A DNA stretch of 64,000 nt, from assembly GCA_038131935.1 (NCBI GenBank), contig JAYPQH010000027.1, forward strand, positions 1 to 64,000. The letters run 5' to 3'. Position 1 is the first letter of the stretch. Every line of letters begins with the position of its first letter. The translations under genes were made by a program, and so were the position numbers. The notes below the pieces were generated by a model. It did not search any database and had not been told where the DNA came from. It saw only the letters and a program-made list of their open reading frames with translations. This DNA is from Alphaproteobacteria bacterium (lineage in GTDB: Bacteria; Pseudomonadota; Alphaproteobacteria; UBA8317). Of this stretch, positions 1 to 64,000 are shown piece by piece.

Positions 1-72
1 CAGCCGGTATTATTCGTTCTACGTTCCGTGTGCTGTTCGATGTAATGGTGCTCAAGATATTGAAATTATTAG

Positions 73-799
73 GAAGGCGAAGCCACGGAAATTTCGAATA
101 TTACTTCCCAGTTGGCGTTGGAACATGTAGACATTATCAATAGTAATCTAGATGTCAGCGATGCTTCGCTCGAAAGCGTCTCACTAACTAATTCCTCGAG
201 TAAAGTATTCCTTGCTGGTTCAGAGGTACACGCCTCTATTGACAACAGCGTTTTCAATATTGAAACAACCGTTGGAGACGACGTTTTCCATCTCAAAAGT
301 AATACTGAGTACGCTGGGCATTTTATGGCATTTAATGCATCAAACTCCGGAGCAAACTGGACTGGTACTATGGTTAGTATTGCTGGAAAACTTGGGTTCA
401 AAAGGCGTTATCAATGGTAATGCAGGGTCCGATACTATCCAACTCAGCAATCGATCAGAAGCATTTTTTCTTCATGATGCGTATTCAGATTTTCATGAAT
501 CTGTGACTTTGAATGCAGATAATCATGGGATGCTGGCAGCGAAGAGAATAACAAACATAGAGAATATATTGGCAGGCGGTGGAGATGATATCATTGATCT
601 GACATCGCCCGATTATTTGGTCGACCTTAATGGAATACAGATCTACGGCGAAAGCGGTGATGATGTTCTCTGGGGCGCCAATAATGACGAGCATTTAAAT
701 GGTGGATCTGGTGATGATGTCTTGTTTGGTGGGTCTGGTGATGACCACTTTATTTGGGGAGCAATGGGATCGATGTTTTTAGATTTACAAATGATATGA
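73..799 (+). CDS. C-terminal part of an RTX / hemolysin-type Ca-binding repeat protein (5' end outside window or broken; several frameshifts)
   Basis: GGxGxD nonapeptides (GGGDDII, GESGDDVL, GGSGDDVL, GGSGDDHF). ORF 112-420 joins ORF 212-799 by removing one A from the A-run near 400 (FKGVINGNAGSD). A further frame break lies near 755-770. Confidence 0.7.
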
Positions 800-1087
800 C
801 AAACGGACATGGCCTGCTAGGTCCACCAGTTGTGAAGATGTTATTCAGATTTATCACGCAGTGATACTGATAAACTCTCAAAGGAAGATTTTACAACAAT
901 ACATTAATGATGAGTGGTAGTTCTGTGTATTGCTTTGAAGTGATACATCTTTTACTTTAATGATCTGCACATCGATTATCATGTGATTTAAGCGTAGTTT
1001 ATCAATGAGAAATAGGCAAAAATTATTACACTATATTGTCACACAGTAATATTTTATTTATTAAACAATTACTTATATTTTGCTCAA

Positions 1088-1136
1088 CGGAATCATAATC
1101 CGCGTGTCGGGGGTTCAAGTCCCTCCTCTGCTACCA
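1088..1136 (+). tRNA. 3' fragment of tRNA-Met(CAT) (anticodon arm to CCA); not a complete tRNA, likely an att site
   Basis: CGGA-ATCATAA-TCCG anticodon arm, GGGGG-TTCAAGT-CCCTC T-arm and CTCTGCTACCA end. The AT-rich sequence upstream has no D-arm or acceptor 5' strand. Confidence 0.85.
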
Positions 1137-1456
1137 AAAAATCATTTACAATCACTGGCGTAAGATCTCCTTGAGATGTTTTATGGGTAAGCACATCTCT
1201 TACATATTTTCACGCGCGTTCTGGAAACGAATGAGTACAGTAACGCCCTGTTAAACATAGTCATTATCTCGCCTAAAATTAACTCAAATACATCTAGGTT
1301 GATGGTTGGTCAGATTCGTCTTTTTAAATGTAAGTCCAGCTAAACAGACACATCAGCTAGTTAGCTCTAAGTACTGAAATTCAGTACGAGTTGGTGAGCT
1401 TAAAATTGACACGACCTGTGCAACTACATATTATATTCTCATATGTGGAGGGTAAC

Positions 1457-1702
1457 ATGGGTCGTGCAACATCTATCATACTTGGTGAACACTTTGACAC
1501 GCTGATTGCTCAGCAAATGCAATCAGGGCGCTACAGCACCGCAAGCGAAGTCGTGCGGGATGAACTGCGTCTCTTTGAACAACAACAAGTTGCGATACAA
1601 AGGCTGAGCGATGCAGTAGATGAAGGTTTCGAAAGTGGATTTACGGACGAAATTGATTGGAACGCTCTCGAAAAACGTGCTGATAATATTAAAGCACAAT
1701 GA
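1457..1702 (+). CDS. parD: type II TA antitoxin, ParD family (RHH)
   Basis: TSIILGEHF...SGRYSTASEVVRDELRLFE motif; GGAGG upstream of ATG 1457; overlaps the toxin start (ATGA). Confidence 0.85.
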   Translation: MGRATSIILGEHFDTLIAQQMQSGRYSTASEVVRDELRLFEQQQVAIQRLSDAVDEGFESGFTDEIDWNALEKRADNIKAQ

Positions 1703-1996
1703 AGCACGTCCAATACTCGAAAAAGTTTCTGGAGGATTTGGAAAATATAACTGTTTACACCGCTCAAATGTGGGGCGCCAATCAGGCTAAGGTGTATCTC
1801 AAAGACATTCGCGACAAAGTACATCAAATTGCTAATGACGATGCAATTGTGCAGTTTGCATATTCCGAGACCTGGTTTGTTGAAGGTACGCGTAAACCGA
1901 CATCTCATCATTTTCGAGTCAACAAACGCAACATTGAGAATAATAAGAATTTTACATGAATCGATGGATATTCCTCAGCATCTGACGAGAAACTGA
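1699..1996 (+). CDS. parE: type II TA toxin, ParE/RelE family (one frameshift near 1860)
   Basis: N-term DLENITVYTAQMWGANQAKVYL; the alternative frame continues IPRPGLLKVRVNRHLIIFESTNATLRIIRILHESMDIPQHL to TGA at 1996, a typical ParE C-terminus. Confidence 0.8.
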
Positions 1997-2098
1997 AACA
2001 AAATAAAATGTGCCGACTGAGAACAGTCTCTCAGAACACTTTAGGTGAATTCAGCTATTTTGTGTGTAACCTACTTTCAGCCAATCCATTAAATTTGA

Positions 2099-2299
2099 GT
2101 GGTTTCTATCACCAAACTCCGCAAAGCAGTTTTCCCTGTCACAGGTTTTGGGACACGGTTTTTGCCAGCGGCCAAAGCTATGCCTAAGGAACCGTTGCCC
2201 ATCGTGGACAAACCTCTGATCCAATATTTAGCTAACCCATTGCTTGATCATAGGGACGCATTAAATACTATCCCTTCTGCCATTTATCTAAGGGTGTAA
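2099..2299 (+). pseudogene. galU: N-terminal stub of UTP-glucose-1-phosphate uridylyltransferase
   Basis: [38 protein letters not shown] matches the GalU N-terminus; similarity ends after ~43 codons. Confidence 0.8.
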
Positions 2300-2301
2300 A
2301 A

Positions 2302-3006
2302 ATGCTTCAGCATCATAAATTCGAAAATCTTGGTGGTGCCGACCATGGTTGGTTAAAAGCAAAACACCATTTTAGTTTTGCTGATTACCATGATCCGCAA
2401 AAGTTAAGCCATGGCGAACTCTTGGTCATCAATGATGATCGCATCGCGCCAAAAACTGGGTTTCCCGCTCATCCACATCGCGACATGGAAATCATTACCT
2501 ATGTGCGTAAAGGGGCTATTACGCATGAGGATAGCAATGGAAATACGGGCAGAACCACGGCGGGTAATGTTCAAGTCATGAGTGCTGGAACAGGAATTTT
2601 TCACTCTGAGTATAATCTTGAAGATGAAGAGACCAATATTTATCAAATTTGGATCACACCTGCACGTAGAGGTTTGACACCTCGATGGGACGCGGCGGAA
2701 TTTCCAAAAGTACCAGTGATTGATAAGCTATCATTGCTCGTATCAGGTGATGGAAATGCACCACTTACGATAAACCAAGATGCACGCATTTTCGCAGGTC
2801 GCATTCAACGTGATACCACGCTCAAACATCAGATAGAGGGCAAAGCATATTTGCTCGTATCTGAGGGTGAAGTGGTGGTGGATGAGCTCCATGCTCAAAA
2901 AGGCGATGGTATCGCGATAAGTGATGAAGGCTCTGTCACAATCATGGCAAAAACTGATGTGGAAATACTCATTATTGAAGTGCCAGGTATTCGTGAGGCG
3001 AGATAG
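2302..3006 (+). CDS. pirin family protein (YhhW-like)
   Basis: HGWLKAKHHFSFADY, GFPAHPHRDMEIITYV, QVMSAGTGIFHSE motifs. Confidence 0.92.
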   Translation: MLQHHKFENLGGADHGWLKAKHHFSFADYHDPQKLSHGELLVINDDRIAPKTGFPAHPHRDMEIITYVRKGAITHEDSNGNTGRTTAGNVQVMSAGTGIFHSEYNLEDEETNIYQIWITPARRGLTPRWDAAEFPKVPVIDKLSLLVSGDGNAPLTINQDARIFAGRIQRDTTLKHQIEGKAYLLVSEGEVVVDELHAQKGDGIAISDEGSVTIMAKTDVEILIIEVPGIREAR

Positions 3007-3033
3007 CTTTCGTGATTGCCATAAAATTTGCGA

Positions 3034-3858
3034 TTAGACGGGTTTTTCGCCCTCAAATGTGACATGGAGCATATGCCTTTTTGAACCATGGTAATCATTA
3101 AGAGGGTAGTGCATGGTACATCTATTATCCCAAATAGCGAGGGAGCCCTTTTGCCATCGAAAACGACATGTAAACTCTTCCTTCGTTTGATGATCAAATA
3201 AAAATTTGAGGATGGGCCGGCTCTCTTCCTCCGTCATGCCAATGAAATGCGTGGTATGTGCTGTGTTCACATATAATGATTTTCTTTTCGTGTAGGGATG
3301 CGTTCTTACAACCGGATGTATGGCTGTAAGTTCATCTCCTTTAAGGCCAACCGCAGCATGCTTGAATATGTCTGAGCGGGTTTTTTGTACTGTGTCTTTA
3401 CCTGAAATATTTTGAGCCTGAAGCCCCATCAGAAAGCTTTTCATTCCAGGAGATAACGTTTCATAGGCTAGATATTGGTTGGCAAACATTGTGTCGCCGC
3501 CTATGTCTGGCACTTCGAGCGCATACAAAAGTGATCCCATGGGGGGTATTTCTTGATAGGTTGTATCGCTATGCCAAATACCTCCAAAATTATGTTTTTC
3601 ACTTTCATGTTTGATAATGGGCGTGATTTGAGGAAAACCTTCGAGTGCTTTGATGAATGGATAGGATACAGGTGTCCCCCACATTTGTGCAAAATGCAGA
3701 AGCTCTTCTGGTGACAAAGTTTGATCTCTAAAGAATAACACTTGATGTTCATGTAACAAATGCAGCAGCTGGGACATCATTTCAGACGAGAGATCTTTGC
3801 TCACATCGATCCCATATATTTCTGCGCCAATTGAGGGGGAGGCTTTCTGAACTTGCAT
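3034..3858 (-). CDS. TauD/TfdA family Fe(II)/2-oxoglutarate dioxygenase
   Basis: WHSDTTY, GGDTMFAN, HPVVRTHP, WDNRCTMH motifs. Confidence 0.92.
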   Translation of the reverse strand: MQVQKASPSIGAEIYGIDVSKDLSSEMMSQLLHLLHEHQVLFFRDQTLSPEELLHFAQMWGTPVSYPFIKALEGFPQITPIIKHESEKHNFGGIWHSDTTYQEIPPMGSLLYALEVPDIGGDTMFANQYLAYETLSPGMKSFLMGLQAQNISGKDTVQKTRSDIFKHAAVGLKGDELTAIHPVVRTHPYTKRKSLYVNTAHTTHFIGMTEEESRPILKFLFDHQTKEEFTCRFRWQKGSLAIWDNRCTMHYPLNDYHGSKRHMLHVTFEGEKPV

Positions 3859-4005
3859 GCAATGATAACCAATTGTTTTTGATGTCTAAGCTTATGGTGC
3901 GTGTTTTTTTACTTTTTGTGAACCCTTTTTACGGTCAAGTTTTTCCTCGTCTATTGTAAAAATTTTTGATCATGAGATGAGAAAATATTTCTATGCCGAT
4001 AGTGC

Positions 4006-5243
4006 TCAACCTAGCCAATGAACTGGCCGCAAAAGATTGGGAACCGCCATTATATTCTCAAAAGCACGGGTCAATATTTTTGCGGTTGTTGGTCCTAAGG
4101 TAAAACCTTGATGGCCATGACCGAAATGAAACCATAAATCAGCGTGATGGGGTGCAGGACCAACAAAGGGCAACATCCATGGGTGGCAAGGCCGGCGGCC
4201 GCTCCATTCTATCACCAGATCATCGGTTTCTATGGTGAAGCTTTTTGCGAGTCTCTGTGCGCCTTGTTTAAGTTGTTGTCCGGTTGGATGTCTATGCCGT
4301 CCGACAAGTTCCGCACCACTTGTGATGCGAAGACCCCTAGACATGGGGGCTACAACCAAGCCCTGACTTACATCCATGATTGGACGATGCAATGTCTTCA
4401 AAGATTTGAGATGTGTGTGATGGCCATATTTATAAATCATCGGGATTTTGTAACCAAGAGGTTCCAAAAGAATAGGAGACCAAGGGCCCGCACATATGAC
4501 GAGATGGGACCCGCTGACTTTTGTGTTCGCGCCCTCAATTTGCCAACCATTTTTAATTTTTTTGATTTGCTGCACGTCGATGCATACCACATCTCCGCCT
4601 TGGCTAAGAAAGAGATTGCTGTAGGCCAATGTTAGAGCTTCTGGATCTTTACAAGTCCAGCTATCTTCCCACCAGATAGCGCCCTTGGGGGTATTACGCA
4701 GAATAGGTTCTTCTTTTCTTATACCCGCACCATCCAAGATCTTACTATTTACACCGTATTTTTCGTGGAGAACATCAGCGTATGCCGCATCCGTCTCAAT
4801 GCTGCATCACTCTGATAAAGATTATAAAATCCTTTGCGCTGGATAAGATGATCTGATGTTGATTTTGACAACCAATGATTATGATCCTCTCCAGCCTCAC
4901 GAATAAGCGTTGCATAGCAGGCGGCAATGGTAGAATAATTTTTGGGTAGCGAAAATTTTGCATACTGCATAAGCGCCTGGCGCTGTTGCCACAAAGCTTC
5001 CATGTCCCATTTGATATGATTTCCATTTCCGGTCATGGCTGACCAAAGGCTACGCCCCCATGGAAATGCGTATGGCTCAGCAGCCTCCATTTGGATGATG
5101 CCAGCGTTACCAAAACTTGTTTCTTGACCTGGTTTTTTCCTATCGACAACAACCACGTGATGACCGGCTTCTTGTAAGGACAAAGCCGTTGATATGCCCA
5201 CCATGCCGGCACCAAGGACGATGATGTCTTGTTGATTGAGCAT
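4006..5243 (-). CDS. FAD-dependent D-amino acid dehydrogenase/oxidase family (DadA-like), frameshift near 4800
   Basis: GAGMVG FAD motif, ETSFGNAG and C-term FGHGHQGFTLGP; the two ORFs join by restoring one T (AAFETDAAYAD). Confidence 0.85.
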
Positions 5244-5315
5244 GTCTTCACCATTTCTGCCACTGTTACCAAAAACCATAAAAGCACTGGATCATTTTAG
5301 CTATAGGGGCATAGG

Positions 5316-6572
5316 ATGAGTTATGCTGTGGCCCTCACAGTTCTCATTATCGCCATGGATGTATCTCATCCAAGTCTAAGCAAAATGCAATTCGAGGAAA
5401 ATGTGTTTATTCGACCATCTTTTGAGGCATATATAGCCACCTTCATGTGTTTTTTGCTGGCGTTGTTTGCATGGGGAAGTGTGTTTTATGGACATAGCGT
5501 TTACTTGCATGCGCTCCAGCAACATCATCAATGGTCAACATCTCTTATCTCTGGAGCTATTTTGGCTTTTTGGTTGGCAAGTTTACCAGGGAGTCTTTTG
5601 CTGGGAGCGATTATTGGCCGAATAGGTCCAGCTTTTGTTGTTTTTTTAGGTGGTGTTATCACCTCCTTCTCTCTTTGGTCATTGGGGCAAGCAGAGCATC
5701 CATGGCACATTTATGTAAGTTATATATTGCTTGGTTTTTGCTATCCTTCCGTTGGTGCTGCCGCAATTTCTGTCACGCTTTCCAGCTATTTTCAAAAAGG
5801 CTTTGGATTGGCACTTGGCATTGCATTTACCGGTGCCAGTGTGGGCGGCACCTTATTTCCACCAAGCATGACCGCAGCCATTTTGGCATATGGATTTCCA
5901 CAAGCGATGATGATGTTGGGTATTTTGGTTGGCCTGGCGATCACTTTGTCATCATTTGGGATGTATCTCATAAGAAAGCCCGCCAATCATTATCAGCCAA
6001 AAGACAGCAATGTATGGCGGGCTTTTTCGAATTTGGTCTCTAACCACCTTTTCTGGAAAGTGGCGCTACCCGTTTCATTAGGATTGGGTGCGCAAGTTGG
6101 TTTTTTGGCACATCAAATTCCAATCATGTTGGAGCGTGTTGATTTGGTTCAAGCTGCGTATAGCGTGAGTTTACTTGCTCTTATATCCACCGCTGGTCGA
6201 TTATTGGTGGGGCTAATGGTGCGCCAGATAAGTCCTATGTTGCTGGCAAGCATCTGTTATGGGGCGCATGGGTTGGGGATAACCTTTTTGTACCTGGCTG
6301 ATGGTATTGTCGCCTCCATGATGGCGGTATTGATGGTTGGTACAACAGTGGGGGCCATCGTTATTTTGCCGCCTTTGATAACACGTCACGTCTTAGGCAT
6401 TCAGATTTTTCCTCAAGCATTCGCGTTGGTAAATATTTTTATGTATGCGTGCGCGGGCCTAGGGCCTTGGATTGTTGGTCTCTTGCATGATTTTTTTGAG
6501 GGATATGGTGTGGCCTTAATCATCTTAGCACTTGTGCAAGCCCTAGCCATGTGGAGAAGTTTTTCAAGTTAG
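5316..6572 (+). CDS. MFS transporter
   Basis: About 12 hydrophobic segments; GLALGIAFTGASVGG motif. Confidence 0.85.
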   Translation: MSYAVALTVLIIAMDVSHPSLSKMQFEENVFIRPSFEAYIATFMCFLLALFAWGSVFYGHSVYLHALQQHHQWSTSLISGAILAFWLASLPGSLLLGAIIGRIGPAFVVFLGGVITSFSLWSLGQAEHPWHIYVSYILLGFCYPSVGAAAISVTLSSYFQKGFGLALGIAFTGASVGGTLFPPSMTAAILAYGFPQAMMMLGILVGLAITLSSFGMYLIRKPANHYQPKDSNVWRAFSNLVSNHLFWKVALPVSLGLGAQVGFLAHQIPIMLERVDLVQAAYSVSLLALISTAGRLLVGLMVRQISPMLLASICYGAHGLGITFLYLADGIVASMMAVLMVGTTVGAIVILPPLITRHVLGIQIFPQAFALVNIFMYACAGLGPWIVGLLHDFFEGYGVALIILALVQALAMWRSFSS

Positions 6573-6731
6573 AAACCTGTCAGCAAGCCAATGAAATATG
6601 ATCATTGAGCGCCCTTGGTTTTGTAAATTTAAGGCGTAGATCGGGATGCATTTTGTGTGCTTGGCTGATCAGTTGTTCAGAGCCAAAGGGATTAGATGTG
6701 GTTGTGCTCATTGATGAACATAGCTCGCAAT

Positions 6732-7832
6732 CTAAGATGATTTTCGTTTAGAGAGACAATTCAAAAACGATGCGGCCATATTTTTAATAAGTGTATGATA
6801 AAGTTCTGGGCCATTGGGAATATCTGCGCCCAAAGGATCAAGTATGCCAACATTTACATCAGTGTCCTCAACCAAGCGATTTATGATTTTGGGCTGGAAT
6901 TGAGGTTCAGAAAATATGCAATGAACTCTGTGATGTGCAATTTTGTTACGCAAAGCGACAATTTTTTTAGCACCTGGCATGATCTCTGGCGAAATGGTCA
7001 CAGAACCTACAGCAGAAAACCCAAAGCGCTTCTCAAAATACTGATAAGCATCATGAAAAACGATAAAGTTTCGGTTGTTTGCTTCTATCAGATGCAGTTG
7101 TTGTTCAATATTAACGAGCAGTTGGTCGAGTTTGTTTTCTAACATAAGTGTATTTTTGGTGTAGAGATCAGCGTGCAGAGGATCTATCTCTATAAGTCTG
7201 TGCTTTACCGCTCGCGCCAATATTTTTGCATTGACAGGATCTAGCCAAATATGTGGGTCTTCATGACCATGCTCCTTGTGACCATGCTCCTTGTGACCAT
7301 GCTCCTTGTGACCATGCTCCTTGTGACCATGCTCCTTGTGACCATGCTCCTTGTGACCATGCTCCTTGTGACCATGCTCCTTGTGACCATGCTCCTTGTG
7401 ACCATGCTCCTTGTGACCATGCTCCTTGTGACCATGATCAGATTGATGTTCATCATGATCATGTTTTTCAAAAGAGTCCGTTTCCCGAATTTGCCAGGTT
7501 ATCAAATCGTGTGTTTTCAGAAGATTGATAACAACAGCATCTCGAGCAATGTTGTGAATGGGTTTTGCTAAAGCTGGTTCTAGTTGATTGCCCATCCAAA
7601 AAATAATATTCGCGTCTTGCAGTTTTTGTGCTTGTGAGGGCTTTAAATTGTATGTGTGAGGTGACCCGGATCCTTCTACAATAAGGAAAGGTGATTCAAC
7701 ACCTTCCATCACTGCGGAAACTATTGAATGTATTGGCTTGATTGAAACGCCTACCTTAAGGCTGTCACCTGCCATTGCTGTTTGTGCTAAAAAACTTACT
7801 GAAAATGTTATTGCTAAAATATATTGACGCAT
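6732..7832 (-). CDS. znuA: zinc ABC transporter periplasmic binding protein
   Basis: SIKPIHS, SPHTYNLKPS, DPHIWLDP and VFHDAYQYFE motifs; His-rich loop; divergent from znuCB. Confidence 0.95.
   Translation of the reverse strand: MRQYILAITFSVSFLAQTAMAGDSLKVGVSIKPIHSIVSAVMEGVESPFLIVEGSGSPHTYNLKPSQAQKLQDANIIFWMGNQLEPALAKPIHNIARDAVVINLLKTHDLITWQIRETDSFEKHDHDEHQSDHGHKEHGHKEHGHKEHGHKEHGHKEHGHKEHGHKEHGHKEHGHKEHGHKEHGHKEHGHEDPHIWLDPVNAKILARAVKHRLIEIDPLHADLYTKNTLMLENKLDQLLVNIEQQLHLIEANNRNFIVFHDAYQYFEKRFGFSAVGSVTISPEIMPGAKKIVALRNKIAHHRVHCIFSEPQFQPKIINRLVEDTDVNVGILDPLGADIPNGPELYHTLIKNMAASFLNCLSKRKSS
7272..7436 (-). repeat. perfect 15-bp tandem repeat x11 (CATGGTCACAAGGAG) encoding (HGHKE)11
   Basis: Eleven identical copies read directly, in frame within the znuA His-rich loop. 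Confidence 0.97.
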
Positions 7833-7862
7833 TCTGTTTTTTCTTTCTTTTTGCACGGTATT

Positions 7863-7883
7863 TAATGTAATAACATTACATTA
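7863..7883. promoter_or_regulatory. Zur box
   Basis: Perfect inverted repeat TAATGTAAT-AAC-ATTACATTA in the znuA/znuC divergent gap, resembling the Zur operator; zur is in the same locus. Confidence 0.8.
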
Positions 7884-7933
7884 TTGAATAAATCAACTTT
7901 CTTTTTGAAGGAAATTTTGTTAGCCAATTTGTT

Positions 7934-8686
7934 ATGGAAAATCAGCACGCACAATTGCTTTCACTGAAAAATATAGGGGTAAGAAAGTCACAACGCTGGC
8001 TGGTTCGCGGCGTAAGTCTTTCAGTGTCACCCGGCGAGATTGTGACAATCATCGGGCCTAACGGATCTGGGAAATCCACAACCGCGGAGGTTGCATTGGG
8101 TGTAACGCCTCCCACGGAAGGTGAAGCGATCAAACGAAAAAATCTTCGGGTTAGTTATGTTCCTCAGAAAATTAATATCGACTGGTCGCTTCCTCTCACG
8201 GTATCTCGTTTTATGTCGCTCACCCAAAAAATATCCTCAAAAGATAGAGATATTGCGCTGGGGTTAACGAAAACTTCCCATCTTGTTGACGCAGAACTCC
8301 GGTTTTTATCAGGTGGAGAATTTCAACGTGTGTTATTGGCCCGTGCACTATCGACCAAGCCGGAACTTTTGGTGCTTGATGAGCCAGTGCAGGGCGTTGA
8401 TTATAATGGTGAAATAGAGATGTATCAGCTCATTGATACCGTTCGTAAGGAAATGAATTGTGGGGTTTTGTTGATTTCTCATGATCTGCATGTTGTCATG
8501 GCTGCAACGGATCAAGTGATCTGCCTCAACGGTCATGTTTGTTGTTCTGGGACACCCGCATCCGTTTTGTCGAGCCCTGAATTCGTTCACCTGTTTGGTG
8601 CGCATGCAGCATCTGGTCTTGCCGTTTACACACATAACCATGATCATGATCATTTGCCTGACGGTACATGTATTTCAAAAACATGA
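7934..8686 (+). CDS. znuC: zinc ABC transporter ATPase
   Basis: [28 protein letters not shown], His/Cys-rich tail. Confidence 0.95.
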   Translation: MENQHAQLLSLKNIGVRKSQRWLVRGVSLSVSPGEIVTIIGPNGSGKSTTAEVALGVTPPTEGEAIKRKNLRVSYVPQKINIDWSLPLTVSRFMSLTQKISSKDRDIALGLTKTSHLVDAELRFLSGGEFQRVLLARALSTKPELLVLDEPVQGVDYNGEIEMYQLIDTVRKEMNCGVLLISHDLHVVMAATDQVICLNGHVCCSGTPASVLSSPEFVHLFGAHAASGLAVYTHNHDHDHLPDGTCISKT

Positions 8687-8763
8687 GCGGCTGAGGAGCT
8701 AAGTATGGAATCCTATTTGATCCTGTCCATGGTCATCAAATTCATCAATGAGGAAAGTCATCA

Positions 8764-9561
8764 ATGCTCATAGATGATTTTTTTCTCCGAGCTCTTATGG
8801 GCGGCGTTGGTGTTGCCTTGATGGCGGGACCATTGGGCTGCTTCATTGTCTGGAAAAGATTGGCCTATTTTGGAGATACGCTTGCTCATGCAGCTTTGCT
8901 TGGCGTTACCTTGGGCTTTTTGTGGGATATTAATGTGGTCCTTGCGGTATTTGCAGGATCGGTCCTGCTCTCTTTTTCGATGCTCGCGCTACAGCGAACA
9001 TCATTGCCTTCTGATACGTTGCTAGGCTTGCTTTCCCACTCAACCTTAGCAATTGGATTGGTGGCTTTAGGCTTTATGACATGGATACGGGTCGACCTCA
9101 TGGGGCTGCTTTTTGGAGATATTTTATCCATAGCTATGATGGATATCTTGGTCATTTGGGGTGGAAATCTTATCGTTCTGATCGTTTTATTCTATATTTG
9201 GCGTGGTTTATTTGTTGCCACCGTCAGCAAAGATATCGCGATTGCTGAGGGTATGCGTCCTGAGCAAGCGAATGCTATTTTTATGCTGTTGATGGCGCTG
9301 GTGATTGCGGTATCTATAAAGATTGTTGGGGTTCTTTTGATTACAGCTTTGTTGATTATCCCCGCAGCTGCAGCGAGACCTTTTGCCCGTTCCCCAGAAC
9401 AAATGGCCGTGATTGCATCACTCATTGGGGTGATGTCTGTTATCTTTGGGCTCTTGGCATCATTTAATCTAGACACACCTTCGGGACCAAGTATTGTGGT
9501 TGTTGCCTTAATCATGTTCTGTGTGGGATTTTTTCAAACAATTTTGCGCTCAGCGCGTTGA
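8764..9561 (+). CDS. znuB: zinc ABC transporter permease
   Basis: GPLGCFIVWKRLAYFGDTLAHAALLG motif. Confidence 0.95.
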   Translation: MLIDDFFLRALMGGVGVALMAGPLGCFIVWKRLAYFGDTLAHAALLGVTLGFLWDINVVLAVFAGSVLLSFSMLALQRTSLPSDTLLGLLSHSTLAIGLVALGFMTWIRVDLMGLLFGDILSIAMMDILVIWGGNLIVLIVLFYIWRGLFVATVSKDIAIAEGMRPEQANAIFMLLMALVIAVSIKIVGVLLITALLIIPAAAARPFARSPEQMAVIASLIGVMSVIFGLLASFNLDTPSGPSIVVVALIMFCVGFFQTILRSAR

Positions 9562-9597
9562 GTAAGGATCGGGAGATAGTTGCGACATGGTTGAATC

Positions 9598-10008
9598 ATG
9601 ACCCATAATTCTGAAAATACCGTTAAGCTTACCAAAAACCAAACGGCCGTATTGGCTGTTTTGCAAGAAGCATCGGTGGCGATGAGCGCATATGATATTT
9701 TGGACCATGTGCGTGAAAAAGGCATAAAAGCACCTCTTCAAGTCTATCGTGCCCTTGAGCCACTCATCAAATATGGTCTTGTTCATCGCTTGGAATCAAT
9801 CAATGCATTTGTTACCTGTAGCCAGGAAAAATGTCAGAATAGCCACAGCATAGCTTTCATGATTTGCGAAGATTGCTCTGATATTCGCGAGGTTTCCGAA
9901 CAATTTATCTCAGAGTTCCTCGCGAAGTTGGGTGAGGCAGGTGGCTTTAAGGCACGTAAATCTAACATTGAACTCATCGGTTCGTGCGAAAGTTGCCAAG
10001 CTCGGTAA
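9598..10008 (+). CDS. zur: zinc uptake regulator (Fur family)
   Basis: SAYDIL, PLQVYRAL, HRLESINAF and two CxxC pairs. Confidence 0.92.
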   Translation: MTHNSENTVKLTKNQTAVLAVLQEASVAMSAYDILDHVREKGIKAPLQVYRALEPLIKYGLVHRLESINAFVTCSQEKCQNSHSIAFMICEDCSDIREVSEQFISEFLAKLGEAGGFKARKSNIELIGSCESCQAR

Positions 10009-10077
10009 TAACAGAACCTAAAGTGAGATATTTATGATTGGATAAGCCTCTTTTTTGAAAATCCATCAGAAAAAATA

Positions 10078-11010
10078 TCACCAAATCTTATCAGCTAATA
10101 CGAGATAGATAGAAACCATCAACAGAAGCATGCCTATCAACTCATTGATTTTGATTTTTTCGCGAAACATGAGCAGCGAAACGAGCATGGAGAAGACCAA
10201 TTCTATTTGTCCAACTGCCTTCACTTCAGCAACTGTGGCCAATGCGAAGCCTATAAACCATCCAATGGTTGCGCCGGTTCCTGAGATACCAACAATCACA
10301 CAATCAGATAAATTTTGAGTGATACGAAACAATTGTTCTCTATGGTAGACGTAAAGATACAGTCCGAAGCAAATGGTTTGGATGGTGAGTGATAAGACAG
10401 AAATGGTCAAAGACTTGTTCAAAACATCGCCCTCAAGCGAAAGCATGGAGAGACGGAAAAAAACCTGCGCAAGCGTGATGGCAATACCTGCGAGTAAACC
10501 ATAAAGACTACCCAAAGATACGAATGATGAAATTAGCGCATGAAATGTCTTAAAAATATTGTTGCTGGTCTTGGCAAAAGAGAGAAAAAGTACCGAGATA
10601 GATGCCAGAATAAAGCCAAGGCCTGTGAGGTGGGAAAAAACAATCCCAAGGAAGAAAATTTCAATAAATCCTGCCAAAATAACATCTATTTTGGAAAAAG
10701 CAGTTCCTGTTGCAAAGCTTTTTTTTGTAAATGCAGCCATCAACGCAATGGTAAAGACGACTTGGAAGAATGATCCAAGAAGGCAGTACATCAGCGCTGT
10801 TTGAGAGATTTCAAGGGGCTGTTTGGATTCTATGAAAAGATAGAGTACCCAAAGTCCAAATGTGAACGTCAGCGCCATGATAAATCTTTTATAGGCGGCC
10901 GCATACTGGCCCATATCAGGAATAAGTCGCTTTTGAAAAGCAGAACGTGATGTTTGGCAAGCTGCTGCAATGATCGCTGCGCCAACCCAGATAAGGTCAT
11001 GTGGTTGCAT
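10078..11010 (-). CDS. EamA/DMT family transporter
   Basis: About 10 TM segments; VKAVGQIELVFS...FREK motif. Confidence 0.8.
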   Translation of the reverse strand: MQPHDLIWVGAAIIAAACQTSRSAFQKRLIPDMGQYAAAYKRFIMALTFTFGLWVLYLFIESKQPLEISQTALMYCLLGSFFQVVFTIALMAAFTKKSFATGTAFSKIDVILAGFIEIFFLGIVFSHLTGLGFILASISVLFLSFAKTSNNIFKTFHALISSFVSLGSLYGLLAGIAITLAQVFFRLSMLSLEGDVLNKSLTISVLSLTIQTICFGLYLYVYHREQLFRITQNLSDCVIVGISGTGATIGWFIGFALATVAEVKAVGQIELVFSMLVSLLMFREKIKINELIGMLLLMVSIYLVLADKIW

Positions 11011-11114
11011 GATGGTCTCGAGGCAGTAGGAAACAAGAATTCAAAGAAGTTCCTAATGAACAAATTCCTATTTCGTGAGTTGGAAATAAGATATCATAAG
11101 GCGAACAGTCTGCT

Positions 11115-12164
11115 TTAGGCAAATGAAACAAACACACCCTTTCCTGTTTTGCCTTCATCAAACAGTTCATAGGCTTTCGCTGCATCCATGATATCCCACT
11201 TATGGGTGAACAAATCATCAAGGTTGATCTTTTTTCGTGCCACAAAATCAGCACAGTCAGCCAGCAATGTTTTGGAAAAGGTCCAACTGCCAACAATGTT
11301 GAGCTGTTTAAAAATAAGATCTGGCATGACTTCTATATGAAGATCGCCTCCCACGCCAACCATACAAGACGTGCCCCAAATTCGAGTTGCTTGTACCGCA
11401 GCTCTGCGGGCGTCAACTGATGATGTGCAGTCTAGACTCTTATCAGCCCCTTCTCCCCTTGTAAGGGTACGAATGGCATCGACGGGATCATCAGATGTAG
11501 GATCTATCACAATATCCGCACCCCATTGGAGGGCCTGTTTGCGACGTTCTGCAGAAGTTTCTACGGCAATAACACGTACCCCCATTGCAACAGCTAATAA
11601 TGTTGCAGACAGTCCGACAGGACCTTGCCCAAAAATTGCTAAGGTTTCATCACCAGCAACGTCAATACGTTTCAAGGCGGCAAAAGCTGTTCCTGTGCCG
11701 CAAGAGATAGCGGCACCTGCGGGAAAAGATAGGTTGTCTGGCAAAGGAACGAGCGAATGTGCCGCCACCTTCATATATTGGGCATGGGCGCCATGCCCAC
11801 CATAACCATAAGCAACCGCACCTTCGAGACACATTTGGGTCCATCCCGTGTTGCAATGTCGGCAGGTTCTACAGCCATCATAATGATGGTTCATTACCCG
11901 GTCACCAATTTTGGCCATGCGGTTATCCACGGCACTACCAACGGCCACCACAACACCAGAAGGTTCGTGCCCTCCGATGGTAGGGCCAGTTATCTGTTGA
12001 ACCCCAACAGGAACGCGGCCTGATGGGCTGCGGTATGCACCCAAGTCAGTACCGCACATTCCTGACGCCTTCATTTCAATTATAACGTCCCCTGGTCCTG
12101 GGGTGGGGTCATCAAAATGCTGAACGGCAAGGCTGCGATGACCAGTAAAGGTAATACCTTTCAT
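11115..12164 (-). CDS. zinc-dependent (MDR) alcohol dehydrogenase, threonine-DH-like
   Basis: CGTD, GHEPSG, CxxCxxC...C structural Zn site and GQGPVG. Confidence 0.92.
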   Translation of the reverse strand: MKGITFTGHRSLAVQHFDDPTPGPGDVIIEMKASGMCGTDLGAYRSPSGRVPVGVQQITGPTIGGHEPSGVVVAVGSAVDNRMAKIGDRVMNHHYDGCRTCRHCNTGWTQMCLEGAVAYGYGGHGAHAQYMKVAAHSLVPLPDNLSFPAGAAISCGTGTAFAALKRIDVAGDETLAIFGQGPVGLSATLLAVAMGVRVIAVETSAERRKQALQWGADIVIDPTSDDPVDAIRTLTRGEGADKSLDCTSSVDARRAAVQATRIWGTSCMVGVGGDLHIEVMPDLIFKQLNIVGSWTFSKTLLADCADFVARKKINLDDLFTHKWDIMDAAKAYELFDEGKTGKGVFVSFA

Positions 12165-12335
12165 TGATTGCTCATCCTCAATCTGTTGCAGGAGAAATGG
12201 TCTTGCAAAAGATGATGGTAGATAAGTTTCCATCTCGCAACAGGTTTATGCACTGATCAATGGCTTGAGAGATCTTTTCAATGAAGAAATTTTCGTGGAT
12301 GCTGATCAGAACATAAAAAAGGGGTAGGACAAGAG

Positions 12336-12752
12336 ATGACATTGCTTGATTTTGATCACATGGTTTTGACGGTTAGAGATCTTCAGAGATCCGTTGCATT
12401 TTATGAACAACTGGGCATGCAGCATAAAAAATTCACTTATAACGACGGTCGTGAGCGACATGCGGTTTATTTTGGGAACAGAAAGATCAACCTTCATCCT
12501 TTGGATAAAATTGGCACCGAATATGTCTTGGTTGCGGAGAAACCTACATCAGGTTCTGCAGATATTTGTTTCCTAACCGAAGATCCCCTGGATACATGGA
12601 TGGACCTTCTGAAAAAACATGAGATTCCTATTATTGAAGGACCCGTGGAGCGTCATGGTGCGGTTCATGGATTGTTGTCCATCTATATTCGTGACCCAGA
12701 TGGAAACCTCTTGGAAATTGCAAACAAAAGGGAGGCTGGATCAGATGATTGA
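12336..12752 (+). CDS. VOC / glyoxalase family protein
   Basis: DHMVLTV, GSADICF, EGPVERHGA, SIYIRDPDGNLLE. Confidence 0.9.
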   Translation: MTLLDFDHMVLTVRDLQRSVAFYEQLGMQHKKFTYNDGRERHAVYFGNRKINLHPLDKIGTEYVLVAEKPTSGSADICFLTEDPLDTWMDLLKKHEIPIIEGPVERHGAVHGLLSIYIRDPDGNLLEIANKREAGSDD

Positions 12753-14295
12753 GGCCCAAGAAAACAAAAGTCAAAATGTCATCCCCTTTTTGCGTTTGGA
12801 TCAAGAAGACAATGTTTTGATCGCGAAAGAAGACATCACCAAAGGCACCATTGCACCACAATGGGGTGGTGAACTTCGAGAAGATGTCTCCAAAGGACAT
12901 AAAATCGCATCAACCTTTATTGCAAAAAATGCACCGGTAAAAAAATACAATACAATCATCGGGTATGCCACACAGGACATCCAACCTGGGATGTGGGTGC
13001 ATAGCCATAATATGGAATTGGGAAACAGCACAAAAGACTATCGTTTTGGCGAAGATTATGTGCAGGCAGACCTTATTCCCTCGGCGCAACGCGCGCAGTT
13101 TCAAGGCATTGTGAGGAAAGATGGTCAGATAGGAACCCGGAACCATATAGGGATTTTTATCACGGTTAATTGTTCAGCAACTGTAGCACGTAAGCTGAGC
13201 GCTTATTTTGACGAAGAGCGGCTGGCAGCTTACCCTCAAGTTGATGGGGTGACAGCCTTTGTGCATCATCAAGGCTGCGGCATGGAAATGACCGGTGAAC
13301 CCATGGATCTTCTGCGCCGAACCTTATCGGGATATATCCGTCATCCCAATATTGCTGGGGCCGTTGTTTTGTCACTGGGATGTGAGCGCAACAATGTCAA
13401 ACGTTTCATGGAACAGGAGAGCCTAGAGGCAGGAAAAATGTTGCATGTGATTACCATGCAGGATGTTGGTGGTACGATGTCTGCTTTTGATTTGGGGAAA
13501 AAAGCTATCTGGTCGATGTTGGAAGAAGCCAACAAAATTGAGCGGCAACCATGTTCAGCAGAGCATATCAAAGTGGGTTTGCAATGTGGTGGGTCTGATG
13601 GGTTTTCAGCGCTGTCAGCCAATCCCGCTTTGGGAAAGGCGGTTGATATTCTCGTCCGTCATGGTGGCACAGCTATTTTAAGCGAGACACCAGAACTTTA
13701 TGGCATGGAACATACCCTTAGTGCACGCGCACGCACAAAAGACGTGGGCCAAAAATTCATAGATCGGATGAATTGGTGGCTGGAATATAATGAAGGACGA
13801 GACACCCAAATCAATGGTCGTGTAAGTCCAGGTAATCATGCCGGAGGTATTGCCAATATTGTGGAAAAATCTCTTGGAGGTGCTAAGAAAGGTGGCTCCA
13901 CCGGCGTCAATGAGGTGTATGAATACGCATATCCCATCACAGAACATGGTTTGGTCATCATGGATACCCCAGGTTATGATCCTGTGTCGGCTACCGGACA
14001 AATTGCTGGTGGCGCAAATATCATCTGTTTCACAACGGGTCGTGGTAGCTGCTTTGGTTCATATCCAGCACCTACAATCAAACTTGCATCCCATACGGGT
14101 CTTTATGAGCGGATGACCGGGGATATGGATATCAATTGTGGCCAAGTGATTGATGGACAAAAAAACCTTGATGAGATGGGTGAGGAAATTTTTGCAAAAA
14201 TCCTTGATATTGCAAGTGGAACAGCGTCAAAGTCTGAGGCTATTGGTGTGGGTGAAGATGAATTCGTACCTTGGCAGATTGGTGTTCTCGCTTGA
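12745..14295 (+). CDS. UxaA/GarD family dehydratase (SAF + altronate/galactarate dehydratase domain)
   Basis: GHKIA and HSHN in the SAF domain; GTRN, HHQGCG, LGCE, CGGSDGFS, EKSLG, FTTGRGS. Confidence 0.9.
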   Translation: MIEAQENKSQNVIPFLRLDQEDNVLIAKEDITKGTIAPQWGGELREDVSKGHKIASTFIAKNAPVKKYNTIIGYATQDIQPGMWVHSHNMELGNSTKDYRFGEDYVQADLIPSAQRAQFQGIVRKDGQIGTRNHIGIFITVNCSATVARKLSAYFDEERLAAYPQVDGVTAFVHHQGCGMEMTGEPMDLLRRTLSGYIRHPNIAGAVVLSLGCERNNVKRFMEQESLEAGKMLHVITMQDVGGTMSAFDLGKKAIWSMLEEANKIERQPCSAEHIKVGLQCGGSDGFSALSANPALGKAVDILVRHGGTAILSETPELYGMEHTLSARARTKDVGQKFIDRMNWWLEYNEGRDTQINGRVSPGNHAGGIANIVEKSLGGAKKGGSTGVNEVYEYAYPITEHGLVIMDTPGYDPVSATGQIAGGANIICFTTGRGSCFGSYPAPTIKLASHTGLYERMTGDMDINCGQVIDGQKNLDEMGEEIFAKILDIASGTASKSEAIGVGEDEFVPWQIGVLA

Positions 14296-14320
14296 AACGT
14301 AAGTAAGTAAAAATACCCCA

Positions 14321-14370
14321 GTCTTTGATCCCAGCGCTGGACTATTTTCAACGCTGGGGATCGACGTTTT
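14321..14370 (+). terminator. stem-loop downstream of the UxaA-family gene, probable intrinsic terminator
   Basis: GATCCCAGCG...CGCTGGGGATC stem followed by a T-run. Confidence 0.5.
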
Positions 14371-14642
14371 TGAATTGTTTGGCCCTGAACAACTCAAACA
14401 GGAAACCAAAATGTAATTGGTATGGCTCTATTATTGGTATCCAAGATAGCAATGGCGTCATTACATTTCTCAGCTTGAGTAAGCTACTATATAGATCGAA
14501 GAGAAAGGGTATGTTTTGTTGGCTTGTAGAGAACAAAAATTGATCTGTTTTGCATATGTCTTGATGCGATGTTATTAACGATAAAGAGTCTTATTGGCGA
14601 GATAAGGCTTATGATTTTACGTAACATGAGGCATGATAACTG

Positions 14643-15086
14643 ATGACATGGACAATCTATCTCTCTGGTGAAATCCATACAGATTGGCGCGAGCTTATTA
14701 TGAATGGCTGCGCAGCACGTGGGCTTGATGTGCTTTTCACCTCAGCTGTTACAGATCACCCTGCTTCTGATGCAGCAGGTGATGTCTTGGGAAGTGAGGA
14801 CAAGGCATTCTGGCGTGATCATAAATCAGCAAAAGTAAACGCGATAAGGATTAAAAACCTTATTGAACAAGCGGATTTTGCTGTAATTCGATTTGGGAGT
14901 CAGTACAAACAATGGAATGCTGCATTTGATGCGGGTTTTTGCGCCGCTTCAGGCACACCTTACATCACGTTACATGATGAGGATATCATTCATCCCTTAA
15001 AGGAAGTTGATGCGTCAGCCATGGCTTGGGCGACCACCGTAGACCAAGTTGTGGAAATCATTGCTTATGTTGTTGCCCAAAAATAA
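14643..15086 (+). CDS. YtoQ family protein
   Basis: YLSGEIHTDWRE, YKQWNAAFDAG and HPLKEVD motifs. Confidence 0.9.
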   Translation: MTWTIYLSGEIHTDWRELIMNGCAARGLDVLFTSAVTDHPASDAAGDVLGSEDKAFWRDHKSAKVNAIRIKNLIEQADFAVIRFGSQYKQWNAAFDAGFCAASGTPYITLHDEDIIHPLKEVDASAMAWATTVDQVVEIIAYVVAQK

Positions 15087-15163
15087 AAATTTTGAGCAAT
15101 GAGACGCCATGCTGGCGTCTATAAATCGTAACTTGAGGACTCCAAAACATATTTCGTTTGAGA

Positions 15164-15670
15164 TTAGTGGGCGTCTTCAATGAATGGGAAGCGTTGAACC
15201 TTCTCCATATTTTGTTCCTCAATCCGGATGAGCTTGGTTGAGGCATGTCGCTCTGGGGAATGCACGTCTCCTGGTTCGTAGACATGTACATCACCTGGTG
15301 CCAAATGGTAACTTTTTGTTAATTGGACAATACCAGGTTGGTCCTCATTTGGCGCAGATAAGACTTTGTAATCCCGCATATGGGTCTCACCTTCCACTTG
15401 CCCATAAATAGCCCAACAATGTGCATGGTCATGGGGAGGAGAGGTTCGTGCTCCCTCATATTGATGGGCAAGAATGCAGAAGTGAAGTTCTTCATCCTCG
15501 TACAAAATATGACGGTCCGGCATGGGTTGGGCAAAAATGTCCGACACAAATGCTTTGTCGTGAAGCAATTGGCTGAGTAGGGCTGCTACATCTTGCCTGG
15601 CTTCGACACCGGGCTTGGTTGAAAGAAGTTGTCTTGTCTGTTGGGCAAATTGCAAAAGTTTTTCGTTCAT
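15164..15670 (-). CDS. cupin, cysteine/thiol dioxygenase-like
   Basis: PPHDHAHCWAIYG...VHSP gives a 3-His metal site; divergent from the rhodanese gene. Confidence 0.7.
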   Translation of the reverse strand: MNEKLLQFAQQTRQLLSTKPGVEARQDVAALLSQLLHDKAFVSDIFAQPMPDRHILYEDEELHFCILAHQYEGARTSPPHDHAHCWAIYGQVEGETHMRDYKVLSAPNEDQPGIVQLTKSYHLAPGDVHVYEPGDVHSPERHASTKLIRIEEQNMEKVQRFPFIEDAH

Positions 15671-15790
15671 TTCTTTGATCCCCTCACCTTGATCCATCAT
15701 CGCATATGGGGGCGCTATTTGCTTGCATGCCTGCGCTCCTGCGTTCTACAAAATAAAAGCGTATTTTAAGACAACGATCAATGGAGAATA

Positions 15791-17386
15791 ATGATGGTCG
15801 ATTTGATTTCCCCAAAAAGCCTTAATGAATGGATTTTTGATGGCGAAGAATTGGCCCTTATCGATGTTCGCGAAGCTGGCCAATTTGGTGAAGGCCATTT
15901 GTTGTTTGCAATTCCTATCGCATTTTCTGAATTGGAAAATAGAATCCACAAAATGGTTCCCCGAAAAGATACCAGGATCGTGCTCTGTGCTGAAGCTGGG
16001 TCCGAGGTAATTGATCGCGCTGCAGCATGCTTACAGGACTTGGATTATGGTCATATCGCTATCCTTGATGGCGGGGTTGAAGCTTGGAGTGAAGCAGGAT
16101 TTACGCTGTTTAAGGGTGTTTTTGTTCCCTCCAAACTTTTTGGCGAAATGGTGGAAGAAGTCTACCATACACCACATATTTCCGCGCAGGAGTTGAAAGA
16201 TCTACAAGATAGAGATGCCAATATTTTGTTGCTCGATGGCCGTCCGAAAAGTGAGTTTAAGGCAATGACGCTGCCGGGAAGTACCTGTTGTCCCAATGCA
16301 GAGCTCCCCCGTCGCTTGCATCAACTAACCTCTGATCCTGATACGATGGTTGTTGTTCATTGTGCAGGCCGAACGAGATCTATTTTGGGTGCACAGACAT
16401 TGATCAATTTTGGTGTATCACAGAATGTTGTGGCGTTGGAAAATGGCACCCAAGGTTGGGCATTGATTGATCTGCCCTGGCAGCATGGAGCAACGGCATT
16501 CTATCCAGAAATTGATGATGGTGATTTGGAAGCTCAGCGAGCCCAAGCTCGTGCCATGGTTGAGAATTTACCGGTTCCTTTTTTGTCAGCTGATGATGCT
16601 GAGCGCTTGTTGTCATCCAAGGAGCACAGTCATTTCATTTTAGATGTACGTACACCTGAGGAATTTAAATTGGGTAGTTTGCCAGGCGCACAACATGCTG
16701 AGGGTGGACAGCTGATACAATCAACAGATCGGTATGTTGGTGTCCGTCATGGTAAAATATATTTATGGGATAACGAAGAACTTGTTCGCGCACCAGTGGT
16801 GGCGCATTGGTTGGCACAAATGGGCCATGATGTGTCAGTGTTAACGCAAGCTCCACGCCTATCTCTTGCCCATATTGAAGCCCAAAAACATCATGTTGAG
16901 CCAATCTCAATTGCAGCCTTGCGGTCTATGCAGGAAGCACGTGAAAATCTTGTTATTTTGGATCTACGGCCAAGCATGGATCATATTCAAGATGCCATAC
17001 CTGGAAGCATCTGGATTACCCGTGCACATCTGCATGTTCATCTGGAATCTCTTCAAAAAAACAAGCAAGTCATTTTGGTTGGGGATGATGATAAAGTTGC
17101 TTTGGTAGCGGGTGATTTGCAGAAATCAGGCCTTTCATGTGTGCAGTTGCAAGGTGGGATGCAGGCATGGGCTGAAGCGGGATTGGCAACCCAACCCAAC
17201 CCCAGCCAATTAACAGACAAAGATTGTATTGATTATTTATTCTTTGTTCATGACCGTCATCAAGGCAACAAGGACGCCATGCGTGCCTACTTAAGTTGGG
17301 AGCTTGGACTTATTGCCCAAGCTTCAGAACAGGAGTTGCAGAGTTACCCTCTTTGGCAGTTAAAAAACAACTTAAGCACGTCTTAA
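15791..17386 (+). CDS. multi-domain (four) rhodanese sulfurtransferase
   Basis: IDVRE, LDGRP, LDVRT and LDLRP domain starts; HCAGRTRS active-site loop; L[DQ]GGxxAW ends. Confidence 0.88.
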   Translation: MMVDLISPKSLNEWIFDGEELALIDVREAGQFGEGHLLFAIPIAFSELENRIHKMVPRKDTRIVLCAEAGSEVIDRAAACLQDLDYGHIAILDGGVEAWSEAGFTLFKGVFVPSKLFGEMVEEVYHTPHISAQELKDLQDRDANILLLDGRPKSEFKAMTLPGSTCCPNAELPRRLHQLTSDPDTMVVVHCAGRTRSILGAQTLINFGVSQNVVALENGTQGWALIDLPWQHGATAFYPEIDDGDLEAQRAQARAMVENLPVPFLSADDAERLLSSKEHSHFILDVRTPEEFKLGSLPGAQHAEGGQLIQSTDRYVGVRHGKIYLWDNEELVRAPVVAHWLAQMGHDVSVLTQAPRLSLAHIEAQKHHVEPISIAALRSMQEARENLVILDLRPSMDHIQDAIPGSIWITRAHLHVHLESLQKNKQVILVGDDDKVALVAGDLQKSGLSCVQLQGGMQAWAEAGLATQPNPSQLTDKDCIDYLFFVHDRHQGNKDAMRAYLSWELGLIAQASEQELQSYPLWQLKNNLSTS

Positions 17387-17472
17387 TATTTTGGATTTCA
17401 TGTTGTTTAAAGTATCAATCAAGTGGGCTAATTTGGCGTAAAATGGGCTTATTCTGTTTGTTCCCATAAAAC

Positions 17473-17488
17473 CGGCATAAGCTTTGCA
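17473..17488 (+). promoter_or_regulatory. putative sigma54 (-24/-12) promoter
   Basis: CGGCATAAGCTTTGCA: GG-N10-GC with GGCA and TTGCA, about 60 bp before the 17548 start. Confidence 0.65.
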
Positions 17489-17547
17489 AGACCAAAAACA
17501 GATCGTGACGGCAGGTTTCGATTTTTGTTTAGTTTTTTGCGGGTGTT

Positions 17548-18885
17548 GTGATGGTTGAATTGTTACAGAATGATGGTGCGGCAGTTGAAAACCGTGCTGA
17601 GGACAATATTCCTGATGTCCTTCTCATAGATGGTGTGGCTACCTTGCGCTCATTAGAACATGGTCAATTGCAACCTTTAACGCGCTTGTCCGCAACAAAA
17701 TTTGTGTTCACAACATCCCTCATCCCCTGCATGCGCGCAGTTCTTGAGCGTGGAACGATTACCAAAAAAGAGGCTGAATTATTTGATGAGGCTATACAAA
17801 AGCATTTGAGCGACGCCCTACTTGAGCAACTGAAATCAGAAGATGTTGCTGTATTAGAGCGTTTGCTCTTGCCTTTTGTTGAGGGTGACACTCAAGCAGC
17901 TGACAGGCGCCAAGTGCAGGAGCCTTTGGGTGTGGGTGAGCTGCTGCATGAAGCCTTGGCGACCTTGGAATCCTCGAAAAGGGTAACCCGTCCCATGGAG
18001 CAGCACCTCAAGATTGCTGTCTTGGTATTCCAGCAAATGATTGTTCCTGCCTTTGAACATATTTTGGCGTCGGGTGAAGTCGCCAAACATGATGCTGCAC
18101 TCATCAATGAAATTATCCAACATCATGTGGATGATGCCTTGCTTGATGCCATAGGGCCACAAGCAGTTGAGGTGATTGAGAAGCTTCTCCTTCCCTTTGC
18201 AGCAGATACAAATCCTATGGAATCGCAACAAAAAGATGTTGCAAAACTTTTTGCTGATGCCGTGGTGATGTTGGGGACAACCGTTGGTTCAGGGTTGGAG
18301 GATACAGAGAGATTGTCTTTGGCAAAATTTGCATTTCGCGACTTGGTGATGCCTGGTATTGAACAAGCCCTTCAAAACGGCCAATTGAGTGCTGCCGCCA
18401 GTGAAGATTTGAGATATATTCTGGGACAGCATGTGAATAACGATCTTTTAGACGCCATGACGCCACATTCAGTCAAGCTCATAGAAACAATTCTCACATC
18501 ACCTTTCTTTTCTATGAGTGATGAAGCTGGTACCCAGCATCCTTCAGAGGACAGGCTGGTTGAACATCATGTTGGGGATGTTGAGGCACAATTGCATGAA
18601 GCCATTATACGTTTAAGAGATGTAGATATCTCCTCAGAAAATTCGGCGTATTTATCCTACAAAGTATTTCAAGACATTGTTCTTGAAGCCATTCGCCAAT
18701 TGACCAAAGACACTGAAGCTTCCGAAAACTTAGCTGCATTGACCGGGGCAATTTTCTCAAACCATTGCAGTGTTGAGGTGGTCAATTTGTTTGATGAAAA
18801 AACCAAAGCGGAGCTCAAAGATTTCTTTGGCAGACCCCATATGCGCGGACATATCGACGAGCAGCTTTTGCTGCATGTTGCATAG
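17548..18885 (+). CDS. uncharacterised protein of four tandem ~85-aa alpha-helical repeats
   Basis: Long uninterrupted ORF with internal repeats ending ERLLLPF / EKLLLPF / ETILTSPF / KDFFGRP; no family I recognise. Confidence 0.85.
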   Translation: MMVELLQNDGAAVENRAEDNIPDVLLIDGVATLRSLEHGQLQPLTRLSATKFVFTTSLIPCMRAVLERGTITKKEAELFDEAIQKHLSDALLEQLKSEDVAVLERLLLPFVEGDTQAADRRQVQEPLGVGELLHEALATLESSKRVTRPMEQHLKIAVLVFQQMIVPAFEHILASGEVAKHDAALINEIIQHHVDDALLDAIGPQAVEVIEKLLLPFAADTNPMESQQKDVAKLFADAVVMLGTTVGSGLEDTERLSLAKFAFRDLVMPGIEQALQNGQLSAAASEDLRYILGQHVNNDLLDAMTPHSVKLIETILTSPFFSMSDEAGTQHPSEDRLVEHHVGDVEAQLHEAIIRLRDVDISSENSAYLSYKVFQDIVLEAIRQLTKDTEASENLAALTGAIFSNHCSVEVVNLFDEKTKAELKDFFGRPHMRGHIDEQLLLHVA

Positions 18886-18910
18886 TCTTGAGTAAAGGAC
18901 ATCAGAAACC

Positions 18911-20698
18911 ATGGTAGGAATAGTCACGGACACAGGTAATCTTTATGCACAAGCAGCCGTAAGAACAGCGGGTCAAGATAAAGAAGAGGCCATGCGGCGG
19001 CTTTCCACAGGCAAACAGTTAAATAGTGCTTCTGATGATGCGGCTGGGGTGTCCATTGCTTCACGGCATACGTTAAATATTGTTGCCTTGCGTAAAGCCA
19101 TGGATAATGCGGCAGACGCTCAAAACCTCCTCGCAACCGCTGAAGGTGGTATGGTTGAGATTGAGAACATCTTGCAGCGTGTTCGTGAACTCATTGTTCA
19201 AGGCGCCAATGACACATTGAGTCCAGATGACCGTTCGAAAGTAAAGTTAGAAATTGACTTGCTGATTGAAGAAATTGACCGTATCGCCGAAACCACCACT
19301 TGGGCGGGGGAAGTACTCTTCAATGGAGTTCGTCCCGCAGGTGAGCTTGCCACAACAATTGGTGAGGTAAAAAATCTGAACTTTCATATAGGAGCGATGT
19401 CCAATGCAGCCAACACGGTGGGCATTGATTTAAAAGCTCTTACTTCGCAGGCCTTGGGCATCAAAGCAGGTGTCATTATTCCAGAAATGACTGGCTCTGC
19501 AACAGATGTAGCACCTCTTGCCAATAGTTATGTGGTTAATAATGCAACAGCAACCTCGGCAAACTTGGAGATCAATTATAGCTTTAACGCAGGGGATACC
19601 TACAGCTTCAAAATTAATGGCCATACTGTGTCCATCACCGCTGATGCAGATGATGGCTATGCCAATAATATGGCTGGACTCAATGCCCAAATGGTCGATG
19701 AAATCAACAGGATTTCAGGGGCGCAATTTGATGGAAGCAATAATTTTACCCAATCAGATTTGGGTTTTTACGCAACGCTTTCCAATACAGGAAAAGTAGC
19801 GATCAGCTATCCTGCACCCGTTGTGAGTGATGTTACTGATAGCAACACCCCAGCGACCTTTTCGGTGACCAACCAAACGCTAACGCAATCAACTGTTGGG
19901 AATTCAGCTTCATTAAAAATCAATGGAACATCCGTCACGCTTCCTGCAGTTGCGTCTCCTTTCTCTAATGACGCAGCTGGTTGGTCGGCACAGGCGGTAC
20001 AAAAAATTGAGGATGCTGGGGTCTCTGGACTTACATTTGATACAACAACTGCTGGTTCCGTAACATTAACGTCTAATTTGGTCGTTTCCGATCTTGTAAC
20101 CACGGCCCAAGTTGGTGATGATGTGGGACTCCAAATTCAAGGATCGAAGGTATCCGTCATAGGGGCAGCGTCGGTAGGGGATAGCTTCAGTTTGGTGATT
20201 CCAACTGAGGCCATACCCAATGGAAAAACAATTACCGTGACCTTAGGCGCCACTGATGGAACCACTGCGGCAGAGATTGCCAGCCTTATCAAGGCAGAAA
20301 TTTCAACAGCAATGACGAATGATACAAACTTTGTTGTGGAGGTTGTTGATAATCAAGATGGCTCATTAACCATTGTGGAGGCGACGAGTAATGGCATTGT
20401 TGTTGACAGCAACAGCACAGCCAATGCGTCTTTGGTGAAGGTTGAAAATGCACTTTCAACACTTGCAGAAGCTCGAGCAGAATTAGGTGCCATGGTTAAT
20501 CGCATGGGCAGTGCCATTGAGAATTTGAGTTCAATTGCCGTAAATTCAGAATTAAGTCTTGGTCGCATCGTTGATGCAGATTACGCTGTAGAAATGGCGA
20601 AGTTCACAACAGCTCAAATATTGGAACAAGCAGCCATGGCGATGATGGCGCAAGCCAACGCTTCAAAGCAGCAGGTCATGACCTTATTGCAAGGATAA
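18911..20698 (+). CDS. fliC: flagellin (595 aa, large variable region)
   Basis: N-term RLSTGKQLNSASDDAAG, LQRVRELIVQGANDT; C-term RAELGAMVNR, GRIVDADYAVE, QILEQAAMAMMAQAN. Confidence 0.93.
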   Translation: MVGIVTDTGNLYAQAAVRTAGQDKEEAMRRLSTGKQLNSASDDAAGVSIASRHTLNIVALRKAMDNAADAQNLLATAEGGMVEIENILQRVRELIVQGANDTLSPDDRSKVKLEIDLLIEEIDRIAETTTWAGEVLFNGVRPAGELATTIGEVKNLNFHIGAMSNAANTVGIDLKALTSQALGIKAGVIIPEMTGSATDVAPLANSYVVNNATATSANLEINYSFNAGDTYSFKINGHTVSITADADDGYANNMAGLNAQMVDEINRISGAQFDGSNNFTQSDLGFYATLSNTGKVAISYPAPVVSDVTDSNTPATFSVTNQTLTQSTVGNSASLKINGTSVTLPAVASPFSNDAAGWSAQAVQKIEDAGVSGLTFDTTTAGSVTLTSNLVVSDLVTTAQVGDDVGLQIQGSKVSVIGAASVGDSFSLVIPTEAIPNGKTITVTLGATDGTTAAEIASLIKAEISTAMTNDTNFVVEVVDNQDGSLTIVEATSNGIVVDSNSTANASLVKVENALSTLAEARAELGAMVNRMGSAIENLSSIAVNSELSLGRIVDADYAVEMAKFTTAQILEQAAMAMMAQANASKQQVMTLLQG

Positions 20699-20722
20699 TA
20701 AATGCTTTCATTTCCATTTTAT

Positions 20723-20796
20723 GCCGATGAACAACCCTTTCGCCTTGGTGTTCATCGGTTGGGTAAGAGCAAAAGCGCGATAGCTGTTTCGCTTTT
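20723..20796. terminator. stem-loops between the convergent flagellin and aldolase genes
   Basis: GCCGATGAACA...TGTTCATCGGT and AAAAGCG...CGCTTTT inverted repeats. Confidence 0.5.
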
Positions 20797-20824
20797 AAAG
20801 CCTCTCTTTTAACCTGGTAAGAAT

Positions 20825-21601
20825 TCAAGTTTTGTAGCTTGGATCTATTTGGTCAAGTTTTCGGCAGAGCGCGGCAAACTCTAACGCCCCATAGTCTGCT
20901 TCTGCAGCTGCAAAATTGTTCACATCATTACCTGACTTCTGAGCAACATCTTCTGGTATGATGCGCAACGTGCCCGCTGCACCTGCATCCAACTGAACTT
21001 GAGCGGCTCGTTCCAAACGATACAACCATAAAAATGCCTCTGGAATTGTTTTGCCAGTCGTCAGAAGGCCATGGTTTTCTAGGATCATCGCATGGTGAGC
21101 CCCTAAGCTTTCAATCAAACGTTCGCGCTCATCAAGGTAGAGGCTGACACCTTCATAGGTGTGATAGCTCAAGCGGTGATGTAATGCGGTTGAGCCCATA
21201 GAAATGGGCAATAGACCTTCTTTGACAGCGGCGATAGCCATACCCGCGCGTGAATGGGTGTGCATGACAACATGATGTTCAGCATCTTCTGCCATGTGAA
21301 TGGCAGAGTGAATAACAAAACCAGCAGCGTTCACGGGGTAGGGGTTTTCATCATCTACTTTGTTCCCATCAACGTCAATTTTAACAAGATTAGAGGCCGT
21401 AACTTCATCATAGCGTAGGCCATAAGGATTGATCAGGAAATGAACCTTATCCCCAGGAACACGTGCGGTAAGATGGCCATATATCAGCTCACACCATCCG
21501 AAATGATCCACAAGTCTATAGGCTGCGGCTAGCGCAACCCGCAGGTCCCACTCTTCTTGAGGTATGGCTTTTTGCCTTGTGAATTCAACAAATGCGTTCA
21601 T
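20825..21601 (-). CDS. class II aldolase/adducin family protein
   Basis: GHLTARVP, AGFVIHSAIH, HTHS and NHGLL Zn ligands. Confidence 0.9.
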   Translation of the reverse strand: MNAFVEFTRQKAIPQEEWDLRVALAAAYRLVDHFGWCELIYGHLTARVPGDKVHFLINPYGLRYDEVTASNLVKIDVDGNKVDDENPYPVNAAGFVIHSAIHMAEDAEHHVVMHTHSRAGMAIAAVKEGLLPISMGSTALHHRLSYHTYEGVSLYLDERERLIESLGAHHAMILENHGLLTTGKTIPEAFLWLYRLERAAQVQLDAGAAGTLRIIPEDVAQKSGNDVNNFAAAEADYGALEFAALCRKLDQIDPSYKT

Positions 21602-21736
21602 CTTCCCAACTCCTCTTAATTTTAAGGCTTGATACCCTTGGTTCACGGAGATGGTGCAGAATTATCTTTCTGTTGGCAATCAAATTTTCTTAACCCAAGC
21701 AACCAAGAGTAATTGCTCTTGGCTGCTTAGATACAA

Positions 21737-22642
21737 TCAGACCGAGAATCCATGTGGGGCTAAGTCGGCCAGCAATTGATCCCGCTTTTCATCTGACATG
21801 GGACGGAAAGGGGGGCGCAACTTCGCCCAATTTGCCTCACCAGTGGATTTGGCCAAGATGGCTTTCTGCGCTGGTATAGGTGCATAATCCTGAAACAAAA
21901 CACGAACCGCACGAACGGTTTGGTGTAAGCTTTCAGCTTCTTCCCACTGTCCAGAATGACAAAGATCAATCACTTTGCCGATATTGGTGGGGTTGAGGTT
22001 GGCGGTTGCAGAGATACATCCTGGAGCGCCCAATTTGATGGCGTCGATGACGGGAAGCTCCGAACCGGGATAGACAATCAATCCCTCAATAGCCAAAAGC
22101 TTTTGCGTATTTTCCCAGTTGCCAGAGCTATCTTTGATGCCAACAATTACCTCTGGAAAACTATTATGTAAGCGTTGTACCAAATCTATCGACAATCCTA
22201 CCCCTGATACTTGAGGGATATGGTACAGATAGATTTTTAAATTGGGACGATCAATTTCCTGGATAAGGCTTGCATAATAATCAAACAAACCTTCATCACT
22301 CATGCCTTTGAAGTAAAAGGGAGGTAAGGTCATAACCCCTGCACAGCCTAAGTCCATGGCATGTTGGCAAAGGATCGTGGTGTCTGCAATGTTGCACAAA
22401 CCAGTGCCAGGTATGAGAACAGATGCATCTATGCCGGCATCTACAAGCCCATCAAGTGCGTCCATACGCTCTTGGTTGCCTACGGATAATGCTTCCCCAG
22501 TGGTTCCAAAAGGGGCGAGGCCAGAACATCCATTTGCCAATAGATGCAGAGCCAGCTTGTTGTACAATTCTTGGTCGACTTTGGTGTCAGACGAAAATGG
22601 GGTCAGGATTGGCGCAATGAGTCCTTTGATCATGACGGTCAC
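21737..22642 (-). CDS. dihydrodipicolinate synthase family (DapA-like) class I lyase
   Basis: GTTGEA, YHIPQ and GIKDSSG (Schiff-base Lys). Confidence 0.9.
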   Translation of the reverse strand: MTVMIKGLIAPILTPFSSDTKVDQELYNKLALHLLANGCSGLAPFGTTGEALSVGNQERMDALDGLVDAGIDASVLIPGTGLCNIADTTILCQHAMDLGCAGVMTLPPFYFKGMSDEGLFDYYASLIQEIDRPNLKIYLYHIPQVSGVGLSIDLVQRLHNSFPEVIVGIKDSSGNWENTQKLLAIEGLIVYPGSELPVIDAIKLGAPGCISATANLNPTNIGKVIDLCHSGQWEEAESLHQTVRAVRVLFQDYAPIPAQKAILAKSTGEANWAKLRPPFRPMSDEKRDQLLADLAPHGFSV

Positions 22643-22782
22643 CTCAAATGGTCAGGTTGATGAAAAACGTTCGTAAGGTTTCACATCTAGGCGATTTTTC
22701 CTAGAGGAGATTTACCAAAAATATCTTGCCTGGAAAGCTTCGAACATGCTCCCCTTATGCATATCAACAAAAGAGGTGTCAC

Positions 22783-23562
22783 ATGACAGGGCGTTTGCAA
22801 AACAAAAGAGGTTTAATCACAGCTGCAGCTTCAGGCATGGGACGTGCTGGCGCAGAAATGTTTGCGGCACAGGGTGCATCTGTTGCTCTTGCTGATCACA
22901 ATACACAGGAACTTGAGAAACTGGTTGCTCATATTCAAAACAATGGAGGAAAAGCGGTTGCGTTGCCTGGAGACCTCTCTGACGTGGAACGTGCAAAAAC
23001 CATTGCTGATGACGCGGCATCACATTTAGGGGGCTTGGATTTTGTTTGGAACCATTTGGGCCATCCTGGGCCTGGTCGTGTTGAGGGAATGGATCAGAAC
23101 GACTTCAATCTTGCGGTTGATTTGAATATGCGCTCTGTATTTGCAACCACTGAAGCCGCGCTTCGTTATTTGCGGCAAAGTTCTGGGGGGAGTATTTTGT
23201 ACACAGCTTCCACGGGAGGTCTTGTAGGATCTCGTTATTCGCCTGTCTACTCTGCCATGAAACATGCTGTTGTTGGTTACATGAAATCCCTTGCATTACG
23301 GGTCGCTGCAGATGGTATTCGTGTTAACGCTCTGTGCCCTGGTCCTATTGAAACCCCTATGTTTGGGGTTTTTGGAAGTCGCCCAGATCAACCCCAACGT
23401 AGCCTAGATGAGGTTCGTCAAGCAGCTGAGCGTATTGTGCCCTTGGGGCGGATAGGTCAGCCAGAAGAGGTCGCACATGCAGCTCTGTTTCTGTTGTCGG
23501 ATGAGGCGTCATTCATTACCGGCGCTACCTTAGCGGTAGATGGTGGTTTTACTGCTGGATAA
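22783..23562 (+). CDS. SDR family oxidoreductase
   Basis: TAAASGMG, YSAMK, IRVNALCPG, VDGG. Confidence 0.92.
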   Translation: MTGRLQNKRGLITAAASGMGRAGAEMFAAQGASVALADHNTQELEKLVAHIQNNGGKAVALPGDLSDVERAKTIADDAASHLGGLDFVWNHLGHPGPGRVEGMDQNDFNLAVDLNMRSVFATTEAALRYLRQSSGGSILYTASTGGLVGSRYSPVYSAMKHAVVGYMKSLALRVAADGIRVNALCPGPIETPMFGVFGSRPDQPQRSLDEVRQAAERIVPLGRIGQPEEVAHAALFLLSDEASFITGATLAVDGGFTAG

Positions 23563-25362
23563 TCAGCTTCGCGCCAGTTCGTCTTGAGCAATTTGTAAGG
23601 CCAAATATTTCGAAAATTGTCTGCATTGCGAGAACGCGCCAGCGGTGAACCATAAACCTTCCTGAGCCGTACGTGTCCACATGTTTGACAATTCTTGGCG
23701 GTTTCCAAAGCCCCAAATCTTGCCGACCTTTTTTGCGACATCTGGCCCAAATAAGTCCAAAACCATGGATTCTGGTCCTTCATAGCCTGTGGCCAAAACC
23801 AGCAATTCAGCGGTCTTTTCATCTCCATTGGTCATTTTAAGGCCTTTGGGGGTAAAGGCTTCGATGTCTTGGCTGGCCATTAATTTGATTTCGCCATTAA
23901 TCAACAATTCTGAGCAGCCTATATTGAAATAATAACCTCCCCCTCGGTTACGGTACAAAAGGGGCCAACCGGTATCATCTGGACCAAAATACAAACGGAA
24001 ACCTACCTTTTCCAAACCCTCAAGGAGTTCTTTGTCCAGTTTCTTGCTTTCTGCTGTGATCAACTTGTGCATCTCAATCATAGGTTCAAGCGGTGTTGCA
24101 ATGGCAAGAATATCCCTATCCTCGAGGCTCGGTCCTGGGGTGAGCAAAAGGCTGTCATACAGCTGGGCTGATGGTTCTACATTGGTGATCAGTGTGGGGC
24201 TGCGTTGTATCATGGTGACATGAGCGCCATGGCCATGAAGTTCTTGAGAGATATCGTGGCTACTTGTGCCTGTGCCCATAACCAATACAGACTTATCACG
24301 GTAGCGTTCAGCATCATGAAATTGGCTCGAGTGGAGAACATCACCTTCAAATGAATCTAGCCCTGGAAGTGAAGGGATCTTGGGTTTGTTGCTTACGCTT
24401 GTGGCCATGATGATATGACGGGGATACATATGACGAATATTTCCATCTTTTGTGCGAAGTTGGACCTCCCATTTTTGGTCATGATCAAGGCGTTTTGCGC
24501 CAAGGAAATCTGTTTGGGTCCAAAAATTGATTTCCATGGCTTCGACATAGAATTCCAGCCAATTCGCAATTTTATCTTTGGGTATGTATAAAGGCCAAGT
24601 TTTGGGGAATGGAAGAAAAGGAAGATGGTTGGAGTCTTTTTGATTGTGAAGCGACAGGGTGTGGTAACGTTTGCGCCAATTGTCTCCAATTCTCTCCATG
24701 CGGTCTACAACCAGACAATCAATTCCTAAATTTCCCAATTGTGCAGCTGCGGTTAAACCGGCATGGCCACCTCCAACAATCAAAACCGTTGGTTCATGTT
24801 GTTCGTAAGCTGCAGATTTTTTTCGTTCATCCAACCAATTTGGACCGGTAAAATCACGAGCGTAGGGATCATTGCGCTGCTGATCGGGTTCAGTGTTGGG
24901 GGTGATATCATCAAGTTGGGCAAGAGCCGTCATGATGGTCCATGCACGTAGTTGGTCATTTTCCAGTATAAAACGCAGGACAGCCTCTCCTGAGCCACCA
25001 TCCCATTCAAAAGCAGCAATAACCTCAAGGACATCCCGTCCCGCGCGCTTTACCCATCTGATGGGTTCACGCTTGGTATCTATATGGAAGTTTGCTGCTT
25101 TTTTGTGCGGCTGGGTCTCAGACCATTTTTGGTTCATTTCCTCAAGGCCTGAACATGTATCAATCACCCGTCCAAAGGCTACAATATCACGCCAATGGGC
25201 ATCTTGAAGAAAGAGTCCTGTCTGAGAAAGCTTGCAACTGGAGCCACTGGCTTTGGTAATCAACCACTGGTTAAATTCATGAAACCATTGATTCACATCA
25301 TCAGTTGTCACGGGATCAGATCCCTTGGCATGAGCTTCAGAGAGGATATTAACATTGTTCAT
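23563..25362 (-). CDS. flavin-containing monooxygenase (FMO-type) with N-terminal extension
   Basis: GGGHAG, GDNWRKRY, FEGDVLHSSQF fingerprint, GTGTSSHD, ATGY. Start codon uncertain. Confidence 0.88.
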   Translation of the reverse strand: MNNVNILSEAHAKGSDPVTTDDVNQWFHEFNQWLITKASGSSCKLSQTGLFLQDAHWRDIVAFGRVIDTCSGLEEMNQKWSETQPHKKAANFHIDTKREPIRWVKRAGRDVLEVIAAFEWDGGSGEAVLRFILENDQLRAWTIMTALAQLDDITPNTEPDQQRNDPYARDFTGPNWLDERKKSAAYEQHEPTVLIVGGGHAGLTAAAQLGNLGIDCLVVDRMERIGDNWRKRYHTLSLHNQKDSNHLPFLPFPKTWPLYIPKDKIANWLEFYVEAMEINFWTQTDFLGAKRLDHDQKWEVQLRTKDGNIRHMYPRHIIMATSVSNKPKIPSLPGLDSFEGDVLHSSQFHDAERYRDKSVLVMGTGTSSHDISQELHGHGAHVTMIQRSPTLITNVEPSAQLYDSLLLTPGPSLEDRDILAIATPLEPMIEMHKLITAESKKLDKELLEGLEKVGFRLYFGPDDTGWPLLYRNRGGGYYFNIGCSELLINGEIKLMASQDIEAFTPKGLKMTNGDEKTAELLVLATGYEGPESMVLDLFGPDVAKKVGKIWGFGNRQELSNMWTRTAQEGLWFTAGAFSQCRQFSKYLALQIAQDELARS

Positions 25363-25454
25363 ATTGTTGCCTGTAAGATCAAAACGGAATGTTACGAGTG
25401 TAAAAGTTTGATCTTCCAATGCAAGAGCTTAGTTGGTGCCTGTGACAACAGTTT

Positions 25455-26504
25455 TTATGATGTTGTGGGTTTTGGCCGGTCCACGAAATAGTCTGTTATA
25501 CCAGCGGCAAGCCACATAAACAGCAAAGCTACCCATGCTGTAACAGCCATCACAGCGCCGCCAGTGATACCCGCACCAACTGCACAACCACCCGCCATCA
25601 TGCCACCATACCCCATCAAACAGGCGCCGATGAGATAACGTGAAAGACCTGTTTCATGGGTGAAGGTTGCAATAGAGAATTGCCCAGTTGCCTGCGCTGC
25701 ACAAAAACTTCCCACAAAAACACCCAATACGATACCAATATCAAACTCGAGTGGGATCATAGGGCTATTGATCAAACCCATAAGCGTATCGGCCGAGGGC
25801 CCGGTAAAACTTACGGACTTGATGGGAACCAGTTCAAAAGACCAGCCTGCATGCCACGCCGTGATGCCCCAGCCCATCGCGACACTGAGACCCACAAGAA
25901 TTGCAAAAATATAACGCTTGACGCTTGTGTCGGACCGTTGGGCAAACCAAATCGCGACACCAAATAGGATAACCGCAAAGATCAATGCGCCATGGGCGGG
26001 AAGGTGGTTCGTGAGATCTCGATCAAACGGTGCGACCAGCCACCAGCTCGATATCTCCATACGGCTAGGCGATAGAGCACCGCGCAAGCTGGCTTGTGAA
26101 ATGACGGTGACCACCAAGCCTGTGAGCAGTGCCCGAAGGTTACCAGTAGCCGATAACACCAACAACCGACTTGCACAGCCCCGCGCCAAAATCATGCCAA
26201 TACCGAACATAGACCCCCCAATAATGGCGCCTGAGAGGGATCCTGTTGTTGCCAATTGTCGTATGTCAGCACGCGGTAGCCATTCAATGCTGACAAGCCA
26301 TTGTGTGCAAAACAGCGCCGTTGCAAAAGTGAATAGCCAAATGGCGAATTTGGAACCTGATTGACCACGCCAGAATTCAATGCAAGCTGAGCGAAGACAA
26401 AATTGGCTTTGTTGGGCACAAGCACCAAAAAGGAGGCCTGTGATCAGGCCAATAATCAGCGACACCTCACCGGCTGAATAGGCCTCAAGCCAAGCGCCAA
26501 ACAT
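25455..26504 (-). CDS. YeeE/YedE family sulfur (thiosulfate-type) transporter
   Basis: FCLR, FGIGMILARGC and MGYGGMMAGGC conserved Cys motifs. Confidence 0.88.
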   Translation of the reverse strand: MFGAWLEAYSAGEVSLIIGLITGLLFGACAQQSQFCLRSACIEFWRGQSGSKFAIWLFTFATALFCTQWLVSIEWLPRADIRQLATTGSLSGAIIGGSMFGIGMILARGCASRLLVLSATGNLRALLTGLVVTVISQASLRGALSPSRMEISSWWLVAPFDRDLTNHLPAHGALIFAVILFGVAIWFAQRSDTSVKRYIFAILVGLSVAMGWGITAWHAGWSFELVPIKSVSFTGPSADTLMGLINSPMIPLEFDIGIVLGVFVGSFCAAQATGQFSIATFTHETGLSRYLIGACLMGYGGMMAGGCAVGAGITGGAVMAVTAWVALLFMWLAAGITDYFVDRPKPTTS

Positions 26505-26629
26505 GTGTCTCTCCTTATTATGCAATCCTATGGGATGGCTACATCCCAATCATAGATGGAGAAACTACACAAGTCTTGTGGGGTTTTCCAGATGTCTAAC
26601 CTTACCCCAAGTCCCAAAGCTCAAATGTT

Positions 26630-27711
26630 CTATGCGTTGAGACGCCGTTTCCGTTGGGCATCATGTAGTAAGGCTGCCATGCGGTAAAATCCATGCATCA
26701 TTTTGGAGAAAGGTAGCGTGACAAAGAATGCCATGACCAAGGACAGATGGATGGCAAGAAAGGTCGAAACGGCAGAAGTCCCCGTAGCGGCATACAACAT
26801 GAGTCCAGACAGACCAACAAGACCCGTTAACATGACAAATGCTTGGTCTCCAGTCGTTGTCGATACCGACCCAAGTTCAGGGTCTGCTTTGCTTCTCATA
26901 AACCATAACCCCAAAGAACCAATCGTCAGTAAAACCCCACCAGATATTCCAAAAATTTTGGGCAAAGTCCAAATGCCGTAAGGTGCAGGCCAATCAAACC
27001 ATAATGCATAATGGTGGCAACCGATGTAGAGGCGAAGCATAATAAGAACCCAAAAAGAACTGCTTGATGCGCATGCCTGCGGCCATTAGAGTATCGGTCT
27101 TTTTTCTCAAAATTACAGCCAAGTTCTTGACCGCCTTTAAGGTTGCGCATCGTAGCCACGGCGCGTGAGGCCTCGAAAATATCTTGAAGATGTAACATCC
27201 CACCCCCAACAAATTTCCAATAGGAGTGAACGGACCAAATACCCAACGCCAGGGGAAGCAAAAAAGCTGGTGCAAAAATGGCAACCATGACATTATGGGA
27301 TAGGTAGCCATAAAACCCTAACCCTTCAGGATTGGGAAACTGCATCATGGCCCCGATGAGAAAGAGGAAACTCAGGGAAACAATAGATACCCAAGCAGCT
27401 GCATGAGTCGATATCCATTTGGCCAATTGTTTGGGCTTTGCAAACTCAATCCATGAGGCATGACGCAATTCTGCCAGGGTGCCGGGCAAATTGATCGCAA
27501 ATTCATGAGGTGGGGTATATTGACAGGCATAATAACATCCCCGGCAATTATGACATAAATTTGCCAATTGGATCATGTCATGATCTTGATGTTCTCTTTT
27601 CGCGGATACAGCCGGGAATACAGCGCAGTAAGATGAACAAAAACGACAAGCGTTGCAGATGGAAATTTGTCGGTTTGCTTCTTTCGTAAGGGCAACCAAA
27701 TCAAGCTGCAT
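26630..27711 (-). CDS. tcuB: TcuB/CitB-type 4Fe-4S membrane protein (frameshift near 26997)
   Basis: ICNACRFCSSYCAVFP, ANLCHNCRGCYYACQY, LPFSKMMH; the two ORFs join by one T in a T-run. Confidence 0.85.
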
Positions 27712-29119
27712 AATGTGATGCTCCTTTCCCAGCTAAGCGGCCAAATACGGTTCCAATTGTCATGCCAAAACCCGCCAAGTAGCCTTGCCCCAAAATACTT
27801 CCCGCCATGATTTCTCCTGCCGCCCAAATATTTTCAAAACGGCCTGTTTCATGATGGACACGGGCTTCTTCATCAACTTTGAGACCCAGATAAGTAAATG
27901 TTACGCCAGGGCGTAATGAGTACGCATAAAAAGGTGGCTCCAAAATAGGACGGGCCCAATTTGTTTTGTTGATCTCAAGTCCCTTGGTGCTTAACCCGTC
28001 AAGTTCTGTTGGGTGAAAAGAACCTTCTTGGCATGCGGCGTTGTAAGCCGTGATTGTCTCTTCAAGTTTTTGCCCTGGTAGCCCAAGAACCTGAGCCAAG
28101 CCTCCTATGGTGTCAGCTGTCTCAGGGGGGAAAACGGAAGGCATGAACAGATCTCGTGAGCGGCTATCGATGATAGAAAATGCGATTTGGTCAGGCTGTG
28201 CAGCCACCAAACGTCCCCAAATTGCATAACGCTTCGGCCAAACGTCTTCACCTTCGTCGTAAAAACGTTCACCTTTATTGTTCACCACCACCGAGAAAGG
28301 AACACAATCAAGTCGCGTTACAATCCCACCATCAAATTTGGGTGCGCGTCCGTCAATGGCTACCGCGTGACATTGGGTAGGGTCTCCCACTGTCGAGGCG
28401 CCTTGGTCCATCATGTCGCGCAGTACAACCCCACGATTGTAAGGGGTGCCCCGAATAAGAAAGTTTTCTGCAGCTGGTCCCCAAGCCCGTGCCAACCATT
28501 CAAGATCAGCTTGAAATCCTCCTGATGCAAGCACCAGTGATTTTGCAGAAAAGGTTTGCCGGCCTTCTGGTCCTTCTGCTTCAATATGGGTAAATGCCAA
28601 GCCTTCAAGCCCTACATGGGTAACAGACGTTTCGTAGCGCACATCAACGCCAAAGTCTTCAGCGGTGTTGTATAAGGCATTCACAACTGCTTTGCCGCCC
28701 CCCAGAAAAAAGGCATTGGTGCGCGACAATGATAATGTACCCGCTAGAGATGGTTGAAAGCGTACGCCTTGTTGTTCAAGCCACGGCAAACAATCCTCAG
28801 ATGATCGAATGGCAAGACGCGCAAGCGTTTCGTCGGTTTGCCCTGCGGTAACGCGCAAAAGATCATCATAATATTCATCTTCGTCATAGGTGCCACTTAG
28901 GACCGACATAGGGCCATCATGTTTGCAACGGAAATTGCGGGTGTGGCGACTGTTTCCGCCCCGATAGACCTTTGGGGCAGATTCCAAAACAATCACTTTC
29001 GCGCCATTGCGTGCGGCGGTGACCGCAGCGCAGAGGGCAGCATTGCCTCCGCCCACAACAATGACATCATAGATTTGATCAGTATGTTTGGAAGATGAGG
29101 TCGACGAAGCGTGATGCAT
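27701..29119 (-). CDS. tcuA: FAD-dependent tricarballylate dehydrogenase TcuA (CobZ N-domain family)
   Basis: GGGNAALCAA, RGGNSRHTRN, FQPSLAGTLSLSRTNAFFLGGGK, GEDVWPKRYAIWG. Confidence 0.9.
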   Translation of the reverse strand: MHHASSTSSSKHTDQIYDVIVVGGGNAALCAAVTAARNGAKVIVLESAPKVYRGGNSRHTRNFRCKHDGPMSVLSGTYDEDEYYDDLLRVTAGQTDETLARLAIRSSEDCLPWLEQQGVRFQPSLAGTLSLSRTNAFFLGGGKAVVNALYNTAEDFGVDVRYETSVTHVGLEGLAFTHIEAEGPEGRQTFSAKSLVLASGGFQADLEWLARAWGPAAENFLIRGTPYNRGVVLRDMMDQGASTVGDPTQCHAVAIDGRAPKFDGGIVTRLDCVPFSVVVNNKGERFYDEGEDVWPKRYAIWGRLVAAQPDQIAFSIIDSRSRDLFMPSVFPPETADTIGGLAQVLGLPGQKLEETITAYNAACQEGSFHPTELDGLSTKGLEINKTNWARPILEPPFYAYSLRPGVTFTYLGLKVDEEARVHHETGRFENIWAAGEIMAGSILGQGYLAGFGMTIGTVFGRLAGKGASHYAA

Positions 29120-29178
29120 AAGTTTGAACTCACTGAAATGGCTATTGATGGTTTGATTAGAGATTTGCGATGTAGAGG

Positions 29179-29553
29179 CTACAGGCCTTGTTCGTCAAAT
29201 ACCTTCTTTGCCGCCCTAAAACATTCCAATGATTGTGGAACGCCGCAATAAATAGCAACAACATGGATGATGGCCCGAATTTCTTCTTTGCTCACGCCAT
29301 TATTGAGTGCGCCACGGCAATGAACTTCCCATTCATGCATTTTCCCAAGAGCGCCAATCATAGCCAAATTCATCATTGAGCGGGTTTTTGCATCAATAGT
29401 GTCGTCTCCCCACCCAAAACCCCAGCACCAAGCTGTCATGGCCTCTTGAAAAGGGCGTGTGAACTCATCTGCTTGTTCCAATGAGCGTGTGACATAGGCA
29501 TCACCAAGTGTTTCCTTGCGTTTTGCAAGTCCTTTTTCAAAAAATGAATCCAT
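29179..29553 (-). CDS. carboxymuconolactone decarboxylase family protein
   Basis: GLAKRKETLG, TRSMMNLAM, HCRGALNNG, AIYCGVP. Confidence 0.88.
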   Translation of the reverse strand: MDSFFEKGLAKRKETLGDAYVTRSLEQADEFTRPFQEAMTAWCWGFGWGDDTIDAKTRSMMNLAMIGALGKMHEWEVHCRGALNNGVSKEEIRAIIHVVAIYCGVPQSLECFRAAKKVFDEQGL

Positions 29554-29573
29554 GTTTTTTCCTTTATTTGGCT

Positions 29574-29996
29574 TTATGAGGGGCGCTGGGTGGCGTAAGG
29601 GGAATTGTTGTAACGAAATGTTCCTGTGCCGGTGGCTACCATATTGCCCAGCTCATCCTTTACCGTTCCTTCCGCAAAAAAGATCTTGCGTCCTCCCCCT
29701 ATTTTTGTGGCGCGACAAATCAATTTGTTTCCAACTGGTCGCCCTAAGAAACTTACATTCATGTTCAATGTCATGGCAAAGGCAGGTGCATCCCGGTCAC
29801 CTGTGTAGCAACCAGCGTAACCCATCACGGTATCAAGCAGAACAGCATAGAGACCTCCATGAGGGATCCCATATCTGTTCATATGGTGATGTTGCAGAGG
29901 GAGATGAAATATCGCTTCATCAGCATTCCATTCATGCATCTCAAATCCGAGATGGGCCTGCATCGGATAGGGTGGCTCAATAAGTGTAGCGTCCAT
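29574..29996 (-). CDS. PaaI family thioesterase
   Basis: NRYGIPHGGLYAVLLDTVMG hotdog motif. Confidence 0.9.
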   Translation of the reverse strand: MDATLIEPPYPMQAHLGFEMHEWNADEAIFHLPLQHHHMNRYGIPHGGLYAVLLDTVMGYAGCYTGDRDAPAFAMTLNMNVSFLGRPVGNKLICRATKIGGGRKIFFAEGTVKDELGNMVATGTGTFRYNNSPYATQRPS

Positions 29997-30102
29997 AGGT
30001 CGTCCTTTGTTGATCGTATGTAGTTGAAGCTTCGGTGGGGATTTACATTATTTTTTATCCATCCGTCATGTCTGTTCGTTCCATTAAGGTTTTCTGAGCC
30101 TA

Positions 30103-30747
30103 TCAGTCTTTGAAAAACAGCATCTTTGTAAGAAAGGCAGGACCTTGATGCCCTGTACCATCTTTTAGGTCTTCCTCGCCAACATGCGCGTGTTTCAAGC
30201 GCAAGGGTTTTGCCTCCGAAACAAATTCTTCTGGGTCATAGGTTAACGCCACGTCACCTGGACCTTTATGAAGAAGGCTTACATGGTCAGGATGAAACCC
30301 TTCCACCAGCAAACAACCTCCAGGTTTGAGAATAGATGTGATTTGTTGAAGGATAGCCCTGCGTTCGTCTGGGGGAACCTGAAGATACATCATGGCCACG
30401 AAGTCTATGCTATGTTTGGGTAAAGGCAAGCGTGTGGCATGCGCCACAAAACGCTCGACGGGAACATCATAGATTTGATCTTGAAGCTTAGCTTTTGAAA
30501 CAGCTATTGGGGAGAGGTCACAAGTCAGGACACGCATGCCCCGTTTGGCCAAAAATCGAGAATGCCGTCCTTCACCATCACCAGGTAGAAATGCAATGCG
30601 CCGTTCAAATTGTTGTGGATCATTGTTTGTGTATGTTTCTACCAGATAGGCTGATGGCTCATCACCATACAGAAGCTCTTTTGTTTGTGCGTATTTTCGA
30701 TCCCATTTTTGGGCGATCATGCATGTTTTGGATGGCGGATATGTCAT
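30103..30747 (-). CDS. class I SAM-dependent methyltransferase
   Basis: WDRKY, GDGEGRHS motif I, LKPGG. Confidence 0.85.
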   Translation of the reverse strand: MTYPPSKTCMIAQKWDRKYAQTKELLYGDEPSAYLVETYTNNDPQQFERRIAFLPGDGEGRHSRFLAKRGMRVLTCDLSPIAVSKAKLQDQIYDVPVERFVAHATRLPLPKHSIDFVAMMYLQVPPDERRAILQQITSILKPGGCLLVEGFHPDHVSLLHKGPGDVALTYDPEEFVSEAKPLRLKHAHVGEEDLKDGTGHQGPAFLTKMLFFKD

Positions 30748-30815
30748 GATTTCTCTGGCGTTAAGATAAAAATTTCACGTAACTACATCATGTGCAGTGG
30801 TGAAGGACTGATATA

Positions 30816-31748
30816 TTGATGACAACGCAAAGGCCAGATCAATCAAAAGCGCCAAGTTGGCTGCCATTTGCGCCATGGCTTTTTGTGTGCCTTTGGAGTG
30901 CAGGTTATGGGGTGGCAAAACTTTGCCTTGAATACACCACCCCTCTCAATTTGCTCGCCATGAGGTTTGTTTTAACTGCTTCGATTTTGGCTCTACCCTT
31001 AGTTTTTTACAAAGTAAGCTTCCCATCATGGCGTGCGTTGGGCCCGCTTTGTTTGGTTTCTTTATGTATCCATGTTGTTCATTTTGGTTTGGTCTATGGT
31101 GGTTTAAGTTTTGGAGCATCTGCAGGTGTTCTTGCATTGTTTGCTGCAAGCCAACCTTTATTGGTAGAAGTTTCTGTTAGTCTATTTTATAGACGCTTTC
31201 CTCGGGTTGTTACCATGACAGGGCTTGGCCTTGGTATGGCTGGGGCGGCTTATGTCATTATCATGCGACATGAATTCTCAGCAGGCGCATTATTGGGCGC
31301 ACTGATGGGTTTTTTGGCGGTGGTGTCGTTCTCCATTGGTACAGCCTGTGACCGGTATCGAACAAAAAATGAGAGCCCGCTGGCTGGTTATTTTGTTCAG
31401 TATCTTTTCGCAGCCATCGTAAGTCTACCTCTCGCATATGCCGTTGAAGGATTGCAGATCACCCCACATATCAATTTGTTGGCGGGTGTTGGTTACTTGG
31501 TTTTAGGAAATGCAATTGTTGGTATTTTTCTTCTGCTCACCATGGTTCAGTTTAACAGCTTGTCACGCGTAACTTCCGTTATGTTTTTGGTTCCAGGATT
31601 GGGCGCTTTGATTGCGTGGCTGGTGGTAGGGGAGGCCATGCCCTTTGAAACATGGCCTGGAATTATCATGGCAGGCCTTGGGGTGATCATGGTTCTTTAT
31701 GCTGAGACAATTTTTCCATCAAAAAACAATGGCAAACAAGATGTATGA
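30816..31748 (+). CDS. EamA/DMT family transporter
   Basis: About 10 TM segments; FVCLWSAGY...P...RF and FLVP...GE. Confidence 0.85.
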   Translation: MMTTQRPDQSKAPSWLPFAPWLFVCLWSAGYGVAKLCLEYTTPLNLLAMRFVLTASILALPLVFYKVSFPSWRALGPLCLVSLCIHVVHFGLVYGGLSFGASAGVLALFAASQPLLVEVSVSLFYRRFPRVVTMTGLGLGMAGAAYVIIMRHEFSAGALLGALMGFLAVVSFSIGTACDRYRTKNESPLAGYFVQYLFAAIVSLPLAYAVEGLQITPHINLLAGVGYLVLGNAIVGIFLLLTMVQFNSLSRVTSVMFLVPGLGALIAWLVVGEAMPFETWPGIIMAGLGVIMVLYAETIFPSKNNGKQDV

Positions 31749-31793
31749 ACCTAAGTAAGCAATGGGTATTTTTTTCTTGCTGGGGTTGTTTAC

Positions 31794-32972
31794 ATGGTCG
31801 TGCACAAAGTTCGCCAACTTTTTAAGAATGAAGCTTCGGGTGGAATTCTTTTGATGGTCGCTGCATTGTTGGCTCTTTTTGTTGCCAACTCGCCAGCTTT
31901 AGAAGTCTATCAGTCAGTTCTTGCTTCCAAATTCACCATAGGATTTGAAGGGTTTAAACTTTCTAAGGCACTTATTCTATGGATCAATGACTTTTTGATG
32001 GCTCTGTTTTTTCTACTTGTGGGGTTAGAAGTCAAACGTGAGATTGTTGAAGGTGAATTGTCATCATTGTCTCAAGCCCAATTGCCTGTTGTGGCCGCAA
32101 TAGGTGGCATGGCCGTTCCTGCACTTATTTACATCATGTTTAATCAAGCAGACCCCATTGCATTACGAGGTTGGGCCATTCCTGCAGCAACTGATATCGC
32201 TTTCGCATTGGGTGTTTTGGCGCTGTTGAAGTCGAGAGCCCCGCTTTTTCTTAAAGTTCTTCTTACCGCGATTGCTATTATCGATGATTTGGGCGCGATT
32301 GTTGTGATAGCCCTTTTTTACACAGCTGAACTGAATATGGCAGCCATGGGAGGAGCTGCAGTGGTGTTGCTTTGTCTTCTTGCCCTGAACCTGAGTGGAA
32401 CGCGCGCCATCACGCCTTATTTGTTGTTAGGGCTTATTTTGTGGGTCTTTGTACTTAAATCAGGTGTGCATGCGACCTTGGCGGGGGTTGCAACAGCCAT
32501 GGCCATTCCTTTAGCTCGGGTTGGTGGGGAATATGAGCCACCTCTGTTAAGGCTAGAGCATGGCTTAGCTCCATGGGTAGCTTTTTGTATTCTCCCAATA
32601 TTTGCATTTGCCAATGCCGGTGTTCCCCTCAATGGGGTTGATATGGCGACGCTTACCAAAGGGGTGTCTCTTGGTATTATCGCAGGGCTTGTTGTTGGCA
32701 AATTGGTTGGTGTTTTTGGCGTCACATGGCTGATGATAACGCTAGGCCTGACGTCCAAGCCCAAAGATGTAAATTGGATTCATATTCTTGCTGTGTCAGC
32801 ATTATGTGGCATTGGTTTTACGATGAGTTTATTCATTGGATCATTGGCATTTGACGAAGCAGCGATGTTTGACCAAGTAAGGGTTGGGGTACTTGTTGGT
32901 TCAACAATTTCGGCCCTTCTGGGGGTGGCGCTGCTCATGAGCACGCCACCAAAAGAAGCTAAGGGTGGATAG
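31794..32972 (+). CDS. nhaA: Na+/H+ antiporter NhaA
   Basis: WINDFLM, GLEVKRE, GWAIPAATDIAFA, AIIDDLG, CGIGFTMSLFI. Confidence 0.96.
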   Translation: MVVHKVRQLFKNEASGGILLMVAALLALFVANSPALEVYQSVLASKFTIGFEGFKLSKALILWINDFLMALFFLLVGLEVKREIVEGELSSLSQAQLPVVAAIGGMAVPALIYIMFNQADPIALRGWAIPAATDIAFALGVLALLKSRAPLFLKVLLTAIAIIDDLGAIVVIALFYTAELNMAAMGGAAVVLLCLLALNLSGTRAITPYLLLGLILWVFVLKSGVHATLAGVATAMAIPLARVGGEYEPPLLRLEHGLAPWVAFCILPIFAFANAGVPLNGVDMATLTKGVSLGIIAGLVVGKLVGVFGVTWLMITLGLTSKPKDVNWIHILAVSALCGIGFTMSLFIGSLAFDEAAMFDQVRVGVLVGSTISALLGVALLMSTPPKEAKGG

Positions 32973-32984
32973 AGTAGGGTTCTT

Positions 32985-34307
32985 ATGGACAGTGTGAACA
33001 TTCATGAAAATCTTGGATCAGATTTTTATGTCCCCGTATCGCCTGCGTCCTTTCAGAAAGTTGCCTTGCGGTTTGTTAACGAACCCCTCCTTCCAAGCCT
33101 CGGTATTCATGCGGCAAACGAGGCTTGGCTGGACAAACATTTTTTAGCTTTTGATCCTATTCCAGGAAGTCTAAGCCAACCATTAGCTTTGGCATATCAT
33201 GGGCATCAATTTAGGCATTATAATCCTGATATCGGTGACGGTCGTGGGTTTTTGGCGGCGCAATGCCGTGATGAACAAGGACGGATTTTAGATTTTGGTA
33301 CCAAAGGATCAGGGCAGACACCGTTTTCGCGCGAGGGGGATGGCAGACTTACCCTGCAAGGTGGGGTTCGCGAAATTTTGGCATCTGAGGAATTGTCAGC
33401 TCGTGGGGTTTATACATCTCGGGCCTTTAGCCTGTTTGAGACAGATGATAAGTTATACAGGCATGATGAGTATTCACCGGCGCGGGCCGGGGTTTTAACC
33501 CGTGTTTCTCATTCTCATATCCGTATAGGGACCTTTCAGCGGCTTGCAGCTTTGGGCAAACAAGAGGCGATAGATATGTTGGTTGATCATGTCTTACGTC
33601 ATTATCTGCGTGAAGCGGACCTGAATTTGCCACCAGCACAAGCAATGTACCGTGCCTGTGTGCAGCGGCTTGCATGTCTTTGTGCGGAATGGATGGCTGC
33701 GGGTTTTGTTCATGGTGTGCTCAATACAGATAACCTTACGGTGACTGGAGAATCTTTTGATTATGGTCCTTTTCGCTTTTTGAAAAGCTATGACCCTCAC
33801 CATGTTGCTGCCTACTTTGATCATCAAGGACTTTACCGTTACGCTCGCCAACCAGAGTCAGTAGGATGGGCTTTGGCAAGACTTGCTGAAACCCTCTTGG
33901 GCAAACTGCCTCAAGATATATTGCAGGATGAATTGGATGCTTTTTTACCATCCTATCAGAAAGCCTTGGTAGGGGCTTATTTACATTTGGCGGGCTTGGA
34001 TGATGCGCCAGAAGAATATGAAAGGCTGGGTGCTGCAATAGATGCCTTATTACGGGGACATCAGGGTGCATTTGTTGATGTTTATGCGGTAATACGTGAG
34101 CACTTGGTAGCTGAATTTGGTATATCCCAGCGGCAATCTGATGTTGCGCCAACAAAACCCCTTGATCATGAGCATGTGCAGAATATTTGGCGGGGTATTC
34201 ATGAAGAAGACGATTGGACATTATTTGATACATATGTTCGAGATAGGCGAGAGGTCAGGGGTTTTCTCTCCAAACGATATGCAGGGCAAGGAGCCTTTTG
34301 GGGGTAA
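32985..34307 (+). CDS. selO: protein adenylyltransferase SelO/YdiU
   Basis: YHGHQF, GDGRG, KGSGQTPFSREGDGR, GFVHGVLNTDN, DYGPF. Confidence 0.92.
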   Translation: MDSVNIHENLGSDFYVPVSPASFQKVALRFVNEPLLPSLGIHAANEAWLDKHFLAFDPIPGSLSQPLALAYHGHQFRHYNPDIGDGRGFLAAQCRDEQGRILDFGTKGSGQTPFSREGDGRLTLQGGVREILASEELSARGVYTSRAFSLFETDDKLYRHDEYSPARAGVLTRVSHSHIRIGTFQRLAALGKQEAIDMLVDHVLRHYLREADLNLPPAQAMYRACVQRLACLCAEWMAAGFVHGVLNTDNLTVTGESFDYGPFRFLKSYDPHHVAAYFDHQGLYRYARQPESVGWALARLAETLLGKLPQDILQDELDAFLPSYQKALVGAYLHLAGLDDAPEEYERLGAAIDALLRGHQGAFVDVYAVIREHLVAEFGISQRQSDVAPTKPLDHEHVQNIWRGIHEEDDWTLFDTYVRDRREVRGFLSKRYAGQGAFWG

Positions 34308-34452
34308 GGGTCTTAAAAGATTTTTTAAAAAATGTTTTGGTTGGTTGCCATAATGGGCAAAGATTTTGCGTCAAGCATGAAATGCGCGTTTGTCCTCTTT
34401 TTCTCCCTACCTGGGGCAGGGTTAACAACAAAAATGCTGATGAGGTGAAGAT

Positions 34453-34866
34453 ATGATACGTATGGCCTGGATTCTCTCTTTATTAGGATTGCTGCCTTTT
34501 TTGATGGCGACAGGCTTGGTAATCTTTGTCGACGATATGCAAGCATTGGGGATGCAAATTCTCATAGCCTATGGTGCGAGCATTTTGGCCTTTTTGGGAG
34601 GTATACATTGGGGCGTGGGCCTGAAAGTGGGAGGTCCAGCAGATTTGTTGGCCAGTATTGTGCCCTCACTTGTGGCTTTTGCAGCTCTTGTTACCCATGG
34701 AGATATGGCATTGGTTATTCTTCTGGCTGGGTTTGTTTCTGTTCTTTCTACTGACTGGCGCTATGCAAATCAGGAAGTCATACCATCCTGGTTTTGGCAG
34801 TTGCGTCGGCTCATCACCGTTGTTGTGGTGGCATGCTTCATCGTTAGCTACCTGAAGATTTGGTGA
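34453..34866 (+). CDS. DUF3429-type membrane protein
   Basis: GLLPF and YGASILAFLGGIHWG motif. Confidence 0.8.
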   Translation: MIRMAWILSLLGLLPFLMATGLVIFVDDMQALGMQILIAYGASILAFLGGIHWGVGLKVGGPADLLASIVPSLVAFAALVTHGDMALVILLAGFVSVLSTDWRYANQEVIPSWFWQLRRLITVVVVACFIVSYLKIW

Positions 34867-35004
34867 TTTTTCCTCGTCTGCACGCATCAGAACAATATTT
34901 TACATCATCCCAAACTTTCGCCCACTTTTTGCGCCAAGTGAAAGGCCTGCCACATTGGATACAGGTCTTTTCTGGAAGATCAGATTTTTTGCGCATGCGT
35001 GCCA

Positions 35005-36506
35005 TTAGATGTCCTTAAACAAATCAATTTGTTGGTTATTTGGAGCCTTTTTTTGTCCTGTCCGTCTCATGCCCGACCGCTGGGATCCATGACGCTTTTG
35101 GATATGATCAGAGATCTCATGGTGAACCTTGCGCTCAGATCGTCTCAATTGGGTGATGCGCTCTTTGGCAATTTTTGCTGCTTCTAGGTGATCAACGATC
35201 GGCCATGGATAATCATGTCCCAAACGGATGCCAGAATCGGCCAACATTAAGGGGGCTGCTTTCCATGGTTCATGGCACCAAGGAGCGGGAAGGGTGCGTA
35301 ATTCAGGTACCCATTGCATCACAAATTTGCCTTTAGGATCTTGGTCATAACCTTGTTTTATTGGGTTGTAGATCCGTAACGTATTGATACCTGTTGTCCC
35401 AGATTGCATTTGTATTTGAGAATAATGAATGCCAGGTTCGTAATCCGAAAATAATTTGGCCAAATGCAAAGCCGTATGCCGCCAAGGCTGGAAAAGATGA
35501 TAACTCGCGACAGAGGTTAACATGGCGCGCATGCGAAAATTTAGCCATCCTGTTTTCTGTAAACAACGCATACAAGCATCGACAAAAGGCCATCCTGTTT
35601 GACCAAAAGCCCAGCTTTGATGAAGGTTTTCATTTTCAAAAGGCGTGCGTAGATCTTGGTATAATGGATGAAAACTTCGAAACTCTATGGCAGGCTCCGT
35701 TTCAAGTTTTTGGATAAAATGGCAATGCCAATGTAAACGTGAGAGAACAGCTTGCTTGTCGCGTGGGGGAAGAGAGCTTTGCTGAATGGTTTGATAAATT
35801 TCCCGCAAAGATAAAGTGCCTAGCGATATATGTGCCGAAAGCCTTGAAGAGCCACCAAAAGCTGTCAAAGGGGACGAGATATGCTTTTGATAGCCAACGC
35901 CACGGTTGGAACAGAAGCTATGTAACAGGCGCAGCCCTTCCGCACGTGTTGTATCCCATGGCGTTTTCGCGGCAATCAAATTGGGCTCTTGCTGTGAAGA
36001 TAAATATTCTTTTGCCCTTAAACCTCTTGGTATGGGCAAGCATGCTTCATTCATAAGGTTTTGCCATTGCTTAGACCAACCTGAACTCCGCGTTTTAATC
36101 CCCGCACCACGCCAAATTGACGGAATTCATGCCATGATATCTGATGATCTTTGCACCAATTTTTTACCTTCTTGTCACGTTGATAGGTGAAGTGGTTCCC
36201 TGTTTCTTCATGGGAGAATAATGTGAAGGGGCCTAAGCTATCATGAATTTGCCTCAAAATAGCGGTGGGTTCTCCGGAAAAACGATGCAATTTTAAACCT
36301 TGCTCTTCTAAACTTGATGCCAGTTCCTGTAATGCAGGCTCTTTGACACGATCATGCCTCATAGCATAATCGGCTTGTTCTGTGCGCATGGGCTCGTTGA
36401 TATAAAGAGCTAGGATGGGGCCTCGTTGATGGGCATGCCAAAGCGGTGCGTGATCAGCCACACGAAGATCTCTTTTAAACCAAACCACAGAAAAATTTTT
36501 CATCAT
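35005..36506 (-). CDS. cryptochrome/DNA photolyase family protein (frameshift near 36095)
   Basis: WFKRDLRVADH N-term; SRLSAHI, GWPFVDACMR, WLNFRMRAM, DYEPGIH. The ORFs join by one A in an A-run. Confidence 0.88.
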
Positions 36507-36580
36507 TACGCCAGATACTGTTGCCACATGCCACCGCTGTGATGAACATAGGCGCGAACACAAAAAATGGGAGGCTGTTC

Positions 36581-37747
36581 ATGTTATTGGCAGATCGTTT
36601 TGCCCAATTGGGCGAAGAAAATGCATTCGCGGTGTTGGCTCGGGCAAATGCGCTAAAGGCGCAAGGTCGCGATATGATCAATCTTGGTATCGGGCAGCCA
36701 GATTTTCGGACTCCAGATATTATTGTCGAATCAGCTATCAAGGCCCTTCGTGACGGTGCCCATGGCTATACTGATTCTCTCGGCATCCCTCCGCTACGGG
36801 AAAAGGTTGTTGAATATCTCAGTAAGCGCGGGGTATCTGCACAACCAGATAGGGTTATGATTGTTCCTGGGGGCAAAGTGACCATGTTTTTTGCCTGTAT
36901 GTTATTAGGGCAGCCTGGACAAAAAATACTCTACCCAGACCCTGGTTTCCCGATTTATCGCTCTGCTGCGGCTGTGACAGGCGCTGAGGTCGTTGGTTAT
37001 CGCTTGCGTGAGGATGATGACTTCGCCCCTGATATGGAGCAATTAGAAACCTTGGTTGACGCCCAAACATCTCTATTGATTGTGAATTCTCCAGGTAACC
37101 CAACAGGCGGTATAATGCGCCAGCATCATATTGAGCAAATTGCTGAATTGATGCGCCGTCATCCTCAGTTGATCGTGATGTCAGATGAAATTTATGGGGA
37201 GATGCTGTATGATGGCGAGAAGCATTTTTCTTTGGCTTCCATAAATGATATCGCTGATCGGGTTATTTTGTTGGATGGATGGTCCAAAACATTTGCCATG
37301 ACAGGATGGCGGATGGGTTTTGGGCTATGGCCCTCTGCTTTGATTGATGCGGCACGCAAATTGTCAGTAAATTGCCATTCATGTGTTGCGGCTTCTTACC
37401 AGCACGCCGCGATTACAGCTTTGGATGAGGCTTGGGATCAGGTTGAGCATATGGTTGCAACATTTGACCGTCGACGTAAATTCGCCGCAGATCTTTTAAA
37501 CGATCTGCCTGGGGTGACATGCCGGGTGCCAAAAGGGGCGTTCTATGCTTTCCCAAATATTACCCAAACCGGCAGAGAGTCACGGGAATTGGCAAAAGAC
37601 CTGTTGGAAAATCATAGTTTGGCTTTGTTGTCAGGCACTGACTTTGGTGCTCAAGGCGAGGGTTTCTTGCGTGTTTCTGTGGCAGCAAGTGATGAAGACA
37701 TACAAAAGGGCGTGGATAGAATTCGTACTTGCTTGGCGCAGCATTAA
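36581..37747 (+). CDS. PLP-dependent aminotransferase class I/II (aspartate aminotransferase-like)
   Basis: GIGQPDF, NSPGNPTG, DEIY, WSKTFAMTGWRMG. Confidence 0.92.
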   Translation: MLLADRFAQLGEENAFAVLARANALKAQGRDMINLGIGQPDFRTPDIIVESAIKALRDGAHGYTDSLGIPPLREKVVEYLSKRGVSAQPDRVMIVPGGKVTMFFACMLLGQPGQKILYPDPGFPIYRSAAAVTGAEVVGYRLREDDDFAPDMEQLETLVDAQTSLLIVNSPGNPTGGIMRQHHIEQIAELMRRHPQLIVMSDEIYGEMLYDGEKHFSLASINDIADRVILLDGWSKTFAMTGWRMGFGLWPSALIDAARKLSVNCHSCVAASYQHAAITALDEAWDQVEHMVATFDRRRKFAADLLNDLPGVTCRVPKGAFYAFPNITQTGRESRELAKDLLENHSLALLSGTDFGAQGEGFLRVSVAASDEDIQKGVDRIRTCLAQH

Positions 37748-38969
37748 CCTTCAGCTGCCCGAAGCCTATGTGAAAAAGAGCGGTCCTGGATGGGCAAATG
37801 CAATATGCCCGCCAGGATTCCAAAGGCGATATTTAGCCACCAAATAACATCATAACTGTTGGTTTGATCATAAAGAACACCCCCTAGCCAAACGCCGAGG
37901 AATGCCCCAAGCTGGTGAGAGAAGAAGACCAACCCAAACAATGTTCCCATATATCGAACGCCGAAGAAACTTGCCACCAAACCGGAGGTCAATGGGACTG
38001 TAGAAAGCCATAACAAACCTGTACCAGCAGCATATAGAAGAACGGAGGCTTCACTTATGGGAAGCATGATAAACATCAATGTGATGGCTGATCGCGAGAG
38101 ATAGATGAATGATAAACCATAGGGCTTGGAATGTTGGCCGCCCCACCATCCAGCGACATTTGCACCGATGATATTAAACAGCCCTATCAAAGCTAAAGCA
38201 TATGCGCCCAAAAGGGGATCAAGTCCCTGGTCAACAATGAAGGTGGGTAGATGGGCACCAATAAATGTAACCTGAAATCCACACACAAAAAATCCAGCAG
38301 TTAGAAGAACATAGCTTGGTGTCTGACAAGCACAGATAATGGTGCGCTTTAAACCCACATCTTCATATTTGTCTTCATCGCTTGGGTTGGCAGGTGGTTT
38401 GGCAAGGACCCAACTGGCCAGCGCAATACATAACGCCATCATGGCTAAGATACTGGCTGTTTGTTCCCAACCAACCAAATCAATCTGCATCTGTGCTATT
38501 GGTACCACCAGAAGTTGCCCCAATGACCCTGAGGCGGTCACCAATCCCATCGTGAAAGATCGTTTTGATACCGGTAGTAACTTGCTCAATGCAGCCATAA
38601 TGATGGCAAAGATGTAAAGCCTACGCCCACACCCACTGCAATGCCTAAACTAAGATAGATAAGCCATGGGTCCTGTGAAAAAGGTATCAAGAAGACACCA
38701 GCGGCATAAATCAAAGCGCCAATGAATATAACAGGTCTTGCACCCCATTTATCCGACAGGGCGCCAGCAATAGGTTGCGATAAACCCCAAAAAATATTTT
38801 GTAAGGCAAGTGCCAATGACATCACCTCGCGATCCCAAGAAAATGTCATGCTTATGGGAGACATAAACAAGCCAAAACTCGTCCGGATTCCAAAAGACGT
38901 CATGGAGATGAAACAGCCCACAATAATCAATAGCCAAATACCTGAAATCGGTTTGTTGTCCTGAGTCAT
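37744..38969 (-). CDS. MFS transporter (frameshift near 38609)
   Basis: GALSDKWGAR motif A; two hydrophobic ORFs join by one T (GFTSFAIIMAAL). Confidence 0.85.
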
Positions 38970-39131
38970 CTCATTATCCCTCACATGAAGATATCTTTGT
39001 GGGCAAGGTCATCGCGTAAAGCAAGAAGAAAATTCTTAACAAAACAAGCTGAGTCGTTACAGCAGAATCGCGACAAAAAATTGTCATGAAATATTGCTAT
39101 CATCAAGAAATGTTAATGTTTTGAGGTGCGT

Positions 39132-40193
39132 ATGGCTGAGGTAAAATATCATCATGTGGGCAAGAAATTTGGAGAACATGAGGTCATCCCTGACCTTGAC
39201 CTACATATCAAAGATGGTGAGTTCATTGTTTATGTTGGTCCGTCTGGATGCGGAAAAACAACGTTGCTTCGTATGCTTGCAGGTCTTGAAACCCTAAGCG
39301 CAGGACAAATTTGGATTGGCGACAACAATGTAACGAATATGTCGCCAAAACACCGAAATGTTGCCATGGTCTTTCAGAATTATGCATTATATCCCCATAT
39401 GACCGTGGCAGAAAATATTGGCTTTGGTTTGATGGTCAGAGGGACTCCCAAATCAGATCGTCGAAAAAAAATAGAACAAGCTGCTGCCTTGCTCGATATC
39501 GACAATTTGCTTGACCGGAAACCAAAAGAGATTTCTGGTGGACAGCGCCAACGTGTGGCGATGGGACGTGCGATCGTGCGTGAACCAGATGTCTTTTTGA
39601 TGGATGAGCCCTTGTCTAACTTGGACGCTCAGCTTCGCCATCAAATGCGTGCTGAATTGCGCAATATTCAGCAGCGTCTAGGTGTTACGATGGTCTATGT
39701 AACCCATGATCAAGTGGAGGCCATGACGATGGCTGATCGAATTGTTGTTCTTGATAAGGGGCAGATACAACAGTTGGGTACACCAAGAGAAATATTCCAA
39801 AAACCCAAGAACCGATTTGTAGCGTCCTTTATCGGTACGCCACATATGAATATTCTGCCATGGGAGCAATGTCGGGGGCATGGGATAACGGTCCCCGACG
39901 CATTTCAGGATTTATGCAACCATCATCATGTTTATGACATTGGGTTTCGTCCAGCTGATATGACCCTTGCAGATGAAGATGGCGTCATAAAGTTAACAAT
40001 CAAAACACTTCTTGTCGAAAATTTAGGAAATGACGTTTTGGTGCATGGCCAGATAGGTGGGGAGGGCGGGCATGTCCGCGCTTTGATCCCCACGGAGCAA
40101 GCGCCATCTCAAGGCGATGAGCTTGCGGTGGCTATATCTTTATCGAAGCTTCATTTGTTCGATGAAAAAGGTGAGGCTATTGGCTCAAGCTAG
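39132..40193 (+). CDS. CUT1 ABC transporter ATPase (UgpC/MalK-like)
   Basis: GPSGCGKTT, VFQNYALYPHM, ISGGQRQRVAMGRA, DEPLSNLD. Confidence 0.93.
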   Translation: MAEVKYHHVGKKFGEHEVIPDLDLHIKDGEFIVYVGPSGCGKTTLLRMLAGLETLSAGQIWIGDNNVTNMSPKHRNVAMVFQNYALYPHMTVAENIGFGLMVRGTPKSDRRKKIEQAAALLDIDNLLDRKPKEISGGQRQRVAMGRAIVREPDVFLMDEPLSNLDAQLRHQMRAELRNIQQRLGVTMVYVTHDQVEAMTMADRIVVLDKGQIQQLGTPREIFQKPKNRFVASFIGTPHMNILPWEQCRGHGITVPDAFQDLCNHHHVYDIGFRPADMTLADEDGVIKLTIKTLLVENLGNDVLVHGQIGGEGGHVRALIPTEQAPSQGDELAVAISLSKLHLFDEKGEAIGSS

Positions 40194-41015
40194 AGACTGA
40201 GCCCGGATAATCGGGGTCAAGATCGAATGGGTACGGGCCATCAAATTGTCCGATTGGCATGAAATGAGTGACCATTGGTTTGTCATCTCTCTTTAGATGA
40301 AGTAGGTAACCTGGTGGTTCCATAATGTAGGTTTCCGAGTTTCCTTGTTGTGATAAATCCAAGGTGACCTGGTGGGCTGGAGACGGGGCTACAACCCCTA
40401 TTGTTCCCGCAAACATTGTTTGAATCAGTCTGTGATGATGTCCACAAATAACCCTTTCCACCTGAGGATGTTTGGAAATTACTTCCTCGATGATATCTCC
40501 TCCAAAGCAACCAATGGCATCCATACCTTGTAGGCCTGTTTGAAACGGGGGTGATGCAGGCAAATCATCGCAGGCTTTTGCTGGTGTGCTTTAAGGGTCA
40601 TGTCCAGAAACTGAGCATGCTCTTGTGTCATTTGTCCGTGGCTTTTGCCTTCAACAACACTATCAAGTCCGATGATTGTTACAGGAAAAGTATCGATAAC
40701 AAAATTCATATAACCATGGCTTCCCAAGTAGTTGTGATCTGGGAAATGTGCTCTCATCCTTTCTCGTAAATCATGGTTCCCAGGAACCAGTAAGAATGGC
40801 ATTGAAAGTTTCGACAGCAAATCCCGCAAAATGGAATATTCGCTATCTCGACCACAATCTGTGAGGTCACCTGTGGCAATGACAAGGTCTGGTTTTGTCT
40901 CCAAATGCTCAATATGTTCCACACAAGTCGAAAGAAAAAGATTTGTGTCAACGCGACCATACGCTGGGCTACCGTGTGGTCGAACATGCAAGTCCGTAAT
41001 CTGAGCAATAATCAT
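40177..41015 (-). CDS. metallophosphodiesterase, GpdQ/CpdA(Icc)-like (frameshift near 40549)
   Basis: TDLH, TGDLTD, PGNHD, HHPP (restored), CGHHHR. Confidence 0.88.
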
Positions 41016-41084
41016 AAATCTCTCCATGAATTTTTGAAGAAGGACCTCTTCATAGAGGTCCTTCAAAAATATTTTGTTCAGTTA

Positions 41085-42372
41085 TCAGAATTTTAATGCT
41101 GTTTCTTTGGCATAAGGAAGGAGGATTTCATTGGCGTTCTTTTGAGCCCGAGCAGCAGCTTCATCAACGCTTAAAGCAGGATCTGACAAAAGTGCCTGCA
41201 TTTCGTCTTCTACAGCTTTACGCACAGCAACGGTGTTGTAGGTTGCAATCCATGGTCCAGCGTACTGCAGCTGAGCAACAGCTGTTAAAGCATCAGGGTT
41301 TTTCTGTGTGAATTCCTTCATCTCCGGTAAATCATAAGCGGTCATGCGTGGAGCAAAATATCCTGTAAAGCGTGACCAATGACCAATCTTCTCAGCGCTG
41401 GTAAGCCAAGAAATAAAATCCCAGGCAGCTGCTTTCTGTTCCTTTGTTGTGCCTTTGAAGGAAACCAATGAAGCACCACCAATGGGAACTGCATTGATAA
41501 CATTGCGGGGCATAAATGCAACGTCGTAATCAAATTTTGCATTGTCACGAACAAAGGGAAAGCGCACCGGTAGACAACACAATCATGGATGCTTTCCCAG
41601 AGAAAAAGGATGTTGATACCTGCTTGGAGTTGGTGACGCCTGTTGGCATTGCCTTATGGATATGTGCCATTTCAGACCAAAATTTTAATGCGGCCTTTGT
41701 AGAGGGATGATAGTAATAAATCTCACCAGGGTAAAGTGGGTTATAGAATTGTCCACCAGATGCCATGGATAAAGCTTGAACCAACCACCCATTGTAGTCA
41801 TAGTTGGATGGCATCATTAGGCCGTACCGTTCTTCATCTGTTTTTGTGAGCTTTTTTGCAGTTTCAATCCATTCTGACCAGGTGGCTGGCGCTTTTTCTA
41901 TACCTGCAGCTTTAAAATGTTCTTTGTTATAGTAAAGAATAGGGGTCGAGTTCTGAAATGGTACGGAGTAAAGTTTACCCTGATATAAGGCATTTGGGCG
42001 CACGGCTGGCCAGAATTCATTTAAGAACGCTTCGAGGTCAACATCTGCTGGTGCAATATCGGCAATTGGGACGATTAAGTCATTCATTGCCAGTTCAGTG
42101 GCAAAATTTGCTGACATCAGAACAACAGCAGGAGGCTTTCCTGCTTCAGCTGCTGCTTGGCTTTTTACCTTTGTGTTATCGTATGATCCTGTGAAAACCC
42201 CGACAACTTCTACCTTATCTTGTGAGCTGTTATACTCCTTTACAAGTTTTTGCATTTCCCGGGAAAGCTTGCCTTGCACAGGTGCAGGGAACATAAATTC
42301 AATTTTTTCTGCTGAAATTGCAGAGGTAGCGAGCATGACGCTCACAATACCTGCGATTAGACCTTTTTTCAT
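41085..42372 (-). CDS. ABC substrate-binding protein, UgpB-like (frameshift near 41557)
   Basis: Signal peptide; PFQNSTPILYYNK and PIGGASL; the two ORFs join by removing one C. Confidence 0.85.
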
Positions 42373-42383
42373 ATGGGTCACTC

Positions 42384-43217
42384 CTATTTTAATCCTGATG
42401 TCATAAAGCTATTAACAAATTGCCGCTGGAAAATTACGAAGGCGGTGGCCAGCGGCGCGACCACCAAGAGCGTTCCGGCGGCGATTAAGCCCCAATCGGA
42501 AGCCCTCTCCGCGCCTAGCGCGAAGCTCACAAGGCCTACGGTCAGAACCATTTTATTTGGATCAGATACGACCATGAGAGGCCAAAGATATTCATTCCAA
42601 TGAAAAACAACCGAAATAATGGAAAACGCAATAAGTCCTGGTCGCGCGAGTGGCACAAGGACGTGGCGAATAGTTTGCCACCAACTTGCACCATCGATCA
42701 CAGCAGCTTCTTCAAAGTCGCGTGGGATAGACCGGAACGTTTGTCGCATGAGGAATGTGCCAAATGCTGAGCCCCAATAAGGAGCCATAACACCCACCAA
42801 GCTGTCATAAAGTCCCAACTGTACAAGAGTCGTGAGATTTGGAACGATAAGAACTGGTGGGGCAATCATAAGTTGGAGAAGAAAAATCATAAATAGAATA
42901 TCACGTCCTGGAAATGTGATCCGAGCGAATACATAACCAGCACAGGTGATTGTTATCAGTTGAATAATTAAGGTCCCTAGAACGAGAATTAAGCTGTTGA
43001 TGTACCAAACAATCCAGTCTCCATCGATAACAGCATACCGAAACTGGTCTAGTGTGGGGACGGTATCTGGCCATAATGAAGCCATATCAAGAGAGCCGAA
43101 AGATTCTGGCCTGAAACTTGCCACCAACATCCAAAGAAATGGGCCTGACCATAGAAAAATGATGGCCGCCAATAATGCTGCACTTATCGCCATGAGAAGT
43201 GGGGCGCTAACTCTCAT
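42384..43217 (-). CDS. CUT1 ABC permease (UgpE-like)
   Basis: FEEAAVIDGA EAA loop; WNEYLWP. Confidence 0.9.
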   Translation of the reverse strand: MRVSAPLLMAISAALLAAIIFLWSGPFLWMLVASFRPESFGSLDMASLWPDTVPTLDQFRYAVIDGDWIVWYINSLILVLGTLIIQLITITCAGYVFARITFPGRDILFMIFLLQLMIAPPVLIVPNLTTLVQLGLYDSLVGVMAPYWGSAFGTFLMRQTFRSIPRDFEEAAVIDGASWWQTIRHVLVPLARPGLIAFSIISVVFHWNEYLWPLMVVSDPNKMVLTVGLVSFALGAERASDWGLIAAGTLLVVAPLATAFVIFQRQFVNSFMTSGLK

Positions 43218-44082
43218 AGTGCACCCGCTTTTCCATGACGCGAAGTCCTGTCGATGAAATCAGCAGCAGTAACGCTAATGTAACGACTGTTGCAGCGCTG
43301 GCTTTACCGACATCAAAGAACTCATGAGCCTGCTGAAAAATATAGAATAGCAATAGATTGGTAGAATTATTCGGACCTCCTTGGGTCATGACGATGACAT
43401 GGTCAATTTGGATGACAGAGGTGATTAATGAAATGATGGCCACAAAACTAAAGGTTGGACCCAACATCGGTATGACAACATAGCGCTGGCGTTGCCACCA
43501 ATTGGCACCCTCCAGTCGGGCAGCTTCTTCTGCATCAGATGGAAGGGACTGCAGTCCAGCAAGAAAAAACAGCATGTAATACCCTGCGTTTTTCCAAACT
43601 GTGAGGATCATTAATGACCACAATGCGATATCAGGATTGCCGAGCCAATTCACTGATCGAGCGCCAAGTTTGGCCAGATAATAATCCAGCAATCCTATCC
43701 CAGGTAAAAAAATAAAAATGAACAGAGCAGATGCGCCGACCAAAGGCATGAGGGTCGGGAAAAAAAGAATCGCACGATACATGGTATTCAACCAAGTCGC
43801 TTCACGAACCCATAGCGCGAAGAGATAGCCAAAGATGATGGATGGAATAACGGTCCCTGCTGCAAAAAGGCAGCTGTTGGACAGGGCGCCAATAAATTCA
43901 GGCTCAAAAAACAGTTTTTCATAATTTTCTAAGCCAACGAAAACACCTTCCCCACCAATAGCTCTACGGGAAAATAGTGATGACCATAAAACCTGCAGCA
44001 TAGGCCAATAGGTGAAAGTGCATAGGAATAAAAAAGCAGGTAAAATCAAAAGAAAAGCAAATGTTATACGTGACAAGATCAT
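43207..44082 (-). CDS. CUT1 ABC permease (UgpA-like)
   Basis: FVGLENY, WKNAGY, EEAARLEGA, TQGGP. Confidence 0.9.
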   Translation of the reverse strand: MILSRITFAFLLILPAFLFLCTFTYWPMLQVLWSSLFSRRAIGGEGVFVGLENYEKLFFEPEFIGALSNSCLFAAGTVIPSIIFGYLFALWVREATWLNTMYRAILFFPTLMPLVGASALFIFIFLPGIGLLDYYLAKLGARSVNWLGNPDIALWSLMILTVWKNAGYYMLFFLAGLQSLPSDAEEAARLEGANWWQRQRYVVIPMLGPTFSFVAIISLITSVIQIDHVIVMTQGGPNNSTNLLLFYIFQQAHEFFDVGKASAATVVTLALLLLISSTGLRVMEKRVHYES

Positions 44083-44118
44083 CTCCAACGCTTATTGGAA
44101 AGTTCATATCAGGCGAAT

Positions 44119-44136
44119 TTAACAACTCTGTGACAA
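44119..44136 (-). promoter_or_regulatory. putative Pho box
   Basis: Minus strand TTGTCAC-AGAG-TTGTTAA, a 7-4-7 direct repeat like CTGTCAT-N4-CTGTCAT, ~37 bp upstream of the ugpA-like start. Confidence 0.6.
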
Positions 44137-44227
44137 AACGTTTTTTGTGTCTTTCAGCCCGAAGGTGACATTCCTAGATAACTGGTTTACACGGGCGATA
44201 AAGACATCTTCAGCGAGTGGAGCGCGA

Positions 44228-45907
44228 ATGGCCGAACAATTTATCTACTACATGCATGGCACTTCAAAAAGTTATGCAGGTGGCAAAAAAGTTCTCGATA
44301 ATATCAATCTTTCCTTCTATCCCGATGCAAAAATTGGTGTTGTTGGGGTGAATGGCTCGGGTAAATCAACCCTGCTGCGTATTTTGGCAGGACTTGATAC
44401 TGACTTTACGGGAGAAGCATGGGCCGCAGAAGGTGCCAAGATAGGGTATTTGCCACAAGAGCCACAATTGGATGAAAGCCTAACCGTGCGCGACAACGTA
44501 ATGCTGGGTGTAGCTGAGAAAAAGGCAATCATGGATGCTTACAACGAATTAAGTATGAAGCTGGCAGAGCCGATGGATGATGATGAGATGATGGAGGTCA
44601 TCAACCAACAGGCAGAATTACAAGATCGTATTGATAGTGAAAACCTTTGGGACCTTGATGCACAAATCGAGATGGCTATGGAGGCTCTTCGTTGCCCTCC
44701 CGGTGATGCTGAGGTTGCACCATTGTCAGGTGGTGAAAAACGCCGCGTTGCCCTATGTAAGCTTCTTCTAGAGCGTCCAAATCTCTTATTGTTGGACGAG
44801 CCTACCAACCATCTCGATGCAGAGACAGTAGCGTGGCTTGAAAATTATCTGAAAAATTATGAGGGTGCTGTTATTCTCGTTACCCATGATCGTTATTTTT
44901 TAGATAATGTAACAGGTTGGATACTTGAGCTCGACCGTGGGCGGGGGATTCCTTATCAAGGTAACTACTCAAGTTGGCTTGAGCAGAAACAGCAGCGCTT
45001 AGAGGCGGAAGGTAAGTCAGAAGAAGCGCGGCAGCGAACTTTGTCTCGAGAGATGGAGTATGTGAAATCATCTCCATCAGCGCGTCGAGCCAAATCAAAA
45101 GCTAGGATCAAAGCATATGAGGATTTGCTGAACAGAGCCGAAGAGGAGAAATCTGGTCGCGCTCAAATCATCATTCCGCATGGCGATAGATTGGGGCAGA
45201 AGGTCATTGAGGTGCAGGGCTTAACAAAAGCTTATGGAGATCGGTTGCTGTTCGAAAATCTTGAATTTCGGCTCCCAGCTGGGGGCATTGTTGGTGTTAT
45301 CGGTCCAAACGGAGCAGGAAAAACAACTCTTTTTCGTATGCTCACAGGTCAAGAAACACCCGACGCCGGTTCCATTGAGCTAGGTGATACCGTGCATATG
45401 GGTTATGTGGACCAAACAAGGGATGCACTAAACGGTGCGGCAACGGTGTTTGAAGAAATCACAGGCAACGTAGATGTCCTAAAGTTAGGCAAAACAGAAA
45501 TGCATAGCCGTGCATATGTGGGTGCATTTAATTTCAGGGGAGGGGATCAACAGAAGAAAGTTGGGCAGCTCTCTGGTGGTGAGCGCAACCGTGTACATAT
45601 GGCAAAGCTTTTGCGCGGTGGCTACAATGTTCTGCTGCTTGACGAACCTACCAACGACTTGGATGTTGAAACATTGCAAGCCTTAGAAGCAGCCCTTGAA
45701 GACTTTGCAGGTTGTGCGGTGATTATTTCCCACGACAGATGGTTTTTGGATCGCATCGCAACTCATATCTTGGCCTTTGAAGGGGACTCTCATGTTGAAT
45801 GGTTTGAGGGCAACTTTGAAGATTATGAGCAGGATAAGAAGCGGCGTTTAGGGCCAGATGCTGTTGAACCCAAAAGAGTTCAGTATAGAAGGCTCACCAG
45901 AGATTAA
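44228..45907 (+). CDS. ettA: energy-dependent translational throttle protein EttA (ABC-F)
   Basis: Two ABC domains; [16 protein letters not shown] linker, [17 protein letters not shown]. Confidence 0.95.
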
Positions 45908-46039
45908 TAAGTTAAACCTCAACAAAGGGGTAATGATGGGTGCCAGGCATCAGCGCCCTGGCATCGATAACGAGGCTGGGGTTTGGTCTAAACTTCCTTC
46001 TTTGGGGTCATGATGAGGTTGCGTTCATTGGGATAAAAA

Positions 46040-46639
46040 TTATGGAAATTTTGCTATACGGTCTTCCAATTCCACAATAGCAGCTTCTAAATTTCCTCCA
46101 GCATCCTCAATGATTTCATTGAATTCTGTGCGCCAGGTGATCAGCATAGAAATCCCCTCAACTTGAAGGTCAACAACCTTGAGGCCTGATGAGCTATCTT
46201 TCACCTGCCAGTTCACCCGCAGTGGACGCTGCGCGTCGACCACTTTGGTCACCACAACCCAGCCTTTTCGACCAACTTCAGTTGCGGACACGACTTCCAA
46301 TGTTTGGCCAGAGTAGATTTTCATGGCATCTGCATAAAACAACGTCAGATAACGAGAAAATACCGAAATATATCGATTTTGCACATTTTCGCTCGCGGCC
46401 CTGAAGTATTTGCCAGCAATAAAGCGTGCAATGGCGGGTGGATTGGAGTCTTCCTTGAAAAGGATTTCAAATTGGTCTGCCTTTTGTTGAAGGGTTTCAC
46501 CCGTTGTGATGACCTTTATGATATCAGATGATATTTTTTCTACGAATTTCCGTACTTCGTATTCTTCTACGGCAAATACTTTGTGTGGCATGGTCATCAT
46601 CAGGATGATCAATAATTGAACCATAAGTTTTTTCATCAT
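46040..46639 (-). CDS. mlaC: phospholipid-binding protein MlaC/Ttg2D
   Basis: KVVDLQVEGISMLITWRTEF motif; signal peptide; adjacent to mlaA. Confidence 0.85.
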   Translation of the reverse strand: MMKKLMVQLLIILMMTMPHKVFAVEEYEVRKFVEKISSDIIKVITTGETLQQKADQFEILFKEDSNPPAIARFIAGKYFRAASENVQNRYISVFSRYLTLFYADAMKIYSGQTLEVVSATEVGRKGWVVVTKVVDAQRPLRVNWQVKDSSSGLKVVDLQVEGISMLITWRTEFNEIIEDAGGNLEAAIVELEDRIAKFP

Positions 46640-47403
46640 TCCAATTCCACATTAGGTAGAGCTTCAACGTCAATTTTTTGCGGCCCCATAAGAAACGCGC
46701 GTCGTCTCTGTAGCATAATTGTCTTACTCAATGCGTAAGGGTCATTAGATAACCTGATTTGTCGGATCATTGGTGCATATTGTGTGCGTGCCCCTGCTAA
46801 CGATTGCATTTGCGCCGATACCACAAAAGTTTGAGCGTAGTCGATTTCATGCCACGGTGCCAAGGTTTGTTCAGCTACTGAACCCATGGCATTTCCGAGT
46901 GCATCGCGCATGGGCATAATGTTCCTAAAAGGCAGGGCAATGGGAGGTCCATCCCCCAGGCCATAGACAAATAGGGTTTTGCCGAAATCATTGTGATGGT
47001 GTGGTAGGCGTAAATTGGTGGCAGGGTCACTGATGCCTAAGATGCCAATGGTTGAATTCACAGCAAAACGTGCCACGCTTACAGACGCTGCCTCTAAATC
47101 ACCTTGCAATGCATCATTCGCCGCGACCAGTGGTGTTTCGAGATTTTGGGTGATATTACGCGCAGCTTGGCGGAATATTGGTGATGTTATATCGCGGTAA
47201 AACATGCTCAAAGGGCGTAAAAACGCATCGTCGAGCAAGAAATTAATTTCCATGACAGTTCTGTTGAATGGTTCCAATGGATCGTTTTGGCCAGAATTGG
47301 GTAATCGATCGGCACCATGGGCTTTGGAAAAAAGACATAGGGCCATCAGCAGCAACAAGCTGAGATGTGCTACAGAAGATCTTTCCCGCAACAGATTGTT
47401 CAT
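46636..47403 (-). CDS. mlaA: VacJ/MlaA family lipoprotein
   Basis: DPLEPFNR, RFAVNSTIGILG, DFGKTL, DPY. Confidence 0.88.
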   Translation of the reverse strand: MNNLLRERSSVAHLSLLLLMALCLFSKAHGADRLPNSGQNDPLEPFNRTVMEINFLLDDAFLRPLSMFYRDITSPIFRQAARNITQNLETPLVAANDALQGDLEAASVSVARFAVNSTIGILGISDPATNLRLPHHHNDFGKTLFVYGLGDGPPIALPFRNIMPMRDALGNAMGSVAEQTLAPWHEIDYAQTFVVSAQMQSLAGARTQYAPMIRQIRLSNDPYALSKTIMLQRRRAFLMGPQKIDVEALPNVELE

Positions 47404-47462
47404 GGCGTCCTCACAGGTTACAATGATACCACTACTTGGAAAGGAGGCGTCTGCCAACAGTA

Positions 47463-48107
47463 ATGCGCAAGCGATGGCCTAAATTGTTACAATCATGGAC
47501 GAGATGGTGGCGCATTCGATCTCGAAGGCAAGCCTTTACCATAGCTTTGGTCGGTTTGGCTGGTAAGCTTGCTGCAGCTGATGGGCATATTGACCCTGAA
47601 GAACGTGAAAGCTTTCGCCGAATGTTGAAAGCCAAACCATTCGAATGGAAGCGCATATCCCAGCAATTTGACCTGGTGGCTGGGTCCCAAGCGGGAGCTG
47701 AGATCTATGCTGAAATGTTGTCACGTTTGACGCAAAAACAACCAGAAAGAAGACGAGATATTCTCTTAGGCTTGGTTGATATAGCATATGCTGATGGTGA
47801 ATTTTCTGACCAAGAGCGTGAGTTTATAGCGCGTGCTGCTTTTGGTCTTGGGTTAAATGCGTCAGATGTTGCGCTTGCACTAGGGCAGAATGATGATGGT
47901 GTGGTGGGCCCATGGGGTGTTTTGGGGTTGAATGGTCCGGTGAGTTGTCGTGAGTTGAAACAAAAATATCATGACTTAGCTCGAGAATTTCATCCTGATG
48001 CTGCGTTAGCCAGGGGCGCTCCAGAGGAGCTTGTCGAGGGGTTTTCACGGCGTTTTCAGCGCATTCATGAAGCCTATAAACTGGTTTATCCGCAATGTTG
48101 CCCATGA
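47463..48107 (+). CDS. djlA: DjlA-like co-chaperone (TerB + J domain)
   Basis: AFTIALVGLAGKLAAADG, IAYADG, FHPD J-domain motif. Confidence 0.8.
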   Translation: MRKRWPKLLQSWTRWWRIRSRRQAFTIALVGLAGKLAAADGHIDPEERESFRRMLKAKPFEWKRISQQFDLVAGSQAGAEIYAEMLSRLTQKQPERRRDILLGLVDIAYADGEFSDQEREFIARAAFGLGLNASDVALALGQNDDGVVGPWGVLGLNGPVSCRELKQKYHDLAREFHPDAALARGAPEELVEGFSRRFQRIHEAYKLVYPQCCP

Positions 48108-48772
48108 AAAGCCCAAATTTTGGTCCGCGACGGGGTGTTGAAGGCCCCTCTTATATCATGATTCACTACACAGATATGTCGTTAGCCGAACGGGCTCAGG
48201 CATGGATGTGTCATCCACAATCACAAGTGAGTGCGCATTATTTGATCACGCGTTGGGGTGAGGTTGCGCACTTGGTTGCGGAAGGGGATCGCGCTTGGCA
48301 TGCAGGTGTGGGATGTTGGGCTCATATTATGGATATGAATTCACATTCCATCGGAATTGAGCTTGATTATCCTGGAGCCGCGCAGCCGTCACTGCGATAT
48401 CCTGAGGTGCAAATTGCGTCACTCATCAGACTCATTAAAGATATTCAAAGACGGTGGAATATTCCTCCATCCAATTTGATTGGGCACAGTGATTTTGCTC
48501 CAGAACGAAAAAGTGACCCGGGGCCATTGTTCCCATGGAAATATTTGGGAGAAAATGGGGTTGGATTACGCATACCCCTCGCGTTGGCAGATACCCCCTT
48601 CGATATCAAAGAGGGGCTAACTAAGTTGGGTTATGCTCTGCACTGTTTTTCATTAGAGAGCTGCATGAGTGCTTATGCACAACGTTTTATGGGTAGCCTA
48701 CAGGTAGAGCCTGTCATGTTGGCGCGGCATTTGAGGGCGACCCTTGAGTCTAATGGTGAAAATCTGAGATAA
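48104..48772 (+). CDS. N-acetylmuramoyl-L-alanine amidase (amidase_2, AmiD/AmpD-like)
   Basis: SPNF, IHYT, VSAHY, RAWHAG, SIGIEL, GHSD...RKSDPG. Confidence 0.92.
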   Translation: MKSPNFGPRRGVEGPSYIMIHYTDMSLAERAQAWMCHPQSQVSAHYLITRWGEVAHLVAEGDRAWHAGVGCWAHIMDMNSHSIGIELDYPGAAQPSLRYPEVQIASLIRLIKDIQRRWNIPPSNLIGHSDFAPERKSDPGPLFPWKYLGENGVGLRIPLALADTPFDIKEGLTKLGYALHCFSLESCMSAYAQRFMGSLQVEPVMLARHLRATLESNGENLR

Positions 48773-48779
48773 GAAGTTG

Positions 48780-49146
<367 letters not shown>

Positions 49147-49230
49147 AAAATCAACTTTTCAAAGAAGATATCATGACCAGCCTAAGAACAATTGTATTGG
49201 AGGTGCGTATTCCAATCGTTTTTGCTGCTA

Positions 49231-49310
49231 TTTTCCCATGAATCATCACAAATTGGCATTATAATCCATAAAAACCCATTGAAAACCATAAAAATCCATT
49301 TTATACCATT
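49231..49310. promoter_or_regulatory. 10-bp-phased CCAT direct repeats upstream of mraZ, probable MraZ operator
   Basis: CCAT at 49236, 49266, 49276, 49286, 49296 and 49306, plus two degenerate copies in phase. Confidence 0.6.
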
Positions 49311-49340
49311 AATATTATTAAAGTGGGGGTTGGTGTTTCT

Positions 49341-49817
49341 GTGGTTCTGTTCCTTTCGACTGTTACCAATAAGGTGGATAAGAAAGGGCGCGTGTCAGTG
49401 CCGGCTGGATTTCGCGCAAAATTAACAGAAGCAGGGTACCAATCTGTGGTCTGTTATGAGTCGCTTGGTGATCGATCTTGTTTAGACGGATGTTCTTTGG
49501 ACCGCATGGTGAAACTTGCTGAGGCATTTGACGCGATGGATCCTTTTGATGAGGAGCGTAATGCTTTTGCAGCCCACATCCTTGGTGGATCCAAGGAATT
49601 GCCCATAGATGGTGATGGGCGAATTGTGTTGCCACAGGAGTTCATGGCCTTTGCTAGGATCACGACAGAGGCTTGTTTTGTGGGCTTGGGGCCGACATTT
49701 CAAGTCTGGAACCCAGACGATTTTGCTCGATATAGGGCTGATGCACGCAATTTGGCACGGTCCGCGCGTGGGCATATTCCTTGGCAAGGAAAAGTTGCTG
49801 CAAAAGGGGAAATGTAA
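49341..49817 (+). CDS. mraZ: division/cell wall cluster repressor MraZ
   Basis: DKKGRVSVPAGFR and DGDGRIVLP DxxGR motifs; first gene of the dcw cluster. Confidence 0.95.
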   Translation: MVLFLSTVTNKVDKKGRVSVPAGFRAKLTEAGYQSVVCYESLGDRSCLDGCSLDRMVKLAEAFDAMDPFDEERNAFAAHILGGSKELPIDGDGRIVLPQEFMAFARITTEACFVGLGPTFQVWNPDDFARYRADARNLARSARGHIPWQGKVAAKGEM

Positions 49818-50779
49818 TGCATATCCCTGTGCTTCTCCATGCGTTACTCGATGGGCTAGGCCCTTTGCAGGGAAAAGAAATATTTGATGGCACTTTTGGT
49901 GCAGGTGGGTATAGTCGCGCCTTTCTAGAAGCTGGTGCTGCTAAGGTCATGGCTTGTGATCAAGATGGGCATGTTAAGTCCATTGCCGCATGTCTGGCTG
50001 ATGAATTTTCTGGGCGTTTGGAATTTTATCAAAGAAATTTTGCGGATGTTCAAGAATTTATCAGTGGTGAGCTTGATGTCATGGTCGTTGATCTTGGTGT
50101 GTCTTCGATGCAGCTTGATCAAGCTGGGCGTGGTTTTTCATTTCAAAAAGATGGCCCTTTGGACATGCGCATGGGGCAGAAAGGTTCAAGTGCTGCAGAT
50201 CTTGTCAATCATCTTCCTGCTGAAGAGTTGGCTGATATTCTCTATCGTTTCGGAGAAGAGCGTGCGAGTCGTCGTATCGCAGCGGCAATTGTGAAAAGAC
50301 GTGAACAGATTCCTTTGGAGCGAACGCTGGAATTGGCTGAGCTTGTCGCAACTGTGGTGCGAGGGCGACCTGGTCATCATCCTGCTACGCGCACTTTTCA
50401 GGCTTTGCGCATTGCTGTGAATGGTGAATTTGATGCGCTTCAAAATTTTCTGATCGCATCGCAAGCGAAGCTTAGACCTGGTGGTATTCTGGCTGTTGTT
50501 AGTTTTCATTCTTTGGAAGATCGCTTGGTCAAAACATTTTTGACAGCTTCAGCCAGCCGTCAGGCGGGGACTTCTCGTTATCAGCCAGATGTCCAGCGGG
50601 CTGAACCCGCTTTTGAACTTATGTCAAAAGCGATCAAGCCCAAAGCTGATGAGTTGCAAGCCAACCCAAGGGCACGCTCAGCAATCTTACGGCTTGCAAA
50701 GCGGACAAAATCTCCCTGTTTGGTCCAGCCTACGCCGTTACATGAGGCGTTGAAAGGGCACTGGAGGGTTGCAGCATGA
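49817..50779 (+). CDS. rsmH: 16S rRNA m4C1402 methyltransferase
   Basis: HIPVLL, DGTFGAGGYS, DLGVSSMQLD, SFHSLEDRLVK, NPRARSA. Confidence 0.96.
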   Translation: MHIPVLLHALLDGLGPLQGKEIFDGTFGAGGYSRAFLEAGAAKVMACDQDGHVKSIAACLADEFSGRLEFYQRNFADVQEFISGELDVMVVDLGVSSMQLDQAGRGFSFQKDGPLDMRMGQKGSSAADLVNHLPAEELADILYRFGEERASRRIAAAIVKRREQIPLERTLELAELVATVVRGRPGHHPATRTFQALRIAVNGEFDALQNFLIASQAKLRPGGILAVVSFHSLEDRLVKTFLTASASRQAGTSRYQPDVQRAEPAFELMSKAIKPKADELQANPRARSAILRLAKRTKSPCLVQPTPLHEALKGHWRVAA

Positions 50780-51132
50780 ATTTTCTCAACCTGTTCCTTG
50801 CGGTTTTGGCATCCATGGCAGCGTTACTAACCTATCAAATCAAAAATAAGGTGAGTGGACTCAATAGAGACATTGCTCGGATAGAGCGTTTGCTGGTTGT
50901 TGAACAGGAGCGTATAGAAGTTCAAAAAGCTGAATGGGCTTACCTCACGGCACCAGCAAGATTGGAAAAACTTGCTCGTGAGCATTTGGATCTCGATACC
51001 CCTGCAACTGCGCAATTGGCTCGGGTCAGTATGGTTCCGATGCGTCCTAAAAGATCGTCAAAAGGTACGCTTTTGCGTTTTCGTGACAGAGTTCCCTTTC
51101 CTGTTTCTCGTGCGCGATGGTACCGCCCATGA
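50776..51132 (+). CDS. ftsL: cell division protein FtsL
   Basis: One TM segment plus coiled coil, KAEWAYLTAPARLEKLA; position between rsmH and ftsI. Confidence 0.85.
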   Translation: MNFLNLFLAVLASMAALLTYQIKNKVSGLNRDIARIERLLVVEQERIEVQKAEWAYLTAPARLEKLAREHLDLDTPATAQLARVSMVPMRPKRSSKGTLLRFRDRVPFPVSRARWYRP

Positions 51133-52775
51133 TTAAGGTGATGCGGCATATCAGGCTAGGTTCATTCAACCGACAGCAAAGAATTCCTAGTAGGCTTCAA
51201 CTGTTTGCCTTTATGTTTTCTTTGATGTGCTTAATCCTTATGGTGAGAACTGTAGAAATAACGGTTTCGTCGCGAGGCAGTGAAATTGGTTTGGCGCTCT
51301 CGACCACAGAATATTCACCCAGGCGTGATATTGTTGACCGTCACGGTCGTGTTTTGGCCACATCTGTTCCTGTAGCCTCTCTTTATGCGGACCCCCACCA
51401 TATTTTAGATCCTGTAGACGCTGCAGACAAACTTCATGGACTTTTCCCACATCTAGATAAGGTTGCCCTTGCGGCAGACCTAGCATCAAGAAAACGGTTT
51501 GTTTGGGTGGAGCGTAATCTTACACCAAAAATGCAGCAACGTGTGCGGGATTTATTTTTGCCAGGTTTGGGTTTTCAAAAAAATTATATGCGTATTTATC
51601 CACAAGGCCATCTTGCGGCCCATGTCTTGGGTTATGTCGGGTTGGACCAAGATGGCTTGGCGGGGGTGGAAAAATATTTTGACCAAGAACTGCGAGACAC
51701 AAGCAGCCAAGAGCCATTGCAGTTAAGTCTTGATACTGGCCTGCAATATATCGTGGAGGCCGAACTCCAACATGGTATTGAAACATATAGCGCAAAATCT
51801 GGGGCTGGTGTCATTTTAGACGTCCACACCGGGGAAGTTTTGGCGCTAGCTTCCGCTCCATCGTTTGATTCCAACCAGCCAGACCCAAGTTCTAGCCATG
51901 GTTTTAATCATGCCACACTTGGACGTTACGAACTTGGATCTGTTTTCAAACCGATCAATACAGCAATTGGTTTGGAATTAGGGGTTGTAACACCAAATAC
52001 TCTTATAGATGCCCGGGAACCTATCAAAGTAGGGCGAACAAGAATTCGTGATTATCATGCTAAGAACAAATGGATGACTGTTGCTGAAGTCTTAACCTAT
52101 TCATCAAATATTGGATCGGTGAAAATCGCACAACTATTTGGGTCGCAATTGCAGCAAGCGTTTTTTAACAAATTAGGCTTGTTGAAGGCGCCAACAATTG
52201 AATTGCCTGAAGTAACAGGTCCTGATCTTCCCAATGATTGGGATAAGCCGCATGATTTTGCAAGGGTATCATTCGGGCATAGTTTTACTCTTTCACCGCT
52301 GCATTTCACCCAAGCGATGTTGCCACTATTTAACGGTGGCTTTGTGGTGCCAGCTTCACTTCGAAAGGGCGGGGATATGGGGAACCGCGAGAGGGTTTTT
52401 TCAATCCGTACGACCCGGCAAATGCGGGCATTAATGCGGATGGTTGTTCTTCATGGATCTGGCCAGCGCGCAGATGTAGATGGTTTAGGGGTGATTGGTA
52501 AAACGGGTACCGCAGAAAAATACAATAGCAATGGGCGTATATCCTCCTTTGTTGGCGCTTTCCCAGCGCAGGATCCAAGATTTGTTGTGTTTATGATGTT
52601 GAATGAGCCTAAAGGAACCAAAGAAACGCATGGTTTCGCGACCGCGGGCTGGGTTACAGCACCCTTGGTCCGTTCCGTTGTTGCAAAAACGGCATCCATG
52701 CTGCGAATTGAATCAAATTTTGCCGAGCCGAGCACTGCAGGAACTGCTATTTCTTATGCGAATGGCGGTGGATAA
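51129..52775 (+). CDS. ftsI: penicillin-binding protein 3
   Basis: RRDIVDRHG, RIYPQG, GSVFK (SxxK), SSN, KTGT. Confidence 0.93.
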   Translation: MIKVMRHIRLGSFNRQQRIPSRLQLFAFMFSLMCLILMVRTVEITVSSRGSEIGLALSTTEYSPRRDIVDRHGRVLATSVPVASLYADPHHILDPVDAADKLHGLFPHLDKVALAADLASRKRFVWVERNLTPKMQQRVRDLFLPGLGFQKNYMRIYPQGHLAAHVLGYVGLDQDGLAGVEKYFDQELRDTSSQEPLQLSLDTGLQYIVEAELQHGIETYSAKSGAGVILDVHTGEVLALASAPSFDSNQPDPSSSHGFNHATLGRYELGSVFKPINTAIGLELGVVTPNTLIDAREPIKVGRTRIRDYHAKNKWMTVAEVLTYSSNIGSVKIAQLFGSQLQQAFFNKLGLLKAPTIELPEVTGPDLPNDWDKPHDFARVSFGHSFTLSPLHFTQAMLPLFNGGFVVPASLRKGGDMGNRERVFSIRTTRQMRALMRMVVLHGSGQRADVDGLGVIGKTGTAEKYNSNGRISSFVGAFPAQDPRFVVFMMLNEPKGTKETHGFATAGWVTAPLVRSVVAKTASMLRIESNFAEPSTAGTAISYANGGG

Positions 52776-54232
52776 TGGATGTTCATAGCTTTGTTTCCAC
52801 ATTAAAAAAAGGTGGTGTGGAATGCGAGGTCAGAGGAGATGATCACCTCATCTTAGAGGGCATCGCTGCCGATACCCGCTCTATGTTGGGTGTAAATATG
52901 TTCGTGGCTATTCCTGGATTGCGCTTTAATCCATTGGATTCACTGGATGCGATGTTTGCGGCTGGTATTCGTATTATTTTGTCCTCCCATTACGTTGACG
53001 ATGATCGTTTTACTTGGATTCTTGCGCCCTCTGACATCGGGCTTCTGAGCGCAGCAGCAGAGATTTGTTACCCTGAAAAGCCTCAGGTGATGGTGGGTGT
53101 GACGGGAACAAATGGCAAAACAACCGTGGTAGAGTTGATGCGTCAGTTGTGGGTTGGCCAAGGTATAAATGCGGCTTCATTAGGTACGTTGGGTCTTTGC
53201 GTTGCTGATCATGTGCCTGTACCTGGGCTTACAACACCTGATGCGTTGACACTTCGGCAAACTTTTCAAGAACTTGTCGCCCGTTCGGTATCACACCTAG
53301 CCATGGAAGTATCTAGTCATGGTTTGGATCAGGGACGTGTATCTGGGTTATGCTTTCAAGCTTCTGTTTTTACAAATTTATCCCAAGATCATTTGGATTA
53401 TCATCATGACATGGCGCAATATCTTGAAGCTAAGTTGCGCTTGTTGCGAGAGCATACCCAGGAAAATGCTTTGATTGTAACGGCCACCACTGGGTCTGTA
53501 GCTGCAAAGCTATCGGATGTCGCAAACAATGCAGGTCTCAGATTATGGAATTTACATGAACAAGATGAAAGAATGGGGTTTCGTACATATGGCCATTATT
53601 CGAATGGGACAGAAATTGAAATTCGTTTTGCAGGAAACATTTCGCGTGTTCTTGTGCCTTTTCTCCCTGGCTATCAATGTGAAAACCTCGCGCTAGCTGC
53701 AGCTTCATTGCTTGATTTGGGATTTCCTTTTGATGGAATGATGCAACTTTTACCATCGTTGAAGACCGCAAATGGTAGGCTTGAATATGTGGGTAAAACC
53801 CAAAGTGGTGGACAGGTATTTGTCGATTTTGCACATACAGCTGATGCATTAGAGAAGGTCCTTAAGACCCTTCGGGCAACAGAGAAATTCAAAAAAATTG
53901 GCCTTGTTTTTGGATGTGGTGGCAACCGTGATCAAGGCAAACGCCCACTTATGGGAAAGGTAGCGGGTGACTTGGCAGATTTTGTGATCATCACAGATGA
54001 TAACCCCCGACATGAAGATCCTCACAAGATCAGGCAAGAGATCGCTGTTTCATGTCCATCAGCTCAAATATGTGCAGATAGAAAGCAAGCCATTAGAGAA
54101 GGGTTAGATCAATTAGGCGCACAAGATGCCCTTCTGATTGCAGGAAAAGGGCATGAAACAGGCCAAATTTATGGGTCTGAATGCTTTCCGTTTAGCGACA
54201 AGGAGGTGGCGAGCCAATGGTTAGAGTCGTAA
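52775..54232 (+). CDS. murE: UDP-MurNAc-tripeptide synthetase
   Basis: GTNGKTT, MEVSSH, DHLDYH, DFAHT, DNPR (mDAP-type), GKGHE. Confidence 0.95.
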   Translation: MDVHSFVSTLKKGGVECEVRGDDHLILEGIAADTRSMLGVNMFVAIPGLRFNPLDSLDAMFAAGIRIILSSHYVDDDRFTWILAPSDIGLLSAAAEICYPEKPQVMVGVTGTNGKTTVVELMRQLWVGQGINAASLGTLGLCVADHVPVPGLTTPDALTLRQTFQELVARSVSHLAMEVSSHGLDQGRVSGLCFQASVFTNLSQDHLDYHHDMAQYLEAKLRLLREHTQENALIVTATTGSVAAKLSDVANNAGLRLWNLHEQDERMGFRTYGHYSNGTEIEIRFAGNISRVLVPFLPGYQCENLALAAASLLDLGFPFDGMMQLLPSLKTANGRLEYVGKTQSGGQVFVDFAHTADALEKVLKTLRATEKFKKIGLVFGCGGNRDQGKRPLMGKVAGDLADFVIITDDNPRHEDPHKIRQEIAVSCPSAQICADRKQAIREGLDQLGAQDALLIAGKGHETGQIYGSECFPFSDKEVASQWLES

Positions 54233-55620
54233 GTGAGCCGCAGACAGAAATATGGTCGCTGAGGCAGATTGCACAGATTGTTGGCGGAGAATTATGTGGC
54301 GAAGATCAAAAGCTATTTCATATCACCCAAGATAGTCGTTCATGTCAGAAGGGTAGCTTTTTTATACCTATTCAAGAACGTCGAGATGGTCATGATTTCG
54401 CTCAAGACGCTTTTGCGCGTGGTGCCGTGGGGGCCTTTTGGTCCTCCGACAAACCATGGCCTGATGGAATGTCTGTGGTGCGGGTTGATGATAGTTTTCA
54501 AGCTCTCAAGCAGCTCGCGCAAGCATCTGTTAACCGTCATAAAGGCCTGCGTATTGCCATTACAGGTAGTGTCGGAAAAACCACCACAAAAGACATGATG
54601 GCATTTTTGCTCAGCCCGTTTGTGAATGTCTATGCTGCGGATAAGTCTTTTAATAATCACCTTGGTGTTCCCTTGAGTTTGGTCAATATGCCTGTCTCAG
54701 CAAAATGTGCTATTTTTGAACTTGGAATGAATCACGCTGGTGAAATTAGACCTTTGGCAGAGATGGTGAAGCCGCAATTTGGGCTGGTGACCATGATTGC
54801 ACCAGCTCATATTGAGCAATTAGGTAGCCTTGAGGGAATCGCGAGAGAGAAACGTGAAATATTCGCCCCCCTGCAAAGGTCAGATCTTGCTTTTGTTCCC
54901 ATCGACAGTCCTATGTGTGAAATTTTACAAGAAAATATTACCTCGCAGATGGTAACTTTTGGGTCTTCGGCAGAAGCTGTCTATCAATGTGTCCCAGCCC
55001 ACACACATCATGGAAAAATGTCAGTGACCATAAGACAGCCAGGGCATACAACAACATGCCAACTTGAATTTATGGCGCCTCACCTTTGTGGATCCATTGC
55101 TGCGGCCATGGCGGTGGGGGATCAATTAAAGATAGAATTTAAAAGTTTGGTGGACCGTTTGGTCCGGTTTTCGTTACCTAAGGGGCGAGGTCGTGTTCAT
55201 AAACTGGAAGCACCTGTCCCGTTCGTTCTGATTGATGATGCTTATAACGCCAACCCTAGTTCTCTGCATGCAGCTATGGATGTTTTGTCCCTTTATGAGG
55301 GAAGAAAAATTGTTGTCTTTGGCGATATGTTAGAGCTTGGTGAGGCAACACAAGATGCACATACCGATGCCGTTCGACGAATCGCCAAAGATGGTATCGA
55401 TATAGCTTTATTGCTTGGAAGTCATTTTGCGGAGGCTGCGATGAAACTGGGAATGCAAATGGTAAATGTCTGCGCTGATCCTCATCATGCATGGAAATGG
55501 CTCGAAGGAAATCTTGAACCTCAAGATGTGGTTTTGATCAAGGGCTCTCATGCGAGCAATGTGCATGAAGTGGTTGATCACTTTATCAATCCATCTTCCC
55601 GCACAGGTTTGGTGTCATGA
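54217..55620 (+). CDS. murF: UDP-MurNAc-pentapeptide synthetase
   Basis: [40 protein letters not shown]. Confidence 0.95.
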
Positions 55621-56705
55621 TACCTGAATTGTTTTTGCCGTGGGCATCAGAGTTCGGTGCTTTTAACGTATTGCGTTACATCACATTTCGCACTGGTGGT
55701 GCCATTATAACAGCATTGGTGATGAGTTTTGTGCTTGGTCCCTTTTTGATCAACATACTTCGCATGAAGCAAGGTAAGGGGCAACCCATCCGTGAGGATG
55801 GACCCCAGCGTCATATTGTTGAAAAACAAGGAACGCCAACAATGGGCGGCTTACTCATACTGGCCAGCGCCCTGTCTGCAACCCTGTTGTGGACGAATTT
55901 GTCGAATCCTTATGTTTGGGTTGTGATGCTGGTTACCCTTGCCTTTGGCCTTTTGGGTTTTGTGGATGATTATCAGAAAGTAACCAAAAGACATGCGGGT
56001 GGGCTTTCTGGTCGTTTGCGACTCTTCATCGGTGCTTGTGTTTCCGTATTGGCAGCAATCGTGGTGGTATATTTGGCACCTGAAGAATTATCCCAGCAAT
56101 TGGCGCTACCATTTTTTAAGGATAGTTTGGTTCCATTAGGGGTAGGCTTCTATTTCTTTGCAATTCTGGTCATCATGGGGTCAGCCAACGCTGTGAACCT
56201 CACTGATGGTTTGGACGGTTTGGCAATCGTGCCTGTGATGATTGCAGCGGCTAGTTTTGGTATCATTAGCTATTTGGTTGGTAATGTTATCTTTGCAGGA
56301 TACTTGCAAGTCCATTATGTCCCAGGTGCTGGAGAATTGGCCGTTTTCTGTGGAGCACTCATTGGAGCTGGGCTTGGATTTCTTTGGTTCAACGCTCCCC
56401 CTGCGATGATTTTTATGGGTGATACAGGATCGCTTGCCTTAGGTGGTGCGCTTGGCGCTATTGCTGTTGTCACACGTCATGAAATCGTTCTTGCCGTTAT
56501 TGGAGGCTTGTTTGTGCTTGAGGCTGTATCCGTGATGGTACAGGTGGCTAGTTTCAAATTGACGGGCAAGCGGGTTTTACGGATGGCTCCTATCCACCAT
56601 CATTTTGAACAATTGGGTTGGAAAGAACCCACGATTGTGATCCGGTTTTGGATCATTGCTGTCATTTTGGCCCTCATCGGTCTGTCTACCTTGAAGTTAC
56701 GCTGA
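55617..56705 (+). CDS. mraY: phospho-MurNAc-pentapeptide transferase
   Basis: [38 protein letters not shown]. Confidence 0.97.
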
Positions 56706-58090
56706 TGGAAACAGATCCTCTTCATGACCAAAGATTTTATGTTTATGGACTAGGGGCTTCGGGTCTTGCGGTCGCAGACCATCTTAAAAGCAAGGGGGCG
56801 CGAGTATGGACGGGAGATGACGGTCCTGCCCGTCATCCTGCGTTACCCTTTGTGCCGTCTGATGAGGTTGATTGGGCAAAAGTAGACGTCTTGGTGCCTG
56901 CGCCTGGTCTCCCACATAGCCATCACGTGGTACAACAGGCACTGCAGCAGAATATAGCCGTCTTGGGTGAGTGTGAAATTTACGCTTGGTCACTGTTGCT
57001 CAGTGACCGGGCGCCAAGAGTGGTGGCGGTAACGGGAACCAATGGCAAATCAACGGTAACCGCGTTGATCGCGCATATCCTCAATAATGAGGAAAATAAG
57101 GTCGTCGCTGGTGGCAATCTTGGTGTGCCATTGCTTAAGTTGGATATGGGTGCTGATATCCACGTGGTAGAATTATCTTCTTTCCAATTGGACTTGCAGA
57201 CCAGTTTCGCCGCTGACGTCGCTGTATTGACGAATTTAGGTGTAGATCACCTCGATCGGCATGGTACGGTCGAACGTTATCATCAAGCCAAATTGACCTT
57301 GTTCCAGCAAACAGGAATGCAGGGGGGGCGATTGGTGCTTCCTTCTCAGGATTTGCCATCGCTTGGTTGGGTGGAGGAAGGGAAACTATCTCCAGTGGGA
57401 TGTTTTTATGTGGGCGAGGGACATCCTCAATCCGCACTCTATTTTGATGGCGATTGTCTTGTTCACCAAGGTCGTTCTTTACCTGTGGTGATCCCTTTAA
57501 GCCTCAAGGGTGAGCACAACAAACAAAATATTCTTAACGCTTTGGCGGCTGGTTTGTGTCTTGGATATGACTTGGAGCGCTTGTTGGTAAAGTTGGCCAG
57601 CTTTCCAGGGTTGGAGCATAGGTTGGAATATCTTGGTGCAAAGCGCGGTGTCCAATTTGTGAATGATTCCAAGGCAACCAATGCCACATCAGCATGTTGG
57701 GCCTTGCGTGCATGGCCAAATGCATATTGGCTGGTAGGCGGACTGGCCAAAAAAGAAGATTATCAACCTCTGGTTGATGTCGCACGGGACATGCATGCGC
57801 GGGCATTTTGTTTTGGTCATGATGGCGCAATGTTGGCAGGATTGTTGGATGGCTCTGTTCCAACACGGTTGTGTGATACATTGGACGAGGCATTCAAACT
57901 TGCGACACAACAGGCCATTTGTGATGGCGGTGGCGTCGTGTTGCTGGCGCCAGGATGTGCCTCCTTTGATGCGTTTGAGCATTTCGCACATCGAGGCCAA
58001 TTCTTCAAAGACTTGGTAAGGGGGAAACATGGTAAGCGTTTTATCTCGTGCTCAAGATGGTATGCTCGCCAAATGGTGGTGGTCTGTTGA
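56705..58090 (+). CDS. murD: UDP-MurNAc-L-Ala:D-Glu ligase
   Basis: GLGASG, GTNGKST, ELSSFQL, NDSKATN, APGCASFD. Confidence 0.95.
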   Translation: METDPLHDQRFYVYGLGASGLAVADHLKSKGARVWTGDDGPARHPALPFVPSDEVDWAKVDVLVPAPGLPHSHHVVQQALQQNIAVLGECEIYAWSLLLSDRAPRVVAVTGTNGKSTVTALIAHILNNEENKVVAGGNLGVPLLKLDMGADIHVVELSSFQLDLQTSFAADVAVLTNLGVDHLDRHGTVERYHQAKLTLFQQTGMQGGRLVLPSQDLPSLGWVEEGKLSPVGCFYVGEGHPQSALYFDGDCLVHQGRSLPVVIPLSLKGEHNKQNILNALAAGLCLGYDLERLLVKLASFPGLEHRLEYLGAKRGVQFVNDSKATNATSACWALRAWPNAYWLVGGLAKKEDYQPLVDVARDMHARAFCFGHDGAMLAGLLDGSVPTRLCDTLDEAFKLATQQAICDGGGVVLLAPGCASFDAFEHFAHRGQFFKDLVRGKHGKRFISCSRWYARQMVVVC

Positions 58091-59158
58091 CCGCTGGGGT
58101 TTGGCTGGAATTATTTTTCTGATGGTATTGGGGCTAATCATGGGATTGGCAGCATCTCCCTCTATTGCACAGCAAAAGGGGTTGCCTGAATATTTCTTTT
58201 TTCAGCGGCAACTTATTTTTGCATTCCTCGGGCTGTTTGTGATGTTGGTCTGTTCCTTACTGTCACCTGTAGGTGTACGCCGTTTAGGTTATGCACTGCT
58301 TGGCATATTTGGCTTGGCGTTGATTTTAACATTGCTCACGGGAAGTGAGATCAAAGGGGCGCGCCGATGGCTAAATCTTGGTTTTTTATCCTTGCAGCCT
58401 TCTGAATTTATTAAGCCGGCGTTAATTATTATTTCGGCTGATCTCATGAGTAGAACCCAAAAGTCTGGGGACGGGTTGATCCCACTTTGGTATCGCTTAT
58501 GGGGCTTGTAGCTTGTGCACTTTTGCTCATGATGCAGCCTGATATTGGGCAAATGGTGCTGATAAGTTCAGCATGGGTAGGGCTTCTATTTTTATCTGGT
58601 GTTCGTTTGGTATGGGCCGGTTTGATGCTGCCAGTTGGTGGGCTGGTTATTTCATTTGCTTACTTGATGTTTGATCATGTGCAAAAACGAATTGATGCCT
58701 TTTTAGACCCTGTTCATGTTGGCAATTTTCAGGTTAACCGCGCTTTAGATGCGGCAGCTCATGGTGGTTGGTTTGGTGTGGGGCCAGGTGAGGGTATCCT
58801 CAAATTAAGTTTGCCCGACGCGCATACAGATTTTATTTTTGCTGTTGCACTTGAGGAATTTGGCTTCTTGGCATGCATGCTGATTGTTGGCAGCTTTGCG
58901 TTGATTGTTTTGCGTTCAGTCTATCGCGCAAGCAGCACGCAGGGTGTGTTTACGCAGCTTGCCGTGGGAGGCTTATCATTGCTGATTGGATTGCAAGCGT
59001 TTTTAAACATGGCCGTGAACCTGGGTATGTTGCCTGCCACAGGTATGACCTTGCCATTTATTTCTTATGGCGGAACCAGCTTGCTCGCATCAGCAATTTC
59101 CGTAGGCCTACTCTTGGCTTTAACCAGACGACGTCCTGGTTTTGTGGAGCCTATTTGA
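58029..59158 (+). CDS. ftsW: SEDS peptidoglycan polymerase FtsW (frameshift near 58488)
   Basis: GARRW and QPSEFIKP in ORF 1; QPDIG, LPDAHTDFIFAV, LPFISYGGTS in ORF 2. Confidence 0.92.
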
Positions 59159-60234
59159 TGACGCGTCCTATTTGTTTGGTGGCTGGAGGGACAGGTGGTC
59201 ATGTATTCCCAGCAGCAGCAACTGCTGATGCGTTGAAAAAGCGTGGAGCCAACGTTGTTTTTTTAACAGATCAACGAGGCAAGGTATATTTTTCGCCCAG
59301 GGATGATAATGTTGTTACCCTATCAGCCGCAACCCCAACTGGCCGATCTGGAATAAAGCGATGGCTAGCTTATACAGGGGTGGTTTGGGCGATGTTACAA
59401 AGTTTTCTGGTTTTTTTGCGATTTCGCCCAATGCTCGTCGTAGGATTTGGAGGTTATCCATCATTCGCACCCTGCAAAGCTGCTCAAATCATGGGAATAC
59501 CAACAGTCCTTCACGAGCAGAACGCGGTATTGGGGCGGGCCAATCGCTCTTTGTTCTCATCAGCTCATGCCCTGGCTGTATCGTTTGAAGATACGATTGG
59601 ACTAACAAGGCGTGAGAAAATTCATGTTACAGGAAACCCTGTACGCTATACACCTATACCTAAGTCCAGACAAACAAAGGGTGCCCTGACCTTGTCTATC
59701 TTTGCAGGCTCACAAGGCGCTCAGTTTTTTGGCTTGCCTCTAGCACAATGCTTGCTCCCTCTTCTTGAGCCCTTTTCAGCCAAACTTTTCGTTAACCATC
59801 AAGTGCGATCAGAAGATTGCGCGGACGTCATCAAGCTGTACCAAAAATATAATATCCGGGCAGATATAGCGCCTTTTTTTGATGATTTGCCACAGCGCCT
59901 TCATGACACAGATTTTGCAATTTGCCGTTCTGGCGCATCAACGGTCGCTGAATTGGCCAATCACCAAGTGCCCGCGCTACTGATCCCGTTGCCTGGTGGT
60001 TTGGACGCGCAGCAGGCAGAAAATGCAAAGTTGCTTATGGCTTCAGGTGGTGCACGTTTGTTGGAACAAGATCAGGTGCAAACAAAGACATTAGAGGCCA
60101 ATCTTCATGACTGGCTAAATGACCCCTCTTCCATACATGCCGCGTCTGAGGCCTTGAGTGGATTGGCTCGTCCATCCGCCGCTGATGATCTCGCTGATAT
60201 TATATTCGCAACCATAAGGATGTCTCATGAATAG
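59158..60234 (+). CDS. murG: undecaprenyl-PP-MurNAc-pentapeptide GlcNAc transferase
   Basis: [34 protein letters not shown]. Confidence 0.96.
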
Positions 60235-61633
60235 TTTTTCGTTGGAAATTGGTATTATTCATTTTGTGGGAATAGGCGGCATTGGCATGTCTGGTATTGC
60301 TGAGGTTATGCATAACCTTGGGTATAAGGTGCAGGGTTCCGATATCGCTGAAGGGGCCAATGTACAACGGTTGCAAGCTATGGGCATCAATGTTTTTATA
60401 GGTCAGCGTCGGGAACATATTACAGATGCATCCGTGGTTGTGGTGTCCTCTGCAATCACCAAAGATAATCTTGAACTACAAGAGGCGAGGGCGCGTTTTA
60501 TTCCGGTGGTGCGTCGCGCTGAAATGCTGGCTGAGTTGATGCGATTGCGTTCGGCGATTGCTGTTGGTGGGACCCATGGGAAAACCACAACGACATCCAT
60601 GGTTGCCACGCTTCTTGATGGTGGTGGACTTGATCCTACCGTCATCAATGGGGGTATTATCAATGCTTATGGAACCAACGCACGTCTTGGCGAAGGCGCG
60701 TGGGTTGTGGCTGAGGCTGATGAATCCGATGGAACTTTTATCAAGTTACCTGCCACCATCGCTGTTGTAACCAATATTGATCCTGAACATTTGGATCATT
60801 ATGGAAGTTTTGATCGCATGCGCTTGGCTTTTCAACAATTTGTTGAAAATGTACCCTTTTATGGTTGTGCTGTGATGTGCACTGACCACCCAGAGGTCAT
60901 CAAGTTGGTTGGTAGTGTCACCGACAGGCGTATCGTAACCTATGGTTTTAACCCACAAGCTGACGTACGCGCCATGAATGCACAATGGAAAAACGACATC
61001 ATGACCTTTGACGTTGTGCTGGCGGACCGACGCCGCAAAACACAGATGCGTCTGGATGGTCTGGGAATTCCCATGCCCGGCTTGCATAATGTGCAAAATG
61101 CATTGGCTGCCATTGCAGTGGCATGTGAATTGGGAATCTCTCATGAAAATATTCGATCCTCCTTATCTGGGTTCGGTGGTGTTAACCGTCGTTTCACGAA
61201 GGTAGGTGTGTGGAATAATGTTGCGATCATTGATGATTACGGCCATCACCCCGTTGAGATTTCGTCTGTATTATTGGCAGCCCGGCAAGCATCCCAAGGG
61301 CGTGTTATTGCGGTTGTTCAGCCTCATCGCTATTCGCGACTGGCAGCCCTTTTCGAGGATTTTTGTATTTCTTTATCAGAAGCAGATGAGGTTATTGTGG
61401 CTGATGTTTACCCAGCAGGTGAAGATCCTATTGCTGGTGCAAGTCGTGATGATTTGGTGTTTGCCTTGGAGAGTCGAGGGCATCGCTCCGTGGTGGGTTT
61501 AGAGGATGCTGAAGATCTACCCGCACTTATTCGCGCTCGGGCTCGTCCTGGCGATTTGGTGATTTTTTTGGGTGCAGGTTCTATCACGCAATGGGCAAAG
61601 GCGCTTCCTGGACAACTTGCAGCGGGCAGTTGA
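60227..61633 (+). CDS. murC: UDP-MurNAc:L-Ala ligase
   Basis: [37 protein letters not shown]. Confidence 0.97.
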
Positions 61634-61634
61634 T

Positions 61635-62570
61635 ATGACACTCAATAAGATTTTGATGACATCAGAGGATCATATAAAAATAGAAGAATTTAAAGATCTG
61701 TCTTCGTTACAGTTGGTTCCGCGTGGGTGGTAAAGCAAGATGGTTCGCGCAATTGCAGGATGAGAAGGCGTTGCATAGATTATGGGAAGTGAAACCGGAG
61801 TCTGTCCCGGTTACCCATCTCGGCGCGGGATCTAACGTAATTGTCCGTGATGGTGGAATCGATGGTCTTGTGGTTCGTCTAGGGCGTGGCTTTCGAGAGA
61901 TAGAGCAACTCTCAAGTTCACAAATACGTGTTGGTGCAGGTAATCTTTGTGCTCAAGTTGCCGGTAAGGCTCAACGCATGGGCCTATCTGGTGTGGAATA
62001 TCTTGCCACAATTCCAGGCACAATTGGTGGTGCAACGGTCATGAATGCTGGCGCTTATGGTGGCAGTTTTCATGAACGGGTGGTTTCAGTGGAAGGGATC
62101 AATGCAAATGGGGTTATCGTAACCTTGACGCCCCAAGATATCCAAGCAGGCTATCGTTGTACAAATATTCCAACTGATGTCTTGGTGACCCATGTGGTCT
62201 TGGATTTAGAGCCAGGAAACCCTGACGTCATTACAAGACAAATTGATCATTTTATCGAGCAACGCAAAAAAACTCAGCCTATTAGGGCTAAAACAGGTGG
62301 CTCTACGTTTAAAAACCCTGTCCCCCTCAATGGCGGTGAGATCAAAAGGCTTGGCAACTTGTTGATGAAGCTGGTTGCAGGGGGCTTTATCACAAAGGTA
62401 TCAGGGTAAGTGAAAAACATTGTAATTTTTTAATTAACGAAGATGCCACATCTGCCAATGCGATCGAAGAGCTTGGAGACATGGTGCGAGACAGGGTATA
62501 CCAGCAGTCAGGTGTTCGTTTGGAATGGGAGATCAAACGACTTGGGTCTAAGCAGGAGGGAAAGTTGTGA
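61635..62570 (+). CDS. murB: UDP-N-acetylenolpyruvoylglucosamine reductase (frameshifts near 61707 and 62345)
   Basis: [34 protein letters not shown]; the alternative frame gives [13 protein letters not shown]...[10 protein letters not shown]...LEWEIKRLG to TGA at 62570. Confidence 0.9.
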
Positions 62571-63475
62571 ACCCGCAAAAAGTCATAGTCCTGCTTGGTG
62601 GAACATCATCAGAAAAAGAGGTTTCGTTGGTCAGTGGACATGCCTGTGCAGATGCATTGAGACGATTAGGGCATGATGTAACTGTGTTTGATCCTGGTAT
62701 AGAGCATATCGGTAATTTGCTGCAGCATCGGCCTGCAATTGTTTTTAATGCGCTACATGGCGTGCCCGGGGAAGATGGGGTTGTTCAGGGGCTGCTTGAA
62801 ACACTAGGGTTTGCCTACACGCATTCAGGCGTCAACGCCTCATCCGTATGTATGAACAAATACCAAAGTCGTGAATTGTTGCGTGCTGCAGGTTTAAACG
62901 TAGCACATGCAGTTCGCGGACGTTGGGAAGATCTTGTAAACGAACCTCATCTACCATTTCCATTTGTTCTTAAACCTGTCTGTGATGGATCAAGTGTGGG
63001 GGTCTACATCATCAAAGATGGTCATGATTGGCAGCATTTGGATCGGTTTGCCCAGGCCAGTGATGCAGATTTTTTATGTGAAGCATTTATTGATGGTCCT
63101 GAATATACCGTTGCGGTCTTGGGTGGTCGGGCTTTGGAGGTGACGGAAATATCCGTTCAAAAAGGATTTTATGATTACCAGGCCAAATATGCACCAGGTG
63201 GATCGAAACATACATGTCCTGCAATCATATCACCGGCTTTGCGTGATGAATGCATGAAGGCCGCCGAGCTTGCTCATCATGCTCTTGGTTGTCGAGGTGT
63301 CAGCCGTACAGATTTTCGTTTTGACTCCATCCGCCAACAACTCCAAGTTTTAGAAATAAATACCCAACCAGGAATGACACCAACTTCACTGGTACCTGAG
63401 CAAGCTGAGTATGTAGGCATGGGATTTGATCAACTCGTGGCGTGGATTTTGGAGGATGCTTCATGTCAAAGATAG
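62567..63475 (+). CDS. ddl: D-alanine--D-alanine ligase
   Basis: [42 protein letters not shown]. Confidence 0.96.
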
Positions 63476-64000
63476 GTCCAGAACATGTCTCAGGATATGG
63501 AATGACCCGTGTGCGACGCATACTGCGACGTCCATTATATTACTGGGGTTTGCGTGCATTTCTTGTCATCTGTCTTTGCGTTTCTTCGTGGCTTTTGATC
63601 ACCGTGCCCTCATGGACAACCATCTATGAGCAGCAGATGCAGTTGGTTGAAAATTACCTTGCAGATCGCCATGAATTGCGACTGCGAAAAGTTCTCATAC
63701 ATGGCCGACGTGATATGTCCATGGCAACTCTATTGGAGGTTATGAAGGTCGAAGAAGATGCACCTTTGTTCCGTGTTCAGACTGAAGCAATTGAGGCAAG
63801 GCTGCAACAGCATCCTGTGATCAAATATGCTCGTGTTCAATTTTTACCACCCGATACATTGGAGGTCGCTGTTGAAGAGCGTATGCCCATAGGGGTTTGG
63901 AGTCATCAAGGCGCTTGGCGGGTGTTTTCAAGAGATGGAACAATCCTTGGCGATATGTCATACAAATACGAACCATTACCTCGGTTTGCTGGAGATGGAG
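63463..64000 (+). CDS. ftsQ: cell division protein FtsQ (runs off the window)
   Basis: Open frame from ATG 63463 with a TM segment and a POTRA-like region ending PDTLEVAVEERMPIGVW; follows ddl. Confidence 0.85.
   Translation, partial: MSKIGPEHVSGYGMTRVRRILRRPLYYWGLRAFLVICLCVSSWLLITVPSWTTIYEQQMQLVENYLADRHELRLRKVLIHGRRDMSMATLLEVMKVEEDAPLFRVQTEAIEARLQQHPVIKYARVQFLPPDTLEVAVEERMPIGVWSHQGAWRVFSRDGTILGDMSYKYEPLPRFAGDG

Follow-up and report, generated by a model that had tools for sequence, protein, structure and literature searches.

Background

The flagellin helpers FliS, FliW, FlaF/FlbT, GlfM and FlmG are central to the timing of filament assembly and to the decoration of the filament, both of which are, to our knowledge, essentially unstudied in the abundant pelagic Alphaproteobacteria, including the roseobacter lineages. 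Flagellin genes commonly lie apart from the basal-body clusters, and some are transcribed in a sigma54-dependent manner, as are the class IV flagellins of Caulobacter, with FlbD, and flaA of Vibrio. FlaF is described as the flagellin secretion chaperone of Caulobacter and the flagellin glycosyltransferase FlmG as the carrier of a flagellin-binding TPR domain (PMC7591256), and GlfM, an 89-aa helical adaptor, is presented as the specificity factor of a Maf-2 flagellin glycosyltransferase (bioRxiv 10.1101/2023.12.03.569772). The latter study also speaks of 'tripartite versus bipartite' systems, in which the helical part that links to flagellin is respectively free or fused to the glycosyltransferase (bioRxiv 10.1101/2023.12.03.569772). 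Here we describe an alphaproteobacterial locus, contained in a 64-kb stretch of DNA that was analysed as a whole (hereafter the window), in which a flagellin gene directly follows a gene for a protein built of helical repeats.

Organization of the locus

A preliminary description of this DNA had placed here a 445-aa open reading frame (ORF), a 25-bp gap with an AAGGA, a 595-aa flagellin and stem-loops past its stop codon, and had claimed that the 64 kb hold no fliD, fliS, flaF, flbT, hook or basal-body gene; our analysis bears out all of these points. The upstream ORF, whose product we term P0001, occupies 17548-18885 on the forward strand and encodes 445 aa from the GTG at 17548, or 444 aa from the ATG at 17551, which is the more likely start; P0003, a database relative with 97% identity to P0001, begins at this ATG and has 444 aa. 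The gap (18886-18910) contains a Shine-Dalgarno-like AAGGA at 18895-18899, with the flagellin ATG 11 nt downstream. The flagellin gene (18911-20698, forward strand) encodes 595 aa, and both Pfam flagellin domains score above the gathering cut-offs: Flagellin_N (PF00669, E = 1.1e-31, 110.2 bits against a cut-off of 26.6) and Flagellin_C (PF00700, E = 1.9e-19, 70.2 bits against 23.0). All the flagellin subfamily models of NCBIfam score under their curated cut-offs, and therefore no named subtype can be assigned. Its conserved helical domains at the two termini are of the ordinary kind and flank about 320 aa that are rich in Ser/Thr (23%); an ungapped self-comparison of the protein revealed no significant internal repeat (score 53, against a shuffle maximum of 58).

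Past its stop codon, the flagellin gene is followed by two hairpins on the forward strand, the first of 13 pairs at about 20723-20759 and the second, with a short U run after it, at about 20771-20796. The minimum free energy is -32.5 kcal/mol (z = -2.4, with 4 of 200 shuffles folding as well). The second is a likely terminator, common to the convergent gene on the opposite strand at 20825-21646; a simple terminator scan, which gave 5 matches against 4.1 in shuffles, did not flag it. Apart from the two genes of the pair, none of the 94 window ORFs scanned with Pfam matched a flagellar family; these comprise 62 ORFs of at least 120 aa and 32 others, of which 30 have 50-119 aa and mostly lie outside larger ORFs, nine shadow ORFs of at least 120 aa that overlap better ones having been set aside. 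No Sigma54 or activator family was found among the ORFs scanned within the window, and Rfam gave no match at E<=1 in 17000-21200. The flanking genes are metabolic, both here and at the second locus considered below. The GC content is even over 12-26 kb (0.42-0.49), so that base composition gives no hint of recent transfer.

A family of helical modules

P0001 is acidic (pI 4.8), is devoid of hydrophobic segments and ends in -HVA; likewise, the proteins of its family have pI values of 4.5-5.7 and no membrane segment. The proposal that it is a four-repeat helical protein held up in sequence comparison and in structure prediction. Self-comparison of P0001 gave diagonal scores of 136, 102 and 85 at offsets of 107, 102 and 209, respectively, where 30 shuffles reached no more than 46, and the four units align with each other and with relatives that possess a single unit. 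The module thus delimited is an all-helical unit of about 100 aa with five predicted helices. Its copies in P0001 extend over 17605-17922 (aa ~20-125, from self-comparison and module alignment), 17923-18243 (aa ~126-232), 18244-18567 (aa ~233-340, from module alignment) and 18568-18882 (aa ~341-445), the fourth being the most diverged and bearing the HVA end. At the end of module 2 stands a DVA that lines up with the -VA closing the two-module relatives; a C-terminal -VA is invariant in all the two- and four-module members listed. These alignments show that P0001, with its four modules, arose when two ancestral proteins of two modules, each ending in -VA, were joined head to tail. An AlphaFold2 (AF2) model of P0001, of moderate confidence (pLDDT 65-70), is likewise all-helical, with four modules separated by flexible, low-confidence linkers.

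Searches against known families agree with the claim that the ORF belongs to none that is recognised. The best Pfam match of P0001 has an E-value of 0.031 and falls short of the cut-off of that family; NCBIfam assigned P0001 to no family, and a profile of the family found no PDB sequence at E<=10. Matches in PHROGs and PADLOC were marginal (E 0.001-0.009) and were taken as chance. Even at E<=1, Pfam detected no FliS, FlaF, FlbT, FliW, FliT or FlgN, and no TPR, Sel1, HEAT, ARM or Maf, in P0001 or 16 family members. Foldseek comparisons of the models (pLDDT 65-70) with the PDB gave nothing at E<=0.001, the best E-values being 0.072 and 0.0054 with TM<=0.30; the models come closest to generic helical repeats of the protein-binding sort (TPR, ARM, HAT and designed repeat proteins), and neither FliS nor a solved chaperone is among the matches listed.

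Ten relatives of P0001 were recovered among 1.84 billion representative proteins, all of them unnamed and from marine Alphaproteobacteria/Paracoccaceae, and the largest subgroup consists of Paracoccaceae clusters of 605 members (P0006/P0040) and 256 members (P0010/P0077, in which one record names the cultured strain FZCC0083). Word-index protein searches returned near relatives only (1 match in one case and 19, all of one subgroup, in the other). The ESM Atlas gave no usable match for P0001 and just its own unnamed cluster for P0040, and tblastn of P0006 against 72,556 plasmids gave no match. In one relative, P0011, a single C-terminal module is joined to a GT2 glycosyltransferase (PF00535, 2e-22); this module scores 62.7 bits against a profile built without P0011, and the cluster has 9 members. 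In the titles and abstract openings of the literature on flagellin, sigma54/RpoN and alphaproteobacterial chaperones, we found no description of the module family. Taken together, the comparisons support the upstream ORF as a genuine gene that is conserved and that represents an unrecognised family, so far restricted to marine Alphaproteobacteria.

Recurrence of the pair and of a sigma54-type promoter

An alignment-based search of genome contigs, with 144 pattern matches, yielded a single further locus, L001. Here a flagellin gene is preceded on its own strand, at a distance of 29 bp, by the gene for a two-module homologue; the partner proteins of the two loci are 30% identical, the N-termini of the flagellins are 60% identical, and the neighbouring genes differ completely. 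Hence, the repeated adjacency to flagellin that the preliminary description had named as support for its claim is found in a distant relative: a family member precedes a same-strand flagellin gene by 25-29 bp in both of the loci read directly. L001 also encodes a one-module paralogue about 2.2 kb upstream, with two opposite-strand genes in between and no adjacent flagellin. Records from the lineage of the window carry consecutive locus tags for partner and flagellin (P0013; P0128). Three more pairs come, within each pair, from the same source and from contigs of equal size (P0005/P0142, 6388; P0110/P0136, 6391; P0039/P0137, 4305), an indirect indication of linkage; between P0136 and the flagellin fragment of L001 the identity is 97%. 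The P0005/P0142 pair represents a third lineage. The Paracoccaceae clusters lie beyond the two loci read, and the adjacency may not be general across the family.

Upstream of the P0001 gene, the candidate promoter motif CGGCATAAGCTTTGCA (17473-17488, forward strand) has GG at 17474-5 and GC at 17486-7, the GG-N10-GC originally reported at this position. It shows 2 mismatches to TGGCAC-N5-TTGCA, with both GG and GC intact. By count alone the motif is at chance level: with <=2 mismatches allowed, the window contains 34 such sites, and shuffles lead one to expect 35.3. On manual reading, CGGCATAAGCTTTGCA is the only one of these that keeps GG and GC, is intergenic and lies just 5' of a gene on the same strand. 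In L001 an exact TGGCAC-N5-TTGCA is located 40 nt 5' of the two-module gene, and a second exact copy 35 nt 5' of the one-module paralogue. With <=1 mismatch allowed, 0.30 matches would be expected where L001 has 2, a count attained in 3 of 200 shuffles. As exact motifs precede both homologous genes of L001, the window motif is credible; in both loci the GG and GC are 10 nt apart and stand 5' of the gene, in its orientation. From the motif, a transcription start is predicted near 17498, with a leader of about 50 nt. A sigma70-promoter scan was not above shuffles (3 against 5.6). Between the sigma54-type promoter and the flagellin start, the forward strand has no further motif that resembles a sigma54 (<=2 mismatches) or a sigma28 (<=3 mismatches) site. 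Given this absence within the upstream gene and the gaps of 25 and 29 bp, we infer that partner and flagellin genes are co-transcribed; an internal promoter of another type may precede the flagellin. The three upstream regions, when aligned, are too diverged for any activator site to be visible.

Functional implications

Because the pairing and the promoter type recur in a distant relative, a role of the partner protein in the handling or control of flagellin is probable. As to how, we tentatively favor, at somewhat short of even likelihood, an operon of two genes under sigma54 control, of which the first would encode a new kind of flagellin-associated protein, soluble, acidic and cytoplasmic, that acts as a binding partner, escort or adaptor. 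In such a scheme the sigma54 RNA polymerase would start near 17498 and transcribe the gene for the repeat protein ahead of that for flagellin, so that the module, as a putative flagellin-recognition unit, would be made together with its client. The partner would bind flagellin in the cytoplasm soon after its synthesis and either hold or escort it until flagellar type III export or present it to another factor; more speculatively, the invariant -VA might be a recognition tail, for instance for proteolysis. The synteny, the promoter motifs, the acidic and all-helical character of the partner, its nearness in fold to generic protein-binding repeats and the GT2-module fusion in P0011 speak for this proposal; the fusion recalls flagellin glycosyltransferases that carry a helical flagellin-binding part, as FlmG does (PMC7591256), or recruit one, as with GlfM (bioRxiv 10.1101/2023.12.03.569772). 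Counted against it are the L001 paralogue that lies away from flagellin, the chance-level count of the window motif, searches that found no sequence or fold similarity to FliS, FlaF, FlbT, FliW or a solved chaperone, and the AF2 confidence of only 65-70; it is also unusual for an abundant structural protein to be the second gene of an operon.

The P0011 fusion could also be viewed as the one-protein form of a glycosylation system, of which the free module would be the split form, recruiting a separately encoded glycosyltransferase to the Ser/Thr-rich middle part of the flagellin in the manner of GlfM with Maf-2. Helical GlfM and the flagellin-binding TPR domains of Maf-1 and FlmG provide precedents for such an adaptor. 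We nevertheless consider this unlikely: no glycosyltransferase or sugar-pathway gene occurs near the pair, either in the 94 window ORFs or in 9.6 kb upstream in L001, and the fusion is confined to one cluster of 9 members. Moreover, we know of no GT2 enzymes among the flagellin glycosyltransferase classes, namely Maf and FlmG. A similarly low probability attaches to the view that the protein is a regulator rather than a flagellin binder, acting on flagellin mRNA in the manner of FlbT, on a sigma54 activator or on another checkpoint factor, and kept short-lived by -VA to time flagellin synthesis. Both family genes of L001 have a sigma54-type promoter of their own, including the paralogue not adjacent to flagellin, and therefore the family resembles a part of a sigma54 regulon and not strictly a flagellin neighbour; the constancy of the -VA terminus would also fit, and the alphaproteobacterial flagellin regulators FlaF and FlbT are encoded beside flagellin genes (PMC7591256). 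Against a regulator, there is no match to a nucleic-acid-binding or known regulator family, and the acidity of the family proteins argues against RNA or DNA binding. That a C-terminal -VA would act as a degron is a conjecture, which also counts against this explanation.

The metabolic flanks at both loci, the small and unnamed family and the reading of two loci might suggest a functionless adjacency, in which a gene peculiar to the lineage and with some other role stands before flagellin by accident, or in which each of the two genes has a transcript of its own. We regard this as quite improbable, as adjacency, strand, the 25-29 bp gap and promoter type are kept at 30% partner identity amid entirely different neighbouring genes, and as the pair appears on equal-sized contigs in a third lineage (P0005/P0142). 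Returning to the flagellin-associated protein that we favor, a bolder extension, which we think rather doubtful, would have marine Alphaproteobacteria using the module as a previously unrecognised, portable domain for flagellin recognition, whether alone, in twos, in fours or joined to a glycosyltransferase. Next to FliS/FlaF and GlfM/TPR, this would add a third way of handling flagellin in the cytoplasm, with the module expressed from flagellin's own sigma54 operon and the -VA tail coupling its lifetime to flagellin export.

As a candidate flagellin partner for pelagic Alphaproteobacteria, with no counterpart in Pfam, NCBIfam or the PDB, the module family would add a new domain to those with which "hypothetical proteins" of marine metagenomes are annotated, and its natural glycosyltransferase fusion might offer a handle on flagellin glycosylation. 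Were the gene only a lineage-specific passenger, the locus would be that of an ordinary flagellin gene. The earlier proposal of a solitary or specialised flagellin, perhaps for a non-motility or antigen-variant filament, is conjectural at the scale of 64 kb; the protein has ordinary flagellin domains at both ends, and flagellin genes distant from basal-body clusters are common. Of the original idea of a candidate new system, the new accessory-protein family stands; the system itself was overstated, given the familiar theme of a flagellin with a dedicated helper.

Comparison with known flagellin systems

Like FliS and FlaF, the partner is acidic, all-helical, cytoplasmic and encoded close to flagellin, and by analogy it may bind flagellin before export. 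It differs from them in having no sequence match to flagellar families in Pfam or NCBIfam and no FliS among the Foldseek matches listed, in a module of five predicted helices used in tandem as two or four copies, and in being encoded upstream of flagellin, in what is proposed to be the same operon, behind a sigma54-type promoter. With GlfM and the TPR domains of FlmG/Maf-1 it shares helical bundles or repeats of about 90-100 aa, the module here likewise being free or GT2-fused. However, GlfM, compared by its description only, is encoded beside maf-2, whereas no Maf or other glycosyltransferase is found near this pair in the window or L001, and unlike the FlmG/Maf-1 domains the module family has no TPR or Maf match in Pfam. 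Finally, the locus resembles the class IV flagellin genes of Caulobacter and flaA of Vibrio in the -24 GG / -12 GC promoter before the flagellin transcription unit, but here an extra gene follows the promoter, and flagellin is the putative second cistron.

Organization of the flagellin locus

The window encodes, on its forward strand, a compact unit that begins with a sigma54-type motif (CGGCATAAGCTTTGCA, 17473-17488), continues with the ORF for a four-module helical-repeat protein, P0001 (GTG at 17548, or ATG at 17551, to 18885), and, after a 25-bp gap with AAGGA at 18895-18899, leads into a 595-aa flagellin ORF (18911-20698). The latter is recognized by Pfam (Flagellin_N 1.1e-31, Flagellin_C 1.9e-19); in NCBIfam, every flagellin subfamily model scores it under the curated cut-off. 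Two hairpins follow at about 20723-20759 and 20771-20796 (MFE -32.5 kcal/mol, z = -2.4; 4 of 200 shuffles equally stable), and a convergent gene lies beyond them on the reverse strand (20825-21646). A Pfam scan of 94 further ORFs of the window showed metabolic, transport and cell-wall/division genes (e.g. znuABC-zur, a dehydratase, a rhodanese, an aldolase, a DHDPS-like protein, an SDR and the dcw cluster) and found no flagellar, sigma54 or activator gene among them, in agreement with the isolation from other flagellar genes noted in the preliminary description. GC content across 12-26 kb is even (0.42-0.49). The motif, both ORFs, the gap and the hairpins are all present as first described across 17473-20796, and that description is therefore accurate.

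Elsewhere in the window five genes are broken into a pair of neighboring or overlapping ORFs apiece, which match successive parts of one Pfam profile: a DAO oxidoreductase (4006-5279), a photolyase (35005-36563), an MFS transporter (37744-38984) and a solute-binding protein (41085-42381) on the reverse strand, and FtsW (58029-59158) on the forward strand. As FtsW is essential, indel errors in the assembly are no less likely an explanation than gene decay. The apparently complete dcw cell-division/cell-wall cluster spans 49323-63999 (mraZ, rsmH, ftsL-like, ftsI, murE, murF, mraY, murD, ftsW, murG, murC, murB, ddl and the start of ftsQ). Near the other end, one ORF (212-799) has RTX calcium-binding nonapeptide repeats (E 7e-9), and a 55-aa fragment (1829-1996) resembles ParE toxins with a score under the cut-off (E 6e-4).

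A family of helical-repeat proteins

The upstream ORF had been thought to belong to no recognized family, and database comparisons bear this out: the best Pfam match of P0001 has an E-value of 0.031, under its cut-off, NCBIfam yields no family, PHROGs and PADLOC give marginal matches only, and the family profile finds nothing among PDB sequences at E<=10. The four repeats proposed for it are real, with ungapped self-diagonals scoring 136 (offset 107), 102 (offset 102) and 85 (offset 209), where 30 shuffles reach at most 46, and the four roughly 105-aa units can be aligned with each other and with single-unit relatives. The module has the rough consensus W/L-L-x-E-A-L-x-T-L ... F-V-F-x-N ... 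A-F-E-A-I-L, followed by I-T-x-E-E-A-x-L ... Q-x-H-L-S-D-x-L-L-x-A-L ... L-L-x-P-F. Since both halves of P0001, modules 1-2 as well as 3-4, match 221-231-aa two-module relatives end to end and terminate, as these do, in -VA, the protein is the product of two two-module proteins fused head to tail. The corresponding sites are at 18238-18243 and 18877-18882, and the internal DVA kept at the junction of the halves is a relic of this fusion. All two- and four-module members listed end in -VA, an invariant terminus that may resemble C-terminal protease-recognition tails. The AF2 model of P0001 (mean pLDDT 64.9, pTM 0.28) shows modules of five helices each, joined by linkers of low confidence (residues 110-127, 215-229 and 319-343); that of a two-module homologue from the related locus L001 reached pLDDT 69.8 and pTM 0.47. 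Foldseek searches of the PDB with these models of moderate confidence gave no match at E<=0.001, the top matches (E 0.072 and 0.0054, TM<=0.30) being generic TPR, ARM, HAT or designed helical repeats. The family proteins are acidic (pI 4.5-5.7), lack a hydrophobic segment and are taken to be cytoplasmic.

A word-index protein search recovered a single relative, P0003, 97% identical to P0001 and labelled 'hypothetical protein [Alphaproteobacteria bacterium]', while exhaustive phmmer against 1.84 billion representatives recovered 10 proteins at E<=1e-3, half of them at <=1e-10. These include the two-module P0004, P0005 and P0006, the one-module P0007 to P0010 and P0012, and P0011, from a cluster of 9 members, in which a GT2 glycosyltransferase (PF00535, 2.2e-22) carries one C-terminal module (residues 225-316) that scores 62.7 bits with a family profile built without it. 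Source names are 'hypothetical protein' throughout, except for P0041 ('predicted DsbA family dithiol-disulfide isomerase'). Their taxonomic labels, where given, are Alphaproteobacteria, Paracoccaceae/Rhodobacteraceae and 'Rhodobacterales bacterium FZCC0083'; a study of the CHAB-I-5 lineage of roseobacters mentions FZCC0083 and describes flagellar pathways as conserved and motility as predicted in that lineage (PMC12075776).

Pairing with flagellin and the putative promoter

A scan of genome contigs returned one locus, L001 (contig CAJWEI010000091.1, an uncultured alphaproteobacterial MAG). Here a 231-aa two-module homologue (9644-10339), 30% identical to P0001, is followed after 29 bp by a flagellin incomplete at the contig end (10369-10938; Flagellin_N 9.9e-35), so that the adjacency to flagellin recurs with a distant partner. 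This flagellin is 60% identical to the N-terminus of the window flagellin and 97% identical to P0136, a 793-aa flagellin. The remaining L001 genes are metabolic and unlike the window's flanks. A 202-aa one-module paralogue with an unrelated C-terminal extension (6862-7470) lies 2.2 kb upstream of the pair, two opposite-strand genes intervening. More indirectly, records from the window's own lineage have consecutive locus tags for partner and flagellin, and in three further cases (P0005/P0142, P0110/P0136 and P0039/P0137) family member and flagellin share a source and come from equally long contigs (6388, 6391 and 4305, respectively), each pair probably lying on one contig. P0005, 34% identical to P0001, represents a third, separate lineage.

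Sigma54-type motifs occur in the window at chance level (34 at <=2 mismatches against 35.3 expected). L001 has exact TGGCAC-N5-TTGCA at 9588-9603, 40 nt before the two-module gene, and at 6811-6826, 35 nt before the one-module paralogue, these being its only two motifs at <=1 mismatch (0.30 expected; 3 of 200 shuffles have as many). Given where the window motif lies, and given the exact copies in L001, 17473-17488 is best read as a sigma54 promoter, as originally suggested. Caulobacter flagellins and Vibrio flaA use sigma54. The stretch from the motif to the flagellin start contains no second sigma54-like match at <=2 mismatches and, on the forward strand, no sigma28-like match at <=3 mismatches; over the whole window the loose sigma28-type pattern (<=3 mismatches) is in excess (77 against 52.6 in shuffles, 0 of 100 reaching 77), probably through composition. 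Sigma70 and terminator scans were not above shuffles, and Rfam had no match in 17000-21200 (E<=1). The short spacing (25 bp in the window, 29 bp in L001), the ribosome-binding site that lies in either gap and the preserved order of the two genes lead us to infer that partner and flagellin are co-transcribed. The pairing, as judged from sequence, is conserved and sigma54-linked.

Proposed role and comparison with known systems

The upstream gene defines an unrecognized family, most likely one of flagellin-associated helpers. Made together with flagellin, the module product would bind it or handle it directly, and this is the best-supported reading for several reasons: the operon partnership persists although the partner diverges quickly (30% identity, compared with 60% for the N-terminal part of the flagellin), the helical-repeat build is typical of protein-binding scaffolds, and the acidic, cytoplasmic character is that of secretion chaperones. 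The module may be an escort or chaperone, a glycosylation adaptor or a regulator. The existence of the GT2-module fusion P0011 also favors binding to flagellin or direct action on its handling, and parallels flagellin glycosyltransferases that recruit a helical part, such as Maf-2 with GlfM, the latter an 89-residue predicted four-helix bundle (bioRxiv 10.1101/2023.12.03.569772). The analysis lends no support to the suggestion in the preliminary description of a solitary, non-motility or antigen-variant flagellin. A flagellin with a dedicated accessory protein is a known theme, and what is new here is the family to which the putative accessory protein belongs.
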